A DNA stretch of 64,000 nt. It comes from Psammoneis japonica. Taxonomy: Eukaryota. The stretch is taken from the NCBI GenBank assembly GCA_008632985.1, contig QPGO01000001.1, positions 962,404 through 1,026,403 of the forward strand, written 5' to 3'. The number at the start of each line of letters is the position of its first letter. The stretch's first letter is position 1. The position numbers and the translations under genes were made by a program. Positions 1 to 64,000 of the stretch are shown here, piece by piece. The notes under the pieces are model-generated. The model saw only the letters and a list, made by a program, of their open reading frames with translations, did no database searches and had not been told where the DNA came from.

Positions 1-299
1 CAGAATGTCACAAGTGTTGACAAAGAGTGCACAGATGTGGCATCTGTGGCCTCACTTCATTTCAATGGAGATGTTGCTGCAACAGTTTGATGAACGGGAG
101 GTCCTCATGTTGGGCAGCATTGCCACATGGACGCAATTGAGCATTTCTTAAGTTGTGCAATTGATGACAAGGATGTGAAGCTGCTGATCACTGCCAAAAC
201 GGTTTGCCATCACACTGCAATGCAACATCAATGGAAGCAAACTTCCAAGCACACCTTCAGCACAGTGATCATTTGAGTGTTGACTCCAATCCCAAAAAG

Positions 300-2620
300 A
301 CTCTCAAAACTGTTGTGAAGGATGTGAAGCGGGGAGGTGCTGTCCGTTTGACAAGAGCTTTTGACTCCATTTCTGCTCAACTGCCATGTGACACCTCACA
401 GGATCATTGACTTTGACCAACCCCACAAGATGCCAAGACCAATTTTTGACAGCTTGTTTTGACCGGAGAAGTGGAGCATGACTGTCAAAGACTGAATGTC
501 CAAGGACACAGAGCCACCCCTGTTGGACGAGAGCACAGAGATGGATCTCATGAAATGGATCTGCAATTTGCACATGTCCTGCAGTGAGGAGGAAATTGTG
601 ATTGGTGACATCAATGTCAGGGGAGCTTCTTGCAATGACAAATGCCCATCCAACTGGTTGCCATGCACACAAGTGTGCAGGCCAGTTTTGGCATTTGCAA
701 ACTGGGAACAACTTTGGGGACAATGCAAACCCCTTGAACTGGCAAGTTGTCACAATGGCTCATCAGCAGTTGTTGCAGACATTGTGGCATTCAGAGGGAG
801 TCATTGGCATGACTGCCTCATTTGTGCCACAAATTTGGTTCTGCCCGGAACCTGGTGATGAGGACATTGCATCTTTTGCACCGGCAATGGCAGACTCCAT
901 CAACAAGGGAGTGTGTGATGAGCACAGCCTCTGAACAGTGCCTCCATGCACACACCATGTTGATGACAATGTGTGTGTGCAGATGTTTGAGTGCACCTCC
1001 CATGAATGCCAACGGCAAGCGCACTGTCACCATTCTGTGCACTCTGTTTGGGCATGCCCTTCACATGGTGGGAAGGGCCTTCGACTCTCGTGCACTAGCT
1101 GTTGGAATGCTTGAAAGCAAAAAGGACCAACTTTTCAAGGCATTGACCACATGGATTGAACATGTGACCGCCTGTGACTTTTGGATGCTGCGGGCCTTAA
1201 CAGGCTGCTCAAGAATCACACAAGATGTGTGCAATGGGTGCACCCACTCTTTTTCACAATGCAGAATGACACACAGGCGGCTTTCAAGCAACACCATCAC
1301 ATCATTCATGATTGGTGGAATGAGGATGTCAAGGCAAAAAGCAAACTCTACACCAATTGCCCAATTCCCAGTGCAAGCAAGTTGATCAAATTGTTGCCAA
1401 GGAGATGGCAGCCCCACTCTGGCACACGCGAGCCAAAATCCACTGTTAGATGAACTTTGGCATTCACTGCACTTGATTCAGAATTGCCTGCAGACTCGTC
1501 CCAAGTCATTCTTGGAATGCATTGGGTTTGTCATCCCAAGAGACCCAGATGTCCGGAGCTGCAGAGATGCAAACATGGATCATGGGGGGGTGGCTTTTGC
1601 CCAACACTCCATTTCTGGTTTGACATGGGATGGAGCCCCACATTTTGCATGGTGTCAGGAATGCTGGGCCATCCACAAAAAAGGGCATCTCCATGTCAAC
1701 CAACAACCAACTGGGGTTCCTCATTGTCACTCTCCAGTTTGCAGGTGCAATGACACGCATTCGAACTGTGACATGGGAGCAAGCAGAAAGCTGTTTTCTG
1801 GATGGGGTCTCCCCCTTGGCCTGTGATGCTCTCCAAATGCAACAACACTGGTTCAGTGAAGTGGAGTGACAAGACCTTCACTGCATTGCTCTTGGCACAG
1901 GCCCTCACTGCCCATTTTTGTGAACTCTTGAAAACTTTGAAGATTGGACAAGATGCTTGGCACCTTGAGGGGATGCTGAACAAATTGGTGGATGCCATCT
2001 TGTGCCAATCTGACTGAGCTCTTCCTCTCTCCACTCGTTGTGCTCAGCTGTGTCAGAAGTGGCCTGTGATGAGGAACTCTGGAGCCATTTTCTCTCAAGT
2101 CTAGAGCTGCTGCAGGGCCTCTTCTGTGCTCTGTTCTCAGTCTCAACAGCTGTTCTGGTTGCAATTCCCAAGAATTTAGGATGCTTTGTTTTCACGCCAA
2201 ATCCATTGCTTCCGGTTTGCCCATGACGTGAATTGGCACAAAGATGACCCTGGCATGACAATGCAGAACCTGCCGCTGACACATTGCCAATGCATGTTGG
2301 CAATCTACATGGTGCACCTTGCACCCAGAAGTGCATTGTTTTGCAAACAGATCAAACTTGATGGGATCAAAAAACACCTGTTTGCAGTCGCAACTTTTTG
2401 TGTGCTTCATTTCTGCAGAAAGAGTTGGGACATTTGCAAGAGCAACCCAATGGACAAAGAATTTTGCCCTGTCCTGAAGGCAAGAGCAACCCAATGGACA
2501 AAGAATTTTGCCCTGTTCTGAAACGGTGTTCAAGCAGATTTGGGATTGTGAAGATGCACCTGACCGTCGGGAGCCTGTGACACCCGAAACAACAATGGAG
2601 CAAATTTGTTGCAGGGAGGA
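300..2620 (+). mobile_element. Decayed tyrosine-recombinase (Ngaro/DIRS-like) retrotransposon fragment: RT/RNase H-like and N-terminal YR-like remnants
   Basis: Broken ORFs include 'QALTAHFCELLKTLKIGQDAWHLEGMLNKLVDAIL' (resembles the DIRS-type RNase H end H.pG..N..aDa) and 'MLAIYMVHLAPRSALFCKQIKLDGIKKHLFAVATF...DRREPVT' (resembles the N-terminal part of the YR ORF). Many stops; TA and CG depleted. Boundaries approximate. Confidence 0.45.
2436..2523. repeat. Tandem duplication, 44-bp period, 2 copies
   Basis: gcaagagcaacccaatggacaaagaattttgccctgt starts at both 2436 and 2480. Confidence 0.9.
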
Positions 2621-2699
2621 GATCATGATGGAAAAAGCACCAGATGGACTCCTGGCAATCCAAGGTGACTGGAGCCAGGGCAGTGTGGGGAACATGCCC

Positions 2700-4290
2700 A
2701 GTCCAAGAATGGGACAAACCTGCAGAAGCCTCAGCAGAACAAAAGGAAGGAGACTGAAGCGTTCTGTTCACCGATGTTTGGATCCAAACCCGGGACAGGA
2801 AGCATCAGACAGGGGTGGATGTTGCCTCCACTCCTCTCACCATTGTTGAGTTTGTGTGGGTCAAATTCTGCATCCAGAAAAATGGGGACAATGGGCAAGA
2901 GATCAAATTCAAGTGCGTGGATGTGCTGACAGCCATGTGCCAGTCTTGGTGCTGCACCCCATGGCTTGAGCGGTCTGCAGGTGGAGAGTCTTGAGAATCT
3001 CAATCTGAACATTTCCTCATGATTCACTTTCATGTCTTTGTGGAATGATGGGGTGGATTTTGAGCAGTGGTGCAGTGAGATGTTCATGTGAGAACATGCA
3101 AGAGCATTTGTTTTGTGACTCTGCACTGCCACAGACTCAATTGGACAAGAGATGGACAGTCCTGCAAATTTTGTTGGGAGAACAACAAAGCTGTTCTTGT
3201 TTTTTCACACACTGGGGACTCAGCAGCCAACACTGGAGGAAACAAGCTCTGCAAAATGATTCTTGATGTTCTCAAGGTTGTGTTCTGGGACAATGTGCAA
3301 ATGAGAGCATTCTTGGAGTTCATGTCAGCAGGGTGGCATTTGTGCTTGGGACCAATGGTGCAAAGTGCAAAGCAAGAAAATGAATCTCAGAGGACAATGA
3401 ATTTGCCCACAGCAGCAGAGAGTTGCTGGCATGCTGAAGGGCACAAGCATGTTGGGGAGTTGAGCATTGAGCATTGGACCAGTGGAAGAAGGATCAGCCC
3501 ACATGCTGCCATGCCCAGTGGATCACCTTGGGTGGTGCTTTCCTTGCTGAAAAGGAAGGAGACTGTGCCAACGTGTCCATGGACAATTGGGGTCACCCAA
3601 TGCTCACAAAAAATTGACGACAACCTGCCCCAGATGGCCCATTGTGTCTCACATTGTGCAGCATCAAGGTCCCATTCAATTCATTTGCTCTGCTGGAGGT
3701 GTCAACAAACAGAAAACCACAGCCATCTTCAACCTTGTGTTGCTCCCAGAGCATGTTCACATCATGTGAATCTCACTCTTGACATCAGCACAGAGCTGAT
3801 CCATGCCACAGGCTTCCTTGGCTTCAGCTCTGCAGCTTCTGATGGCTGCCCAGATTTTTGTCTGGCACCAAGAGTGCCTTTGCTGTCATTGCTTGGCAGG
3901 CTGCTATCCACAGAGGACAAGACTCATTTGCCAAACAGTTTGTGAACATGCGCAATTCTTCCCTGAGCAAGAACCCGCTGGCTTTGCTGTGGCAGAGCAG
4001 CCACCATGACTCCACACAGGCATCTGACCCGACAAGTCCAACACCACTCCTCAACATTTTTCTTGTGATGGTTTCTGTTGCACCACCTGTGATGACAACA
4101 TCTTGAAGCTCCTCCAGCAGTTTGCTGAATTTTTTGTGAAATTGGTCTGCAAGAATTCTTCAATCAGGACATTTTGAGTGCATTGCATCTCAAGATGGGG
4201 CCATTGGTTCTTTCATCAATGTCATCCAGTGTGCAAGCAGCCCACCTTTTTTAACATTCAGAAATGCATTTTGCTGCATCCCACAAGTTT
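2700..4290 (-). mobile_element. Decayed non-LTR retrotransposon RT fragment (CRE-like)
   Basis: ORF 3387..3623(-) 'LFSKESTTQGDPLGMAACGLILLPL' matches the RT motif S.eGv.QGDPL.m..Y.l.l.Pl, with Y replaced by C. Boundaries approximate. Confidence 0.5.
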
Positions 4291-4293
4291 CCT

Positions 4294-5916
4294 CATGGTG
4301 CCGTTCTGTTGAATGTCTTGGCATGCTGCTCTCTGGTGATTTTTCCCTTTGTGAGATGGACTCAAGATGGCTTTCAAGAAGTTGTTCCATCACAAGAATG
4401 AGCATGTTGTGCTTGACCACACTCCAAGTTACATCTGTTTGCCTGGCAAACAGGGTTCTGACATTCTTGGCTCTTTTTGCATTGTGACCCTGCAGCAAAA
4501 CTGCCATTTGGAGTGCAGCAAACCTCTCTGAGCTCCAATTTTATGTCATGGGAATTTCATTTTTGGACACATCAAGCTGATTTTGATCTTTGATCATCTG
4601 AGCAAGAGCAGACACATGAGGACTGAAATCATTGCAAACAATCGTGTTGACATCATTGTTGATTCAACGGACGCTTGTGTCATTTGTCAACGGCTGTGTG
4701 TTCTGCATGAAAGAGCAATTTCTTGGTCGAATGCATAATTTCCTTGTTCTAAAAAACCCGGGTGTGGCGCCCTGGCTGGATTTGGCGCCAAGACTGAACG
4801 ATTCACTGGCCGGGTCGCGCCACAGGATCGATGAAGGGCTTTTTGCCGAGCATTGCTCGGATTTGCCAATCCAGTGTCTCCCTGGGTAGTTCCTGTCCAG
4901 ATTGGTTTGGCTGTGGGACTTCAAGACCAGACAACAAAGAAGACAGATGTGGTCAAGCGTTGGCGGTTCGCAGTGGCACGTGAAAAATGAGCGGTGGAGG
5001 GTGCAGGCGTTCCATCGGAGACTGGTGCAGCCAGTGGAACACGATCTGCGAAGTTGCGAATCGATGATGCCACATTGCATCCACACATGCTCCTGCTGTG
5101 CACTCCAACTACTTGAAAATTACGGACACATCTGTGAGCTGTGTTGTCTGCGCGCTTGTTGTTGTCGACTCTTCCAATTTTGGCTCAGCCAATTGCCAGA
5201 AAAAATGAATGATCATCTGGCGGTTTTCTCCGACCTGCTTTCATCGTCTAATCAATGTTTTGGGAAGTGACCATATGGGAAGACAAGAAAATTCTCACTG
5301 TCATTGTCACAAACTGCCTGCAAACTTGAGCCTTTCGTAATTGTTGCGGTTGTCGTTTGTTTTTACGTCTCTTTTTCCTGCCTCATTCCCACATGTTCAC
5401 AGCAGAAAGTTGCACCCCAACGTCACGTTTTGCGCCACTGGCTGCCAGCCACTAGAGAGGTATTTTAACAGATGACACGGCATTCAATCGTGACGGGATG
5501 CACATGCTGATTCTCACCATGCCCTCGCCAGGCACCACGGCCAAACACCTCCAGCCGCCAGCTCCTTTCATTTCACATTGGAGAGACACCAGTCGGTCAT
5601 TCTCATTGCAACAAGCAACACCATGGTGTCAAACACAACTGGTTTCACAGCACCTGATGGTGCAAACCCCACAAGAGATTTTGGAGCTGAGTTCCGTAAA
5701 CTGTGCAAACCGGTTGACCCTGCCAACCATGGTGAGTTCGAGGGCACAGTTTCAGCTCTGATCCAGGAGGCATCTCTGGATGAATCCGAATGCACCAAGC
5801 GATCTGCTCCAGTGGCTGTTCAGCGTTGTCGTCAAGGGGGGAAGACGTTCATGCTTCATGCTGTCGCCAGCACGCTGGAGCACTGCAAAGGCAACAGGCT
5901 CCCATCAGATACGATG
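4294..5916 (+). repeat. Copy A of a ~1.62-kb direct duplication flanking the Penelope-like element; holds a 3'-truncated, mutated 5' end of the gene at 11647
   Basis: Aligns end to end with 10316-11940 (catggtgccgttctg... to ...gatacgatg); offset 6022-6024. Confidence 0.95.
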
Positions 5917-6354
5917 TTTTGAGTTTTTTTGTTTCACATTTTGAGTTTGTTTACTTGCGCACTTGCTGCAGTAGAGTGTGCTTCTACATCTGACAGCAGC
6001 AACATCAACTCGCTCTTTCTCCAACACCGTTGGAGTTTTTTGAGTTGATGATGCCTCACTCATTCTCATGCGCGCTTCGCGTGCATTCGAGATCTATGAT
6101 CCACACGATTAACTCACCATGCGCACCGCGCACGGGTGGATCTTTCTGATGCGGCTTTTTCAACGCCTGTAACGTCAGCTGCGACGACAGCCGTAGAAAA
6201 ATGCCGATTTCGAATTTTTTAGCTCGAAAAACAGCCGACAACACTGATGAAGCGAAAGCGAAAGCTCACATCATCGAGCTTTGTATGTCAGGCAACTCTC
6301 AACAGATTGCTGTTGCGCCAAAGGCTGTCAGTGCATTGGACAACCCCGAAAACA
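5917..6354 (+). repeat. 5' pseudo-LTR of the Penelope-like element
   Basis: Runs from ttttgagtttttttgtttcac to caaccccgaaaaca; repeated at offset 3963. Confidence 0.9.
6234..6293 (+). ncRNA. Type I hammerhead ribozyme (copy 1)
   Basis: GCC-GACA-ACA | CTGATGA | A-GC-GAAA-GC | GAAA | GCTC-acatcatc-GAGC | TT | TGT-a-TGTC-a-GGC. Conserved core plus stems I, II and III pair. Confidence 0.75.
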
Positions 6355-6374
6355 GTGTGCACAGACTTCCAACA

Positions 6375-7780
6375 ATGACTGCAGCCAGCGCGTCCGCTCC
6401 GACAACCCCACCTGCTCGCAACAGACGAAACAACGCAGCCGCGCGCACCGTGCGATTCGCTGCCGCAGCAGCAGCGACAATGACGGCGCCTGCGGCGCCA
6501 CAGATCTTGGCAGCTAACCAACGTAAGTTGGACAAACTAGCCCCTTGTCGCGAAGCGATCGAGACGCAGCCAACAGGATTCAAGGACATTGTCGAGTCAC
6601 TGGCCACTCGCATGATCACTCAGTGCGGGCTTGTAAAGAGCAGAAAGCTGAGTCCATCAGCTTTCCCCGGCACTGATGACAATCCACACATCCCCAAATG
6701 TTGCAGGCTCAATGTGAACCTCACACATGCGGACCGGCTCAACGATGATGCCACTGCCCAAGAGCTCGTCCAGGAGATGAAAGACCTGGTTGCATGCTTT
6801 GAAAAGGATGCAGCCAAACTGCACACAAGATGGCCTCACGTGAACTTGAGGTTGTGAAAACCAACCGAATACGAGAATTGGTCGAAGCTAGCCTTGTTCT
6901 CTTCCAATTCTACATTGACCATGTAAAAGAGTTCAAAGGCTCTACAGACCCAACAATGCGTCAACTCAGTGGAGTGCTGCTCATGCCCCACTTGTGCGAC
7001 GTGCTGCCATCGAGCTTCCTGAGAGACTGCCTTGAGACTTCTCCCAAAGAAATCATCAAGGAAGTTGAACGCCAGCTTCGACATGAAGGACCCTTCAGTC
7101 CCGAAGACAGCACCCCTCCCTCAACTCAAGAGAGCACCGAAGACGTGCACACACAAGAGGATGCCACGCGCACTCAGGCCGCACTGGCAGCAAACTTGAA
7201 CCCCCTGCTCGAAAGTGAACACGTGAACCACGAACTTTCAACAGGTGAGAAAGTTGTAAAAGAAGAAGTGTTCAAGGAAATGAAACAGTTCTATGAACAA
7301 GTCACCATGCAATTGCAACACGCCCTGGACAAAGAAGAACGATTGAAATCGGTCAACGCCAAGCCAGAGGCAAAGTGGAAACGCTGCAAGAAGGAACAAG
7401 CAGCTGACCTCGTCGCAACAGCTCTTGAAAACGAACCGACAGTTCAATCCCCCGCCCTCGACGAGTTGATCAACAAAAAGATTGACAAAAAAGTCGCAAG
7501 CCTCAAAAAGCTCCACAAGAAGGCAAACCGTTGGCAAAAAAACGACAAGGGCGGTCGGGAAGCCCCACCGGCACGAAAGAACGACGCAGCAAAAGACAAC
7601 GAAATGCAAAAAGGAAAAGGAAAGCGGAAACGCCAACCCCAAGCCTCGAAGACGAATGGGAAACCATCCGCCAAGAGACAAAAGAACGAAGCCAAGAACC
7701 GCCATGGAAAAAGAAAAGGGAATCACGGAGGACAGCACAGAGGCGAGCAAAGAGGCAAGAGAAGCAACAGGCGAAACTAG
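6375..7780 (+). pseudogene. ORF1 of the Penelope-like element (helical/coiled-coil with basic K/R-rich C-terminus), frameshifted near 6830
   Basis: ORFs 6201..6857 and 6830..7780 overlap; heptad-like E/K/Q-rich segment and basic tail; lies directly upstream of the RT. Confidence 0.6.
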
Positions 7781-9794
7781 AGGCGAAACTCCTCTACCAA
7801 CGCACCGAGCTCCCCATCAAAATTGCCGAGAAACAATCGGACCGCCACTGCGTCAGAATCCATGGATTCATGCCAAATCCTGACGCCCCCCTGTGGGAAA
7901 ACGCAGCAACGGCTGTCGGCAAGATGAAAGCTACGGCATGCTTCAACCGCCTGGACAACATGTCTTACCATGACCTCTGTACAAAGCTGCAACCACCCCC
8001 GGGTGCTGGATTACTGTCAGGACTTGGACACAAGTTTTGTGTGGAATCAAGCACCCCGTTCCCACACAACTGCTGAGGCGCACAACGCTTCCGACGAACC
8101 ATGCGTCTGCGGAACTTTGTCGAGAACTCCGAACTCGTAAACGACGAAGACGGATGCAACCCACACCCACACGTCCCCTCTGATTTCGACCCTCCACCGA
8201 TTGAAGACGGGACAATAGAACTTCGAATGATGGACTTTGCAAACAAGACAGACAGAGCCAGTCGAACAGCCAACCGCCAACGACCCCACTTTAATTTGAC
8301 GCCTCAGCAGCATCGAATGCTGCGAACATTGCAAAACGACAGACGATTCGTCGTGTGTCTTATGGACAAGAATCTTGGTCCAGCCATCATGGAGCGCGAA
8401 GTGTGCATGAAACGGGCCCTCAGCGACCACCTGCTCAACCAGAAGAACTGCCAACGCCACACGGAACAAGAAAAGAACACATTTGTGAGAGCAACTAGAA
8501 GACGCCTACGCAACGCATGCCACCTTGCAGCCGACAGCCTCTCTGAAGCGGAAAAAACTTACTTCGAAAGAAGTTTCAAAAAGAAACACCGCACACCACA
8601 GTTCTGCATCACTCCGAAAGTCCACAAAAAACCGTGGACGACACGACCAACAGTGAGCTGCATCAACAGTGAAAATGAAGTGTTTTCAAAATGGTTGGAT
8701 TTCAAAATGAAAGAACTTCTACCCCCATCGCGAACGTACATCCGAGACTCTCACCAAGTCCTCGCCGACTTACGATCACTTGGAAAGCTGCCACCAGATG
8801 CCAAGCCATTCACAGTCGATGCAGCAGGAATGTGTGCCAATGTCAACACCAACCATGCTCTGGAAACATTCCACCGGTGGTTCCTTGAGTGCCCCAATGA
8901 GATGCCAAAAAACTTCCCAGTTGACTTCTTCCTCACCGCACTGGAAATCGTCATGACAAGAAACATCACCCAGTTTGACGACACCTGCTGGCTCCAAATC
9001 GATGGCACAGCCATGGGAACCAGCACAGCCTGTGTGCACGCCACCATGCCAAGGCTCTCCACGAATGCCAAAGTGTGCTGACCCGATTCAACTTGAACCT
9101 GCCCCATTGTGGACGATTCACAGATGACGCACTCGGCGAATGGACAGGCGGTGAAGGTGAAACATGGGAGAAGTTCAAACATGAACTGAATGACTTCGGC
9201 ACCTTGGAATGGGAAACCTCCGAGCTCAGTGACCAAGTTGCATTTCTGGATCTCGATGTCAAGATTGGAGCAAACCGGTGTGTTGAAACAAGAACGCACC
9301 AGAAGGCCATGAACCTGTGCCTCTGCACACCCCCAAGCTCAGCACATCCACCTGGAGCACTGAGAAGCATTGTGCATGGAAACCTTCGGATGCATCGGGC
9401 ACAAAATCCGAACAACAAGGATCACCAAAAAACAGTGGCCCAGTTCTTCAACCGGCTGACAGCGCGAGGCCACAACAGAGAGCACCTCAAGAACCTCTTT
9501 GTGGATGCAGCCGCCACTGTCCACCGGAAAAAGGCCCCATGCTCCAATGTCGCTGACCCATCCAACACTCTTTTCTTTCACCAAGAGTGTCACCCACGCA
9601 GGATGGCTCGCACTGAAACAAGAAGAGCATGTGAAAAAACCTGCGAAGGGCACAGCGGGTTCAACCGGTTGGCAGTGGCGCACTCAAGACCCAAAAATCT
9701 AAGAGACGCCCTCACACGAACACCACCAAAGGAACCCAACGGGCAGCATGCTTCAGACATCATTAAAAAACTCTCTGATGCACCGGAGCTCTGA
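7700..9794 (+). pseudogene. Reverse transcriptase ORF of the Penelope-like element, broken near 8076 and 9075
   Basis: ORFs 7531..8076, 8101..9081 and 9075..9794 carry RT motifs in order (DKNLG, PKVHK, RP.VS, GTAMGT, RFxDD, FLD). Positions normally Tyr read Cys/His. Start approximate. Confidence 0.85.
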
Positions 9795-9879
9795 TTGGCG
9801 ACTCCGTCGCGACGAGTCACCTCCGGCAAAAAACTCAAACGGGCTGCCTGCCGCGCCACGGCGCCACGGCTTGTGCCCG

Positions 9880-10317
9880 TTTTGAGTTTTTTTGTTTCAC
9901 ATTTTGAGCTCATTCACTTGCGTGCTTGCTGCAGTAGAGTGTGCTTCTACATCTGACAGCAGCAACATCAACTCGCTCTTTCTCCAACACCATTGGAGTT
10001 TTTTGAGTTGATGATGCCCCGCTCATTCTCATGCGCGCTTCGCGCGCATTCGAGATCTGTGATCCACACGATTGACTCACCATGCGCACCGCGCACGGGT
10101 GGATCTTTCTGATGCGGCTTTTTCAACGCCTGTAACGTCAGCTGCGACGACAGCCGTAGAAAAATGCCGATTTCGAATTTTTTAGCTCGAAAAACAGCCG
10201 ACAACACTGATGAAGCGAAAGCGAAAGCTCACATCATCGAGCTTTGTATGTCAGGCAACTCTCAACAGATTGCTGTTACGCTGAAGGCTGTTAGCACATT
10301 GGACAACCCCGAAAACA
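9880..10317 (+). repeat. 3' pseudo-LTR of the Penelope-like element
   Basis: Direct repeat of 5917-6354. Confidence 0.9.
10197..10256 (+). ncRNA. Type I hammerhead ribozyme (copy 2)
   Basis: Identical to 6234-6293. Confidence 0.75.
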
Positions 10318-11940
10318 TGGTGCCGTTCTGTTGAATGTCTTGGCATGCTGCTCTCTGGTGATTTTTCCCTTTGTGAGATGTGGACTCAAGATGGCTTTCA
10401 AGAAGTTGTTCCATCACAAGAATGAGCATGTTGTGCTTGACCACACTCCAAGTTACATCTGTTTGCCTGGCAAACAGGGTTCTGACATTCTTGGCTCTTT
10501 TTGCATTGTGACCCTGCAGCAAAACTGCCATTTGGAGTGCAGCAAACCTCTCTGAGCTCCAATTTTGTGTCATGGGAATTTCATTTTTGGACACATCAAG
10601 CTGATTTTGATCTTTGATCATCTGAGCAAGAGCAGACATGTGAGGACTGAAATCATTGTAAACAATCGTGTTGACATCATTGTCGATTCAACGGACGCTT
10701 GTGCCATTTGTCAACGGCTGTGTGTTCCGCATGAAAGAGCAATTTCTTGGTCGAATGCATGATTTCCTTGTTCTAAAAAACCCGGGTGTGGCGCCCTGGC
10801 TGGATTTGGCGCCAAGACTGAACGATTTACTGGCCGGGTCGCGCCACAGGATCGATGAAGGGCTTTTTACCGAGCATTGCTCGGATTTGCCAATCTAGTG
10901 TCTCCCCAGGTAGTTCCTGTCCAGATTGGTTTGGCTGTGGGACTTCAAGACCAGACGACAAAGAAGACAGATGTGGTCAAGCGTTGGCGGTTCGCAGTGG
11001 CACGTGAAAAATGAGCGGTGGAGGGTGCAGGCGTTCCATCGGAGACTGGTGCAGCCAGTGGAACACGATCTGCGAAGTTGCGAATCGATGATGCCACATT
11101 GCATCCATACATGCTCCTACTGTGCACTCTAACTACTTGAAAATTACGGACATATCTATGAGCTGTGTTGTCTGCGCGCTTGTTGTTATCGACTCTTCCA
11201 ATTTTGGCTCAGCCAATTACCAGAAAAAATGAATGATCATCTGGCGGTTTTCTCCGACCTGCTTTCATCGTCTAATCAATGTTTTGGGAAGTGACCATAT
11301 AGGAAGACAAGAAAATTCTTATTATCATTATCATAAACTGCCTGCAAACTTGAGCCTTTCGTAATTATTGCGGTTATCGTTTGTTTTTACGTCTCTTTTT
11401 CCTGCCTCATTCCCACATGTTCACAGTGGAAAGTTGCATTTCAACGTCACGTTTTGCGCTACTAGCTACTAGCTACTAGAGAGGTATTTTAATAGATAAT
11501 ACGGTATTCAATCGTGACGGGATGCACATGCTGATTCTCACCATGCCCTCGCCAGGCGCCACGGCCAAACACCTCCAGCCGCCAGCTCCTTTCATTTCAC
11601 GTTGGAGAGACACCAGTCGGTCATTCTCATTACAACAAGCAACACCATGGTGTCAAACACAACTAGTTTTATAGTACCTGATGGTGCAAACCCCACAAGA
11701 GATTTTGGAGCTGAATTCCGTAAACTATGCAAACCGGTTAACCCTGTTAACCATGGCGAGTTCGAGGGCACAGTTTCAGCTCTGATCGAGGAGGCATCTC
11801 TGGATGAATCCGAATGCACCAAGCGATCTGCTCCAGTGGCTATTCAGCGTTGTCGTCGAGGGGGGAAGACGTTCATGCTTCATGCTGTCGCCAGTATGCT
11901 GGAGCGCTGCAAAGGTAATAGGCTCCCATTAGATACGATG
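10316..11940 (+). repeat. Copy A' of the ~1.62-kb duplication, continuous with the downstream gene
   Basis: Aligns with 4294-5916 and retains most TpA sites that copy A has lost. Confidence 0.95.
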
Positions 11941-13239
11941 ATCATCTTCGTATCCCTCAATAGCGTGACACCATACGCTCGGACCGAAGAGGCAGCCTGC
12001 GATGCCATCCTTTCTAGAATTGCGTGGGAGATCACCGATCGAACTGTGAAGTCCTTCATTAGTTTCAGACAAAAACACAGCGACTTTGGTGCTGTTGATG
12101 ACTGGCTGACGGACAAGAAAGTTATTCTCATCGTGGACGAGCTTAACATCATTCCTCACACCGCACCCCGGTACGATGATATGAGCGCACTTGTCGCCAA
12201 TATCGTCCAGCGAGTTGGATGCGCTTTGCTATACTCAACTCACAAACGTAGTGCAGCTGATTTGCTGAGAGGACGTGTCGCAAACGATTGTGATCTCACC
12301 TTGACTCGGCGCCGACACATTTGGAAACAAATTCCACGGATCGTGAATGAAAATTGTCTTCGTGGCCTTTACAAGGATCCGACGGAAGAGGCTTCTTTTT
12401 GGACTGCCGTCCTACGTGGGCGACTTCCTGCATTGGTCTTGCAAGATTCTGGAACGATTGCTGAATACACGGACGATATATTTCTGGACGATGATGGCAA
12501 AGACGAGCGCATCAAATGTCTCAAGGCTACTATTTCTGGTGACATTTCCTCCCTCGCCAACAACGCCCGCAATCTATTCCGAGCGTATTCTTACATGAGC
12601 GAAAGATTCACTCAAAGCAACTAAACACCTAGATATGCATGGCCTGCCTTCATGATTGCCCAAGAGAGAGTCCTGGGGAAAGACTACAGGCAGCTTACGG
12701 CCACTTTGCAGCACCCTAGTATTGATGAAGCGAAGGCCTTTGAAGCGCTTACCCAGCTGGCGATCCTTATGCGGTTGATGACTGGATTGGAACACGATCT
12801 TGTTCCTCGTAATAGCAAGGTCATTGCAGAGGCGGGTGTCGAGTCATTCGAAGCAACCGAGCTCTTCTATGTTGGGGTGGAGGCAACCACCGTACAACAA
12901 ATCGTTGCCTCCATTGATCGCCAGTTCGCTCGTCGGTGGAACGTCAAACTGGTGGCGGCGGTACCCCTCCTTGCTTCTTTTCCTGTTTATGATTTTTTTG
13001 TCTTTCACAGAATCTCTGACGAATGGAAGGCAGTGGCTGGCTATCAGTGCAAACAAGGCGGCAAATGCCCCAATGAAGACGCCGACGAAGGAATAGGTCT
13101 ATCTGTCTGGTTGGGAGGAAAATGCCGAAAGTATAAGAAAACACGGGGTGGCTTCTGTTGGGAGAAAGTAACCAAACGGATTGCTCGGTGTTTCAATTTC
13201 CGAAGCGCTCCCTCAAGATCCATCGACAGAATTCACTAA
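11647..13239 (+). pseudogene. P-loop NTPase plus C-terminal restriction-endonuclease-like domain (Crinkler-type architecture); in-frame TAA at 12622-12624
   Basis: Walker A-like 'RCRRGGKTFML', Walker B 'VILIVDELN', C-terminal 'YDFF...GYQCK' (D...QxK). ORFs 11602..12624 and 12652..13239 share a frame across one stop. Confidence 0.55.
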
Positions 13240-15599
13240 AGAGTGCGTTGCCGAAAAGTACATAGAGGAGCAGCAAGTTACGGGTGCGCCACCAGCCAAG
13301 AAGGCACGAGCTCCTGATGCCACATAGTGCTTCTATCAACTCAAGTAGCCAGCTACGAGTAGCTAGTAGACGACGTGGTGATAACAATTGTTTGCGTTCT
13401 ACTTTTTTGTTTACATTGTACTTTTTATTTAACCTGAGCAACAAAGTGGATCCAGGACGTCAAGGTGGACTCACTCGTATAATAAGGCATAACAACACCT
13501 CTGCATTTAGTTAGAGGATGGCGCAATCATTTCCCTTGCTGTTTGAAGCATCTGCTTGGCTGTTACAAGTGTTGGGATCGGCAGGGTTTATTTGAGCTCC
13601 TTCCAAGCTGCAGAATGTTGCCACCACCGGCTTCCACATAAAAGAAACCCTCAAGTTTTCCCCGCTCCTTCTTCTCCTGGCCTTCCATGCCACAAAATTG
13701 AGCAATGACTTTGCTGTCCACATGTTCCTTCCAGCTGGCACTGCTTTCGAAAACCTCAACAGTCTGACCCCGACATTCCCTTGCAAGCAATCTAGGCTGT
13801 TCCAACATGTTGACACTCTGATTCACCATTTTGATCTTCTTGTTTGCTGCCAACTCATGGACAGTGCTCACAGTCAAACAAAACACATCTTGAAAGTGGG
13901 AAAACAAGCAATTAACCTCCAATTTTCAAAGTGGGGCACTGAGAGGGATCATGGTGGCAAGAATGTGGCTTGCAATTGTCTGTTCTTCTTCTTTGGCAAT
14001 GGACAGCTGACACACTCTTTGCAAAAACAAGAGTTGGTTGGATGACCCTCTCCCCCTCCGCTGGCAACACAAAGCCACGTTTTTGATCACAACCCGGTCC
14101 AGCACTTGAGGAGGAGTGTGTCCTTGGGCATGTCTGTTCTGTTCTTTAATGTGCCTTCTAAAGTTGTGCAGGCACAGCACATGAGCCAGTCTGATGGAAT
14201 TTGATGCACAAGACAGAAACCCCCACCCTGGGCTTTTGCTCTGCTCAAAAATGCAGCGACCTTCCCTTCAGATCTAAAGAGCCCCTGCAGCTCAAATGTG
14301 CATTGCCATCACATTTGACTGAGCAGCAAAGGCATGAGTGTGGTCAACTTGTCCCAAAGCAAAACCAAGCACATTGTGCTTGAAAAACACGCAAGCAAAA
14401 ACAGACTGTGCTCTCCCCCAATGCCATCTTCTCACCCCTCTTTTGGTCAATGATGATGCCTCAAATGCAAATTTGTGCTTTGTGCTTCTTAAGATGTTCA
14501 CAAGAATGCTGTTTAATCCAATGAGCATCTGATGCTGGACATCATGTTTGTGCTCAAAAGTGCTGAGTCTTTTGGCACTAGAGCGAGCAAAAAAATTTTA
14601 GCGTGCATCAAATGATTGACCATCTTCAATTGTGTCACCTTCTTTTTGAGCACTTTTGAGTTAGAACAACATGAGCTGCAAGCAAACTTTGGTGCCAGCA
14701 GGCATGTCTACATTTTAAATTGGGTGAAGAACTGCATCCTGCAGGGAAACTGCTCAGCAGTTTCAGTGGTTGGTTGCAAAGCCATGCCAGCTGTCCATGG
14801 AATTCTGCAGGAGCCAAAAGGTGCTTCTTGGATGGAATGCTGTGGCAGACACAAGTTGCCGATGGCAGGCTGGCTAAATTGTTGTGCTGATGGTGGAACT
14901 CTCACCACTGAACAAGCATCCATCTTGCACACAATGTGATTGAATTTGTTTTTTTTTTTTTACACAAGTGAGGCAACAACAGCAGGGGCAAACAGCTTGT
15001 TAGAAAATTTCTTGCCCTGTTCAGTGTTTGGTCCAAGAAAGATGCACTCAAGACATGTGTCATGCACGTGTTTGGCACAATGGAGTGAACAGTGGATCAC
15101 TGCTCCACTCATCTTTTTCAGCAGCTCAGTTGGCAAAAACAAGTCTCTCGTGCATTGCATCTCTTGAGGTTGCCAGGAAAACTTGGGGACTCAGCAGTTG
15201 GGCCTGCAGACTCTCCTGTGCCTCTTGTGAATTTGGTTTCAGTGGCAGTCTCATGCACTTGTGAAGGCTTTTGCAATTGCAAATGGTGTGCCCAGATTTT
15301 CAACTGGTGCTGCAGTGTTTCTTGCATCTTTTGGCCAGTGGAAGATGAGCTGATCATTGGAAACTGCTGTTGGCACCAATCAGGTGCTTCTTTGAGTTGA
15401 GGACAGCAGGACTTTTGTGGTGCACATTCATGGAGTTGCACTTCTGTCAAAAAGCACTCAGCCTTGCTTGCAGAATGCCAGGGAATGGCACAGCTCCTGG
15501 GTTCTCCTCAAGAATTTGGGTGTGGCTGTCTCCAGTGACAAAAGTGGCACCCATGCTTGGCCCCAGTCATGCCCTGCAGGCAAAAGGCATTCAACAAAA

Positions 15600-17200
15600 C
15601 CTTGCTGAATTGGAGGCTTGAGTGCTTGGATCCTGGTGTGTGAGACAAATGGGTTGGTCATCTCAATCCAAGCTTTCACCCATCAAATCCACCAATTCAT
15701 TGTCATTGAGCCTTGTTGTTGTTGTCATTGGAGGTTCTTGTTCCATCATTCTTGGCAGTGAGTGTGCCACTTTGCAGTGGCTCTTAAGTGGAGCCAACAA
15801 TGCAAACATTCTGTGACACATTTTCACCATCTTTTTCTCTGTCCAACAATGTGCGTGCACATGCTCTGGTGTCTCTGCTGAGCATGTGTGCTCTGACAGT
15901 CATTGGTTCTTGGACCATTTGGACAGATCCAGCTGATGGTCATCTGCACTTCATTCATGCTGACACTGATGACAGCAGGCAAGGCAAATGTGACATGGGC
16001 ATTGCTTTCCTGGTTCAATCACCACCAGTTCATTGCACTCTTGCTCCATTTTCTGTTTGCCCAAGTTGCAGCTTTTGACTCTTGTCCACATGGCAGGAAC
16101 AAAGAGATTCTTGTGGGCCCATTCAGAAAAGGTTTTTTTTGCTGCCTCATCCTCCACAGCAAGCTGACCTGTTTGCATGGATCTGCACCTTGTGACAAAT
16201 GGACCTGAAGCCAATCTTCTTGTCTTTGTCATTTGCAGGCAAGAACATCCTGATGCTTGAACAAATGCTGGGTGTGCTTGGCTGTTGGCCAACTGGCGCT
16301 CAAACCAAGATGAGCCACCATGCTTGAATAACTCTGCTTGGTTGGCACAGAGCCATTGAGATGTAAATTTCCTTCCTGCTCCAAGACAGCACCTTGCGCA
16401 ACACTTGGGATTCCCACAATTGATGCTTCTTGGTGGCACTTGCAGCTTCAACGCATCTGCCTGGACTGTTGCCTTTGCTGACTCAAAAGCATTGTCCCAC
16501 TCACTCTTGGACTTGGATTCAATCACAGTTCAGAGGCAATTCTGGATTTGTGGGTGGTGCACTGGTCCAAAGGCTTTGTCTGATGGGAGCACTGTCACCC
16601 CTGGGAAGCATGTCATGATTGCTGTCATTGTTCTCACACCCCAATTCTGGGGAACAAACAAAGCCTTGAGTGATGTGTTGGTCTGCAAACACAATTTGGG
16701 TGTGCTGACAATCCATCATGGCTTTATTTTGACCCCTGACAAAAGCATCCATTGGCAGCACTTGTGGGCCTCTTTTGCACACGTGCTCTCTGTCACACAC
16801 TGGACTTTCATTTTGCAATCCCTCACTCATGAGGGCCAACATGTGGCCAACCTTGACAATTGCACTGTCATTTCTGACCATCATGTGGAAAAAGAACGTC
16901 CCAGTTCCCCCAATCACTTCTCATTGCATTTCCACCATCATCATCCAGAAAAGGGCATCAGGATGGCCAGTCTGGTCAAGTTTCAAATGGAAGTCAAGTG
17001 CAAACAGTTGTTTGTTCAGATCTTGCAAAAGGATCTGATTGACCCTCCTTCTTGCATTGTGTTTCTTGGCATTTTTCTTAGATTTGGTCTTGACAGTCAG
17101 AGAGTGGACAGCTGCAACACAGTGGAAGGTGTGAATGCTGCACATCATCCACTGTCACATTGATTCCAACTTCCTCACCAAATGCATTTGACATTGGATG
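15600..17200 (-). mobile_element. Heavily decayed MULE-like DNA transposase remnant
   Basis: Fragments 'QIVFADQHITQ', 'SKSEWDNAFESAK' and 'LHLNGSVPTKQSYSSMVAHLG' resemble the MULE DDE region (D...; ..aEq.hS). Many stops. Confidence 0.35.
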
Positions 17201-17453
17201 ATCAACTGGTGGAGTGTTGTTTGCGCATTTTTGAGAATTTGTTGCAGCATCCATGTGTTGTCAGAAGCTTTCAGTGGTTCATGCACCAAGTGCTGACAAT
17301 CTTTTTGCCACCTTTCAGACATGTCAAAAAGAACAGGGGGTCCCACAATTGTTGTCGCATGACAGCATGGGTGACCACAATTGTGACGGTGTCCACAGCT
17401 GCACTCGACATGTCCAGTGTTGGAACTTCACAGCTTTCCAGCTTGTCTGCGCT

Positions 17454-19357
17454 GGTCAAACCAATTCCAGATCTCACTGCATGGGTTGCAAACACACATC
17501 CAGTGCTGTCACCTTGCTGTTCTTGCACCAATGTTTTGCCTTGGTGCAGAAGTCAAAAATTGAGCAAAAAACTCATGTTCACAATGAAGCTGTGCACATG
17601 AATCCACCACGTCACTTTCAGTCATCAGCAATCTTTCACTGCAACATTGTCTGTCCATCCTCCCAAAGTCACCTTGATGCACCAACACACACCTTCACAC
17701 AAGCTGTCAAACATTGACCCAGTGTGCATTTGTCCAAGGAGGATGACAGTTGTGAACCATGCCACCCCACACCATGCCAACTGCTTCAGCGAGTGAAACC
17801 CATGGCTCTCATCATCCAACTCTGTCATCAAATGATCATTGTCATCCTTGAGCATGGGGCAATTGCTGCTGCTGACAGGCCCATCCTTGTGACATTCTCA
17901 GCTTTTGATCTTCTGTTTCTCTCATTGCACAAAACCAGTGCCTTCAGATTTCTTGTTGAGCCCGCACATGTCCAACACCTGCAGCACCTCTTTGGCCAAC
18001 TTGGAACAGTTTTCCACCCCCCAGTGAAAACTGCTGTTGTGGGTTGTCCAACATGCATCCATGTTCCTTTTGGCATGTCCCTTCCATTGGCAACACAGCC
18101 AACAGCTTGTTCCTCTCTTTCTCCTGGGTGTCATCAGCATCTGTGTTGAACCCATCCCCTTTTTTGGCACTTTCTTCTGGACAACACCACCACAGGATCC
18201 CTCCTCCACCATCTCAACAATGCTCACAAACCAATTGCAAACATCTTTAAGCACCTCTCCACTGTCTTGACAAATGAGCACCAGCTGCTTCCAAGCTTCA
18301 ACTGCTTGAATGTGTGAATGGACTCTCTCTCATTTTGCATCAAACAACATCAACTTGAGAATTTCCAGTGGCACGATTACGTCCCACTCCTTCATGACCC
18401 TTGCAAATCCAACTGTTCCTTCTTCAACCCTGTGTCAAACTGCCTTTGCACACTGTCACATGATTGTGCTAAATTCCTTTGCCTTCTGCATCTCATGGAT
18501 TGCTTCCTGTTTTAAATGGTGGCATGTTGTTCCCCCCAGATCACCTTGTCCTTTTCTGGTGGAGTCACGCTTGACGGAACATCCGGCTCCTTGGGTCAGT
18601 TCTGATCTTTCCTCAGAGACACCAGCATCTGCATTTCTGGTCCAAACATTCTTCCAATGTGCTCACTCATCTTCCTTGTGGTCTCTGTGAAACCATCTGC
18701 TTGTCAGTCCAACTTGGCAATGGCACCACACACCCACTCCTTCAAATCTACAGTGCTTTTGTGCTCAGTTGTTTCTTTGCCCACAGTTGGGTGTCTCCAG
18801 GAAACAACTCCACTGCCCTTTTGTCAGCAGACCCTTGCAGCTTTCTCTCAGCAAGGCCCCACAAGAGATCATCTCTTTGCCAGCCACTCCTTCATTGGAG
18901 CAACAAATCTGTCCCAACTCTTGTCAGTCCAGCAACCTTGAATGTCTTGTGCTCACACTGACCAAGTCTCATGTTCCCATCAACTCTCCAGCCTTTGTTC
19001 AGATTGCTGTCAACTTCCCAGCCTTCACTCAGATTTCCATCAACTTCCCAGCCTTTGTTTGGCTTCCTGTCAACTTCTCAGCCTTCACTCAGATTCCTGT
19101 TGACTTTCCAGCCTTTGTTCAGATTCCCCTTGACTTCACAGCCTTCACTTGGATTCATTCTTGGCTTCCCAGCCAGCCCTTTTTGACTTGTGTGTTGGAG
19201 CTTCATGGCTTTTTGACTTGTCTGCACATGGTCAAACAAATTCCAGATCTCACCACATGGGTTAAAAACACACATTGGGCACTGTCACCTTGCTGTTTGT
19301 CTCATGCCAACAACATGCCACTCTCGTGCAGAAGTCAACAAGTGAGCAAAAGACCCA
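17454..19357. repeat. Imperfect ~125-bp direct repeat pair (17454-17575 and 19230-19357)
   Basis: ggtcaaac.aattccagatctcac..catgggtt..aaacacacat....ctgtcaccttgctgtt...gtgcagaagtcaa.aa.tgagcaaaa present twice. Confidence 0.75.
18978..19156. repeat. 30-bp minisatellite, ~6 units
   Basis: Units resemble caacttcccagcctt(tgt/cac)tcagattcctgt and abut without unique spacers. Confidence 0.85.
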
Positions 19358-21642
19358 CAAAATGGAACTTTGAAGTGTTCATGCACAGAATCTTGTTGCC
19401 CAAGTAAAAGTCATCATTTAAAGTGTCAATGGTTTCAGGGGAAAATGATTCCTTGAGGCGTCAGCGGAGCCAAGAAGAGTGGCAGAAGCACGAGAAAAAA
19501 TCGGCCCAAACCCTGATTTTTATGATTTTTTCTACATAAAAATTCTGTGTGATTTTTGGACCAGTGCACATGGCTCATTGACTTTGGAAAATTTTGAGGC
19601 ATGGATTTGCAGGAACTCTTGTGAGTCCCCATCACTGATGATTGCATGGACTCATTTCTGTGGCCCTGAGTTCTGCCCCAACAAGCTTGGCATCCCTCCT
19701 GAAGAACCCAACAACAAGTCCACACTCACATTCATTTGGGAGGCAAATCTGCAGGATGATGAGTGTCTTCCCTTCTGCACACTCTTGCCACACACCAACC
19801 TTGCCACACACCAACCAACAGAACCATGCAGTTCTTGCAAGCAGCAATTTCTGGTGCAGCTTGGCTTGCATCATGGATCAGTGCACTGAGCTGCACTTGA
19901 CTGCATTGGTCTGATGTTGGCCAAGAGTCACAATCTTGGACTCAACAGTTTAGTCTGTCAAGATGTCAAACTCAACAAAGCCTTTGTTGCAGCTGCATCC
20001 ATTCACCAAGAAGGGGAGCACTGTCACTGTCATTGTCATTCAATGCAACAGACATGTGGTTGACCAAGGTGGGCATCATGTCTTCATCGTCAGCATCTTT
20101 GTCATCACGACACACAAGATCTTGGCAATTTGCATCATCAGGGTCAACAACAGAATTGTTTTTGGCATTGTCTCTGTGTCATCTGCCTGCAGCTCATTTT
20201 TTGTGTTGTGCTCAGTGATGGATGTTGTGACAGCAAGATCCTTTCACACCTTTGAGAGTGGCTGATGACCCTCTTTGGGAGGATGGCTTTTTTGGTGCTT
20301 CAGGAATTTGGATTGGACAGAGTGATGCAGTGAGGTGAATGACACAGGGACTCTCACCTTTCATGCAAGCAGTTGAGCAACTCATTGAAGGAAGACAACT
20401 TGCATGCAGAGACAGCCAACTGCAGTTGGGGCTGAATGCACTGCTCCTGAGACTGAGACAATGTCTGTTTGGTTGTGTGGTGTGCCAGGTGGCAAAGAGT
20501 GCCAGATCCAGTTGATGCAGTGGCACCCATCTGAAAATGAGCTTTTTTGTTTCTTCAGACAGTTGTGGCAGGGACCAAGTGGCATGTCCCCCCTCTTGTG
20601 GATGCATGTGATGTGTGTGAGCCCCACCGCCATGGCCAGACAACAAGCACAAGCACCCATTTTCCAAGCTGCTGAACTTGTGGAACTTGATCATTGGCTG
20701 CAAACAACAACGGTGCTCTTTGCACAGAGGGAGCACCGCTGTGGTGCACCTGTCATTGCTTGGCAATGCACAGCTGTGACTGAGCTTCTTGCCATTGTGC
20801 ATGGAGCAACAGGGCAAATTGCCAAATGTTTGGTGCGGTGGAAATGACTCATTGCCAAACTCTTTTTGCACTCTTCAGCGGGATGGTCTTTGGGTGCTTT
20901 GGCTTGTGTGCACCTTGTGATTGCAGCACTCAAAAATGCCATGACCCTGGTCACCTGCTGTTCATGGCAGCTGTGTTTTGGATGTCCTGTGTCAAGCCAA
21001 GATGTCCTTTGTTGTCAGGGGGGGGGGGGGGGGGGCATCTGAGGGCAAAACTTGACAAGTGTTCCCACCTGGTTCTTTTGTCAATTTGCATGGCCAGCTG
21101 AGATGCTGCCCATGAGCTGCTTTGATGGCCATGTCTGGAGCTCATCAAGAGATTTCTGATTTTTGCTTGACAAACGGGAGGCAGTGAAATCATGTTTGGC
21201 AGGTGAGTGTGCACCAGGTGCAGCAGCAGCAACATCTTAGTGCAAAGTGATGGAGTCATCATGTGATGCAGCGACAGTGCTCAGAAGCATCACCTCTGCA
21301 TGCAAATGACAAAGTAGCAACAACAGAGTGTGAGAAGACACATGCTGGGTTGGCAAACAATGGGGTGAAGCAGAGCTCACTGGCATGACAGCAAATGAGC
21401 CGTCTGGAGCAGCTGGCTGTGTCACAGCGCACCAGGTGGGTTCTCACTCTTTGTTTTACGTACCGACGTGCGACATAGGTGGAATCATAACATTCAGTAA
21501 TGAAGAAATAAAAAAAATGGCAACGGCAAATCGAAAATCGCGGATCGATCGCGTGTTCACCCGGTTCACCCGGTTCACCCGGCATCGGGACGATGTCAGC
21601 CACTCTGTCGACCCTCATGGCTATTGATCTCTACTCCCTTAG

Positions 21643-23688
21643 ATGCATTGGATCACCTGGATACTCTTTATAGCGTTGATGCAGGTTCAAGTGGACGCCC
21701 TCGTTGCACCCAGTGCGTCAAAAAGCAGCTTGCACCACGACTTTCCATTTGTTCATTCATCGATTGCAGCTATTCTCCGGTGCGAATCGGTAGTACCGGA
21801 CATCCAGCGCACAAACCAATGGCAAATCGACAAGTACACTCTCAGTATACGTATCAATACAGACCATCAAAATGATGCTTCTAAAGTCATTTGCAACACA
21901 AGTTTGATAGAGTTAGCGCACGCGTGTGACGACGCTGTCTTTTCTGAAAATCGTCCACAGCCCGTGTTTGGTGATGACGACTCATTCATGGAGGGATTGG
22001 TGACAATGGCAATGTCCGGTAGACAGAGCCATGTTCTATTGGCATCCTTGGTAGCAATGAATGGCTTGGAATCGGCAATTCGAGCATCAACCGGTCACGT
22101 CACGGGTCGAGCTCCACTGTTGAAACAAATGATTGCAAAGGTACCGCACGACTTTTCCTCCATCCTTGAGACATTATTGTTACCGACACCAGGTTTGAAT
22201 TTGAGGAATTTACTATGGCATGGGTGTATTTCAACTATTCCACGGCCATGGCTAGCCTTGATATTGGTATTGATTCATCAGCTTGAGACGGATTCAAACA
22301 ACATTCTCGGTGTTGAACACAAAACACCGACGATTCGCGTCAATCTCAAGGACTATGATCAGCTAAGGCCCATATTGTCACGTGGAGAGGTTCTCATGAT
22401 GGTTCCAGACAATGAATTTGCTAACTTGGTCAAAGCCTGGTTGTCTCCTTCTCATCACGACTTGTGGGACTTGGCCGTGGAGCTCATGATGGCCCACGAA
22501 AAGCCAGCTTGCCTCTTGTCTCTACTGAGTGTTTTGCTGGAGCACGGACTTCGACAAGAATGGTGCCGCGTCAATCATCAACCTTTGGATGCCATTGCTC
22601 GTCCGGGTGCCTACTTTGTTACCCTTGATGGCCATGGCCAACGACAACAGCACAATCTACTTTTGCATCCATACTTGTATCTTGACGATGGTTCGGAGAA
22701 GCCCAATTCTCTTGTACATGAATTGGGTGGACCAACAATTGCTCTGCTGAGCGATATGTATTGTTCATCTTGTGGCGGTCCCAATATTCGCGCCGGTCTA
22801 TCGCATGGCATGTTTGATGCGTACCTCGAGGCGGAGGTTTCAACAAGTCAGGACAGCAATAAGGGCAATGATTTTTTGTGGGATGTAGCTCGAGCCGTGT
22901 GTGTAGCACTCGAGGGAGCTGCAAAATCACCTTCGTTAGAGCTGCGTCGGTATAGACCAGTCTTTTCCTTTTCGGCTACTGTGAACCGAGATGCTCAAAA
23001 TACGCTGATCCAGCTGGAGCGCCTGTACGTTTATCAAACATCAGAGGGCTGTAGCCGCAATACTCCGACAAGCGCTGATGACGATCTATTGCATCTCGGT
23101 GTATCCATGGAGTCGCTGAAACAAGGATTCAAACAAGTTCTGTCCTTTTCTGGTAATGACTCTGATTGGGACGCGCAGGCTACTTTTTCGGAGCATGATT
23201 GCAATGTGAAACTAGCGTCTTGTACTGCTGCTCGAACTCTTCTTGGTGACGTGGCAACAGCTTCAGCTGCCTTTGTCAATATCTTGGAAGAGTCCTTTGC
23301 TGCGGACTCTGAACAAGCCGGAAAGCTAACTTCAAGTCGAAAGCTCAAACGACGAAAGAGACTTTGCGACTTGACGTCATTTGTGACGACAATGTATTCC
23401 TTCTTTGCATACGTAGCCTTGCTCTCCATGAAGCAACAAATGCAGCATGAGCAATCCGATGCTTCACTTTCTCCTTCACTGTTGCTCAAGGCGGTAGAAC
23501 GATCGAGAATGTGCGTTTCTACAATGGCAACCTTTGTGGTCACAAACAGCGACCGTGCAGTCAAAGCAGCAAGGGAATACAGTCGGGGCAATGCCGTTTA
23601 CACAATAGTACGGCATGCAAAGCTTAATCGCAATGTGGAAGATCTGATTGAACGTCAAGGAACCAAAGGAAACGAAAAGACACTCTAG
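21643..23688 (+). CDS. ERMARD/DUF4209-domain protein (681 aa), possible N-terminal signal peptide
   Basis: Long intact ORF; motifs 'GLNLRNLLWHG' and 'GPNIRAGLSHG' typical of ERMARD-like HEPN-related domains. Confidence 0.75.
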   Translation: MHWITWILFIALMQVQVDALVAPSASKSSLHHDFPFVHSSIAAILRCESVVPDIQRTNQWQIDKYTLSIRINTDHQNDASKVICNTSLIELAHACDDAVFSENRPQPVFGDDDSFMEGLVTMAMSGRQSHVLLASLVAMNGLESAIRASTGHVTGRAPLLKQMIAKVPHDFSSILETLLLPTPGLNLRNLLWHGCISTIPRPWLALILVLIHQLETDSNNILGVEHKTPTIRVNLKDYDQLRPILSRGEVLMMVPDNEFANLVKAWLSPSHHDLWDLAVELMMAHEKPACLLSLLSVLLEHGLRQEWCRVNHQPLDAIARPGAYFVTLDGHGQRQQHNLLLHPYLYLDDGSEKPNSLVHELGGPTIALLSDMYCSSCGGPNIRAGLSHGMFDAYLEAEVSTSQDSNKGNDFLWDVARAVCVALEGAAKSPSLELRRYRPVFSFSATVNRDAQNTLIQLERLYVYQTSEGCSRNTPTSADDDLLHLGVSMESLKQGFKQVLSFSGNDSDWDAQATFSEHDCNVKLASCTAARTLLGDVATASAAFVNILEESFAADSEQAGKLTSSRKLKRRKRLCDLTSFVTTMYSFFAYVALLSMKQQMQHEQSDASLSPSLLLKAVERSRMCVSTMATFVVTNSDRAVKAAREYSRGNAVYTIVRHAKLNRNVEDLIERQGTKGNEKTL

Positions 23689-24450
23689 GCGACGACTCTA
23701 CAAGAAGATGATCTGTCATAGTGCGCTCGGGATCCGACGGTCGGCGCCGATGATTAGCGCAAAGATTGGACTGAGATCGACAGTCCTCTACTACTTGTAA
23801 AAAGCCGGACATTGGGCAATAGCGGTCGCGGATTCAATGTGTTTAAAGGGAGGAACGAGGCAAAGTGCATGCTCGCAAAGAAGTGATTAGTCTAGGCACA
23901 ATGCCTCAACGACAATGGAAAGAGCTAGGTTGAGTTCATATGAGAACGTTGTGCGATCCCTCCGAGCTGATCTCAATTCCGTTTCTGTAGCCGTTCGCGG
24001 ACTATTACCCGTCGACCCTTAAGGAACACAGTTGCGAACTTTTGTATCGAGGAGGGGAAGCATCTTGTACAACCTGATTCTTTCATTCAGGAAACGTGTC
24101 GATTCGAAATAGAGTGGCCAAAGATTTTTCTGGTCTTCTTTTATGGGTCGGCAGTTGTGCTGCATAAGAACATGTTCTAAGAAGCAGAAATGTACCCAAC
24201 AGCCATAGAAAACTGCAAGGTTCACGAAATTTGGTGGTCTCTCCACTCCGCTGTTCGTCCCTTTATGGCATCGACCAACGAGTGCCCTGCAACCGATTTC
24301 TTCCTCCATCGCACCAAGAAGTATGGGATTCTTGTCAATGGTGTTTTAGAATTCTATTGTTGAATTCCTAGTCGCTGTTTGAAGACATGGTATCTCGACA
24401 CAAACAACCGGAATGAGAAAAGAGCTAACAAAAGCAATGCAATCGAATGT

Positions 24451-27400
24451 TTATTCTTGATTTAACGTAAATGCATATGCAGATCCCGAATCTGTTGCTT
24501 CGTTGGCATCCCTCCGAAACGCACCAATCCCGACTACAGTTCCATCTTCTGACGATGACACGGAATATCCAAATAAATCTAGTGCGGCCTCACCGTTTAA
24601 GCGATTGTTCCGCTGACTCCATTCCTTTTTGCTGGTGTTGCATTGAAAGGGGCGCCAACTCCTCACAGATTAAGTCGGTCCCACCACAGATTAAAAAAAT
24701 TTTAGGAATCTGCTTTTTCAGAATCTGCTTCTTCAACTTCTTCAATTGGCAAAAGGCCAATGAAATTCCACTCCCTATCGATTTAACCAGACAATCTTCT
24801 GTTGCAAGCAGCAAGATTCTACGTTACTGTATGCCAAGTTAGTAGCACCTTCGCCACGTGCAAATCCACCACCTGGGACGACCATGACCGATGCATCGAC
24901 ACATCGACGCGATGCGCCCCCTTCTGGTAGAATTAGGAGGAATAAGCTTTTCCATTAAATTCTCCATATTAACATTAATCTAACATGGTTCGACTGCGGC
25001 CTTAGCCTTTACTATAGATGACTTATGCCTTGCATTTGTGACCACACAACACAAGCATGATAAAACGATCCGCTGTGTTCTGCACATAAGATACGTAGAA
25101 GGGAGGAAAAAACGTGACTATTCAATCCACCATATTTTCATTAGCCATACACGGTTCTGATTTTGCCTTAGCCACCACTTTAGTCGCCTTATGATTTGTA
25201 TCTGTGACGAAACGACACAAGAACAGTACTTTTCACGACAAACAATCTGTTGTACTAGTATTCTGCACATAAGCTACCATGTTTCATCTTATTTTTATGT
25301 TATAGATCACATTCAATCAATATTATCGACTACATTGACTTGTGTCATGATTGATTGACAATTGCCGTCATAAAATGGATTCGAACGCGCCATTGCGTGT
25401 CTTGCCCATATTTTGTTTGTCGCGGTCGATTGCAGCCGGTGTTGTTATCGCGTGGGTCCGTACATACGTGGTTTGACGTAGAAATGTATGTTATAAGTTT
25501 CCGACCGCGGGGGAGGGGACGACGAGTCCCGCGAACGACAAGGAACCCACGCTGAGTCTTGGATTCCTATTTTACGACTAATCTGTGAGGGGACAAAATT
25601 AATCTGTCAGGGGTATTTTCCCCATTGAAAGATTGCAACTTGACCAGATAAAATCAAGCCAGCGGCGTTGTGAAAGGGACTTCCGACAGCAACGACGTTT
25701 CCATTTCCGCTTAGAGATACAGAAGAACCAAACCAATCACCTCCTTGTTGCGTAGTCAGAACTTCACCACGTGGTGCCCATGTCGAAGTTGTACGGTCGT
25801 GCTCAAAAACAAGAACTCTCCCGATTGACGTGTCGTCAGAAAACCTTCCTGGCGCACCCACTGCCATGACCAAACCCGTGTCGTCAAGAGAAACAGAATA
25901 GCGAAAATCCCCTTCACTGACTTGTCCGTCGATTAAATCACCCAATGGTCGCCACAAAGACGATGTAGGATTGTACTCGAAAGCCGACACTTCACCAGCA
26001 ATACGTCCTCCGCTATCATCCTTATATCGCCCTCCTACGGATACTATGTCTCCCGATATACTCAAAGAAACTGAAACTCCAAACTGGCTATTAGCGGCTT
26101 GTCCAATAAGCGACTGCCCAAGTTGTCTCCAGGATAACGTGCCGCGATTGTATATAAAAATTCGAACTGATCCAGAGATATTGCCGTTATCCGTGCTTTC
26201 CCTAGGAGCCCCGATGGCAACAATGTCACCCACATCCGAGAGAGACACCGAGAACCCCCCCGACTGATCATCAGCTGTTTGTGCAATGTCACTACCGAGC
26301 TGGACCCAACGTTGCAAGTCATCATTGTATTCGAACACTCGAGCATGACCTGCATCTTCTCCTCTACCGTCATTCCCTGGCCCGCCAACTGCTAGAATTG
26401 TGCCGTTACCATTCAAGGCTATCAGCAGCGGCATCTCCCACCAATTCTTGACCCATTTGTGTCCACTGCTGGGTTTCTTGATTGTATCGAACCACGGAAA
26501 CATAACCGGCATTGATTGAAGAATTATATTGAATCGCTCCAACCGCCATGATGGTGCCATCTCGAGACATGGAGACAGAGCTGCCAAAAAAGTCGTCTTC
26601 AGCCTTACCATTCAAAACTTGCCCAAGTGGTTGCCATGGCAGCCTGGTTTCAACCAAACTGTCAAAGATGTTATTTCCGGTGGCAGCACCTGCTGCTTTG
26701 AGGTCGCTTGTGTAGGCTGATCTTCTAGCGGCAGTTTTAAACGCCAAGGTTGAATATTAAGCTCGGTGTTCTTGGACGAATACGTCACGGCTTGCCTGTA
26801 AGTGACGTGCAAGGCGTCAGGCGCGTTGAAACTCGTCACAACTCTTGTTAAAGTTACCTCCAGGTCAGTCTCCACATCTTGTATGTCAAGAATAGTTTGC
26901 AAACGGCCGCGACTGTTGTAAAAGCTTTCGATGTAAAGCTTTGTCGCATTCGTCCATAACTCAGAGTCCAAACTATCAAAGGTTTCATTCACACCAACCA
27001 AACTCAAAACCACTCCAGCTGTTTCTTCCTTAACTGTGGTGGTGTGCTGGGTGTCGCCGCCACTGTCTTTTGTGATAGCTGACACTACTACTACAACGAG
27101 ACCAACCGCAAGAAGCAAAACTCCCAGAGCAAGAAAGCAATTGCGACGGCGCTTCCTTTTGTCCTCCTCATCATGAGCAACCTCTGCATGAGCGACAGGC
27201 ATTGAACGCCTGAGAAACATGTTCTCTTGTTCCAACCGGGCATAATCTTCATCAGTCGCACGCGCAAGTTGTGCCTCCAAGAGCACAGTGTCATCCTCAT
27301 GAGAAGGAGGAGCAATAGAGAATGGTGGCACAGAAAGCGCGTCTGAAATGGAGGGGGGGGGGTTCACTGTCGTCAACTTCTTCGCAACGTCGGACCTCGC

Positions 27401-27850
27401 CATCATGATTGACGGCAAACGCACCCGTTTCTGCTGCTTCTAGTTCTTCGAGTTGTCAACAGCATCATTCTCCTGTCCATGAGGCTGTGCTCCAGGAACT
27501 TGGCTTCGAGGAGTTGTGGACTTTTCTGCAGGCGCGTGTTTTTGCTTGAACTCACCAGCAGATGAAGAGATTGCCTGTTCTTGCGTGGGGAGTTGATGAC
27601 TGGATCGGTGCTTCTTCTTCTTCTTCTTTGCTTCTTGGTTCTGGCTGGAGGCAAAGGAATCTTTCATCCGAGACACGTGATGGTCATTTTCTTTCGATTT
27701 CCCCTTGATTTCTTTTTCTTCTTGGCACGAATGCTGCTGCTTCAGTTTCAGTGCCATCGACGTCGTCTCGTTCTCTCTTCTGCCACTCCCATCAAATGCC
27801 TCGTCATCATCCTTGCTGAGCCGTGTCAATCGATTGTCAGAGAGATTCAT
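24451..27850 (-). pseudogene. Single-pass membrane protein with FG-GAP-like beta-propeller repeats; frameshifted and interrupted by a MULE-like insertion
   Basis: TM segment 'CFLALGVLLLAVGLVVVVVSA'; repeats W.QLG..l.G....D.FG.SVSLS..G..vAVGAP spread over ORFs 26406..26747, 25607..26611 and 24451..24666. Confidence 0.75.
24650..25622. mobile_element. Non-autonomous Mutator-like (MULE) element, 973 bp, with 9-bp target-site duplication
   Basis: TSD CATTGAAAG at 24641-24649 and 25623-25631; GGG...CCC ends; imperfect ~45-bp TIRs with repeated ACAGATTA. Removal rejoins 'AIFQ' to 'CNTSKKEWSQ'. Confidence 0.85.
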
Positions 27851-28284
27851 GGTTCTTGCTGCTCAGCTGCACTTCTGACTGTTTGATGCAATGACATGTG
27901 AGACGCAACATGAATGAAGCGACCTGCGGGAAAAAGATTCCAAGACTCGAACACGGCAAACAACAGCTCACTTCCTTTTTTTTTCTGGAAACATTTTTGT
28001 CCTCTTTCAAATCACAATGTTCCTTCCCCTGGAGTGCGGTGTCAGGAACTTCAAGTTGAAGCGTGAGAGCCGGTTGCGCGCATGCCCACAGACAACAGAC
28101 GAACGCTGGAAATCATGCAACACGCACCTCACGATGCCGGGCTGCAAAACAATGAGGATGGTGGAATTTTTTTTGTCGTGTGCTGCTGCTGCATGTGATG
28201 CTTTGCAGGAAACATTGGATTGCAGGCCTCCCCTCTGCCCGTGGGATTTCCTTCCTGCCTTGGCCACCACCCCCCCACTCCTCA

Positions 28285-28552
28285 AGCTGGCCTGTTCCAG
28301 CTCCAGGTGCTCCGCGTGGGTTCGATTCCCATCATTTGGAAATTTGCGCATTCAGCGCAATTGACTTTTTCAAAATCCGTTTTTTGCCAAATCGAAGGGC
28401 AAGTGTGCACTTTGCATGCATTTTTGGGTGTGCACTTGCCTTTTGATTTTCGAAACGATCAAAGTTGAAGGAGTTGTTTGCACCAAACTGCGCAGAAAAT
28501 CGGCCTCTCGCGTGATGAAAAGTGGATCACCTGGAGCTGGAACAGGCCAGCT
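28285..28552. mobile_element. MITE, 268 bp, perfect 25-bp terminal inverted repeat
   Basis: agctggcctgttccagctccaggtg (28285-28309) and cacctggagctggaacaggccagct (28528-28552). Confidence 0.85.
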
Positions 28553-30139
28553 GTGCATCCACAGGAGCACGCAATGCATGATGTGGGTGATCTCTGCTTC
28601 ATGCCAACATGGTTCCCACAAAACTCAAAGTTTCCACTTTGAGCTCCTTCCATGCAGGAGAGAAGGGCCACTCCATGGGCAAAAAGATGATTGCACTGGC
28701 ACTTGATGGGCGAGGGCAGCAAAAGGCAAAGTTTTCCCTGCACCAAGACCAACATTGGCCCAGCTCCACTCACCCTGCCATCATTGCCAAGTCTGCCTGC
28801 AAACAAGACCCTGCTGTTGACTCTAATTTGGGCCAACCACTCTGTGCCCATGGTGACAAGAATGACAGTGCTGCTGCTGAGCAGAGTGCAGAGACCGCTT
28901 TTCTGTTGGCTGTCATTGGCATGTTTGCTGCCAAACAAAAGTGATGTTGAGCTGATGAGCAGACCTCTGTTGGTGCATTGTCATGCACATGGCTCTGCCT
29001 GGGGCTGGAGAACATTTCTTTTGCACAGAAGAAGACCCTGCAAACAATGAGCCTCTCTCCTGTCGAAACATGGGCAATGACAGAAAATGAAGGCAAACGG
29101 CAAGAATTCAAACAACAACTCCTTGCTGCTGTCTAAATGGCAGATGAGTCTCCGCTCAGAGACTGTTGCAGGAGCCGAAAGACGTGTGGGTCGGTGCAAT
29201 CGGGCTACTGTCATTGTTCTTGTGAGCCTTGTGGCTCGAAAGCAAACTACATCGCGCGTGAACGCGCGGAACTAAAGCACACAAAACTGTGCGCGGTAAA
29301 CTAAACAGCGCGCGATGCTTTGCGCGCATCCAAATCCTGTTCAAATCCTGTCAGGCAAAGCACAGTGGACAAAGCTTGGCCGTGTCAAGCTGTCATGCTG
29401 CACTTGATGTCATTGACAGAGAGCAACAAGATGTCAAGCTGAGCATCAGCAATGCATGGCAATGACGGGCTTGAGACCATCATGCCTGTGTGCAAGCTGT
29501 GCCCCTGCACGACTTCTTTTTTGCGCGTGAACAAAAAAGGCCAGAGCAGCAGGCCCAGATGCCTGCTGCCTCTTTGCAGGTTGCTCTGGGGTCATGGATC
29601 ACAGGTTCACCGGCAAGAACATGTGGAAAAAGCAAAAGGAGGACTGAAATCAAAATCTGGTGCTTTGCCTTTCTCCCAGTTCATTTTTAATTTCATTCAA
29701 ACTCGCATTTTGTAGCAGTTGTAGTTGTGGACCGCCCCCGCGTCTGTCTGCTATCCACAGATTGCCGTGCGAAGGACGTGCCGCGTGACGACCGGAAGGC
29801 TTGAACATCTTGTCATCATCGAGGATCAAGCAAGAACATCACAACTTGGATCTTCGTTGTTCTTTTCATTTTCTACGATCAATCAAGAACATCATCGCTG
29901 GTCGACATTGTGGATCTTCATTGTTCTTCGCAACAATCTTCTCACAACTTTCGATTTGGGGGAAGACAGCTAGGGCTAACACTCTTCATCCTGGTCGATA
30001 GAGACCTTCCCTTTCGCTGTGTAAGACTGTCTTTCTGTTGGAAGTCGAAGGTCCTCTGTTTACACGCAAGAGATGTACTCCCACTCTTCTAAGGGAGGTG
30101 CTGCTGCAAGCGACCGTTCCACCAGGAGTGAAGCTATCA

Positions 30140-32618
30140 TGAGCCACGCGACGCCCGGGTCTATGTCGTACGCCTTCAATGCCTCTCCTTTAACGGAGCT
30201 TCCTTTCGCAACATCTACTTCTTGAATGGGCCGGCCATTTCGAGCACTGACCCTGCCATGGGCACCGCGGCCCTTCTTCTCCTGTACAGTGTCTTGTGGA
30301 TGACAATGTCGAACCGTACCGCCGGTCGTCCAAGTAAGGTCCCTTCCACGATGCACTGCGTGGTCTGTGGGTGGGGGAGCGGCCCTGGTATTTGCAGCCC
30401 TCGCGGCACGTCAGTTTTCCCACCGTGACATGTTTCAACATTCACAAGCCTATCATCCTACCCATTGGCGCTGGGGTATGTTCTTGAACGCGTTGAGTGC
30501 TGTATTGCTGTCGGCGAGGGCGTTGAGTGGCGTGAAACGTGCAAAGCTTGAGTCGATCCGCCTAGTAGGCTCCTGTTTCTTGGCTGTGGTGTTGGCTGGC
30601 CTTGTAGTAAGGTTTGCGTTTCCTGTGGCTGGTGGAGAGTCTTCCAAGCTGGGTCTGGCTCCAGATGAGCCGTTCTTTTCTCCTCAAGCTCCCTTACTGC
30701 CGACTCTGCCCTTTCGACGCACGTCGCAGTACGTAACCATGAGCGATGGAGTGGATCTTGCTGTTGATGTCTTTTTGCCTCCACTCGTTTCACAAGGACA
30801 AGCAAGCAATGAAGAAATAGAGTTCCCCACCTTTTTACATCTCACTCGATACCATCGGGCTGAGAAACGCTCTCTACTCTCAAAATTTGTCTATTTGTTT
30901 GGACATCCACCCAACGCGGATGGCATTTTTCCCATGCGATCCTTGCAGTATCTTAATCGGCTCGTTCCTGATGGTTATGCAGTGGTATCGGTCGATGTGC
31001 GTGGCACTGGTGCATCATTTGGCAGTCGTCCATTGGACTTGATTGATCGAGAAGTGCAAGACTTTGCCGAGTTGGCGGACTGGGTTAAGCAGCAACCATT
31101 CTGCAATGGGCGCATCCTGACTGGCGGCGTTTCCTACGACGGAATTACCGGTGCTCTCATGGCAGCCGCGGCGCACGATAATGGACCGGCTATTGATGCC
31201 GCTGCTCTCCTCTTTGCCCCTGGTGACATTTATGAAGACATTGCGTTTGTCGGGGGCATTCCAACCATTGGGTTCATCGAAATGTATGGCAAATTCACGA
31301 CAGCGTCTGAGAACAACGTCCCCGTCAACGATGTTGATAACGAGTTGTCAGCATCATTCAAGCTCATTAGCAACTGGGGATTTTCAGGTGTGGCTCCAGT
31401 TCAGGGGCCTGATGCTCACGAGCGCTTGCGATTGGCAGTGATGGAACATAAGGACAACTTTGATATGGAGAGCAAAGCTCGGGATCCAAACGTCCATTAC
31501 AAGGATTCCACGCTTGTAATGACTTCTGATGGTCGCAAGCATACGCCGCGTGATATGGGCATTTCTACCGCCACGTTCGAGGGATTGTTACGGAACAACG
31601 TGTCGGTCTATTCGATTGCGGGCTACTACGACTCTGGATCTGTTCGATCCTCAGCTCGACTTCACAACTATCTCATTCGCAGGGGTGGGGATAGTAAGCT
31701 TACAATTGGGCCATGGACGCATGGAGCCCGGGCGGCGTGGACACCCTCCAAGGGAGCTGCCGCCACAAAGCCACAGTATCCCATCTTTGACGATGTCAAA
31801 CGCTTCTTCGATTGTAAGCTCAAAGATAACTGCTCAGCGCGAGGATATGACTTCCATGGCATTGATGAAGGACCGCCACTTCATTACTTTTTCAGCGGAT
31901 GGGATGAATAGCGTACGAGTCAAGACGAGTGGCCTCCCAAAGGCTTGAGAGAGTTCACCTCGAGCCTTAGTAACTTTAAGGTTGTGGATAATTCAAACGT
32001 GGTGCAAGGAGACAATGGCGAATCGGTGGCATACACGGTGGACTTTTCTGCAACTTCAGGATTGGTCAGTCGTTGGAATCTTGTTCAGCACCTGATGAAG
32101 AAGCCTGTGACGTATGCCGACCGTGTTCAACAGACTGCAAAGGCCCTTGTCTTTACCACGACGCTTCGCAATGGTTTGAAGATTGTTGGAAGCCCAAAAA
32201 TCGTCTTGTATATCGCGCTCGATGGCAAAGCTACTGATGCTGCCGTATTTGCGTACCTCGAAGAATACAACCCGGCGATGGGTGAAACGAATTACGTTAC
32301 AGAGGTAGCACTCCGTCTATCGCATCGCTCCACGAAAGCTCCAGGTGATCACCGTGTTGGTTCCTTTGAAAGCATTGAACGTACCTTCTTGGCAAAGGAT
32401 AGGAAGGCTTTAGTGCCAGGAGAGCTTACGCGCGTTGAACTCGTCATGGAGCCCGTAGCGTACGTTTTTGCGGAGTCAAGCACTTTGCGCTTTTAGTTCT
32501 TACAGGATCGGATGTGGACAACTTCTACATCGACAACCTCCCTGACTTGGCTTCGGAGTGGCGGGTTGATACGTCCAAGTCTCAGTTGGTTCTCCCGGTA
32601 CCCAATGGTCTACCGTAA
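30140..32618 (+). CDS. CocE/NonD (S15-like alpha/beta) hydrolase with N-terminal hydrophobic segments; disrupted as assembled
   Basis: 'MSDGVDLAVDVFLP', 'GYAVVSVDVRGTGASFG', nucleophile elbow 'GVSYDG', 'IGPWTHG'; C-terminal domain in ORF 31945..32496. In-frame TAG at 31909 and frameshifts near 30220, 30365 and 32492. True start uncertain. Confidence 0.8.
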
Positions 32619-32734
32619 AGCGGCAAGTGATAGCGATTACGTAGAATTAGGTTTAGGATGTAAAGTTTCACCTGATCATTTCTTATTAGTTGTCTCCGAT
32701 CTCGCAAGAGGGACTAGCGCGCACACGGTGTCAT

Positions 32735-34225
32735 CTACATCATTCCCCTTCCCATCCACGTCATGATGAGCCTCCGTCCAACCACGAGGACAAAGGCCCC
32801 AATCAAAACAGATCGCTTTTTCATAAAACCCCGAACAGAAGGTGACGAGCCCTCCTCCTTTTTGTCCTTGACCAGTTGTTTGTTTGAATCACCCTGATTA
32901 AGTTTCGACTTGGCTCTTGGCTTGAGTTCCAGTGTGCTGCTACTCTTTTTTTCCGATGTTTCCTTGTCAGACTTGAGCTTGTCTTTGACACCAGAAATAG
33001 ACTCTTTCAATTGCTCGCGTTTGGATGGAGTAGCAGACGGAGATTCAACTTTGTCGGTATTGTCACGTTTGGGTGGTACAATTTTGCTATCGGCAACAGA
33101 CTCCTGGCTCAATTCCGGCTCACGAGGCACAACCCTGCGAGGTATGGACAACCTTGCGGTGTTCATTCGCTCGACAGTTTGCTGTGAGGCCTTTTGTTGC
33201 AATAGCTGTCGCAACTCGTTTGTCTGTTCCTTTTCGTTGTTGTTCTCAAAGCTATACGTCTTTTTGAGAGACTGCAGAGCGTTTTGCTGCGCGCTTCGTG
33301 GTAGCGGCGGTTTTACAGGAGTTGATTTTTCGACGGATTTGCTCTGTGTTGTAGATGGAGCTGAAAGTTGCACCGGTGTGCCACCGTTAGCGGTGGCTTT
33401 AGGTGCCTGAGGAATGTTCGTATCCCTTGGAGATGTGCTTTGAGCTCTTTCGATGTTGCTCGTTCCTGCTAGTGTTGCAACTTGTACCGATTGGTCATTG
33501 CTAGGAATTACTGATGTTCCATTCTGTAGCAAGGCTACACTGCCCATGGTCTGAGCTCCTTCCAGCTGCGTTGGTTGAGCAGGTTTCTCCGGCTCACGTT
33601 TCTCGGGTGCATCCGCGATTGCAACTGGTGTAGACAGAGGCAACGTCGTAGTTTCAGCAGTTTGCTCCGCCACGATGAGGTTCTCTTTAGATGCTTCCAA
33701 CACTCTCGGCGTAGCAGCTGGAATGTCAGCCATGGCGTCTGTTTGAGCCTGCATTTCGGCTGCAGCGGCGAAAAGAGCCTCCTGAAATACCTTTTCCTTC
33801 TCAGCCTCCTTGTCACTGACTGAAACTGCTTCCTTTGCTCGCTCTTTCTTAATTTCTAGTTTCTTTTGAGAAACTTTGGGACTTTTAGTTTCCTTGGCAA
33901 CAGGATTACCGGTAGATTTCACTTTCTTGCCCGAGTTTGCCGCTGCCCCGGCGGCCAGCAAAGCCGCTGCTCCGGCGAGTACTTGCATGACAGACGACAT
34001 TTCTACGCCAGAAGGAACCATGTCAATTGGCGACACCTCCAACGATGTATCCCTAGCTCGTTGGTCCTCCTTATGTTCAATCATTAAATAGTCTTGCCGC
34101 TTCAATGTCGTCCATGGGGCTGATGCTGCGCGTGGCTGGGTACTCAAGAATTTTGATGTGCCACCAACCGACTGAAATGCACTGCAGACAGAACCCAGGC
34201 AGACAAACGCAACGAGGCTTTTCAT
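32735..34225 (-). CDS. Hypothetical 496-aa low-complexity protein, probably plastid-targeted, with C-terminal hydrophobic anchor
   Basis: Intact ORF; signal peptide ending 'VCSA-FQS' resembles the diatom ASAFAP motif. Confidence 0.7.
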   Translation of the reverse strand: MKSLVAFVCLGSVCSAFQSVGGTSKFLSTQPRAASAPWTTLKRQDYLMIEHKEDQRARDTSLEVSPIDMVPSGVEMSSVMQVLAGAAALLAAGAAANSGKKVKSTGNPVAKETKSPKVSQKKLEIKKERAKEAVSVSDKEAEKEKVFQEALFAAAAEMQAQTDAMADIPAATPRVLEASKENLIVAEQTAETTTLPLSTPVAIADAPEKREPEKPAQPTQLEGAQTMGSVALLQNGTSVIPSNDQSVQVATLAGTSNIERAQSTSPRDTNIPQAPKATANGGTPVQLSAPSTTQSKSVEKSTPVKPPLPRSAQQNALQSLKKTYSFENNNEKEQTNELRQLLQQKASQQTVERMNTARLSIPRRVVPREPELSQESVADSKIVPPKRDNTDKVESPSATPSKREQLKESISGVKDKLKSDKETSEKKSSSTLELKPRAKSKLNQGDSNKQLVKDKKEEGSSPSVRGFMKKRSVLIGAFVLVVGRRLIMTWMGRGMM

Positions 34226-35519
34226 GGCTTAAACTTTCCTTTTAAGACCTTTCTATATGTCTATCCTTTGACTCAAATTAGAGATTTCTATCAAATAACG
34301 TAATTCGTTGTCAAGACAGCTTCCACCATTGACAGATGCGACGCAACATGCAACGCGTTGCATGCAATGCAGGATTATGAGAGAAAGATACATGCTGTCG
34401 CTCGCTCACGCGTTAACGCTCGCTCACATCACGGTCTGTCTGTCATGTGTGCGTTGAATCGGGGGGTGGATGGCCGGCCAGTGTGTCCAAAAATCGCAAA
34501 AATGGTGAATTTAGTTTCCATCTGTGCGACGCACAGACGCAAGCAAGGACAACCATGGCATGACGAACCACCAGAGTGCGGATTTGGAACGAGCTTGATT
34601 CTCCGATGGTTCGTCTCTCCGATCCGTTGCATTGTTTGGTTTCACGCACTGTCCCATGACAAAGCACACAGCACGTGCTGTGTGTCACACAGTCAAGCTG
34701 CAGCTGCACTGTGGGGCAGACGTGCTCCAGCTCCAGGTGGGACCTCGCACCACTGAACTGTGACATCAACAGTTTTTTTGGATGGCGCCGCATGTTGCAC
34801 ACACAGATGGCTGTGTGTGATGTTCTATGAAAATGTTTAAAAACAAGTGTGAAGGAGAGGAGATGCGCGTTCACAAAATTGCCTTTTTTTTTTGTTGGCG
34901 ATCATTCGTGTCTTCATTGCTCAACAAATTTGCTGTGGAGCTTGCACATGGAATTCTACGGGCCCAATGTCACACAGAGTTCCACACAGGACTGAAGCCA
35001 ATCAGCAAAAGAGAACAAGGTGTTGTGAGTGCGAGAACTTTCAACATGCAGAGAGGGTGCCAAAAGCAATCGCAGGAAAGTTGGTTGAAAAAGCATGAAG
35101 CGAAATGCTTCTAAAGCATTGAGTCATCATGCACGAGTGGGGACAAACACCAGTCTGATGATGCCAAAATGTCAAAAAAAATGTGATGGATTTAAAGGTG
35201 TCACTGTCTCAGCTAAATCCCAATTTTTGTTCCTGTCATGAGATGAAGACCATGGCACAAATGACGTGTGTGCATTCATTGGATGCAACTGTGCCATCCA
35301 CAGTGGAAACAAACCAAGTGGTCACAGACTTGTGCATGCCACGGTTGTGAGAGCACTGCAAAAAGTCCCACTGCCTCTTGGCATGTCTGGGTGCAGCGTG
35401 TCAGTGAACAGCAACAACAAACCCCACACAGCTGTCGTGTTGAGCACCATCTTGTTGTTGTGTGACAACACTCTTGACTTGATTGACCATGCAGTCATCC
35501 ATGTGTGAACAACCAAGTC

Positions 35520-36780
35520 CCATGGTGGGAGAAGCGGTGTTTTTGTTCATTCATTTTCAGTGTTGCATTGGACGCAAGTTCAAGTTGTGACATCATGTGC
35601 TGCAAATCATGCAGCTTTCTACGTGGCAAACATGTGAAATCATCCAAGATGCACCCTCAAGCAACCAGGATGTGGTGATGAAAACCGCCAAAAGCAACCC
35701 GGATGCACAGATTCTTAATTTGTCAAAACCAGGCAATCTTGCTGCATTTGGCCAGCCATCCACCTTGCAGCAGTGTCCACCCACACCACCCCAACCAAGC
35801 CTCACTCCACCCAATCTTGGAGAGCAAAGTGACAAATGTCAACATGTTGTGTGCTGCATTGGGTGGGTTGGCTGGCATTGGCCATCATCATTGACGCACC
35901 TTTGTCTTTGCAGATGAGCACAGCTTGAGTCTGAGGCACAACGAGTTTGTCAAGAACAGATTGCAGGCACAAATTCATCTTCCCAGTGTTGGGTGCAGCA
36001 ATGAACTCAGCTTCTGGTGACAAAAAAACCTGAGTTTCATGTTTAAAGTGCTGCTGCACTTCCACCCTGCAACTCCGGCAACAAGCTGCCCCCAGCATGT
36101 CATGTGATGTGGCAGGGGCTTGCAACAATTGGTTGAGATTGATGCCACAAGGCTGTGGCATCCACCAAAAACAGCTGACAACAACAAAAACAGGACCAGC
36201 ACAACGAGACTTCAAAAAAGGAAAGCGCTCAATGCATTGATTGAGCCATCTTCCTGGGATCATGTCTGATGGCAAAGGCAAAATGGGCAGTCTAAAGAGC
36301 AAGACCTGAGGGGGCTGTTGCAGTGCTCAGTGTCAGGTGCACATGCCACTTCTTCAGCGCCTTTTGCTTGTCATCCATTGTGATGTTTGTTGGGCATTGA
36401 GCAGCTCCCCATGTGACTTGACTTTTGCTGCGTGTGGTTGGCTGGGCTCAGCTTGCAAGCACACTGCCATTGTCCATGTTGTTTCTGCCAAGTTTGACCA
36501 GTGAGAATGACATCACATCTGCAAAACCTGGTGCCCACAACCAACCAGCACAGTCTTTGTGCAGAGCCCAGCAATGAGCAGGGCTGATGCGCTGCTGTGA
36601 TGAGGATGGCTGATGTCTGCAGAGTGCTGCGACAGCACATTGTCACCTCCCAGACCCAGGAAAAAATGACATGTTGCCTCAACAACATCATGAACAACCC
36701 ATCACATTTTCTTCTGGGTCTGGGGTGCGTCATGAAAAAATCATGCAACACGCGTTCGTCGACACACATGATGTGTCAAC
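35520..36780 (-). mobile_element. Decayed Ty1/copia RT-RNase H remnant
   Basis: ORF 35802..36302(-) 'LSPEAEFIAA...LCLQSVLDKL..PQ...ICKDKGA.MMANASQPT...HVDICHFALQDWVE' matches copia RNase H (SteAE, eDN.ga, HidiryhF). Tyr positions read Cys. Confidence 0.75.
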
Positions 36781-37002
36781 ATCCGATCGGTGCAACACAA
36801 AAAGATTTGCGCGGTGACACAGTCAATTGTGTTCACAGTTGTGGTGAGATTCCTGATTCCCCACTCAAAGCACGTTCACGCACACGGCTCACGGCCGGCT
36901 CACGGCTCACCGTACCGTACTGGAGTTTTCTCTCGCACAAACTTACTGTACTGTAGCTTCAACAACAGCAACACGACACAAACAACAACGACAACAACAA
37001 CC

Positions 37003-38648
37003 ATGTCTTCTGACGATGAGGACGATCTCTTTGGAAGCTCTGGTGATGATACGGATGCGCTGATTGCCGATGCCAAGAAGAAGGCAGCTCCGATTGCCAA
37101 GAAAAAGCCCAAGCGTTTGCAGAAAAAATCGGCCGTGAAGAAGCGTAAACGGGATTCCAAGATTCCTGGTGAGCAGCGCTTATAATGACTTGTTGTTGTT
37201 GTTGTTGTTGCTATTTTTGCAGTCTTTATGATTTGTAATGAAAAGCTAATCATCATCATCTTCTTTTTTTGTATCTGTCTATTCTATCATTCAATTAAAA
37301 AATAAAATTCAGATGCAGACGATGGTTCTTCTGACGAAGATGAAGGGTTGTTTGATGATTCTGACGATGAAAAGGAGAAAGAAAGTAAAAAGAAACCCAT
37401 GTCAAGAAGGAGCGCATGGAGGCACTTCAAGCCAAGAAGCGTCAGGAAATGGGAATCGTGGATGAAAAGAAGAAGAGACCCAAAAAGAAGAAAACAGACG
37501 GTGGTGAAGAGGAAGAAAAGGGTTATGATTCGGGTGATAGTTACAATTCGGCCGAGTATGTTCGTACCCAGGAAGACAATGACTTTATTGACGCGGACGA
37601 TGATGACCCCGATGCTGTCAAGGAGCTTTATGCAGAGCAGCACTTTGATGACGAACGTCCGGATGGATCGGATGATAACGAGGACATGCCCAAGAAGAAA
37701 AAGAAAAAGGGATCATCCAAGAGTCGTGCCAAGGGCCCGGATGCGCTCAGCGACAATGAGGATGATGATAATCCCATTATGGCTGCCGTGAGGAGGATGA
37801 AAAAGAAGAAGAAAAAGGAAGTCAAGGCGATCGAGTTGGAAGAAGAAGCCAAGTCCTTTCTCAACAAAATGGAGGCCGCCGCAGAAGAGGATGAAAAGGC
37901 TGTGGAGGAACGCCGACCCGCTACGAAGAAGCTTCAAATGTTGAACGAGGTGTTGGACATGTTGGCGAGGCAGGATATTTTGCGCATCTTACTGGATTTC
38001 GATCTCTTGATGTTTTGTAAGAGGTGGATTCAGCCATTACCCAATGGATCTCTCGGGAACATTACAGTGAGGTCGAAAATCATTCACGCAGTGAGCAAGA
38101 TGAATGGTGAGAATGGAATCACGAGCGATGATCTCAAACGGAGTGCCTTTGGTAAAGTGGTGATGACTTTATACATGCACAAGAGTGAGACTCCGGCTAT
38201 GAAGCAGCAGTTGAAGAAGCTTATTGAACAATGGAGTCGTCCCATTTTCCGCAAGAGCGGCGACTTGAGAGATTTGAACGTCGCGGAACGCAGTCAGGGT
38301 GGATTGGTGGGAATCGCCATGGCGCATCAACAGCAACAACAAGCATTGGAGGCTGCTGCCAAGGGAAGTGCTGCCAAGAAGGAACAGGATTTGCAGTCGC
38401 TGATTGCGTCGGGTTCCAAAGGAACGCGCGATTTGGGAACGAATCGTGTGCAGATTCCCTATAGCAAGGGAATGCACTACACCAAAGCGCCATCGGCAAG
38501 GACGGGAGTTGTGAAGGATAGTCGATTGTCATCAGGTGCGAGAGAGAATCGTAGCAGGCTAAACAAACGCATGATTGAGAAGGGTCGCGCCTCTACAAAG
38601 AACCAGAGGAGCGCCAACATTAGCATAGAAGGAAGGCCTACAAAATAG
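37003..38648 (+). CDS. IWS1: Transcription elongation factor IWS1/Spn1; intron 37169-37312; apparent 1-nt indel near 37404
   Basis: Acidic/basic N-terminus; conserved 'WIQPLPNGSLGN', 'GKVVMTLY..KSET....LIEQWSRPI'; GT...AG intron keeps the frame. Confidence 0.9.
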
Positions 38649-39275
38649 CATTGGTGGTTGGTGGATCCTTACCAGTTGAGAGGTAATAAAGAAATAGATT
38701 GTACTGTATGAGTGTGCGTTTTCTAATTGCAAACTATCTACGCTAAAACAAGTGTGGGGACTTGATTGTCTGCGACAAATGCTTGGAAGATACTGTTTGC
38801 TCCATTTTTGTTGCAAACCAGGATCCGTTCTTGCAAATCCACGGGAAGCATTCTGCTGTGAGAAAAGTTTCAGTGCCTGCGGTCATTGCGACAAACACGG
38901 TTTTGGAGATTGCAGTGACTTATCGGGTCGCGTTTGCTCCCCTTTGGGGCTACTGCCTTTCATTCATGTTGAACGTGGTCTCTAGAGGCTTGTATGGCTT
39001 CGGAACTAATGAGGGGTGCGGAGAATTTCATTGCAAAAGTTGTCTGCAGGATGGGTTTTTGCTTCAAATGAAGAAGAGAAGGCGCAAATAACTCGAATCT
39101 TTATGAGGCTTGATTTCAAATATATTCACTTCGTGCAATTGGTCCTCTAATGGGAGAGTGCAGGAGTAGTAGTCATTCTATATAATGCATGTATCTTACG
39201 AATACAGAGAGTAAGTGTTAAGTCCCAGCAGTACGACCAGCCCAAATCGTCACGACAAGCTACCGGTGAGGGCGG

Positions 39276-41831
39276 TTAGTGCTTTGGCCACCCAACCATT
39301 CCCGAAGAATAAACACCTCCCATTGACTGAATACTCAAGGATGCAAAAGTCATGTTCAACTTGACCTCGTCAAATGCAGCAAACATTCCCGATTCTGTTC
39401 GATCGCCGGTTGAACAAGAGTCTGTCGCTGTCGTGCTTCCATTGGTATGCGGAGCAAAGCTAAGGCGGCAGTCTGAGTTTGGACTCGCGTATGCAGTTAC
39501 GTAGAAAGCTGTCGAAGGAGTGTTTTCGGCCTTGTTTGAAAGCCAATATTGGTATGGACGAAAAGATCTTCGTGTCATGGTGGACCCTTTGTTCCATGCT
39601 ACCTGAACGTCTACGGAGTCTGCGGCATCAATCATGTGCTCCAGAGCACTCTTCGTCGCGCCATTGAACGACAGCATGCGCTTTTCGTAGGTGTTCTCGG
39701 AACAAGAGCAGCAGTCCCAGTTCCACGAGACGCTGAAATGTAGGGGCAAAGGTGCTGCGTTATCTCGTGTAGCTTGAAGATCAGTCAAGAACTTAACTTG
39801 AGCTGCTTCGTTCTCCGAGTCGCAGCTCTTTATACTTGTGAAATAATCATTGTTGACCGAGACGCCATCGAATTTTCCTGTCGCTGTCCCACACTTGGAA
39901 TTGAAATCATTGGCGTATCGAACCATGCTTTGTTCGCTAAAGTCAGCATCACTTACTGCAAAAAGTGCATACACCTCAATTCCTTCAGCGTGGGCTTCTT
40001 CGAGGGCAGCAACAAGAATTTCGTCACAAGTTTTTGATGAGTCTTTGTACCCGTTGTGATTGATTCTGCTGTCAACATCGGACAGGAATATTCTTCCAAC
40101 CTCGCGGCTTGGAATGGCACTGCTCGCCCAGAGAGCCGTACGCGCCTCGGAGGTGTCCCATGAGTGACTAAAGCAACGAGCGTTGTCTCCAGTTTTGTTG
40201 GGTGGATATACACCGTTGCATTCAGGCGCATCAATGTTAAAGACTAAATTGCGTTTGGAATGATGTGAGTGGTAAACCAGTATACAATCGATGAGCCAAT
40301 AACAACATGTTGGCATACTCACCGTTGGTCCAAACATACATTCCGTACGCATGTTGAATAGGGTAGGGTTGGTTTGTGGGCGACAGCGTCGGCGCCTTTG
40401 ATGGCGATAACGAGGGAGATGAGCTTGGAGAAATTGTTGGTGGAGGAGTCGGTGCCTTCGACGGGGACAACGACGGCATAGAGCTTGGTTGAATCGATGG
40501 AGATGGTGTCGGTGAACTTGAAGGCTCAGCTGTCGGCGACTGTGTTGGTGAAGTAGTGGGTGATATCGTTGGGAAACGCGTTGGAGACTTTGTAGGTAAA
40601 CGGGTAGGTGGAATCGATGGTGACGCTGACGGTGTCAAAGTCGGCACATTAGTTGGTGATAATGTTGGAGAGGCAGTTGGCGAGGGTGTTTCGTAGTGTT
40701 TTGGCCATCCCGCCATTCCTGACGAGAAAACACCACCCATAAAATGAATTCCTCCGGACAAACTTGTCATGTTGCTTTGAACCTCGTCAAATGCTGCAAA
40801 CATGCCTGATTCTGTTCGATCGCCGGTTGAACACGAGTCTGTTGCGTTTTCGCTTCCCTTGGTATGCGGAGCAAAGCTAAGGTTACAGTTTGAGTTTGGG
40901 TTCGTATATGCCAGAACATAGAAAGCTGTGGAAGAAGTAGACCCAGCCTTGTTTGAAAGCCAATACTGGTAAGGGCGGAAGGATCTTCTTGTCATGGTGG
41001 ATCCCTTGTTGTACGCTGCTTGAATGTCAACGGAGTCTGCGATGTCAATCATGTGCTCCAGAGCACTCTTCGTCGCGCCGTTGAACGACAGCATGCGCTT
41101 TTCGTAGGTGTTCTCGGAACAAGAGCAGCAGTCCCAGTTCCACGAGACGCTGAAATGTAGTGGCAAAGGTCCTGCGTTATCTCGTGTAGCTTGAAGGTTT
41201 GTTAAGAATTGTACCTGAGCTGCTTCATTACCGGAGACGCAAGATTTGATGCTTGTGAAGTATTCATTGTTAACTGAAACACCGTCAAACTTGCCATTCG
41301 TAGTACCGCAATTGGAATTGAAATCGTCCACGAAGCCCACCATGTGTTGTTCACTGAATTCTTCATCGCTCGCCCCGAAGAGAGCATAGACTTCAATTGC
41401 TTCAGAATGCGCTTCTTCCAACATTGCGACTAAAGTTTCGTCACAGGTATTGCTGCTATCCATGTAGCCATTAAAGTTGATCCGGTTTTTCACATCAGAC
41501 AGGAAAATGCGCCCAACTTCTCGGTTTGAGATTTTAGTGCTAGCCCAGATTCTCGACCTTGCTTCATGCGTGTCCCAAGAGTGATCGAAACAGAGAGCGT
41601 TACTTCCAGTTTTGTCTGGCGGGTAGACACCATTGCATTCAGGGGCATCAACGTTGAACGCTACACTTGCCGCGCGTTCCAAAACAGTGTAAGAGGTCAA
41701 CCAGTGGCACGATCAATCAGGCAGCAACATTCGTTTTGATTCTCACCGTTGGTCCAAACATACATGCCATATTTCTCCTGCATCCCAAACGATTGCGTTA
41801 TTGCGCCAATAATCAACAGAGCGAGCAGCAT
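39276..41831 (-). CDS. Secreted protein (~796 aa) with two tandem homologous ~350-aa domains joined by a Pro/Thr/Ser linker; introns 41661-41746 and 40244-40322
   Basis: Signal peptide MLLALLIIGAITQSFG. Splicing both GT-AG introns gives one open frame (2391 nt). Both domains read YGMYVWTN|xFNxDAPECNG...GWPKH. Confidence 0.8.
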
Positions 41832-42959
41832 GGTAGTCAGGGCACAAGCTGATCTTGTCAGCAATCGTTATTTATTGTGGGAGATCTTTTCCGCACAGGA
41901 TAGATGGAAGATGCGCCGACCCTCATCCTTTCGCGAATAATCCACTGTCTCATTCCTGGGTTGTTTGAATTCTTGTTTCATATTTCAAAAAAATGTCAAT
42001 GTTGTGGTAAGTCTGTGCAGTAAGTACTGCTATCACAATTCTCCGTGAACAAGACAGATACGAAGAGAGAAGGCAATAATTGCACTTATGCAAGTAGAAT
42101 GACAAAGTGTATTCACCTAACTTTTCAACATACACACATTTATTCGGAAATGTCACATTATGTCGCGCGTATATGCCCCTAATCCCGCGTGATACTCACG
42201 GATTCTCTTTTGCAAAATCACTTTGGTTTCGCATCAATTTGGACTACAAAACATTATCTTTCTCCTCAAAATCTGAGAAAAGACTCATAATGTTAAGATT
42301 TGTGTGAATGGCATCCGAAGATTGTCCGAAGCAAGATACACACACAACCCGCGGAACGGTTTTGCGACACTTTGACTTTTGTTGAAGGCGCTCATGACTC
42401 CTCATGAGGTCACGAGTGGCTGGGATTGAGGCGCTGCAGACACAGTGTCTCTTGAGAGTGTGGAGGGGAGTGCAGTGCGTGCATCTGAGCCGAAATCAGC
42501 CAAGATTGGTGCATCGCCACCAGCAGCAGGTGTGCCCCATGTGCCATGTCCTCCTGATCCTCCCCCCCCAGGGAACAAGAGAGCCACATTCTTGGTGCTG
42601 GGGGTGCACTTTGTGCCTCACTTGTTTTGCACTTCATTTCCTCACTGGCAGCACAATCATGAAGAAGAATGAAAAGGAGAAAAAAGGAGAACAGCTTTGC
42701 ACAGCTGAGGAAACAAAGAGAACAGGGTGCATCTCTTGAGCTGTGGTCTCAAAGAAGCAATGACGATGGCACAACAACTGTCTCTCATCTTGTTGCGCTG
42801 CCACCAGCCACATGCTTGCCAAGCAAAAGCCATCAACCCAAGACATCTGCAATGTGCAGGATGCCCCCTGGCATGATGAGTGCCGCCATTTGGTGTGCTT
42901 TTCAATGGGGCCAACCCAAGACCACAAAAAGGTGATTTTTAAATGGTGTGCGTGCGCGA

Positions 42960-44198
42960 GACTTGTTCCAGACTCAGGTGGCGCGCGCACATGCCCCTTT
43001 TTGCAGAAAAAATAATTTTTTATGCTTCACTCAACATCGCACACATTTCATTGCATTGATCACATTAATTGCTCACAAGCAAAACAAACAGAACAACAAT
43101 GGGAATCATTCGGGTTCTGAGAGTCATCATGCAGAAATTGTGCAGGAGAGCACTGAAAACAATTGTCATCAGTCTGTCCATCTATCCGCACACAAATGTC
43201 AACTTCTCGGGAAATCAATTGAAATGCCATCTGATTGACGGCATTTTGATTCACATGGTGAAGGCCAACACCGTCAACCAGATGGCATTTCAACTCAGTT
43301 TCCGAAAAGTCATTAGCTCCAATCACTCTCTCGCATGACATTGTGCACATTTCTGCATGATTTTGTGTTTTTCCTCATGCAAAATGTCAATTGTGACCCA
43401 CGAGACATTTTCGAATGATTCCTGTTGCTTGAACAAACAAACAGCCAAACCGGCCATGGCTTTCAGCGACCATGACGGCCCACTTTTTTCAGCCTTGTGG
43501 AAAATTTAATGTCATGACGAGGACCTCTGCATTTGACACAGTCCAAGGCATCAACAACAACAGTGAAAGTGCTTGTTGTAGGCTGCAGCGCGGCACAACA
43601 ATGCCAAATTGTCAGCAACAACAATTGAGCCTCAATTCACTCACAATTTGCCTCCAAGGACCATTTCTTTGCCATTGCCATGTGCATTTCCTCAACACAT
43701 TCGACTGATTGAAGTGCATCAATCATTTGTGCCTTTCAACAGTGAAATGGTCCGAAGTCATGCCATTGCTTGGGCTGAGCTGCCCTTCTTCTCACGTTGT
43801 CAGAAACTCATTAAAACAACGCATGTTTTGTTCGATCCATTGAATGACAGTTGCATTCGCGCATTTTAACCAAAGATTAATTGTGCTGTGTTGGAGGTTC
43901 AATTTGTGTGTGAGAGTGACATTTCACGCGTTTCTTCACACATTGAGACATCTGCAAATCGCTCCTTGGAAAACAGAGCTCTCAACTTACGGCGCAATTT
44001 AGCAACTGACAGCTGAGTCCATCCACAGTTTCGAACACATGGGCACACGCACAAGACCTTTCTGCATGTGCCCACAACAACACATTTGAAAATTGTTGTG
44101 TTTTTACTGTCAAAAATGGCGCCGCAAGTGTGGACCGCGCGTTTCATGCAAAAGGGTCATTTTTTCGCGCGTGAGCGCACCTGAGTCTGGAACAAGTC
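42960..44198. mobile_element. Non-autonomous TIR element, ~1.24 kb, 21-bp perfect TIR
   Basis: gacttgttccagactcaggtg (42960-42980) and cacctgagtctggaacaagtc (44178-44198); related to the TIR at 28285. Confidence 0.8.
43203..43309. repeat. Long imperfect inverted repeat (hairpin)
   Basis: ttgaaatgccatctgattgacgg pairs with ccgtcaaccagatggcatttcaa; ~29-nt loop. Confidence 0.8.
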
Positions 44199-45544
44199 AT
44201 GAGCTGAAAAAAGAACACCTCTTTTGCTGTCACTTGGTCTCAAGCACGAGCCCTCAACAGAAAAATGCAAAGCCAGACATGCAACGTGCAGCACATGTGC
44301 ACCTGGCTTTGTTGCCACCACACCAAGCAAGGCTCAGCACACTGGTGTGGAAGCCACTTCACTTCTTCAAAAAGTTCAAAATTTATGCTCTCCAGCTTCT
44401 CCAGAGAATTGAGGCACATGCACTGTTCACAGCATTTCTTGTGCACCAGCCAGTGTCAAAGTTGCAAGCTGTCACACAGCAGCCTGACCTCCATTGCAAG
44501 GACTGGGCTGAGTTCCCCTTTCTCTCAGCTCTTTCCTTCATGAAACAAAAAAGAGGAGCATTTGCTGTCATGCTGCAAACCGGCTCAAAAAAGTGCTCAC
44601 AAGGCGAAGCACTGCAACGAGCATTGTTGCCCCACAAAAATGGGCAGCCCAGCTCAGCCTTGAAGCAGCATTTCTGCTGGCTTCAAGTGGATGGCACAAG
44701 TGTGAAAATGCCCTGTCATCTCCTCATCAACACAATGAAGCACTCATTGTTGGAAGCCCTCCTCTCTGTGCTGCTTGTGCTGGCACAAGCATTTTTGTGA
44801 TTCTCCCGGCCGCTTGCAAGACATTCTTTGCTGCAGCATCAAGCAAAGTCACAATGGCTGCAAACCATGGTGTGCTTGGATTGCCCGACACCACTGCACA
44901 GCTCTGATGGAGGAGCAAAGTTGTTCTTCATGAAAGCACACCCCCTCGAACACAACCACACTGAGGCAAGCTGAGCCCACATCTGCACAGAGCTCAAGGG
45001 ATGTACAAATGACTTTGTCCTTGCTGGCTGCAAGAACTGTGGATAAATTGCCACCAACAGCTGACGAATTTGACAACACAGCCACACTGTGGCAGAGCCT
45101 TGCTTGAGATCGCTTTCGGGCTGTGTGTTGCGAGCTGGCACAGTAGACGGTCGGACGGACGGACACAAAAAGACAAAGCTGAAAATGTCATACAGTGCGG
45201 AAGCAAGTGGAACTGTATATGTATTATTTTTAATTAAAATATTTCCAAAGAGTCTTTTGATATTGCCTTATCAAAAAATGTCATAGTCTATTGCTATTGA
45301 TGTTTCGTCATCACGTATTTACTTATTATTTGGCTTTGCGGACATAAATAACTGTCCTTTCAAAGTGTTTGTAACTCTTTACGCAATAGTGTAACTGTTA
45401 GAAAGTGTCCAATGCTAAATGTTCCCGACTCCACAAAATAAATGGATGAACTGAACAGCTGAACTTTGGGTGGCGCTGATCGGTGAGTGCACATCAAACA
45501 TCTCACAATTCGAATCATCGAAGCGAGAGTTGATAAAGCGAAAC

Positions 45545-47754
45545 ATGGAAAACGTAGTTTTCAAAGGAGCGCTTCTCCTTTTGACCTTTGCGCTATGCAA
45601 GTCAGCCGGTACGTCCATGATGTTGTTCTGTAGTGTCGTCATTGTTGCTGTCGACTTCTCGTATTCAGACGACAAAGAACATTAAATAACGAGTCGGTCA
45701 CTTCTTCTCTTTTCTGTTTCAGACATCTCTAAAGAAACTAGTCGTTATAGCGTGGAGGAGGTAAGCATCGTTTTTCACTTCCTTCCGCGATATCCTGACA
45801 GTTCCTTTTGCCAATTTGGCTTGCCCACTCATTTTGCCTCCTTCGTTTCCGTCCATATCTAGCCCGAACTCATGCCAGAAAGCGCTGGCGTGATCGACCG
45901 GAACCTCGGTGGTGTACGTGAATTAAAGCTGCGTGAGGTGATTTTTGCCTCAAACAGCAGTTTCTTACAATATTTCTGTTTCTAAACTGTCGTTTGCAGA
46001 AAGCCAAAACTGCTGCATGTTGCTTTGCGGACGGCAATTGTTTGCTTCTTGAGGAGAACGAGTGTGCGGGCAGAGGCGGAGATCACAAAGGACTTGGTTC
46101 AACCTGCTCGAAGAAGACGTGTCCCGCCGCCTTTGGCGCTTGTTGCAAGGATGACGGGACTTGTAGAAACTACAGCAAAAAGTATTGTGGACGCATCGGC
46201 GGTTCGTTTCAGGGCCCCGGAACCGAATGCAAGGATGGTGCATGCCCACTCCCTACAGAACCCCCGACGTCACTTCCGACCCCTTATAAAGAGGAGGAGA
46301 AGGAGGGCGCCTGTTGTATTACTGGTGATGTTCCATGTATGTCTCTTACTAAGCAATTGTGCGAGGCTGCCTATGGTCAGTTCCAAGGAGTCGGAACAAG
46401 TTGTGACTATGTTTACTGTCCAGTTCCTACGGCGCTTCCGACCGCACCTCCAACCTCACCACCGACCCATTATGAAAAGGACGAGAAGGAGGGCGCCTGC
46501 TGCTTGTCTGGTTCTGTACCATGCATTCCTCTCACGATGACATTGTGTGAGGCTGCCTATGGGGACTTCCAAGGAGTCGGAACAACTTGTGACTATGCAT
46601 ACTGCCCAGTTCCTACTGACCCTCCGACAAAAGCGCCGATCGAACCGCCCACAGAAACTCCCACCCCGGTTTATGAAGAGGATGGGGCATGTTGTGTATC
46701 CGGAAAGAAACCCTGTGTTCCTCTTACGAAGGAAAAGTGTGCAGCTGCCTCAGGTGATTTCAAAGGAATAGGAACAACTTGCGGTAAGGGTATTTGTCGC
46801 AAGCCTAATCCACGAGGCGGATGCTGCTTTCCGTACCTTAATTCATGCAAGAACATTCCAAAGAAAGGTTGTGAAAAAAAGGGAGGAACGTTTCTAGGTG
46901 AAAAGGTTTTCTGTGACAGGTACAACTGTCCGGCCGCCTTTGGATCTTGCTGCCTCAAAAACGGAAAGTGCAAAGTTCTCACAAAGAAAAATGCGAGAAG
47001 AAGTATGGCAAGTACAATGGCCCGGGTACAGAATGTGCGCCTGGAACTGTAAGTCCACAAACAAGTCCGGATTTTTATCATTTGCATTGGCGTTCGATTT
47101 GATTCAACTAACCCCTCGTCATTGCGCTTAAAGTGTGACCCTCCTCGAACTAAGTCTCCGAGCCCATATCCCACCCTGTCACCAACACCGAATGTGAAGG
47201 AACCGAAGGGCGCTTGTTGTGTCCCTGGTTATCACCCTTGCGTCATCCTTACGGAAGAAATGTGTGAAGCTGCTTATGGGGACTTCAAAGGAATTGGAAC
47301 CACTTGCAATGACATCTCCATCTGCTCGACTCCACACCCAACGCCAGCTCCAACAAAGCATAGTGGGAAGTCTGCTTGCTGCTTGCGAAACGGTCGTTGT
47401 GTTGACACCAAACTATTCATCTGCATTCTTTACCATGGCCACTTTAAATTCGGATCATCGTGCGGCGACAGCGGCGCAGTCTGTAAAGCACCGCCCAGTC
47501 CAACACCATCTCCGATGAAACCTGGGGCTTGCTGCAAATCAGGAGGCTCGGGTAGCAGCAAAAGCAAAGGCAAAGGGGGTAGAAGGAGTAGTAGTGGCAG
47601 CAGTGGTAGCGGACGTTGTGATATTGTCTACCACAAGGACGACTGCGACGGAAAATTCTTGGGACCCGGTACCGACTGCAGTGAATGTTCTTCTTCTTCT
47701 TCAAGCAGCAGCCGCAGTAGCTCGTCAAAAGGCAAGGGCGGAAAGTGGTACTAG
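45545..47754 (+). CDS. Secreted Cys-rich 'GACC' repeat protein with Pro/Thr linkers and Ser/Gly/Lys-rich tail; multi-exon; apparent 1-nt indel near 46990
   Basis: Signal peptide MENVVFKGALLLLTFALCKSA; GT-AG introns near 45609-45722, 45761-45862, 45938-45999 and 47049-47133; ~10 repeats GACC..G..C..LT...C....G.F.G.GT.C....C. Confidence 0.75.
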
Positions 47755-48558
47755 TCCTAATGAAAGTGATGAAACTGACAAAAGAAAAAAGGATAGCTGA
47801 CAGCAATTGTTAAGTTCTAAACAAATGTATATCTCGCGACAAACTGTGCTTCCATGTTATTCGAGCTTCCGGTTACGGAGTTCACGAAACTGAGAGTCAT
47901 CTATCACATGGATGCCGGTGTCTGTCACATGGTCGTGCTTTTGCCAATTTCGAAACCAAATAATGCTTCGCTGTCGTTGCGACGCCGAAATGAGTATTGT
48001 AGGAATCAAGGTTCTCTAGAGAGCAAATCCTTGTCCATCCAAGCAGATACCTTCGTCGGCTGAATGCGGGTTTTTCGTGGGACCAATGCTGGGTGCGCGC
48101 AATTTGTGCTGACACAGCAAGCTACTGTATGTACGCCAATGCGCGGGCCACAAGCTTCCAAAGTGAAAGGTACTCCTACTCCTCTCTAGCTACTAGCTAG
48201 CTAGAGAGTAGCTCTACTAGCTAGAGAGAGCTTAGATAGATAACCATGCAGGCATCCAGCCATGCCATCCATGCAATAGAGCAAGTCAAAAAAATACACC
48301 CAGAAAGAGCACAACCGTCTATGATTGATGTGTCATCGCCTTTTCCGGGTTATTTTTTATTTTTCGCGACGCTTCCAACTTTTTCTCGTAATGATGCGCA
48401 ATGCAGGGGAAACACAACAGCACTTACTGTACTTCGAAGTAAGAGACACAGCGTTATAGAAGGGCACCGAGAGGACGAGCATAGGGAACCCACAAGTATC
48501 TTATCAATACCTTTTCGCTTACAAGCATATTTATTTACAGCGGCACCCAGTTAATTCC

Positions 48559-49197
48559 ATGGAAAGAATAATGACGAAGCTTCAAACAACGCATTCGCGA
48601 CTCAACTGGCTTCAGCGCGTTATGCTGCTATTCATGCTGCTGCTGCTTGTTGCGGTCGCGATCGCCGACGACCCTTCGGCCGCTCCCTCTGGTGTTCCAA
48701 CAACAACTGTCTCTTTGTCTCCATCAGCTTCTCCCTCGTCTTTGGGAAATGAAACAATTGTTCCGAGTTCTTCACCGAGCTCGTCTCCAACTTCTGCAGT
48801 GGCTGTACCCACGATAGCTCCATCTGCCGTTCCAAGTGCGTCTCCATCAAATGCTCCAAGCGTGCATATAGAAACTCCAAGTCCGACAATGGTACCAAGC
48901 ATGGCGCCAACAGCCGAAAAGAAGAAGAAAAAGCACACGTCTATTGGCAGAATCATTGGAAAGACGATTGCGTACTTGATTTTCATGGCGCTGAGTGTCT
49001 TGTTGTTTGGAGCAATCATGTCAAATCGGTACAGAATTTATTATGTTCTTCGAGGCGTATGGTATACCATGCTTGGATGGGAGTGTACCAGATGGATATT
49101 GGAGAAATTGCGCATCCGAAACGGGCCGGCTCCTTCTGGTTCTCTCAATGAGATTATCTTTGATGATCCTGGTGATTTGTCGCAGGGATTGTTGTAG
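48559..49197 (+). CDS. Type I membrane protein with Ser/Pro/Thr-rich stalk (212 aa)
   Basis: Hydrophobic signal, SPS/APS repeats, TM 'IAYLIFMALSVLLFGAIM'. Confidence 0.75.
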   Translation: MERIMTKLQTTHSRLNWLQRVMLLFMLLLLVAVAIADDPSAAPSGVPTTTVSLSPSASPSSLGNETIVPSSSPSSSPTSAVAVPTIAPSAVPSASPSNAPSVHIETPSPTMVPSMAPTAEKKKKKHTSIGRIIGKTIAYLIFMALSVLLFGAIMSNRYRIYYVLRGVWYTMLGWECTRWILEKLRIRNGPAPSGSLNEIIFDDPGDLSQGLL

Positions 49198-49858
49198 ATT
49201 GAATCGTTGTAGTTTGAATCTTTCAATAGTTTGACGACATATCAATTTGACGCTGTGGTATGATGTTTGGTGGAGAGCGTGATTAAGGTGGCTGCTCTGT
49301 TTTTTTTTAGGTCCAGTGATTCTCACGTGATTATTGTTTGAGCATCTCTTGGAAACGAGAAAAGAAAGGCCGCTGAGGCCGTCACAACTTTTGTGTTTAG
49401 ACACCCGTTGTACATACTATACTTGCTCTTTCATATTTGTCAAATGAAGCCATGATAGTTGTAGAATTTCGGAAGTTGTTTCAGCTCCGTTTATCTTGCT
49501 TGTATCGGACAAACTTGGGAAGGAGTACCGTACATGGGCAGAACCAGGGAAAAGACAATCATTGCCAGTTACTGACACCTAGAGGATTCACCCTCTGGAA
49601 GAGCAACACTGGTCAGTTCATAGCCGTCCGTGCCAACGCTACTCTTACAATCGGTTGCAAACACAACATCACTTTCTCGACAGCTGCCATAGCTTTGCTT
49701 CTTGCAACTATCATAGCGCAATTGAGACAATACACGTAATTACTATCGCAAGAAGACCGAATCTTCCTATACAGTTGATGCTGAATGAATGAAAAAATGG
49801 TCTACATGATTTTCCTACCCCAAAAGATACTGCTGCATTATTTGTTGAGCAGAAATGT

Positions 49859-51103
49859 CTACTTTGTGATTTGACCGAGCACTTGTTGAGGAGACATTTC
49901 AACCATCATTTGGAAGAATTTCTCTCCAGCCTCAGCCTTGAGTTCCTCTCCGGCCTTGCGACCAATATCTGCGGCATTCTCAATGGCACCCTCCGATGCG
50001 GTTTCGAATTTTTCCGATCCGTCTGGCATGGCAATAAGTCCCTTGAACACAATCTTTCCATCAATGATACGGGCTTGTCCGGCAATTGGTGTCTTGCAGT
50101 TTCCGTCCAGGGCTTCCAGGAAGGCACGTTCGCAGTCGACGCATGCCTTGGTGTCGGGATCATTCAGGGCCTCAATGTATTTTAGACTGCGCTCATCGTC
50201 TGATCGACATTGAATGCCAATGGCACCCTGTGCAACGGCGGGAAGCATCTCGTCCCAGTCCAAGACGGCGGTGGCGCATTCGTCCATATCCATACGCTTC
50301 AATCCAGCAATCGCCAAAAGAGTGGCGTCCACAACACCGTCATCGAGCTTTCGGAGTCGTGTCTGGACATTTCCACGAAAGTTGACGCACTTTAGGGTGG
50401 GATTCTGGGCCATGAGCTGAGCCTGGCGACGGAGGGAAGCGGTACCAATCACAGAGTTATCGGGCAAATCGGCAATGGACTTGACACTGCCGTCCTTGTA
50501 GATAAAGGCATCATTGGTGTCCTCACGAGGGAGGTTGCAGGGAAGGACAGTGCCATCTGGGAGCCAGGTGGGCACATCTTTCATGGAGTGAACGCAAATG
50601 TCGACTTCGTCGCCGAGAAGGGCAGTATCCAGTTCCTTTGTGAAAAGACCCTTGCCGCCGAGTTCCATAAGGGACTTGTCGAGAATCATATCTCCTTGTG
50701 TCTTCATCACACAAATTTCAATAGCACCATCTTCCTGAAGCTCCGGAAATTGCTCTCGCAGCCGTTTGCGGGTCTCGTATGCTTGTGCAAGGGCGAGGGG
50801 CGAACCACGGGTACCGATTCTCAAAGGCTTGACACCCTCTGATTCTTCTTCAGCCATAAACAACACCTACAAATTATCACAAGGATAAGACATTTAACCG
50901 TATCGTCAGTTTCATCGCTGCACTTTGTCACTCATCGTCGTCGTGTCGGTCGGCACTCTGAAAAAACCGACTTGGTGCTTTGAGCATATCACAAAACTCG
51001 CGCAACTTACATGACTCTGGCTTCTTGAAAAAGTCTGTGAGGCGGGAGCAAAGGCAGCGGCAGAGCCGACAAGAAGGGCAGCAACGGCGGTCGTAAACTT
51101 CAT
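49859..51103 (-). CDS. hemC: Plastid-targeted porphobilinogen deaminase (hydroxymethylbilane synthase); intron 50867-51010
   Basis: 'RIGTRGSPLALAQ', 'GKGLFTKELD', 'VHSMKDVP', 'FRGNVQTRL'; exon 1 MKFTTAVAALLVGSAAA-FAPAS. Confidence 0.97.
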
Positions 51104-51509
51104 CGTGAGATGATGTTGTTTCGTTGCGGAGTGAACAGTGAACAGAAAGAACGGTGATGGTGGTCCGGGAGCAAGAACCAAAGCCAAAGGCAACTTCAAC
51201 TTCTACGACGGCTTTGATACCAGCGCCTACGCAGCATATCCGGGTTTGTTATGTACTGACGTTTCTCGTGGGACGAGATCCGACCTCAACTTGGGTGATC
51301 GCAGTACAAATCCTACGTAGAATCTACACCTTCCACGTTACAGGCTTGCAGTGGAACGATCCTCCAACGTACGGTACAATGACAGACCGACCGTTTTTTT
51401 TTGTTCGGCCTCGCCTCCCGGAACAACGCCGCATTTTGGAATCGCCTTGGCCGGCTTGTCATCTCATGCCTTCGTCCTTTTGTTCCTTCGATGGAATGAC
51501 TGTAATACA

Positions 51510-52136
51510 ATGAAGAATTTTATTGTTTTGTTTTTGTCTCTGTGTCTGTTCTATTTCAAGAACACAAACGCTCTGGCATGTCGGAGTCACTTTACATCCG
51601 GCAAATTCAAAGCAAGCTTCACCGGTGTAGAGGCCAATCATGGTTGTCGATCTAGGCGCTCGGCATGGTCCATGGGATTGCAAATCAAAATTAGAATAGT
51701 TGGAAGAAAGAATGGCAGCGAAAAATGGTTGGAGGATGCGTACTCCATGTACGAAACCCGCCTCCGGCCGTCCAATGTTGACGTGGAGACTGTTTGGCAC
51801 AAGAACGACATTGATCTCATCAAGGGGGTCAACACGGACAACAAAAAAGGCCATTCTGTCGTATTGCTAGATCCAAAAGGAAAGATTCGAACGAGTGAGC
51901 AATTCTCTGATGACATGTACAATTGGCTGGATGAGGGAGGTAGTCGATTGGCTTTTGTAATTGGTGGTGCCGAGGGACTTCCTGCGGAACTACGATATGG
52001 AGACAAGGGATCGAGTGCTTTTCCCATGTTTAGTCTTAGTTCTTTGACATTTACCCACCAGATTGCAAGGACGTTGCTCATGGAACAAATCTACCGCGCT
52101 TCGGAGATTCGAAAGGGTTCAGGATATCACAAATAA
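51510..52136 (+). CDS. rlmH: 23S rRNA pseudouridine-1915 N3-methyltransferase (SPOUT) with organellar presequence; divergent from hemC
   Basis: 'VVLLDPKGK..SEQFS', 'FVIGGAEGL', 'SLSSLTFTHQIARTLLMEQIYRA..I..G..YHK'. Confidence 0.92.
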   Translation: MKNFIVLFLSLCLFYFKNTNALACRSHFTSGKFKASFTGVEANHGCRSRRSAWSMGLQIKIRIVGRKNGSEKWLEDAYSMYETRLRPSNVDVETVWHKNDIDLIKGVNTDNKKGHSVVLLDPKGKIRTSEQFSDDMYNWLDEGGSRLAFVIGGAEGLPAELRYGDKGSSAFPMFSLSSLTFTHQIARTLLMEQIYRASEIRKGSGYHK

Positions 52137-53399
52137 TGAGCTTGGGATCATGGACGCTGCATTGAGTCTTTCTTCCAATTGCCGCGATTCTGTAGGCGAT
52201 TGCACGCTTGTCGGAGAGAAACTTTACCACTTGATTACGGAATCACTCATTTTGACATCACTTTTACGTGCATTTATTGTCATTTATCATGCAGGCTATG
52301 AGAAAAGTTGCTATATACTTTGAAGTTCCACACGAAGCCAGCGACGGTGTTATGAAAGCAAGAATGGCTTGGTATTGGCGATGATTGTATATGTTTGTTT
52401 GCCAAAGATTTCACCACCCTTTCTCCTTTTTTGAGTCCACCATTGGGCAAAGCAAATGCTGAAACTTTTTCTTGCGGTGTCTTTGAATATGTCAACAATG
52501 ATTTAGATATCCGAAATGGTGTTTGAAGCAATTGAAGAACTCGACGTTTTCAAAAATCCTTGTCGACAGGCGTCAGGTAATTGGCACCAAGGCACAATTG
52601 TCATTGTTGAAACGAACATACCGGTGGCTGTTGAATGCGTTCTTTAGAGTGGATATTTCTCCTGCAGAGACATCATGTCACTGCTGGAGGTGTCTTTAAG
52701 CTTCTGATATAGCTGCAGCCAGCTCTAGGAATGCGGTGTGGGCTGCAATTCACCACAATGTACCGGTCAACAAATGTAGACATTTGGAGATTCATTATGC
52801 CTACGGTAGCATTCGAGTTCATGTATAGGGAAATTTTCATACCTCTGCAACCTTTCAAGAGCCGTCTCTAGAGCCATCAAAATCGTAAAAAACGAAGGTT
52901 GAGTTCTTGCGTTGCCTGACGCCTCCGCGCTCGGTAGAGAGAAAATAATAGGGTGCCGATAGAAGCAGAGGAGGCGGGAGGGGAGCGAATATATCTGAAG
53001 GTTGACTTTATTTATGCGGCGGCTCCCCCCTTTTTTCCGTCTTCCATTGTGGTCCTCATCGACAATGACAATGGCCTGCAAATGTCACGCAACTGATGTT
53101 TGGCATCATGTGGCACTCAACCACAGGCGGCCACTCCCAGCAAGTTTGTTTTTGAAAGAAGGAAATCCTGTGCTCAGAAGCAACAGAACTTTTGTGTCAG
53201 AGTCAAGGACTGTGGCTGTGATGGCATCACCAGCAACAGCAGTGGCAACAATGTCAGAAAACTGGTCCACATCAACATTGGATCAATGGGAACAGGAACA
53301 CAACATGGAACAACACAGAGTGCAATCAGCACTGGTGGTGACTGTTGTGGCAGGACAACCTCCTCTGCAAATTTGAGGGTTTCATTTCTTTTTTTAGAT

Positions 53400-55830
53400 G
53401 TGCATGAAACAAACATGTGACAAAATTTGTGGCAATCAGTTTGACCTCATTTCACACACAACAACATCACAGCAACAATGCCACAATGTTGGCAATGGCC
53501 ACATGACACTGACAGCAAGCTTTTCCCAAAATTCCACTGTCCCTTGGTCTTCTTCCTGCTCATGGCATTTTGGAGCATGAAGATGATGAGAATGCCAAAG
53601 AGGAGCTTCGTCACAAGCGCCTTTGCAAACGACTCATAATTCTGGGTGTTGCAGTGTTGGCCATTGCAGCAATTGTCGGCATTGCTGTTGGCGCATCTTC
53701 TGATGATGGCAGTGGCGACATTGACAGTGAGCCAGGCAACACTGCCATTGAAAAAGATTTTTGATTGGCAATGAATTTGGTTGGTGTCAATGCCGAGTTT
53801 GATCAAGAAGACTCTGAATTGTGGGCCACCACAACCAAGACATTTGTCGAGGATTGCTGCAATGCTTGTCATCATCATGGCAAACTTGGTCTCTCCCTTT
53901 GTAGCTTGCAGTTGTCAAAAGTGCAAGATGTCAAGACTGCACTGCAAGTTGCCAATGACATTGTGGTTAAAGATGGCAGTGGTGGAGAATCTTCTCTGCA
54001 AATCGCGCACAACCAGACCGTCACGCACACTCTTCACAGCAGCAGCAAAGATGTTTCAATGGAAGCAATTGCAACAGAGCCATTCAAGAAGTCTGTGATG
54101 AGGTTGGCCTGTGTGACAGAACTTCAGTCGGCAGGTGAAAATGCCGGAAGTGATGCTTTTGACAATTTGGTTGGCGCTGGCGAAGCACCAACAACACCCA
54201 ATCCCAGTGGTGGTGGTGGTGGTTTGCCGCCAAATGGGACGTGGAATCCCGTTGGTCAAGTCTTGCACAGCAAAGTGGAAGATGATTGTTTTGGCAATTC
54301 TGTCTCCTTCTCTTGTGATGGTGGCGTCGTGGCTGTTAGAGCAGATCAATCGGGTTCTTCTTCCAAACCCGGCTGTGTTGTTGTCAATCAATGCAATCCC
54401 GCTGCCCAACAATGGATGCAGATTGGCCAAGAGTTGGTTGGACAAGCCAGTGGCAACCAATTTGGCGAGTCTGTTTCTTGCCATTGGAGCTGATGTGAAT
54501 GACAGTGGCAGATTGGATGCCAGCCACATTTTGAGTGTTTGAACACAACTCTGCACTGGATCATTGGGTGCAACTTGGCAGCGACATTCTTGGACAAGTG
54601 CAACACACAGCCACTGACAAGAGTCAATGCATCACGGCGACGTGTTGCAGCCTTTAAATGTCACAAAGGGCGTGACAAAAACAACCTTTTGTCTGCATGC
54701 ATGCTGCGTTGTGAATTCACAGCGGAGTGGTTCATCTCGTGACCATTGGGCAGGAGGCCAGGGGTTCGAAACCCTGAGTGGGAGTTGTCTGCAGCAACGT
54801 TGATCACTGTCGAACGCGCAAAACTCTGTGCAGTTCTGTGTGTTCCTTCGCACGTACCCACACTGTTCCGCCAAAACCGTGCAGTGTCAGCACACGTCAG
54901 TAAAGAGCCGCATGGACGCGTGATGCATGGGGAGGAGTGCAATGTGCAGCTGCTGATAAGAGCCAATGTATCACGGCGACGTGTTGCAGCCTTCAAATGT
55001 CACAAAGGGCGTGACAAAAACAACCTTTTGTCTGCATGCATGCTGCACAAGGTGCTGGTGTGATCAGTTTGGTTTTTCTGCATCACTCTTGGGCACGGGA
55101 GACATTCTTGCTGCAGGAGTGTGGCATGATGACACCGTGATTGGCAAGGATTCAGGGTCTGTCCAATTGTTTCAGCACAAACGCAAAGATTCATCTTGGA
55201 GCCAACTTGGGCAGACACTGGTTGGCCATGCTGCATGTGATCAATTTGGTCGCTTGGTCTCCATGAGTTGATCAGGAGGCGCCGCTGGCATTGGAGCTGA
55301 TGCGAATGTCTTGGGTGGACACCCTGTTGGTCAAGTGTCAGTTTTTGAGCACAGCTCTGCATCGTTGAGTTGGGATCCATTGGGTTTTCCAATTCTTGAT
55401 GAAGTCGAACGTGGCTTGTTTGGAGCTCCTGTTTCTCTAGATGACAGTGGTTTGATCGTGGCAGTTGGTGCCCATGAAAGTGAGAGAGTTCTGGTTTGTG
55501 CACGCGACCGTTCTGCATCAAAATGGAGCCAATGTGGCCAAATTCCACTCATGCAACAGCCTTGCAATGATTTTGGTTGGTCAGCGTCATTGAGTGGAAA
55601 TGGAAATGTCTTGGCTGTTGGAAGTTTTTCTCATGACGTCAATGGATCAACCAACATGGGTCAAGTTGCAAACTTTCAACATGACACCACATCAAAATGG
55701 AAACAAGTTGGCGATCCTTTAAATGGCGAGGCTGAAGGGGATGAATTTGGATGGTCCATGTCCTTGTTGGCAGACGAAAGCATTGTTGGAGTTGGCGCAC
55801 CTTGGGCCAATGTCAACGGCAGTGATTGAT
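53400..55830 (+). pseudogene. TpA-stripped paralog of the FG-GAP-like membrane protein at 24451-27850
   Basis: Collinear matches: LVGVNAEFDQEDSELW, GQVLHSKVEDDCFG, QQWMQIGQELVG, SQLGQTLVG, PLNGEAEGDEFG. Stops, frameshifts and a TRIM-like insertion present. Confidence 0.85.
54599..55047 (+). mobile_element. TRIM-like miniature LTR element (449 bp): ~109-bp LTRs, polypurine tract, 4-5 bp TSD, internal tRNA-like A/B boxes
   Basis: Repeats 54599-54707 and 54938-55046; TG...CA ends; GGGGAGGAG immediately before the 3' LTR; (A)CAAG on both flanks. Confidence 0.8.
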
Positions 55831-56099
55831 CCGGACCCGCATGTGCATTCTTGGCAAACAACAGCTGGAAATGCATTTCGCATCATTTGGTCCTTTTCCA
55901 TCAACTGCGCTGCATTGCTTCATTGGTTCATTCATTGCATCCCAACAGTGTTGCACAATGACAACAACATGGGACGATTCTTCAATCTGCAGCCATTGGG
56001 TCTGTCTGTCACTGCTGTTGTCAGGCCTTCACATTGCTGCGGCATGGCATCTGCCGTGCTGCCCTCCTCTGACAGCAAACGCTGCAAAACAGGGAAGAT

Positions 56100-58400
56100 G
56101 ATGCAAGGCCTGAGTGCAGTTTGAGTCTGGCCAATTGCAGACAGATGTCCAACACTGACTCAGCCCTCCAACGCTGACTCGCCTGTGGCCAATCTGATTG
56201 CAACCCCCTCAGTGTGGCCGCTCTTTGCTCATTTTTGTTGCAACAACAATGAACAGATTTTAAGCAAGAAGGCAGGGCCTGTGGTGCAGCAAACTCCCTC
56301 TCTGCTCTCTTTCTTGCACCATGGCTGACCAAAGGAGGTGCAGCTCTGGCCATTGGAGATCCAAATTCACCACAAGTGTGGTGGCACGCACATCATTGCT
56401 GGGCACAACAGCAAGTGCAAAAGGCACAAGCAGCCCACTTCTGCAGCCACAGCAGCTGCTGGTGCAAGGTCAGCAGCTGCCACCAGTGCATCAACCAGCT
56501 CAAGCCCTGGGCCAGCAGCAGCCAGTTGCAGCACCACCTCCTCAGCCTGGACATGGGCCTGCCACTTCCTTGGGGTGCCAGCATGTCTCACCCTGCCGGC
56601 AACTTTTCTTGTGCAGCTGAGGACCCTTTTCAAGGTTGTCATGCAACTGTGAATGCTGCACAGGGTGCACAATGCCAAGGAAGCACTGCACATGTCCCGC
56701 GGGTGATGCTGGTGGGAGCACAGTGCAGTTTCTTTCTCTGGTTTGCCAGCAGCATTGTGCTGCAAGCTTGTCATGCAGGGACCTGATGAGTTGGAGAGGG
56801 CAAGGCCCCAGAGGATCCTCAATGGCAGTGTCTGACCCCAAGCACTGCTTGTCTGAAAAACCCAGTTGTTGGCCAATGACTGGCTCAGGTGACAAGAATG
56901 CATGGATCCCCCCACCAAACCTTTGGACCTGACTGCCACATTTGAGGACATTGATGAGCAAAAGGGCTGGCAGGCACCAACCTTTCCCAGCCACCACCCG
57001 CAGTTCCCAAAGACTGTGTTGGCACTCAGCGCCACTTTCCAGATCTTGGGGCTCATGTCAGGCGCATGTCATTCACTGCTGCACACTGGGCCATGGATGC
57101 TCAGGCCAGAGCCCCTCCCCAGCCACCAAACCCCAGCTCTGGTGGACCAATGCAGAAGCAGGGGGGGGCAGCACAAATGATCTTTCAGCCCTCCCAGCTC
57201 CTGAGTCACAGCATCAAGGCAGTGAAGGTGCATTGCTGTCAAAGCAATGCACCCTCTGCCACAATGTCCTCATGTGCGTGGCACGCCAAAGGCACACACA
57301 ATGACATCTGTGGTTTTGCAGTGGATCACAACCCCACATGGAAGAAGAGGAAGTCAAACTGTGTGACTGATGCAAAATTAAATGCAAAATAGATCAGGGC
57401 TCTGGTGCTGGGAGTGGCTGTCAACTGGCTTTCATTGTCTGTCCAGGTTGCATCTGCACCAGCTGCACACAACAAACACCATGTGTCAATGTTGGCAGCA
57501 CCTTGTTGTGCTGCCCCAGACAAACCATGCAAGACAACAAGAAGTGACATTGACAAACTCAATTGCTCTGACTTGGCTGCACTTTTCCACACATGCCAGG
57601 GGCATGGCAACTTTGCTCTTTGCAGATTGCCATTGCCTCAGGCACCACCCAGCCCAACAGTGTGTCTGACAGCTGGGCAGCCACAGCACACCAGCAATGG
57701 TCCAAGCAGCCCCTCCTTGGCTCCTTGCAAACAAGAGTGCAGCAGTTGTGCACTTGGCTCTCACAAGTCAGCATTCAAGCACCTCAAGGTTTTAGGTTCA
57801 AAAGGCTTTGGGGGTGGCACTTTCCCATGCTGCTGAGTGCACTGTCTCATTGGCCCTCAAATCACCAGCCCCACAGGCATGGCTCCATGGCATGATTGCC
57901 AACCATGAAGTGTTGTGGACTGTTTGTGCCACACCAAAACTCAATGAAAACTTTCATGGCAAAGTCGTGGGCTCAGATTGCAGTGGAGACACACAGTTTT
58001 GCCCAGTTTTGGCAGCAGTGTGAAAAATGTCCTGCACCTCTGCCAACATGATGCCCACAGTGCAGGAGATCATTTTTGTCCCACCACCCTTTTGGACATC
58101 ATGCAAACTGCAAACCCTCCAACTTGCTGTCTGTGTCCTTGGCCTCACCTGCACCAGGTTTTGCCAGCTGACATCTCTGCTCTCACTCCCTTTGTGATGG
58201 CAGCACCAGTGCTCTGCTTTGTGCTCAAGTGTTGACTTGAACATCATCCAGCTCATTGGGCACTGGCAGTCTGACAAAATGCTTCATTGCCTCTGCATCC
58301 AAGCTGAGCCAGTCATGCAAAACATGTCAGCACGAGTGCCATCCATTGGCTCCTGCTCTCCCTTGTCTGATGTGCAACCACAAAGATCCTCTGTTTTCAC
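56100..58400 (+). mobile_element. Decayed tyrosine-recombinase (Ngaro-like) retrotransposon remnant
   Basis: 'VDLNIIQLIGHWQSDKMLHCLCIQAEPVMQNMSAR' matches the YR C-terminal box (I..lGrW.Sd.m.rYl); catalytic Tyr reads Cys. 5' boundary approximate. Confidence 0.6.
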
Positions 58401-58749
58401 CCCACACTTCACTCCCACCCAAGTTTGTTGGCCTGCCTTCCACAGATGGCAGATCCCACCAAAAGTGGCCTGGGAGCCAGCAATGCCAGCTTTCTCCATT
58501 GTGAGTGTTCAGGAGCTCAAGCTTCAAAGAGAACAGTGCAAGGCCTGCTCACAACAGCTTGAGTCTGGCCTGTCTCATTCTTTGCTGTTGTTGCACCAAC
58601 AGCAACAAGCAGATTTAAAGGACCCCCCATCACCTGCCCACAGGCTCTGTGGCAAGTGGTCTGGGGTTTGAGCTCCACAAATGGACCTTTGCCACCATGT
58701 CCAAACTTGGCCCTGAAGCCAGCTCCTGTGCTGTTTGGAGCTGTGTTGG

Positions 58750-59166
58750 CTGCAGAAAAACACTCTCCAAAGGTCAAAAAAAACCCAATGGCACACAGAT
58801 TCTACACACTTGTGCACCACAAGCTTTTTGTGTTGAGCCAAAATGTCAAAAGCATGGCCAGCATGTGCTCACTCTGTGGCCATTGGTGGGTCCATCTGCA
58901 ACCATTGTCACCCAACCTTTGCTTTGCTGCAGCATGGTGCCTGCCAAATCCTCTGATGGCAAGTGCAGAAAAATTTTCTCTGAATGACAGAAAAAGCTTG
59001 GTTCCATGTGTGCTCTGTGAGTTTTTTGTGCTGAAGTGAAAATGTTGAAAAAATGGCTGGCATGCACTTGTCATTCCTTTGTGCATGCCAGTGCATGACA
59101 ACACATCATTTCTGTGGGCTTTTCAGTGTTGAAATTTTCTGATCTTTGGAGAATTTTTTTCTGCAT
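58750..59166. mobile_element. Possible decayed MITE
   Basis: tgcagaaaaacactctccaaaggtcaaaaa (58751) and tgcagaaaaattttctc (58964) are inverted relative to ttttctgatctttggagaatttttttctgca (59135-59165). Confidence 0.4.
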
Positions 59167-59699
59167 TGGCAATCAGAGTCTGTGGAGTGCCTCACAAGAA
59201 AACAATGGGTGGAGGACAAATGGGGCATGAAACAGATGCACAGATGATGGCCACAGATTGGGCACACTTGCCAGTCCTTCACACAGGACAAATTGTGGTC
59301 ATTGCATGCTTTTGCAGGCTTTCCCCAGCATCAAAGCTTTCGGACAATTGGAAAATGTGTTTGCCATCAGAAAGTCCATGGAATGGTTTGGAGAAAAGGA
59401 TTGAACAAAGGGCAAATGGTGAGGCACAGGCATGCAAGGGGTGGCTGCAGAGTGTGGGATGATGGACAAACAGTGAGGCAAAGACATGCAGGCCAGAGGG
59501 CAGCCACAGAGTGCAAACAAGGCACTCCATGCACTGTGCCTGATGAACAGACTGCACAGTGGACAAAAAACAAAGAGATCGCAAAAGGCAAAAATTGTGC
59601 TCCACTTCATGCTTTGTGACTCTGGTCTCAGGCTGAAGGGGCAGCAAAATTGCTCTGCATTTGTCAGTTGCTGTCAACTGTTTGTGCTCTCAGGTTTGC

Positions 59700-61300
59700 C
59701 ACAAGCAAATGATGGAATTTGTGTTTCCAGTCTTGATGCCAAGTTGTTGTGAGACATGGTCTGTCTGCACTTCTTTGTTGAAGTTTGCCCTGGCTTGAAT
59801 CACAAGGTTTGTGTGATGATGATCATGTGTCGTGTGTTCAGTGTGTGAGTGACACATTCAATGTTTGTTCAATGCATGGACAATGCCCTTCCTTGCAGAT
59901 GTTGCACTCTGACAGCAAGCTCCAAAACAATGCATGCAACACATCATAAACAGAAGCAACAAACTGCACCCTGCACCAATCACCACAATGATGCTGACAA
60001 AGTGGCTGTTGTCCCATGTCTCATCACAACATGAGCAACAAGTTCCAACACAAAAAAAGCCAGTGGCTGCCACACTGCTGCATGCTGTGCATTTTTGTAG
60101 CCTTGGTCAGGCAAACAGGGAGGGCTGCACTGAAAAGAGCAATGCTGTCTTGCAAAGGCTGTGACAGCAACTCAGTGCAAGTTGTGGTTTGTTGTGGGTC
60201 ACCCACTTGGCGCATGCACACAACATTGTTCTTTGCAGTTGTTTGGAAAGCTGGTGCCAAAGCATCAAAAAGTGCACTTTGTCAAGGCCAGCATGGAGCA
60301 AGCATCTTTTTTAGTCGAAAACAAAAAAGCTGGGCATTTGCATCATTCCAACCATGGCACTGACTCAAAACAACATGGTGGTGCATTGCTGCACCATCAT
60401 GGCTTTGATGAAGTGGGCCACAACCTGGGGTGTTCATGCCTTGGCACTCATGTTGATGCTGCACAGGGCTCCCATGGCAGCTCATGAAGAAGAGGATGTG
60501 GCTGCCAGTGAGCTTAAAAAGAGCTTCAATGTCAGCACAATCAGCACTTTAAAGAAACATTGTTTGCAACACAGTGCTTGCATTTAAGACTTCAAAGAAG
60601 AGCAAGTGCTTTGAGGGTGGTGCTCTGAGAACAAAGCAGAGCAACTTTTACATTGTCAAAAGAAGTTGACTCAATCAGGGTGCAACGTTTGCAATTTGAG
60701 ACAGCTTGCCAGCAGCAAGCTGCAAACACACTCCTGCCCTGCACACCCAACTGCTGTGAGACATGTGCCAAAGAACTTCACAACACAATGATGACATGGG
60801 CTGATTGTGGATGCTGAGAGGCATCACACTGCATCTTGTGTCTGATTTTCAAACCCAGCCCCATGTTGTGAGATCAACAGCTCATCAATCATTGGCACTC
60901 AACCCATTTTTAGAGGTGTGGTGCTGTTGGGTCATCTTTGAACATTGGTGTCTTTGCATTCCTGGAGTGGACACCCAGGAGCATGGGACCAGAAAGTTGT
61001 AAAAGCTCCTCACAGGTGAGGTCTCACAGTCAAGAAAACCAAGAAACCAGAGTGTCAGTGGAGTCGTCAAGCCATGCACAAATTTGTTTCATGGATTGTG
61101 GCACCTTGCACAGCACAGCACCATCAACTCAAACTCATGAGCAGTTGCAGAGAGAGCTGTTTCTCTTCTCAGCTGTTGACTGCAAAAGTGTCCATCTCCA
61201 GGATGGGGATGGTGTGATTTGTCTGTTTGGGCAAGGTCAGGATGTTTTGGCATGGAAGACAACAGCACTTGTGTTGTCCAGCTGACATCATGATGGCAAC
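59700..61300 (+). mobile_element. Possible heavily decayed copia RT remnant
   Basis: Fragments 'GTHVDA' (from YVDD) and 'EEDVAASELKKSFNVSTISTLKKH' resemble the copia RT C-terminal part. Weak. Confidence 0.3.
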
Positions 61301-63329
61301 ACTGCAGCATGGCCTCTGGTGACTTGTCACTTTGGCTTGGACTCTGTCAGTGTGGCTCAAGAAAAAAATGAGTCTGCAAGAAATGAGTGCTTGTGAACAT
61401 GTTCACTTTGTTCAAACTGAACAGACAGGAGTGCCAATGCCTGCTGGAGAAACAAACATTGGGGGGCACTTGTGTGGCCCGCACCTTGGCTGTTGACAAT
61501 GTGACAATTCATTGTGCCCAGCATGGCACTCTCTTCAACAAAGAATTGCATGCCAACTTGTTGGCTGCAATGAACACCTCCCACTAAAATGCTGCCAGGT
61601 GCTTGGCACAGTTGGCAAAGTGTGGCAAAGCAATCAAATGCACCAAGAATGCATGTGCACAGTTTGGTGCTTTGCATGAAAACTGTCATCTCAAACTTCA
61701 CTCAGCACCAGCAAACAAAAACAAATCCTCAGATGCAAAAAAATTTGGTGCACAGCATGTTGAGAGCAGCAACATTGCTCATTTCCACAATGTTGGCAAC
61801 CCCCCAGCATGTCATGCCATGCAACGGGTTGCACACAAGGGAGGAGACAGAAAGGCAACTTCCACTCTTTCCTTTCCAGGCCTTCTGAACTCACAAAATC
61901 TCTCTGTGTGACTCTTTTTGAAGCGCTGCTCAAGCCAAGCTTGAGGCAACAATCTTCAATCTCTTTTGGTCAAAAAAGAAATTGCAGGCTCCAGGCCACA
62001 GTTGCAATGGAGTCATGATTCAGATGGCCACTGAGGCACAATCGCCACAGTTGAAATGAGTGCACAGATGTCGCTGCTCCTCTGGAAATTGCTCTGGGCT
62101 TCTGCCAAAGCTGCAGCAGTCAGCTCCAAGAATTGGGTTTGAGCTGCTTTGCCAATTGTTGTGATGAACCACCCAGCAAACAACTGCAAACACTTAGAGA
62201 TGTCCATTGTGCCCAGCCTTTGAGCTCTCTTGTGTGTGAAAACAGCTCGCGTCTCTGCAGCTTTGCAAGAGGAGTCATCCACAGCCATCAGAGTGACAAT
62301 GAGTGCAACAACCTGCTCAGTGCAGTTGCCTGCATGGCACCTGACCACCAGGTGACTCAGGTGCAATGCCGCGCCAATGCAAAGTCAGCTCAAATTGCCA
62401 AAGTCACATCTGCTGGCAAGGCCATCCAGCTCTTGCGCCACTGTGTTGCATCTGGTGCCATGAAGAAACAGCTGCACTCAAGGTCATTGAAGACAAGCAT
62501 GTTTCTGCCTTGCAACACAACTTTTTCATGCACTTTCCAGCAAACCCACTCCAAATTTTGACTTGTCTCATTGACGACTGTGCAGCATTTTGTTGGTGCT
62601 TTCTTGGGGTGCTTGACGCCAGCAGGCAGTGACCGAGTGCTCTCTGCCTGATGATTGTGTGATGGCTCGCAAGTTTTGCACATGTGCACATTGCTCAAGT
62701 TCCATGTGGACCTCATGGCAATTGAAAAAAAGATTCATGTTTGCAAAAGCCAGCTGAGCAAACACTGCAGATGGCTTTTGTGTGTGGGCACAGCCTTGCA
62801 AAACAAAAGCGCCAGACACCACCACACTCTCTCGAGGGTTTTGCCATTCAAAAGCATCAAGCTCCAGCTGCCAGGAATGGTTCAAACCACCCTTCTGATT
62901 CACACCTGTGCGCACCACCACTTCTGGTCCCACACAGACCCATGCCTCCAAATCGCGAATGAACTTCAAGGTCAGGCAAAATCATCCTGAATCGATCTGG
63001 GTGTGATTGACGTCACGACGGTTTTCCGCGGTTGAGTGCCATGCATTTTTATTTAACGCCTCCATTGAAGTTGACGACAGAATCCTATCCGTCCATCCGA
63101 CGAAGACATTGTGAGCTAATACAGTGGTATGTTTGCACAGGATTCCCCTGTAGAATAGTCACTGTTGGGTGTCAAGCACTGAGCCCACGCCATGGCGTGT
63201 GTATGCAGCGTTTTGACCCTTTGCACGTACCGGTGCTACTTGTACTGTGTAGGGAAGATCCAAGATCCAAGGACTTCCCGTTACTGCACACCTTCTCTTT
63301 GCGATTGATCCTTTCTTACATCAAGCATC

Positions 63330-64000
63330 ATGTTGCGTCGTGCCACGGACTACTTTACCGGTCGAGCTTCCATTGCTATTGTCAACGAAGCGCGTGGATT
63401 GCCGTATCAGATTGTCAATCTTTTATTCGCCTTCCCATGGGTTATGAATGGACTCCGTTGCTTGCTGGACTGCCATTACATTTTCCCCTACGAAGATAAC
63501 ACTGTAGCTGATTCCTTGGAGGCGGCCTTTCCGGATTGCGTCAACAATCCTTGGACTGCTTTGGCGGCAGCCTATGAAGGACACTTTTCCATCTTTCTTG
63601 CAGTGGTCCGCATCTACATGGCAACGACTGGTCATGTCGCCAACTTTTACAGCGCCATGACCTTTGTTGTCCTCGTCGATGCTTCGATTATCTTCATCAT
63701 GTTTCGTATGAAGGGTGGATGGGATCAAACGCATCGCTATGATGTGTTTGTTATTACGTGCTTGATGTACGAATTGTACGTTATGTTGGGTGCCCGTCGG
63801 GCGTATCAAAAGCGCACGAAACAAGCCAAACAAGCTGGCCTTTTTGTCTACCACCCAGCTCCCATGAAAGAAATCTCGCTTGCTTTGGCGGTGGTTTATG
63901 TGTCATTGAGCGTGCGGGCCTTATTCTTCTGCGACACTACCATTCCGGTGTTGGAAGGAGATGCCATGAAAGATATCATTCAAGGCATGTATCCGGATTG
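63330..64000 (+). CDS. Hypothetical multi-pass membrane protein, running off the window end
   Basis: Open frame from ATG 63330 (MLRRATDYFTGRAS...) to 64000 with several hydrophobic segments; normal TpA and Tyr content. Confidence 0.65.
   Translation, partial: MLRRATDYFTGRASIAIVNEARGLPYQIVNLLFAFPWVMNGLRCLLDCHYIFPYEDNTVADSLEAAFPDCVNNPWTALAAAYEGHFSIFLAVVRIYMATTGHVANFYSAMTFVVLVDASIIFIMFRMKGGWDQTHRYDVFVITCLMYELYVMLGARRAYQKRTKQAKQAGLFVYHPAPMKEISLALAVVYVSLSVRALFFCDTTIPVLEGDAMKDIIQGMYPD

Follow-up and report, generated by a model that had tools for sequence, protein, structure and literature searches.

Evidence for regional TpA-to-CpA/TpG hypermutation of silent DNA in the diatom Psammoneis japonica

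In ascomycete fungi, RIP changes C to T (or G to A) at CpA in duplicated DNA, making TpA and lowering GC. To our knowledge, all of the genome-defence mutators known until 2026 (RIP, APOBEC) deaminate cytosine. The closest described system is that of Bigelowiella natans, for which the Results and Discussion of Mettrop et al. (bioRxiv 10.64898/2026.01.13.699255) describe hypermutation restricted to TpA, affecting integrated viral DNA in mutation-accumulation lines, with de novo mutations at ~1000 times the baseline rate. It is the sole precedent that we found in the literature, where no report of TpA hypermutation was found for diatoms. A sequence-only reading of the DNA described here knew of no described genome-defence system with this signature, and has to be amended on that point because the published account of B. 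natans reports the same one (10.64898/2026.01.13.699255).

The DNA analysed, referred to as the window, is a stretch of 64,000 nt from Psammoneis japonica (GCA_008632985.1, QPGO01000001.1, positions 962,404–1,026,403 of the forward strand). From the fixed differences in this one 64-kb window, we consider it probable that duplex DNA of the diatom undergoes hypermutation that is both regional and context-specific, and that turns TpA into CpA or TpG in silent DNA. What is new here is the TpA signature in a diatom, where three outgroups give its polarity, a duplication places it in time and half of the window is saturated with it.

The duplication and the differences between its copies

BLAST of the window against itself aligned positions 4294–5916 with 10316–11940 (95.9% identity, 1625 columns, 65 mismatches, one 2-bp gap) and 5916–6354 with 9879–10317 (95.9% identity, 439 columns, 18 mismatches). 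The repeat, described earlier as a 1.6-kb duplication, is in fact 2.06 kb long and circularly permuted, with the order X–Y in copy A (4294–6354) and Y–X in copy B (9879–11940) and an LTR retroelement between the two (Table 1). X1 spans ~1.3 kb upstream of the start of a P-loop gene, is contiguous with the ancestral left flank and is separated by the retroelement from the remainder of the gene. The gene has an in-frame TAA at 12622–12624, and the frame of its homologues is lost near the 3′ end. The retroelement contains a basic ORF (6803–7780) and two RT-like ORFs (8077–9081 and 8979–9794) with a frameshift between them. There are 83 longer homologues of its protein; PF28514 is found in all of those listed, and PF00078 (RVT_1) too in five of the most distant. 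Contig depth over the internal region is 150–400, as against ~58 for unique DNA.

Table 1 Features of the window, with observed/expected (o/e) dinucleotide ratios
Feature	Position	Strand	Remarks
TpA-depleted block	1–5750		TpA o/e 0.07, CpG o/e 0.28, CpA+TpG o/e 1.78
X1 (copy A), hypermutated	4294–5916	+	Displaced duplicate: upstream region and ~first 97 codons of P-loop gene
X-right of copy A	5084–5916		Composition 'normal' at duplication; 36 of 47 TpA lost since then
Y1, left LTR-like terminal repeat of retroelement	5915–6354	+	TG...CA ends; multicopy by contig depth
Retroelement internal region	6355–9877	+	TpA o/e 0.16, CpG o/e 0.84
Y2, right LTR-like terminal repeat	9878–10317	+	CG...CA ends; CpG/TpG change relative to Y1 at the first base pair
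X2 (copy B), still attached to gene	10316–11940	+	11108–11940 retains TpA; left part depleted before duplication
P-loop gene, outgroup anchor	11647–13239	+	GGKT and DELN motifs; named homologues all diatoms
TpA-depleted block	13751–21250		TpA o/e 0.06, CpG o/e 0.10; lowest CpG
TpA-depleted block	27251–29750		TpA o/e 0.08, CpG o/e 0.59
TpA-depleted block	34501–36750		TpA o/e 0.07, CpG o/e 0.33
TpA-depleted block	42501–45000		TpA o/e 0.09, CpG o/e 0.42
TpA-depleted block	53001–63000		TpA o/e 0.05, CpG o/e 0.21; FG-GAP pseudogene fragment at 55272–55826

Between the copies there are 83 substitutions, of which 82 are transitions; at 57 sites a T/A of copy B is matched by C/G in copy A, and at 25 the situation is reversed. 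As noticed from the letters at the outset, the differences lie mostly at TpA: 47 of the 83 are TA against CA or TG, 14 form seven CA/TG pairs, 12 are CG against CA or TG and 10 are of other kinds. Two stretches picked out at that stage are exactly as described. Positions 11456–11509 have 12 TA and 5432–5485 have three, with precisely nine differences, all TA against CA/TG, and all four differences between the stretches at 11663 and 5639 are of the same kind. The accompanying statement that CpGs are intact holds for both CpGs of the 54-bp stretch, but not over the whole repeat, where copy A has changed 10 of 96 CpGs to CA or TG (two changes go in the opposite direction), nor in the older blocks, which are CpG-poor.

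The 62 TpA of copy B read in copy A as 20 TA, 23 CA, 19 TG and 0 CG, the absence of CG being what would follow if the target is lost with the first hit. Only five of the 355 CpA and TpG of copy B read TA in copy A. With copy B taken as the ancestor, T→C is found at 42/124 in the TpA context and at 15/967 in other T contexts (Fisher p = 1e-30), so that enrichment at TpA is borne out for this pair of copies. The per-site loss in the duplicate is 68% for TpA and 10% for CpG, a ~7-fold difference, and arithmetic from the duplicate puts the TpA rate per base at ~150–300 times background. TpA is strongly favoured without being the only target: T→C or A→G changes at other dinucleotides make up seven of the 10 differences of other kinds, as in TTT→CCC at 5415–5417. 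Flank effects at the TpA that were hit gave p = 0.048 for the 3′ neighbour and p = 0.13 for the 5′ neighbour, and we found no preference at these two positions pointing to a particular enzyme.

In X-right, copy A has lost 19 TpA to CA and 17 to TG, while none has been lost singly in copy B. TpA o/e in copy A is 0.21 (5084–5916), nearing that of the depleted blocks, compared with 0.76 in copy B (11108–11940), near that of the gene blocks, and GC has gone from 0.454 in the partner to 0.499 in copy A. The left part of X (X-left) and Y, depleted already, continued to lose TA in place after the duplication, in both copies. Region 11908–12956 differs from another copy or allele of the gene by eight transitions and eight transversions.

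One burst of error-prone repair synthesis at the duplication or rearrangement, as opposed to a standing process, would be an alternative source of these changes. Pol eta favours A→G at WA, a Pol eta-type activity was among the candidates first put forward, and the densest cluster (5084–5916) adjoins the junction at 5916. WA predicts change at ApA too, however, and the equivalent T→C at TpT is found at only 5/337 (1.5%) as against 34% at TpA. The left edge of the cluster is set by where TpA remained to be lost, not by distance from the break, and the signature is also carried by the two LTRs, by X-left in each copy, by the element itself and by six further blocks distant from the junction. We regard such a burst as very unlikely.

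It is highly improbable that the signature is an artefact in which a modified base at TpA (and CpG) in heterochromatin was miscalled, the true sequence being TA. Logan contigs from one sequencing run cover all 30 bins of 1–14000 with at least 97% likeness, although this best-matching run has no record of its library type and may be the data from which the assembly was made. Within the multicopy element, the contigs, which drop minor variants, lack the window's letter at the listed positions, and at 4660 and 5277 the sole contig there carries the letter of copy B. On the other side, three of these k-mer-built contigs, with depth ~57–62, reproduce the TA-free region 1–4323 with 3, 3 and 1 differences over 566, 1929 and 1837 bases. 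Moreover, miscalls divided between the strands of a palindromic site would be expected to give CG as well, which none of the 62 sites shows; 20 of the 62 TA are unchanged, and the copies also differ by the 2-bp indel and 10 unrelated substitutions.

The CA and TG outcomes are interspersed at random (n = 40; 21 runs compared with 20.8 ± 3.1 expected), and thus the change from TA to CA or TG acts on DNA, on both strands. The same observation makes it extremely unlikely that copy A and the element are retro-copies of RNA that had undergone A-to-I editing by an ADAR- or ADAT-like enzyme, since one edited RNA gives changes of a single sense. The retroelement does adjoin copy A, and Mettrop et al. 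mention that ADAR prefers adenosines preceded by a uridine (10.64898/2026.01.13.699255). The upstream sequence and ancestral left flank of X1 do not fit with an RNA origin, however, and neither does the continued loss of TA in place from X-left and Y.

Polarity of the change

With two copies alone the differences are symmetric. Read in the other direction, with CA/TG ancestral and TA derived, they would be C→T changes at CpA in copy B, RIP-like or of 5mC type, and would also be specific (49/401 compared with ≤2% in other contexts); 12 TA in 54 nt resembles RIP at first sight. The first outgroup comprised 15 diatom homologues of the P-loop gene, the covered part of which has 11 non-synonymous codon differences. 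The commonest residue in the homologues is that of copy B at eight of the 11 (N 15/15, R 15/15, V 13/15, I 13/15, E 9/15, M 7/15, V 7/15 and S 5/15) and that of copy A at none, with a tie at one. Five of the eight polarised changes are TA→CA/TG, and the R→Q and R→H changes of copy A, which belong to the CpG component, are polarised by the same homologues.

The second outgroup was a set of 20 homologues of the RT-like protein, with 11 columns in which Tyr is found in at least 70%. The 12 window residues at these conserved positions are two Tyr (TAC), seven Cys (TGY) and three His (CAY), whereas other conserved residues are retained at 180 of 223 (p = 7.5e-6 for the contrast with Tyr). Thirdly, at 14 of the 15 listed differences in the element, the window has CA or TG where higher-depth contigs of other copies have TA (10) or CG (4). 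Among these other genomic copies, the Tyr codons at 8156, 8170 and 8606 are TAC; in the window they are TGC or CAC.

As judged from these three independent outgroups, TA is the ancestral state and CA/TG is derived. Together with the interleaved outcomes they uphold the direction proposed initially, from TpA to CpA or TpG by A→G or T→C on both strands, and what we see is not RIP in a reversed reading. For the non-coding part of X, which has no outgroup, the same polarity is suggested by continuity with the coding part and by composition. We give almost no weight to the RIP-like reading: homologues share the residues of copy B and not those of copy A, the conserved Tyr codons are TAC in other genomic copies, copy B is close in composition to normal gene blocks with copy A the outlier, GC has gone up and not down, and the depleted blocks are nearly without TA, the opposite of what RIP leaves. 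As had been argued earlier, RIP and 5mC deamination leave the loss of TA unexplained.

Extent and targeting

The process reaches far beyond the duplication and the smaller scale envisaged for it at first. Seven TpA-depleted blocks of 2.25–10 kb each take up 34.25 of the 64 kb (53.5% of the window), with a TpA o/e of 0.05–0.14, an excess of CpA+TpG and no shift in GC. Decay of CpG is slower than that of TpA, and CpG o/e in these blocks spans 0.10–0.83; block 13751–21250 is probably the oldest because it is the most CpG-poor. A TA o/e below 0.2 together with a CA+TG o/e above 1.5 is found in 27 of the 64 1-kb bins, and in none of the 176 1-kb bins from environmental diatom-like loci. Gene blocks of the window are of normal composition, with a TpA o/e of up to 0.72 in 1-kb bins. 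The process is confined to regions, sparing the gene blocks together with their promoters and synonymous sites.

TA o/e values of 0.01–0.10 are sustained across kilobases, and the UpA/CpG suppression reported in other settings is much weaker. It is scarcely credible that selection, in place of mutation bias, has removed TA and CG words from intergenic DNA or its transcripts. A precedent for such selection is the joint under-representation of UpA and CpG, with CpA/UpG in excess, described for cytoplasmic RNAs and RNA viruses (PMC3829696), but the depletion far exceeds that reported, a dead gene fragment has lost 77% of its TA with other changes at just 0.5%, and conserved catalytic-family residues have been destroyed.

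The known targets are mixed, namely the multicopy LTR retroelement, the displaced host gene fragment and a host-type FG-GAP pseudogene. The remaining blocks are intergenic and unannotatable, and we found no viral gene among the targets in the window. One of the 81 ORFs in depleted blocks has a true Pfam match (the host-type FG-GAP repeat); a real Pfam family is absent from the other 80, one of which has only a sub-threshold YkiC-like match. DNA free of TA has neither TAA nor TAG stops and therefore yields long spurious ORFs, which is of consequence for annotation.

Targeting looks to be by location or silent chromatin rather than by repetition, because the promoter and 5′ end were hit in the displaced copy alone. 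The suggestion that the process is aimed at repeats does not agree with this, since one of two near-identical copies was hit and the strongly depleted region 1–4323 is single-copy by k-mer depth, although old repeat relics would also look single-copy. The LTR retroelement lies between the copy of the promoter and 5′ end (X1) and the gene-attached copy (X2); X1, now within a silent block, has been converted, with X2 left unconverted.

Possible mechanism and comparison with known systems

The TpA context, the polarity, the action on both strands, the regional confinement and the saturation are shown by the sequence comparisons. The event itself would be an A:T→G:C transition on either strand, giving CpA or TpG, in silent, non-genic, retroelement-associated stretches. 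The lesion may be deamination of adenine to hypoxanthine at 5′-TA-3′ in DNA, with a TadA/ADAT-like deaminase recruited to silent chromatin as the candidate agent. Enzymatic deamination of this kind is the mechanism that we place first, though only tentatively. It is unlikely that an oxidised or modified thymine at TpA pairs with G, and repair biased from T:G to C:G in the TpA context is similarly doubtful; since TA reads the same on both strands, targeting of A and targeting of T cannot be told apart from the sequence. Methylation-type decay of CpG to TpG or CpA would run in parallel at ~1/10 of the TpA rate.

More broadly, there may be a chromatin-directed TpA-editing defence, with a DNA adenine deaminase as its simplest agent, shared by or arisen twice in Stramenopila and Rhizaria, that has saturated about half of the genome in this diatom, spreads from retroelements to adjacent host sequence, killing displaced gene copies, and together with CpG decay provides two clocks for dating silenced blocks; this is a serious possibility that we stop short of calling probable. 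The occurrence of the same signature in a diatom means that it is not a one-species curiosity, and in a group of algae that is ecologically dominant, a TpA process can be one of the main forces acting on genome composition. The window offers an estimate of the rate against background, evidence for targeting by location or chromatin, and a sequence test for the process (conserved Tyr replaced by Cys or His, with TA→CG absent), in a group with genetic tools for seeking the enzyme.

In enterobacteria, very-short-patch repair acts at the Dcm site CCWGG and is associated with CTAG scarcity. It resembles the diatom process in its bias from T:G to C:G, which turns TA-containing words into CA/TG words over time, but is bacterial, tied to CCWGG, genome-wide and not regional, and far weaker. 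RIP is, like the diatom process, transition-only, dinucleotide-specific and strand-symmetric, acts on non-genic or duplicated DNA, and leaves compositionally distinct blocks with ruined open reading frames. RIP, however, makes TpA from CpA where the diatom process destroys TpA, and lowers GC where the diatom keeps or raises it (0.499 from a parental 0.454); it is also triggered by duplication and mutates both copies, whereas X-right of copy B is untouched, and it belongs to another group of organisms. Deamination of 5mC cannot remove TpA but fits the slow component (10/96 CpG in copy A), which from its sequence context is probably of this type.

ADAR and ADAT/TadA convert A to I, read as G, and prefer U/T 5′ of the adenine, as in the diatom. 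In their known roles they are RNA enzymes, whereas the diatom changes are in genomic DNA, interleaved on both strands; for ADAT2 of amphioxus, activity on DNA has been reported (PMC10354150).

The closest likeness, as far as the account in 10.64898/2026.01.13.699255 goes, is to B. natans, a chlorarachniophyte (Rhizaria) and not a stramenopile as the diatom is. The B. natans changes are de novo mutations seen in the laboratory, and those of the diatom are inferred from fixed differences. The B. natans targets are foreign DNA (integrated viruses and transposons), while those of the diatom are the LTR retroelement, the displaced host gene fragment and the unannotatable intergenic blocks. Parallel CpG decay is seen in the diatom and goes unmentioned for B. 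natans in the Results and Discussion of that preprint. Rho(TpA) is 0.45 in the large viral region of B. natans, compared with 0.05–0.14 in the diatom blocks, which are near saturation. In both, nearly all changes are A→G or T→C at TpA, giving TpG or CpA according to strand; both are confined to regions beside normally mutating DNA; both show depletion of TpA with enrichment of CpA+TpG in clustered 1-kb windows; and retroelement-type domains are enriched among the depleted sequences of B. natans, just as an LTR retroelement has been hit in the diatom.

Structure of the repeat and its retroelement

Comparison of the window with itself by BLAST gave two matches, 4294–5916 with 10316–11940 (95.9% identity over 1625 columns) and 5916–6354 with 9879–10317 (95.9% identity over 439 columns). 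Together they give a repeat of 2.06 kb, longer than the 1.6 kb of the sequence-only reading, which is circularly permuted: X1–Y1 on the left (copy A) and Y2–X2 on the right (copy B), where X is a promoter and 5' coding segment and Y is an LTR-like repeat.

Features of the repeat, the retroelement and related genes (positions in the window)
Feature	Position	Remarks
Copy A (X1–Y1)	4294–6354	
Copy B (Y2–X2)	9879–11940	
X-right, copy A / copy B	5084–5916 / 11108–11940	normal composition at duplication; X-left is the rest of X
Y1, LTR-like terminal repeat	5915–6354	starts TG, ends CA
Y2, LTR-like terminal repeat	9878–10317	starts CG, ends CA
RT-like internal ORFs	8077–9081 and 8979–9794	from homologue search
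P-loop protein gene	~11647–13239	X2 runs into the gene
FG-GAP pseudogene fragment	55272–55826	sole real Pfam match among depleted-block ORFs

Y and the 3.5 kb separating the copies are multicopy, with a Logan contig depth of 150–400 compared with ~58 in unique DNA. The ORFs within or adjoining the repeat, including the RT-like ORFs, had no match in a Pfam search, and a PDB sequence search with the RT-like ORF gave chance-level matches only. The ESM Atlas pointed to PF28514/RVT_1 clusters, a lead which the homologue search then confirmed: there are 83 longer homologues of ~600–1500 residues (mostly 600–800), all of which, among those listed, carry PF28514, with RVT_1 also present in five of the most distant. 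The LTR-like ends, the multicopy depth and these homologues thus identify 5915–10317 as an LTR-type retroelement, around which no matching target-site duplication was found. The sequence at 10316–10335, TGGTGCCG, is the start of X, directly follows the terminal CA of the LTR and resembles a tRNA primer-binding site; the likeness may be due to chance, since the ancestral left flank at 4294 continues with the same bases.

X1 is continuous with the ancestral left flank and terminates in codon ~141 of the ORF at 5494–5922, at the start of the LTR; the P-loop gene's promoter and 5' end are present here as a displaced copy. The simplest reading of the permuted X–Y…Y–X order is that two element insertions separated by 1.6 kb would have recombined, duplicating the intervening promoter and 5' coding sequence.

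The P-loop protein has 70 database relatives, and those that are named come exclusively from diatoms (Seminavis, Nitzschia, Bacillariaceae). On copy B the gene has an in-frame TAA at 12622–12624, where its closest homologue has Gln, and departs from the frame of its homologues near the 3' end (~13130–13240). Another copy or allele of the gene, seen in contigs of two sequencing runs, X1 (not the repeat segment) and X2 (whose contigs span only 11641–13330), has small insertions at 13134–13179. Taken together, these features indicate that the copy-B gene may itself be a pseudogene. Transversions make up 8 of the 16 listed differences between 11908–12956 and the second copy or allele, in contrast to the silent blocks, where differences are nearly all transitions at pyrimidine–purine steps.

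Nature and direction of the substitutions

The two copies differ by 83 substitutions, 82 of them transitions, and one 2-bp indel. The substitutions comprise 47 TA↔CA/TG, 14 that form seven CA↔TG pairs, 12 CG↔CA/TG and 10 others. The 62 TA of copy B correspond in copy A to 20 TA, 23 CA, 19 TG and no CG; a single change ends the target. Only 5 of the 355 CA and TG of copy B are TA in copy A. The rate of T→C is 34% at TpA compared with at most 2.5% in other contexts. The 40 CA/TG outcomes fall in 21 runs (20.8 expected), and this random interleaving, with both strands affected independently, speaks against an origin from one edited RNA or one single-strand intermediate. Both of the sequence examples in the sequence-only reading are exact, and its statement that CpGs are intact holds for the example quoted but not over the repeat, where 10 of the 96 CG of copy B are CA or TG in copy A. 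The tandem repeat (GCTACTA)x3, perfect in copy B (11456–11476), reads GCCACTG GCTGCCA GCCACTA in copy A through TA→CA/TG changes alone, a decay showing that the process hides microsatellites.

The expectation at the outset, RIP read backwards with TA as the derived state, is contradicted by three independent outgroups, which uphold the proposed direction and context, TpA to CpA/TpG. The first is a set of 15 diatom homologues of the P-loop protein, which cover 11 non-synonymous codon differences. Copy B has the commonest residue at 8 of the 11 (N 15/15, R 15/15, V 13/15, I 13/15, E 9/15, M 7/15, V 7/15, S 5/15) and copy A at none, with one tie; at two sites the residues vary too much for a call. 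The derived changes in copy A lie at TpA steps in five codons (AGT→GGT, GTA→GCA, AAC→GAC, GTT→GCC, ATT→GTT), and the others are two CpG→CpA (R→Q, R→H), one TpG→CpG and one transversion. The same bias is present at the eight synonymous differences. Neutral transitions confined to copy A would be expected to produce roughly this division between synonymous (8) and non-synonymous (11) codons.

The second outgroup consists of 20 homologues of the retroelement protein, with 11 columns in which at least 70% have Tyr. Both Tyr codons contain TA, which makes the loss of Tyr a clean test. The 12 corresponding window residues (one column is present in both frames) are 2 Tyr (TAC), 7 Cys (TGY) and 3 His (CAY), whereas 180 of 223 other conserved residues are kept (p = 7.5e-6). 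Conserved Ile is kept at 2 of 10 positions, the rest being V, T or M, and four conserved Leu are now Pro. The third outgroup is provided by other genomic copies of the element: at 14 of 15 listed differences the window has CA or TG where their higher-depth contigs have TA (10) or CG (4), and three of the differences fall on conserved Tyr codons (8156, 8170 and 8606). The composition of both copies agrees with this polarity. The observed/expected ratio (o/e) of TpA is 0.76 in the right part of copy B, near that of the gene blocks (1-kb bins up to 0.72), and 0.21 in the equivalent part of copy A, where GC content is now 0.499, up from 0.454.

Logan contigs of run X1, which may be the assembly's own data and has no recorded library type, cover all 30 bins of 1–14000 with a likeness of at least 97% and reproduce the TA-free block 1–4323 with 3, 3 and 1 differences. 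Minor variants are dropped from such contigs, which show the alternative letter alone at 4660, at 5277 and at the listed positions within the element. Two observations argue against strand-split miscalling, namely that no TA reads CG and that 20 TA are kept. A third sequencing run, X3, gave no cover, and the runs listed include none of RNA.

Position, rate and extent of the process

Repeats had been proposed as the target, but the data point instead to silent position, as in X-right copy A has lost 36 of 47 TpA and copy B none singly. The copy-B TpA include 33 in non-coding upstream DNA, where selection could hardly guard each individually. In X-left and Y, depleted in both copies, 6 TpA are lost in A and 5 in B, with 9 kept in both, and six of the seven CA↔TG pairs are found here. 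Independent changes in the two copies (~55% lost per copy) predict ~9.5 double hits compared with the 12 inferred from the six pairs, which fits the pairs being TpA changed independently in both. CpG double hits were rejected as the source of the seven pairs, since only ~0.1 would be expected when CpG is lost singly at 5 and 1 of 60 sites. Given a background of 10 changes in 2062 bp between the copies, we calculate that TpA bases mutate ~150–300 times and CpG ~20 times faster. The neighbours of lost TpA have effects (3', p = 0.048; 5', p = 0.13) that are too weak for an enzyme to be named from context.

The window is a mosaic in which seven depleted blocks (long TpA-poor stretches) make up 34,250 of the 64,000 bp. 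Their o/e is 0.05–0.14 for TpA, 1.37–1.91 for CA + TG and from 0.83 down to 0.10 for CpG, with GC unchanged at 0.47–0.51, and they are of complex sequence, not satellite-like. The intervening gene blocks have a TpA o/e of 0.50–0.67 and a CpG o/e of ~0.9–1.0; the 1,250 bp at 5751–7000 are intermediate (TpA o/e 0.26), though the cutoff classes them as normal. Saturation of TpA in every block, with CpG variable, is consistent with two clocks, one fast and one slow. The housekeeping gene hydroxymethylbilane synthase (HMBS, 49859–50866) shares 85–92% identity with named proteins of many diatoms, which, like the relatives of the P-loop protein, marks the organism as a diatom. As a control, 19 of 80 environmental loci were used, namely those with a close HMBS relative and a length of at least 4 kb; of their 176 1-kb bins none was depleted (TA o/e < 0.2 and CA + TG o/e > 1.5), compared with 27 of 64 in the window.

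In 1–4300, 13751–21250 and 53001–63000 there is almost no TA, so that TGA is the only stop left and many long spurious ORFs result. The depleted blocks contain 81 of at least 110 aa (longest 288 aa), which a gene caller could take for genes; a real Pfam family was found in only one of the 81, the FG-GAP fragment. Compared with its functional paralogue, a small sample, this fragment keeps 0 of 10 TA (5 are now CA/TG) and has TG/CA at 13 of 24 CG, which hints that both TA and CG may be lost.

A run of ~17 G (21021–21035) lies where a depleted block meets the gene block that follows. Within a gene block, 39277–40341 and 40694–41765 form a tandem duplication (77% identity) of normal dinucleotide composition, whose minus-strand ORFs include a PT-repeat match.

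Candidate mechanisms and comparison with known systems

Three mechanisms may be considered. Adenine deamination at 5'-TA in DNA is ranked first, as a tentative candidate; a modified thymine at TpA and biased T:G repair both rank below it, and each seems improbable; a sizeable share of the probability falls to none of the three. In the literature on diatom TpA/CpG, dinucleotides, transposable elements and RIP, no such process was found described for diatoms. The sequence-only reading knew of no described system with this signature, but a full-text literature search found one matching description, from another lineage, in a preprint on Bigelowiella natans (Mettrop et al., bioRxiv 10.64898/2026.01.13.699255). 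According to that preprint, the mutation rate of two integrated viral regions in mutation-accumulation lines is ~1000 times that of the remaining genome, A→G/T→C accounts for 230 of 231 changes, and the GC-biased changes are all on TpA. Windows poor in TpA and rich in CpA + TpG are clustered there, and its authors propose an ADAT2-like DNA adenine deaminase.

Follow-up and report, generated by a model that had tools for sequence, protein, structure and literature searches.

TpA-directed transitions in a retroelement and in one copy of the host DNA duplicated around it in a diatom

A 64,000-nucleotide stretch of the genome of the diatom Psammoneis japonica (hereafter, the window) contains a retroelement that is bracketed by two direct copies, X and X', of a 1.6-kb segment of host DNA (4294–5915 and 10316–11939). 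Differences between the paired copies of the locus are almost exclusively transitions, concentrated in pyrimidine-purine steps. In the host pair, the A:T pairs of 5'-TA-3' in X have become G:C on either strand, and equally often on each, while the gene-proximal part of X' has been spared. These patterns probably reflect insertion of the retroelement with duplication of its target, followed by TA-directed mutation at the DNA level that hit the silent copies independently of one another. The two host copies, identical in origin and now 6 kb apart, constitute a natural experiment: the same 832 bp contain 11 TA in one copy and 47 in the other. To date, the one description of a TpA-erasing process is a preprint from 2026 that deals with an unrelated alga (Mettrop et al., bioRxiv 10.64898/2026.01.13.699255). 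The evidence for TA loss presented here comes from one locus and four small repeat pairs.

Layout of the locus and affinities of the element

The features of the locus are listed in Table 1. X covers the upstream region of a diatom gene together with the first part of its coding sequence, and is 95.9% identical to X' over 1625 bp. The same identity is obtained for the two terminal direct repeats of the element, L1 and L2 (95.9% over 439 bp), which are spaced 3963 bp apart. The junctions have 1–2 bases in common. X' extends into an open reading frame, and homologs are collinear across the boundary between X' and the remainder of the gene; the open frame of this TA-rich copy comprises 368+204 codons. 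Across the window, TA o/e lies below 0.2 in 64 of the 128 500-bp intervals and above 0.45 in 46, the latter sitting on gene islands. For porphobilinogen deaminase, a protein atlas gave bacterial clusters only; a homolog search with named sources placed the host genes among those of diatoms.

Table 1. Features of the locus, with positions counted from the first nucleotide of the window.
Feature	Position	Strand	Remarks
Old tract of deep conversion to the left of the locus	1..4293	.	TA o/e 0.01-0.08, CG o/e 0.07-0.41, TG and CA o/e 1.6-2.0
X, upstream host copy, truncated by L1	4294..5915	+	gene-proximal half 5084-5915
L1, left terminal direct repeat (438 bp) of the retroelement	5916..6353	+	9 TA remaining
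Internal region, broken reverse-transcriptase frame	6354..9878	+	four frame pieces and one in-frame stop; TA o/e 0.16, CG o/e 0.84
L2, right 438-bp terminal direct repeat	9879..10316	+	8 TA remaining
X', distal part, downstream host copy, TA-poor	10316..11107	+	7 TA, o/e 0.13
X', gene-proximal part, TA-normal	11108..11939	+	47 TA, o/e 0.76; used as 'before' state
Remainder of the host gene, continuous with X'	11940..13239	+	diatom-conserved protein family of ~570 aa, function unknown

The initial annotation labelled the repeats pLTRs, a label that derives from Penelope-like elements. Terminal direct repeats are indeed present, and five of the ten related metagenome loci examined carry direct repeats 4.3–5.5 kb apart, often at contig ends. 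The reverse-transcriptase (RT) motifs PKVHK..RPVVS, SMYTNID, GTAMGT, YIDD and FLDL may resemble those of the Penelope/telomerase-related RTs. Domain, structure and ribozyme searches gave the following: (i) eight frames of the window had no real match in Pfam, and among four homologs that were scanned, the three close ones had no match and RVT_1 was found solely in one distant homolog; (ii) a profile search retrieved nothing below E=0.4 from among solved structures; (iii) neither the frames of the window nor homologs 570–580 aa long gave a Pfam match to a GIY-YIG endonuclease; and (iv) an Rfam scan of 4000–12500 for a hammerhead ribozyme (E up to 1) returned only two sub-threshold mir-21 matches. 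Penelope-like elements that lack an endonuclease are reported to exist (PMC8557442), and a hammerhead ribozyme has been described in the terminal repeat of Penelope-like elements (PMC4209133); TA erosion of the repeats could have wiped out such a motif. The pLTR label is not established, as no endonuclease, ribozyme or Pfam match supports it. Given these Pfam, structure and Rfam results, the element is assigned neither to the Penelope-like elements nor to the LTR retrotransposons.

Differences between the paired copies

L1 and L2 align without gaps over 438 bp and differ at 18 positions, all by transition. Sixteen of these differences lie inside pyrimidine-purine steps and two outside. At five sites, TA in one repeat faces TG or CA in the other (L1 keeps three TA, L2 two); at four, TG faces CA (5948–9, 5960–1, 6319–20 and 6332–3); and at three, CG faces TG or CA, such that CpG decay accounts for 3 of the 18 differences. 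The initial annotation proposed, from four examples, that the repeats had lost TA reciprocally. All four are present: L1 reads TA and L2 TG at 6095–6096/10058–10059 and at 6110–6111/10073–10074, while L2 reads TA at 10277–10278 and 10292–10293, where L1 reads TG and CA, respectively. The several sites that it described as CA in one copy and TG in the other correspond to the four listed above.

The differences were compared with chance by placing 18 random transitions on L1 in 100,000 simulations. Those in pyrimidine-purine steps exceed expectation (16 observed, 9.1 expected; p=0.0007), and the four opposite TG/CA sites, against 0.12 expected, were matched in 0 of the 100,000 simulations. One-sided TA differences in the repeats are not significant by themselves (5 observed, 3.6 expected; p=0.29), owing to the abundance of TG and CA in the local DNA. 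What lifts the pattern above chance is thus the set of opposite-direction sites together with a spectrum made up of transitions only, and not the four examples of the initial annotation. Control repeat pairs within TA-poor tracts contain 4, 1 and 6 opposite TG/CA sites; control pairs in gene islands contain 0 and 2, and about half of their differences are transitions (13/33 and 133/251).

TA density is 18–20 per kb in the repeats (six sites being common to both), versus 8 per kb in the element body and 13 per kb in X. This greater retention suggests that the rate of loss is uneven, or that some sites are resistant. L1 and L2 are assumed to have been identical at insertion. As an outgroup for the repeats, 446 contigs of a public read run were placed on the window. 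Among the 40 of 503 difference rows examined, T is present at 9909 and 9911 in all four family-copy contigs where L2 has C, and A is present at 9941 in both family-copy contigs where the two repeats read TG. These three positions in L2 go part of the way towards indicating the polarity of TA change in the repeats themselves: the word 'loss' in the initial annotation fits them, and elsewhere in the repeats goes further than the outgroup does.

X and X' differ at 65 sites, 64 of them by transition and 57 in pyrimidine-purine steps; the host and repeat pairs together yield 82 transitions in 83 differences. Divergence outside pyrimidine-purine steps is alike in the two pairs (8/1622 for X/X', 2/438 for L1/L2). 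The 47 TA of X' 11108–11939 read in X as 11 TA, 17 TG and 19 CA (36/47 converted). X' retains all 11 TA that X kept, and the gene-proximal half contains no site with TA in X alone. Hence at most 1 of 48 TA has been lost from this part of X' since duplication, while its twin in X has lost 36–37. Most of the TA loss in distal X' (10316–11107) is common to X, and so predates the duplication. Selection on the host gene was considered as a cause of the sparing of X' and rejected: 32 of the 47 TA lie upstream of the reading frame (11108–11505), and all are retained.

The changes in X, polarized by X', comprise 40 one-sided TA losses and six other A:T>G:C changes, versus one non-CpG C>T change and one transversion. 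Among the 42 A:T>G:C changes in X 5084–5915, 36 are at TpA, five at ApA (where the conversion rate is 3.7%) and one at GpA. Outside pyrimidine-purine steps, six of the eight changes in X are A:T>G:C, five of these at ApA. The base 3' of the edited A is a pyrimidine in 23 of 36 cases (the unedited strand gives 12 of 36; p=0.018). Over the same 832 bp of X, 77% of TA and 13% of CG have been lost; per site, CpG decay in this DNA is ~10 times slower than TA loss. Where an X/X' difference involves CG, the CG sits in X' in eight of nine cases, which indicates that the CG loss occurred in X.

Two outcomes had been named beforehand as counting against mutation after insertion: a sense-strand bias, and losses mostly common to the paired repeats. 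Neither was observed: TA has changed to TG and to CA in equal measure (7:6 in the repeats, 23:25 in the flanks, 30:31 in total), and most losses occur in just one copy of a pair. The two strands alternate at random along X (19 runs, 18.9 expected; runs test); this test detected no strand-coordinated clustering in X, as might arise from a single-strand processive editor, although saturation could mask it.

The direction of change was examined by comparison with related sequences. At 12 informative amino-acid differences, X' agrees with eight diatom homologs at 11 and X at none. In the element RT, the nine columns of conserved Tyr are occupied in the window by five Cys, two His and two Tyr (7/9 replaced), and TA o/e in the element body is 0.16, versus 0.43–1.02 in 80 related metagenome loci. 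Judged against these relatives, the TA-rich host copy is the ancestral state.

Proposed course of events and alternative explanations

We propose that the retroelement, with its 438-bp terminal direct repeats, entered the 5' part of a diatom gene, and that its insertion was accompanied by a 1.6-kb direct target duplication. Afterwards, mutation would have struck the repeat-flanked, presumably silent DNA (L1, L2, the element body, X and distal X'), replacing A:T with G:C within 5'-TA-3' on one strand or the other and yielding TG or CA. Each copy would have been hit independently, hence the reciprocal pattern, and the gene-side duplicate, identical at origin, would have escaped. The sparing of an identical duplicate argues for targeting by position or chromatin state rather than by sequence duplication; candidate cues are distance from the repeats, or protection by an active gene. 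CpG decay would have proceeded alongside in the same DNA, at the slower pace given above. The most likely chemistry is enzymatic deamination of adenine after T, the product being read as G when the DNA is next replicated, and we infer both a targeting signal and a role in defence. A more far-reaching reading is possible, and we offer it tentatively: a dedicated diatom defence editor may deaminate adenine in chromosomal 5'-TA-3', as part of the same system as that of the alga Bigelowiella natans, which would then be ancient and common across the SAR supergroup. Such an editor would be (i) aimed by silent chromatin or nearness to repeats and not by sequence homology, (ii) able to erase TA, and thus tyrosine and stop codons, from any repeat-domain DNA, host gene fragments included, and (iii) fast enough to leave almost no other substitutions.

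A passive origin would require no dedicated deaminase or defence: base modification at TpA in silent chromatin (a 5-hydroxymethyluracil-like T, or a modified A) might mispair or be mis-repaired. A>G and opposite-strand T>C look alike in sequence, and the coincidence of TA and CpG losses in the same tracts would fit a DNA-modified chromatin domain. Among adenosine deaminases, however, A is the second-best 5' neighbour after U, and ApA as second context here (5/6 of the residual A:T>G:C changes) fits this order. A literature search covering titles and the starts of abstracts, and few subscription journals, found no TpA-directed modification in diatoms, and we consider the passive origin unlikely. 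The upstream U preference of adenosine deaminases is noted by Mettrop et al. (bioRxiv 10.64898/2026.01.13.699255). An assembly artefact is a further candidate, in which a modified TpA motif would have been consistently miscalled or wrongly polished. Modified motifs do lead to systematic miscalls on some platforms; however, contigs of the public run (which may be the source of the window) match the converted DNA at 4000–4323 and 10762–11107 with no other letters, and neither pair contains a site where TA aligns with CG, as mixed-strand miscalls would produce. The same local context also has unlike outcomes in L1 and L2, and the frame breaks in the element are typical of real decay, all of which makes an artefact exceedingly improbable.

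The remaining alternatives concern timing and direction. The repeats might already have been unlike at insertion, their templates being either RNAs or cDNAs that had been edited differently, or two separate source copies: the two ends of tandem/pseudo-LTR elements need not share one template, and other family copies in the read run diverge widely from that in the window. Against this, the host flanks, which were never reverse-transcribed, carry the same spectrum and a similar residual divergence, and the repeats have changed on both strands where RNA editing would act in one direction. A difference before insertion is accordingly most improbable, and the initial annotation was right to place the mutation after insertion, in the chromosome and on both strands, and to dismiss one-strand editing of RNA or cDNA; the outgroup polarity in X and the element body agrees. 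It could also be argued that the polarity is the reverse, with RIP-like C>T changes at CpA/TpG having made TA in the TA-rich copies, since an unpolarized comparison of pairs cannot discriminate and random transitions in TG/CA-rich DNA frequently make TA. The protein outgroups described above, in which X' fits the homologs and conserved Tyr of the element has become Cys or His, rule this out for X and the element body. Moreover, the TA-rich copy is ordinary (o/e 0.76) and has an open frame, while the TA-poor DNA is abnormal (0.01–0.3); reverse polarity retains next to no probability.

If insertion followed by TA-directed mutation is the true course of events, the conversion of TA to TG/CA in silenced DNA extends to a second, distant lineage of algae, and what was a single-species curiosity becomes a candidate for a general mechanism, of genome defence or of mutation, among marine protists. 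The rates obtained here for TA, CG and ApA, together with the equality of the strands, provide figures for use in a future assay. TA-poor tracts also distort (i) gene prediction, through few stop codons and Tyr>Cys/His replacement, (ii) transposon dating by terminal-repeat divergence, and (iii) dinucleotide-based binning.

Comparison with known systems

In Neurospora and other fungi, RIP changes C to T at CpA, making TpA and raising AT content, and both members of a duplication are mutated. The case described here is like RIP in its dense, dinucleotide-specific transitions on both strands, in the inactivation of transposons after integration, and in that mutated tracts adjoin clean genes. The direction is opposite: TpA is destroyed, with TA o/e of 0.01–0.3 in the mutated DNA. 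In addition, one member of the duplication, X' 11108–11939, has been spared. The X/X' contrast tells homology-based targeting apart from targeting that goes by position or chromatin, and this is the central difference from fungal RIP.

Deamination of 5-methylcytosine causes CpG in methylated repeats to decay to TG/CA. Here too, it is a palindromic pyrimidine-purine step that gives way, on either strand of silenced repeats, to TG/CA, but the main process acts on TA rather than CG. The A>G outcome is shared with the adenosine deaminases ADAR and ADAT2/3, as is the order of preference for the base 5' of the edited A (T/U first, A second). Unlike ADAR, which acts on double-stranded RNA, the substrate here must be chromosomal DNA, and both of its strands; ADAR favours G 3' of the edited A, whereas the 3' neighbour here tends to be a pyrimidine. 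Mettrop et al. (bioRxiv 10.64898/2026.01.13.699255) cite reports of DNA editing by ADAT2/3 in trypanosomes and in amphioxus.

For TpA-directed hypermutation or a RIP-like process in diatoms, the literature search (of the same extent as above) yielded only the Bigelowiella preprint. Its available text reports, for integrated giant-virus and virophage DNA of the chlorarachniophyte B. natans, that 230 of 231 changes in two viral regions of mutation-accumulation lines are A:T>G:C, all at TpA, at a rate per generation ~1000-fold over background and in some culture lines only; RIP is brought up in its discussion (Mettrop et al.). Several differences emerge from this text. The Bigelowiella targets are viral insertions, and there is a hint that transposon-type domains are hit as well; in the diatom, the targets are a retroelement and part of a host gene that has been duplicated. 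TA depletion is deeper here (o/e 0.01–0.3, versus 0.45 in a B. natans viral region); CpG loss accompanies TA loss, where the available text of the preprint mentions neither CpG nor diatoms; and there is spill-over to ApA and GpA, which that text does not report. The rate was measured in culture in B. natans, while the diatom case is deduced from sequence. The likenesses are nevertheless close: in both algae, A:T>G:C transitions at TpA yield TpG or CpA according to strand, foreign or silent regions are affected while the rest of the genome is ordinary, and low TpA goes together with high CpA+TpG. In these respects, the signature in the diatom matches the TpA-only hypermutation of B. natans as the preprint presents it.

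Nested duplications at the retroelement locus

Self-comparison of the window and a repeat search revealed a nested arrangement: a dead retroelement with terminal direct repeats (L1 and L2; "pLTRs" in the initial annotation) is flanked by two copies of a host segment (X upstream, X' downstream). Both pairs are 95.9% identical, L1/L2 over 438 bp and X/X' over 1622/1624 bp. The latter far exceeds usual target-site duplications, and each junction has one or two bases in common (CA where L ends and X starts; G where X ends and L starts). Residual divergence outside pyrimidine-purine steps is equal in the two pairs (8/1622 for X/X', 2/438 for L1/L2), and hence both duplications probably stem from one event.

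Features of the retroelement locus (window positions)
Feature	Position	Remarks
X, upstream host copy	4294–5915	direct repeat with X'
L1, left terminal repeat	5916–6353	direct repeat with L2
Internal region of retroelement	6354–9878	broken reverse transcriptase (RT) reading frame
L2, right terminal repeat	9879–10316	direct repeat with L1
X', downstream host copy	10316–11939	direct repeat with X

An open frame of 368+204 codons (11518–13239) is continuous with X' and encodes a member of a diatom-conserved family of unknown function (identity up to 78%; named matches in Seminavis robusta, Nitzschia inconspicua and Bacillariaceae sp.). X' leads into this frame without a break, and the homologs are collinear over the X'/gene boundary. 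The retroelement thus lies inside a host gene, in its 5' part. The 1.6-kb target duplication consists of the upstream region and roughly the first hundred codons of that gene; X' belongs to the working gene, while X is a cut-off fragment. The host itself is a diatom: all named matches among the 120 porphobilinogen deaminase relatives listed are diatoms, at 71–89% identity (Nitzschia 71%, other named 85–89%; unnamed relatives up to 92%).

Three further observations concern the host copies: (i) the summed depth of contigs over 4568–4851 and the matching stretch of X' is ~4–5x that of the adjoining host DNA, suggesting that the duplicated segment contains a small dispersed repeat, (ii) two sub-threshold mir-21 matches (4561–4628, 10585–10652) are most likely due to chance, and (iii) one public-run contig links 4710 to 10805, omitting 6094 bp, with a short side of just 22 letters; it could represent an insertion-free allele or copy, or a mis-join of the two host copies.

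The internal reading frame of the retroelement is broken into four pieces and contains one in-frame stop (8077–8079). At least two of the breaks (near 6820 and 9049) coincide with single-base length differences from the contigs of other family copies, pointing to private one-base indels in addition to the TA changes. The best relatives of the encoded protein, 570–580 aa, come from environmental assemblies (at most 52–53% identity), and one distant relative carries RVT_1, a reverse-transcriptase family. Terminal direct repeats are a family trait, present in five of ten related loci examined. In four metagenome relatives (L009, L080, L012, L033) direct repeats lie exactly at both contig ends, 4.3–5.5 kb apart, as would follow from assembly of units repeated in tandem or at their ends; the repeat of L017 is identical over its inner 300 bp and just 74–88% alike over the outer 250 bp. 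Domain and ribozyme scans of the retroelement found no GIY-YIG domain, integrase, protease or hammerhead ribozyme, and we therefore prefer "terminal repeats" to "pLTR".

Differences between the repeat copies

All 18 mismatches between L1 and L2 (of 438 positions) are transitions, and the four TA examples quoted in the initial annotation are all present. There are five one-sided sites (TA in one copy, TG or CA in the other; TA in L1 at three and in L2 at two), four opposite sites (TG versus CA), three sites with CG versus TG or CA, and two other changes. These counts were compared with 100,000 simulations in which 18 random transitions were placed on L1. The five one-sided TA differences do not significantly exceed chance (3.6 expected, p=0.29), because TG and CA are so abundant in this DNA that a random transition will often fall on a potential TA. 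Differences in pyrimidine-purine steps are in excess (16 versus 9.1 expected, p=0.0007), and the strongest signal comes from the opposite sites (4 versus 0.12 expected, never reached in the simulations). An opposite site requires that both copies were hit at the same dinucleotide, which marks a step as very mutable. These sites are unlikely to descend from CG: 27 CG are common to both repeats and only three differ, so that few double hits at CG are expected, while six TA are common and five one-sided. A partial outgroup is available in public-run contigs that stem from other copies of the family, with calls resting on 40 of 503 difference rows: T is found at 9909 and 9911 in 4/4 contigs where L2 has C, and A at 9941 in 2/2 where L1 and L2 both read TG.

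The flanking host duplication is a better experiment than the terminal repeats. X and X' show 65 differences, 64 of them transitions: 42 one-sided TA differences (TA in X' at 40, in X at two), three opposite sites (six differences), nine involving CG (CG in X' at eight) and eight others. In the gene-proximal half (X 5084–5915, X' 11108–11939), the 47 TA of X' correspond in X to 11 TA, 17 TG and 19 CA, and no site has TA in X alone. The distal half is poor in TA in X (5 TA) as well as in X' (7 TA), and the differences between the two are reciprocal, as in the terminal repeats (one-sided 2 versus 4; opposite 2). Two opposite sites are far below independent saturation of ~40 ancestral TA; the distal depletion is therefore mostly shared and predates the duplication, and this old tract (TA-poor converted DNA) already had its edge ~0.5 kb upstream of the gene.

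Polarity, spectrum and context of the changes

Three lines of evidence identify TA as ancestral and TG/CA as derived. At 12 informative X/X' residue differences, X' fits more of eight homologs at 11 (one at the L1 junction), X at none, with one tie. At nine RT columns with Tyr in at least 75% of nine homologs, the window has Cys at five, His at two and Tyr at two; columns chosen likewise for Phe and Pro are largely kept (9/10 and 12/14). Finally, the observed/expected (o/e) TA ratio of the retroelement body is 0.16, compared with 0.43–1.02 (median ~0.81) in 80 related metagenome loci, the best-scoring of 487 relatives and thus biased to intact copies. This polarity excludes a C>T process of the type seen in fungal repeat-induced point mutation (RIP).

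TA loss is even between strands: all polarisable or opposite sites give 30 TG versus 31 CA, and strand choice along X is random (19 runs, 18.9 expected). The earlier observation is confirmed. Its interpretation, that the changes arose after insertion, in the chromosome and on both strands, is supported, the flanking host duplication showing the same spectrum. In the same 832–865 bp, 77% of TA and 13% of CG were lost (~11x slower per site for CG), and 5/136 ApA changed. Mutating roughly 1/40 as fast as TpA, ApA is a secondary context, one that does not appear in the available portion of a preprint on TpA hypermutation in Bigelowiella natans (bioRxiv 10.64898/2026.01.13.699255). Residual changes in X comprise a single C>T, a single transversion and six A:T>G:C outside TpA, five at ApA and one at GpA; these six lie at 5298, 5415–5417, 5691 and 5723. 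A:T>G:C chemistry prevails even in this background, and by ordinary substitutions the duplication is very young.

Neighbouring bases have a weak effect in a small sample: the edited A tends to have a 3' pyrimidine (p about 0.02–0.03), at 23/36 sites versus 12/36 for the unedited strand (p=0.018) and at 17/23 sites where the strands differ. Across the window, TA surviving in tracts is enriched for TTAA (4.6-fold) and CTAA/TTAG (2.9-fold) and depleted for ATAT (0/135, versus 6.3% in gene islands, the stretches with ordinary TA) and ATAC/GTAT (0.10); the overall difference (chi-square p 7e-21) is only a hint, as non-coding tracts are compared with coding islands. Three repeat pairs within tracts show transitions at 15/18, 6/6 and 23/30 differences, with 4, 1 and 6 opposite sites; two gene-island pairs show 13/33 and 133/251, with 0 and 2. 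At 18968–19155, five tandem 30-bp units in a deeply converted tract differ mainly by opposite TG/CA (six such sites between units 18968 and 19028).

Targeting, mechanism and precedent

The gene-proximal 832 bp of X and X', identical at origin and 6 kb apart, lost 36–37 and at most one TA, respectively (the possible loss in X' is opposite site 5403–4/11427–8). Selection was rejected as the cause of the spared X': 32 of its 47 TA lie upstream of the frame, and the 11 TA kept in X are all kept in X'. Two readings based on position account for the pattern equally well. Spreading over ~0.8 kb from repeats would explain the targeting, X being boxed in by the old tract and L1, with the spared part of X' starting 790 bp from L2; alternatively, protection of an active promoter and gene would explain why X' was spared. 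Elsewhere in the window, gene islands (21643–27439, 30304–34228, 37389–41712, 45937–52133; contents include an S15-family peptidase, porphobilinogen deaminase and a SPOUT methyltransferase) have ordinary TA (o/e 0.5–0.7) and CG, and viewed at the 1-kb scale the tracts have sharp edges.

The data show a post-insertion, DNA-level process, acting on both strands and centred on TA (A:T>G:C), plus slower CpG decay in the same DNA. Diatom transposons are CpG-methylated, and the simplest reading of the CpG loss is that methylated CpG decayed in silenced repeats. For the TA changes, adenine preceded by T would be deaminated and then read as G at replication. Adenosine deaminases rank their 5' neighbours U>A>C>G, a preference that the ApA spill-over fits. 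A possible alternative to adenine deamination is a modified thymine at TpA that mispairs with G, which would leave the same changes in the sequence.

In the literature searched we found no diatom report of a TpA-erasing signature, the sole description found being the B. natans preprint. There, 231/302 new mutations fell in two integrated viral regions, 230 of these 231 being A:T>G:C and all at TpA; the rate was ~6e-7 per site per generation, only some lines were active, an ADAT2-like candidate was proposed, and adenosine deaminases are described as favouring upstream U (bioRxiv 10.64898/2026.01.13.699255). RIP is aimed by duplication, whereas here one duplicate was spared, so that duplication as such is not the signal. 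The available portion of the preprint mentions neither diatoms nor CpG, while the present case is a diatom with accompanying CpG loss. The locus is thus an unusually clean record, in a diatom, of a TpA-erasing process otherwise known from one preprint.

Follow-up and report, generated by a model that had tools for sequence, protein, structure and literature searches.

The window, a 64-kb stretch of DNA that one host gene assigns to a diatom, is a mosaic of two kinds of sequence. Seven blocks, which together make up 36.5 of the 64 kb (57% of the window), have TA observed/expected (o/e) ratios of 0.05–0.15 and CA/TG ratios of 1.2–1.9, compared to TA ratios of 0.50–0.67 in the gene islands. CG o/e is 0.91–0.99 in the islands and 0.12–0.83 in the depleted blocks. 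The host genes PBGD, Peptidase_S15, SPOUT and Med26 all lie within TpA-normal stretches. A slower decay of CpG is nested inside the TpA-depleted blocks, and TpA loss depends on the 3' neighbour, being hottest at 5'-TAT and 5'-TAC and coldest at 5'-TAA. The window contains no CA/TG microsatellites.

The first depleted domain (1–11000) comprises a CpG-poor older repeat (1–4290), one copy of a duplication, a retroelement and an old depleted flank. TA o/e is 0.08 at 1–6500 and 0.15 at 7001–11000, with an intervening 500-base bin at 0.31, and CG o/e for the same two parts is 0.38 and 0.83. A repeat block without a Pfam family follows at 13501–21500 (TA o/e 0.08, CG 0.12, CA 1.89, TG 1.77), and then come a block with partial loss of CpG at 27001–30000 (TA 0.12, CG 0.64) and three further blocks at 34501–37000 (TA 0.10, CG 0.43; no family), 42501–45000 (TA 0.09, CG 0.42) and 53001–63000 (TA 0.05, CG 0.21). 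Among 150 long ORFs of the window, Pfam identified host-gene families and FG-GAP only; no transposon-type family was matched by ORFs of the depleted blocks, where the sole match above the cut-off was FG-GAP_2, on a paralog described below.

The retroelement of the first domain carries a reverse transcriptase (RT) reading frame at 7831–9794 (+ strand), with its terminal stop at 9792–9794, and appears to be a dead, hypermutated copy of a Penelope-like, endonuclease-less element. A profile that we built from 76 intact homologs matches it in two pieces, frame 1 at 7831–9048 (462 bits) and frame 0 at 9054–9782 (240 bits). The five RT peptides quoted in the initial annotation are all present, in the stop-to-stop frames 8077–9081 and 8979–9794. 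Flanking the element are two pseudo-LTR-like direct repeats, at 5916–6360 (+) and 9879–10323 (+), with 95.5% identity over 445 bases. Other copies are arranged head to tail, a contig of public run X1 joining position 10317 to 6369.

Placement in the atlas put the window RT among DUF8422/RVT_1 clusters at 0.96. PF28514 is precomputed on 83 longer homologs, and PF00078 on some. In our own scan, RVT_1 was matched only in the distant members P0078 and P0080, and in neither the close intact homologs nor the window, the Pfam copy used being one without PF28514 and PF26215. An effect of mutation on the Pfam result for the RT pieces was considered and ruled out, as the intact homologs P0001, P0010 and P0045 are also without a match. 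A profile of 34 homologs gave 0 matches among PDB sequences. No GIY-YIG domain was found in the window or in P0001, P0010 and P0045, and P0080 alone gave a hit (E 2.4e-4), below the cut-off; the missing domain fits the endonuclease-less kind. We take the closest element class to be the endonuclease-deficient Penelope-like elements of the Athena/Coprina type, which resemble the window element in their RT of ∼650 aa, N-terminal D-K-x-x-G motif, lack of GIY-YIG, flanking direct repeats and head-to-tail arrangement. The window differs in having no visible telomeric context and no hammerhead ribozyme: searched over its full length at the Rfam gathering cut-offs, it gave 0 matches, although such a motif might have been lost through mutation.

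The initial annotation had pointed out that tyrosines conserved in such RTs read His or Cys here, and this polarity is genuine and far above chance. With a conserved column defined as one in which a single residue occurs in at least 60% of the homologs, only 2 of 14 Tyr columns are kept, 9 having become Cys and 3 His (P = 1e-17 for at least 12 of 14). Ile is likewise kept in 2 of 14 conserved columns (the rest being V6, T3, M2 and E1) and Leu in 28 of 39, with changes that include five to Pro and one to Ser. The remaining residue types are largely retained at conserved columns (e.g. His 8/8, Phe 15/17). Tyr makes up 0.5% of the window RT, compared to 4.2% in the homologs (z –7.2), and Cys 3.9% compared to 1.4% (z 6.8); all 232 retrieved homologs have a Tyr content of at least 1.9%. 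In a leave-one-out control, Cys or His occupied 30 of 1132 cells (2.7%) at the conserved-Tyr columns of the 76 homologs, and the worst homolog retained 8 of 15 tyrosines. Intact homologs thus seldom carry Cys or His at these positions, and the claim stands.

The window copy is indeed inactivated, as had been suggested. All three tyrosines that are invariant in a 34-sequence alignment are Cys in the window, placed manually at codons 8404, 8833 and 9324. An in-frame TGA at 8074–8076 (+) derives from CGA by a CpG-to-TpG change, C being found at 8074 in other copies (runs X1/X2). At 9049–9053 (+) the frame is shifted by one missing A, which is present after 9049 in other copies (two contigs of run X1), and the reading frame switches between 9048 and 9054. 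The YxDD box named in the initial annotation does not describe this family, whose box is R-x-I-D-D; the window retains F and DD and has Thr in place of Ile.

Change of TpA to CpA or TpG explains the Tyr-to-Cys/His and Ile-to-Thr/Met replacements, as first proposed, and also those of Leu to Pro or Ser. The back-mutation test suggested in the initial annotation was carried out site by site. A single TA-restoring change reverts 27 of the 58 conserved-column mismatches. Such changes are 94 of the 1575 single changes available, and 27 of the 94 recover the consensus; among the remaining 1481, only 16 do so (p = 2e-24). In a per-site test, TG>TA ranks first (38/105) and CA>TA fifth (31/127). Other reversals are elevated too (GT>AT, 17/52; GC>AC, 28/96; GC>GT, 19/77), so that part of the RT divergence is due to a more general drift from A:T to G:C or to the base composition of the lineage. 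The element family itself is not TA-poor by nature: in two distant metagenome relatives (47–51% aa) used as a composition control, TA o/e is 0.80–0.81.

Other copies of the element give the same direction of change. They are found in public runs X1/X2 at a depth of 178–524, compared to about 60; no RNA run is among those listed for the stretch. Our comparison covers the best-supported 40 of 227 differences, and it is possible that the assembly was made from this very run's sample. Among these 40, the window has CA (11) or TG (13) where TA is found elsewhere in 24 cases, and CA/TG where CG is found in 9; 3 run in the opposite direction and 4 are of other kinds. The TA sites in other copies include the Tyr codons at 8156, 8170, 8606 and 9037 and the Ile codon at 9121. 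Between the two 445-base repeats no TA bias is seen: they differ at 20 positions, 5 of which involve TA, and these go either way.

In single-copy depleted DNA (places 126–3906), the window and run X1 differ at 7 positions, all of them TA or CG versus CA/TG, which is at most suggestive of ongoing mutation. Contigs of X1 otherwise match the depleted single-copy blocks with 0–3 differences per 0.5–1.9 kb. Their agreement, together with the fact that the pattern is context-specific and codon-consistent with the homologs, speaks against the idea that bases in repeats were converted artefactually, during assembly or by the chemistry of sequencing, although X1 lends weak independent support, given its possible identity with the assembled sample. 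Nothing specific favours such an artefact beyond the stretch having been found in runs of one study only, and we regard it as most improbable.

A 1.6-kb duplication of flanking DNA shows the direction of change as well. The hypermutated copy at 4294–5916 (+) is 95.9% identical to a second copy at 10316–11940 (+), in which TpA is normal from about 11100 and which continues into an open frame at 11518–12621. The pair has 65 mismatches, and in 40 of these the first copy has CA (22) or TG (18) where the second has TA, compared to 2 in the opposite direction. CpG differences run 8 one way and 1 the other, and T-to-C changes outside TpA number 7 versus 2. When 11101–11940 is compared with 5084–5916, the changed sites are 36 of 47 TpA, 5 of 37 CpG and 8 of 669 others, with 0 of 11 in the reverse direction. 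The corresponding rate constants (TpA : CpG : other) are 1.45 : 0.145 : 0.012, so TpA changes ∼100 times faster than other sites and ∼10 times faster than CpG decays. Together with the homologs and the less-mutated element copies, the 1.6-kb duplicate forms one of three independent lines of evidence bearing out the earlier proposal that TA is the ancestral state.

Could the blocks simply be TA-poor by origin or selection, through element composition or avoidance of TA signals? TpA is mildly low throughout the window (o/e 0.5–0.7 even in the gene islands), as this idea would have it. Yet a single window contains the same 840 bases twice, once TA-normal and once TA-poor, TA stands at these sites in the organism's other copies of the element, relatives of the family have a TA o/e of 0.80 and normal Tyr content, and the RT has lost invariant residues of its catalytic core and acquired a stop and a frameshift. 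An explanation without hypermutation is accordingly one to which we give hardly any credence.

Because the same 840 bases were mutated between repeats and spared adjoining a gene, the duplicate pair argues for targeting by position, and not by sequence or homology sensing, as far as a comparison of this kind can tell. Purifying selection on a promoter or gene start could in part account for the spared copy (11101–11940).

Depletion is also seen in DNA with no evident tie to retroelements. In the 53001–63000 block lies an FG-GAP paralog at about 53723–55799 (+; FG-GAP_2, E 1.6e-8), linked by a tblastx chain to a normal gene at 24520–27055 (–) with about 40–72% aa identity per segment and interrupted by in-frame stops. 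By eye, none of the normal gene's approximately ten tyrosines is aligned to Tyr in the depleted copy, and several are aligned to Cys or His.

Two further parallels drawn in the initial annotation were not borne out, a by-eye resemblance of short motifs being all that is left of them. The 'copia RNase H' at 35805–36326 (–), within the 34501–37000 block, gave nothing in Pfam up to E = 10, and a homolog search with the 174-aa ORF was empty. For the 'tyrosine recombinase' near 58198–58668 (+), with a supposed catalytic Tyr at ∼58290, Pfam again gave nothing up to E = 10, and the 95-aa ORF upstream of that Tyr was placed by the atlas at 0.80, the chance level, among unrelated clusters. Searches of 13 and 55 ORFs from both blocks, to E = 10 or E = 1, yielded nothing meaningful in Pfam.

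One way to obtain such copies would be editing during retrotransposition: a deaminase working on the principle of ADAR/ADAT or APOBEC would modify the element's transcript or cDNA, so that copies are born mutated and the chromosome itself is left alone. The degree of mutation does vary among copies of the same element, and ADAR-type enzymes favour a 5' U (10.64898/2026.01.13.699255, Discussion). The changes are strand-symmetric, however, with CA:TG ratios of 22:18 in the duplicate pair, 11:13 in the best-supported 40 of 227 copy differences and 11:16 at the protein level. Moreover, the non-element flank at 5084–5916 is equally hit, the host-type FG-GAP paralog and long blocks without a recognisable retroelement are depleted as well, and the window differs from X1 at TpA and CpG in single-copy DNA. 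We therefore consider this route very unlikely. ADAR/APOBEC hyper-editing in animals is similar in that deaminase-type transition clusters disable mobile or viral sequences; it differs in acting on RNA or single-stranded cDNA with strand asymmetry, whereas the changes here are symmetric and reach non-element DNA.

We think it probable, on the basis of these sequence comparisons, that silenced, repeat-rich domains of this diatom genome undergo TpA hypermutation at the DNA level after integration. The polarity, dinucleotide specificity, strand symmetry, regional pattern and relative rates of the change are established at the level of sequence; the agent is presumably enzymatic, and the depleted domains would correspond to 5mC-marked heterochromatin. 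In the proposed mechanism, TpA would be converted to TpG or CpA (A:T to G:C, in a palindromic step that could occur on either strand) until its erasure is near total, leaving the remaining sequence readable. In coding DNA this would remove TAY (Tyr), ATA (Ile), TTA/CTA (Leu) and TAA/TAG, replacing them with Cys/His, Thr/Met, Ser/Pro and Gln/Trp/TGA, and would kill the RT. By analogy with the proposal made for Bigelowiella natans, the likeliest agent would be an ADAT2/TadA-type adenine deaminase with DNA as its substrate and 5'-TA as its context.

The same regional process could instead rest on thymine chemistry, with a TET/JBP-type enzyme oxidising T in TpA; the resulting 5-hydroxymethyl- or 5-formyluracil would mispair with G, leading to a T-to-C change. 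Oxidised thymines are known to mispair with G, and TpA-biased thymine modification occurs in some protists. Because TpA is palindromic, A-to-G on one strand and T-to-C on the other are indistinguishable by sequence, and loss of CpG from the same domains would be in keeping with a family of enzymes whose substrates include 5mC as well. The sole published proposal favours an ADAT2-like adenine deaminase (10.64898/2026.01.13.699255), and we view the thymine route as rather unlikely.

Among systems that could be compared with TpA hypermutation of silenced domains, repeat-induced point mutation (RIP) of ascomycete fungi converts CpA to TpA (C-to-T), enriches TpA, lowers GC and hits both duplicates. 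The two share dinucleotide-specific transition hypermutation, inactivation of repeats and a compositional scar. They differ in direction, which is reversed here (40 versus 2) with TpA depleted, and in targeting: of two copies that are 96% identical, only one was hit here and its partner was spared, and a 76%-identical tandem gene pair in the window is untouched. Decay of methylated CpG resembles the diatom pattern in that loss of CpG to TpG/CpA is confined to the same repeat blocks and directional (8 versus 1), but it accounts for the CpG part only, TpA loss being ∼10 times faster. We know of no link between TpA loss and cytosine methylation. TEs are the only sequences to carry 5mC in the diatom Phaeodactylum (PMC12344493).

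A literature search for TpA-to-TpG/CpA hypermutation returned only one preprint, on the chlorarachniophyte B. natans, in which integrated giant-virus and virophage DNA is affected (Mettrop et al., bioRxiv 10.64898/2026.01.13.699255); a search for TpA or hypermutation in diatoms returned no relevant paper. In that preprint, mutation accumulation gives direct proof, with a de novo rate ∼1000 times background in culture, and TpA-poor genes are enriched for RT and DDE families (10.64898/2026.01.13.699255). The likenesses are close: change is almost only from TpA to TpG/CpA on both strands, is restricted to certain stretches of foreign or repeated DNA, outside which the genome is normal, and leaves long-term clusters poor in TpA and rich in CpA+TpG. 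The host here is a diatom (Stramenopiles), and there a member of Rhizaria; an origin of the window in Bigelowiella itself was considered and rejected on the evidence of the host gene. What is hit here is a Penelope-like retroelement, along with a duplicated flank of host DNA and a paralog of an FG-GAP gene, and depletion reaches a TA o/e of 0.05–0.15 over 57% of the window, versus a Rho of 0.45 in the NCLDV region of B. natans. The diatom blocks show CpG decay nested within them and a preference for certain 3' neighbours; in the main text of the preprint, the terms CpG, tyrosine, Penelope, retrotransposon and stop codon occur 0 times. De novo mutations have been seen only in B. natans, the diatom case being known from sequence comparison.

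The diatom signature would belong to a very recently described kind of process. A bolder reading, to which we would assign slightly less than an even chance, is that diatoms have a genome defence, guided by position, by which silent chromatin becomes inscribed in the sequence through two dinucleotide-specific transitions to CpA/TpG, a fast one at TpA (∼100 times background) and one at CpG that is about ten-fold slower, and that the chlorarachniophyte process is either identical to it or a product of convergence. To our knowledge, RIP-like mutational genome defence has been regarded as a fungal speciality. A GC-raising, TpA-directed process had no report before 2026, when it was described from one rhizarian alga, and its signature would here be near saturation in a diatom. 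If the reading is true, TpA hypermutation would be to the SAR supergroup what RIP is to fungi, whether by ancient descent or by recurrent origin, extending far beyond one species and into an ecologically dominant, genetically tractable group. Any DNA inside a domain, host-derived duplicates included, would then be affected regardless of sequence homology. The window offers a natural experiment, with one sequence meeting two fates at two places, that favours positional, chromatin-type targeting over homology sensing. The tie to CpG-losing domains makes the process testable against the TE-restricted 5mC of diatoms.

There are also consequences for annotation. Hypermutated elements would lose Tyr, Ile and TAA/TAG, giving rise to many overlapping Cys/His-rich open frames and evading homology searches. 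The initial annotation attributed such frames to the erasure of stop codons, which holds in part: in depleted DNA the combined density of TAA and TAG drops to 7.5 per kb, from 34, but that of TGA goes up, from 38 to 49 per kb, so the erasure is partial only. Total stop density falls from 36.2 to 28.1 per 1000 positions, and the number of open stretches that reach 100 aa or more increases, with 38 per 10 kb compared to 22.

The reverse transcriptase (RT) of the element (7831–9794, +) yielded five recognizable peptides in the initial annotation, which fall in two stop-to-stop frames (8077–9081 and 8979–9794, +). A word-indexed search recovered 83 longer homologs (about 600–750 aa; best identity 49%), and exhaustive searching with HMMER gave 4293 at E ≤ 0.001. 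These bear precomputed PF28514 and PF26215, with PF00078 in distant members. The Pfam copy used lacked PF28514 and PF26215, and it gave no match to the RT or to intact close homologs; the blank for the RT is therefore not caused by mutation. Against a profile of 76 homologs, frame 1 (7831–9048) scored 462 bits and frame 0 (9054–9782) 240 bits, with a single in-frame TGA at 8074. Direct repeats of 445 bases flank the element (5916–6360 and 9879–10323, +; 95.5% identical). Pfam detected no GIY-YIG domain in the element, and an Rfam scan of the window no ribozyme for it. The most fitting label is an endonuclease-less Penelope-like element, a name based partly on motifs that we take to mark the Penelope-like kind.

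At 228 conserved columns (one residue in ≥60% of homologs), the RT retains most residues, with Tyr, Ile and Leu as clear exceptions. Only 2 of 14 conserved Tyr persist, nine having become Cys and three His (P = 1e-17 for at least 12 of 14 by chance). In a leave-one-out control, Cys or His occupied just 30 of 1132 cells at conserved-Tyr columns across the 76 homologs, the least conservative of which still retains 8 of 15 conserved Tyr. Hence, the reported replacement of conserved RT tyrosines by Cys or His is real and is rare among intact homologs. The three Tyr invariant in a 34-sequence alignment (Y224, Y367 and Y531, numbered as in homolog P0001) fall, by our own placing, at codons 8404, 8833 and 9324 of the window, all Cys. 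Tyr makes up 0.5% of the RT, and none of 232 homologs falls below 1.9%. Conserved Ile is likewise retained at 2 of 14 columns (otherwise Val at six, Thr at three, Met at two and Glu at one) and Leu at 28 of 39, with changes that include five Pro and one Ser.

Polarity was assessed from the 58 conserved positions at which the RT departs from the consensus. For 27 of these, one CA-to-TA or TG-to-TA change is enough to recover the consensus residue, although such changes constitute only 94 of the 1575 available non-synonymous single changes (Fisher p = 2e-24). Fewer are explained by CG-restoring changes (3/85), other transitions (5/275) or transversions (8/1121), and 15 require at least two changes. 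We also scored every possible single change against the profile, counting gains of >0.5 bit as improvements. Single back-mutations to TA improved the score more often than most changes, in line with the initial annotation, with TG>TA the top class (38/105) and CA>TA improving 31 of 127, compared to about 5–15% for most classes. Also raised were GT>AT (17/52), GC>AC (28/96) and GC>GT (19/77), indicating that part of the divergence reflects a more general A:T-to-G:C trend or the base composition of the lineage.

Contigs of a public sequencing run (X1), which may derive from the assembly's own source sample, cover the element at a depth of 178–524, versus about 60 for flanking DNA, and include less-mutated copies of it. 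Among the best 40 of 227 differences, the window has CA (11) or TG (13) against TA in 24 and CA/TG against CG in 9; 3 are reverses and 4 of other kinds. Listed copy differences restore Tyr codons at 8155, 8170, 8605 and 9037, Leu codons (8167 and 8725) and, at 9120, the Ile that precedes the DD box. The TGA at 8074 is CGA in other copies, which also carry an extra A after 9049, the loss of which shifts the RT frame. In a single-copy depleted stretch (126–3906), all seven listed differences from the run are CA/TG against CG (5) or TA (2), a hint from sequence comparison that the TpA and CpG processes may be recent or still segregating.

A 1.6-kb direct duplication (4294–5916 and 10316–11940, +; 95.9% identical) provides an internal comparison. 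Of its 65 mismatches, 40 have TA in the second copy and CA (22) or TG (18) in the first, and only 2 are the reverse; CG versus CA/TG accounts for 8 (reverse, 1) and other kinds for 14. Across 11101–11940, the normally composed part of the second copy, 36 of 47 TpA are altered in the first copy, compared to 0 of 11 in the opposite direction; 5 of 37 CpG have become CA/TG, and the copies disagree at 8 of 669 other sites. The rate constants for TpA, CpG and other sites are about 1.45 : 0.145 : 0.012, placing CpG decay roughly ten-fold below TpA loss and about 12-fold above change at other sites. These alterations are symmetric at the DNA level and TpA-specific. Homologs, duplicate pair and other copies of the element agree that TA is ancestral, and the interpretation in the initial annotation is largely right. 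Its further examples were not confirmed: a copia RNase H by Pfam or homolog search, and a tyrosine recombinase by Pfam or the atlas. The strand symmetry of the changes and the mutation of non-element flank make editing during retrotransposition an unlikely source.

The mutated version of these 840 bases (5084–5916) has an old repeat on one side and the retroelement on the other, and the spared version (11101–11940) runs into an open frame (11518–12621). RIP, in contrast, mutates both copies of a duplication. In the remainder of the duplicate both copies are TA-poor, with only two discordant sites (CA opposite TG), so the TpA loss in this part predates the duplication. Selection offers a partial alternative explanation for the sparing of the gene-proximal copy. 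The duplication encloses both the retroelement and the 445-base repeats, resembling an outsized target-site duplication, and one run contig skips from 4710 to 10805.

Depletion is regionally targeted, and the 1-kb TpA profile of the window is bimodal. In 500-base bins, seven blocks totaling 36.5 kb have TA observed/expected (o/e) ratios of 0.05–0.15 and CA/TG ratios of 1.2–1.9; the remaining 27.5 kb has TA o/e of 0.50–0.67, apart from one lone bin at 0.31. The blocks are complex sequence, and CA/TG microsatellites were not found as their basis. All recognizable host genes (porphobilinogen deaminase, S15 peptidase, SPOUT methyltransferase, Med26/TFIIS protein and FG-GAP protein) lie in normal stretches. 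In two relatives of the element from metagenomes, TA o/e is 0.80–0.81 and CG o/e 0.94–0.95; low TA is therefore not intrinsic to the family. Nor is the process limited to transposon genes, since a pseudogene-like FG-GAP paralog with in-frame stops (53723–55799, +) lies inside a depleted block, and its counterpart gene (24520–27055, −) has normal composition. Two tandem open frames (39277–40347 and 40694–41771; 76% identical DNA) have normal TpA and CpG, arguing that duplication at such divergence does not attract the process. We infer that a sequence's fate is set by its position in a silent domain. In the 27443–29132 region, a depleted block starts immediately upstream of the FG-GAP gene, with an open frame (27443–27862, −) that carries on the gene's reading frame past a single stop; the 5′ end of the gene may lie inside the depleted domain.

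CpG loss is confined to the TpA-depleted blocks (CG o/e 0.12–0.83, versus 0.91–0.99 in the gene islands between them), ranging from slight in the element (0.83) to near total in 13501–21500 (0.12); no CpG-poor block with normal TpA was found in the window. This pattern fits, by analogy, the 5mC of the diatom Phaeodactylum, reported as limited to transposons (PMC12344493). Within the element (6360–9879), CG o/e differs between the 5′ part (about 0.9) and the 3′ part (about 0.6), and surviving TpA are uneven (18 in 7257–8771, 0 in 8772–9699). Relative to their shares in normal DNA, surviving TpA are enriched in TTAA (4 times) and CTAA/TTAG (2.6 times) and depleted in ATAT (0.08 times) and ATAC/GTAT (0.17 times). 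In the duplicate, altered adenines by 3′ neighbor number 15 of 26 available for T, 10/25 for C, 8/27 for G and 7/30 for A. The 3′ T/C preference and the surviving contexts suggest a target wider than the TpA dinucleotide.

These features could be generated by an enzyme acting on DNA in silent chromatin, with adenine deamination in a 5′-TA context as the leading idea. In the tRNA wobble-adenosine deaminase family, U naturally precedes the target A. Thymine oxidation is a less likely alternative, which sequence alone does not distinguish from adenine deamination. The sole account of TpA-to-TpG/CpA hypermutation found in the literature is a 2026 preprint on Bigelowiella natans, which used mutation-accumulation lines and describes DNA of giant viruses and virophages integrated in the genome, a set of 124 TpA-poor clusters and an ADAT2-like enzyme as candidate; none of the terms CpG, tyrosine, Penelope, retrotransposon and stop codon occurs in its main text (bioRxiv 10.64898/2026.01.13.699255). 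Our literature search found no report of TpA hypermutation for diatoms. The window's porphobilinogen deaminase frame shares 85–92% identity with almost every one of 120 listed proteins (71% for one full-length row), and all 11 organism-naming rows are diatoms. The diatom case adds a member to a kind of hypermutation described once, very recently.

Stop erasure had been offered as the source of many spurious Cys/His-rich ORFs. The direction is correct, as depleted DNA has 37.8 open stretches of ≥100 aa per 10 kb against 22.2 in normal DNA, but the size was overstated. TAA plus TAG number 274 in the 36.5 kb of depleted DNA versus 946 in the 27.5 kb of normal DNA; because TGA rises as these fall (1776 versus 1046), stop density drops only modestly, from 36.2 to 28.1 per 1000 positions. 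Six-frame composition of depleted versus normal DNA is 6.2% versus 4.0% Cys, 5.2% versus 3.6% His and 0.2% versus 2.3% Tyr.
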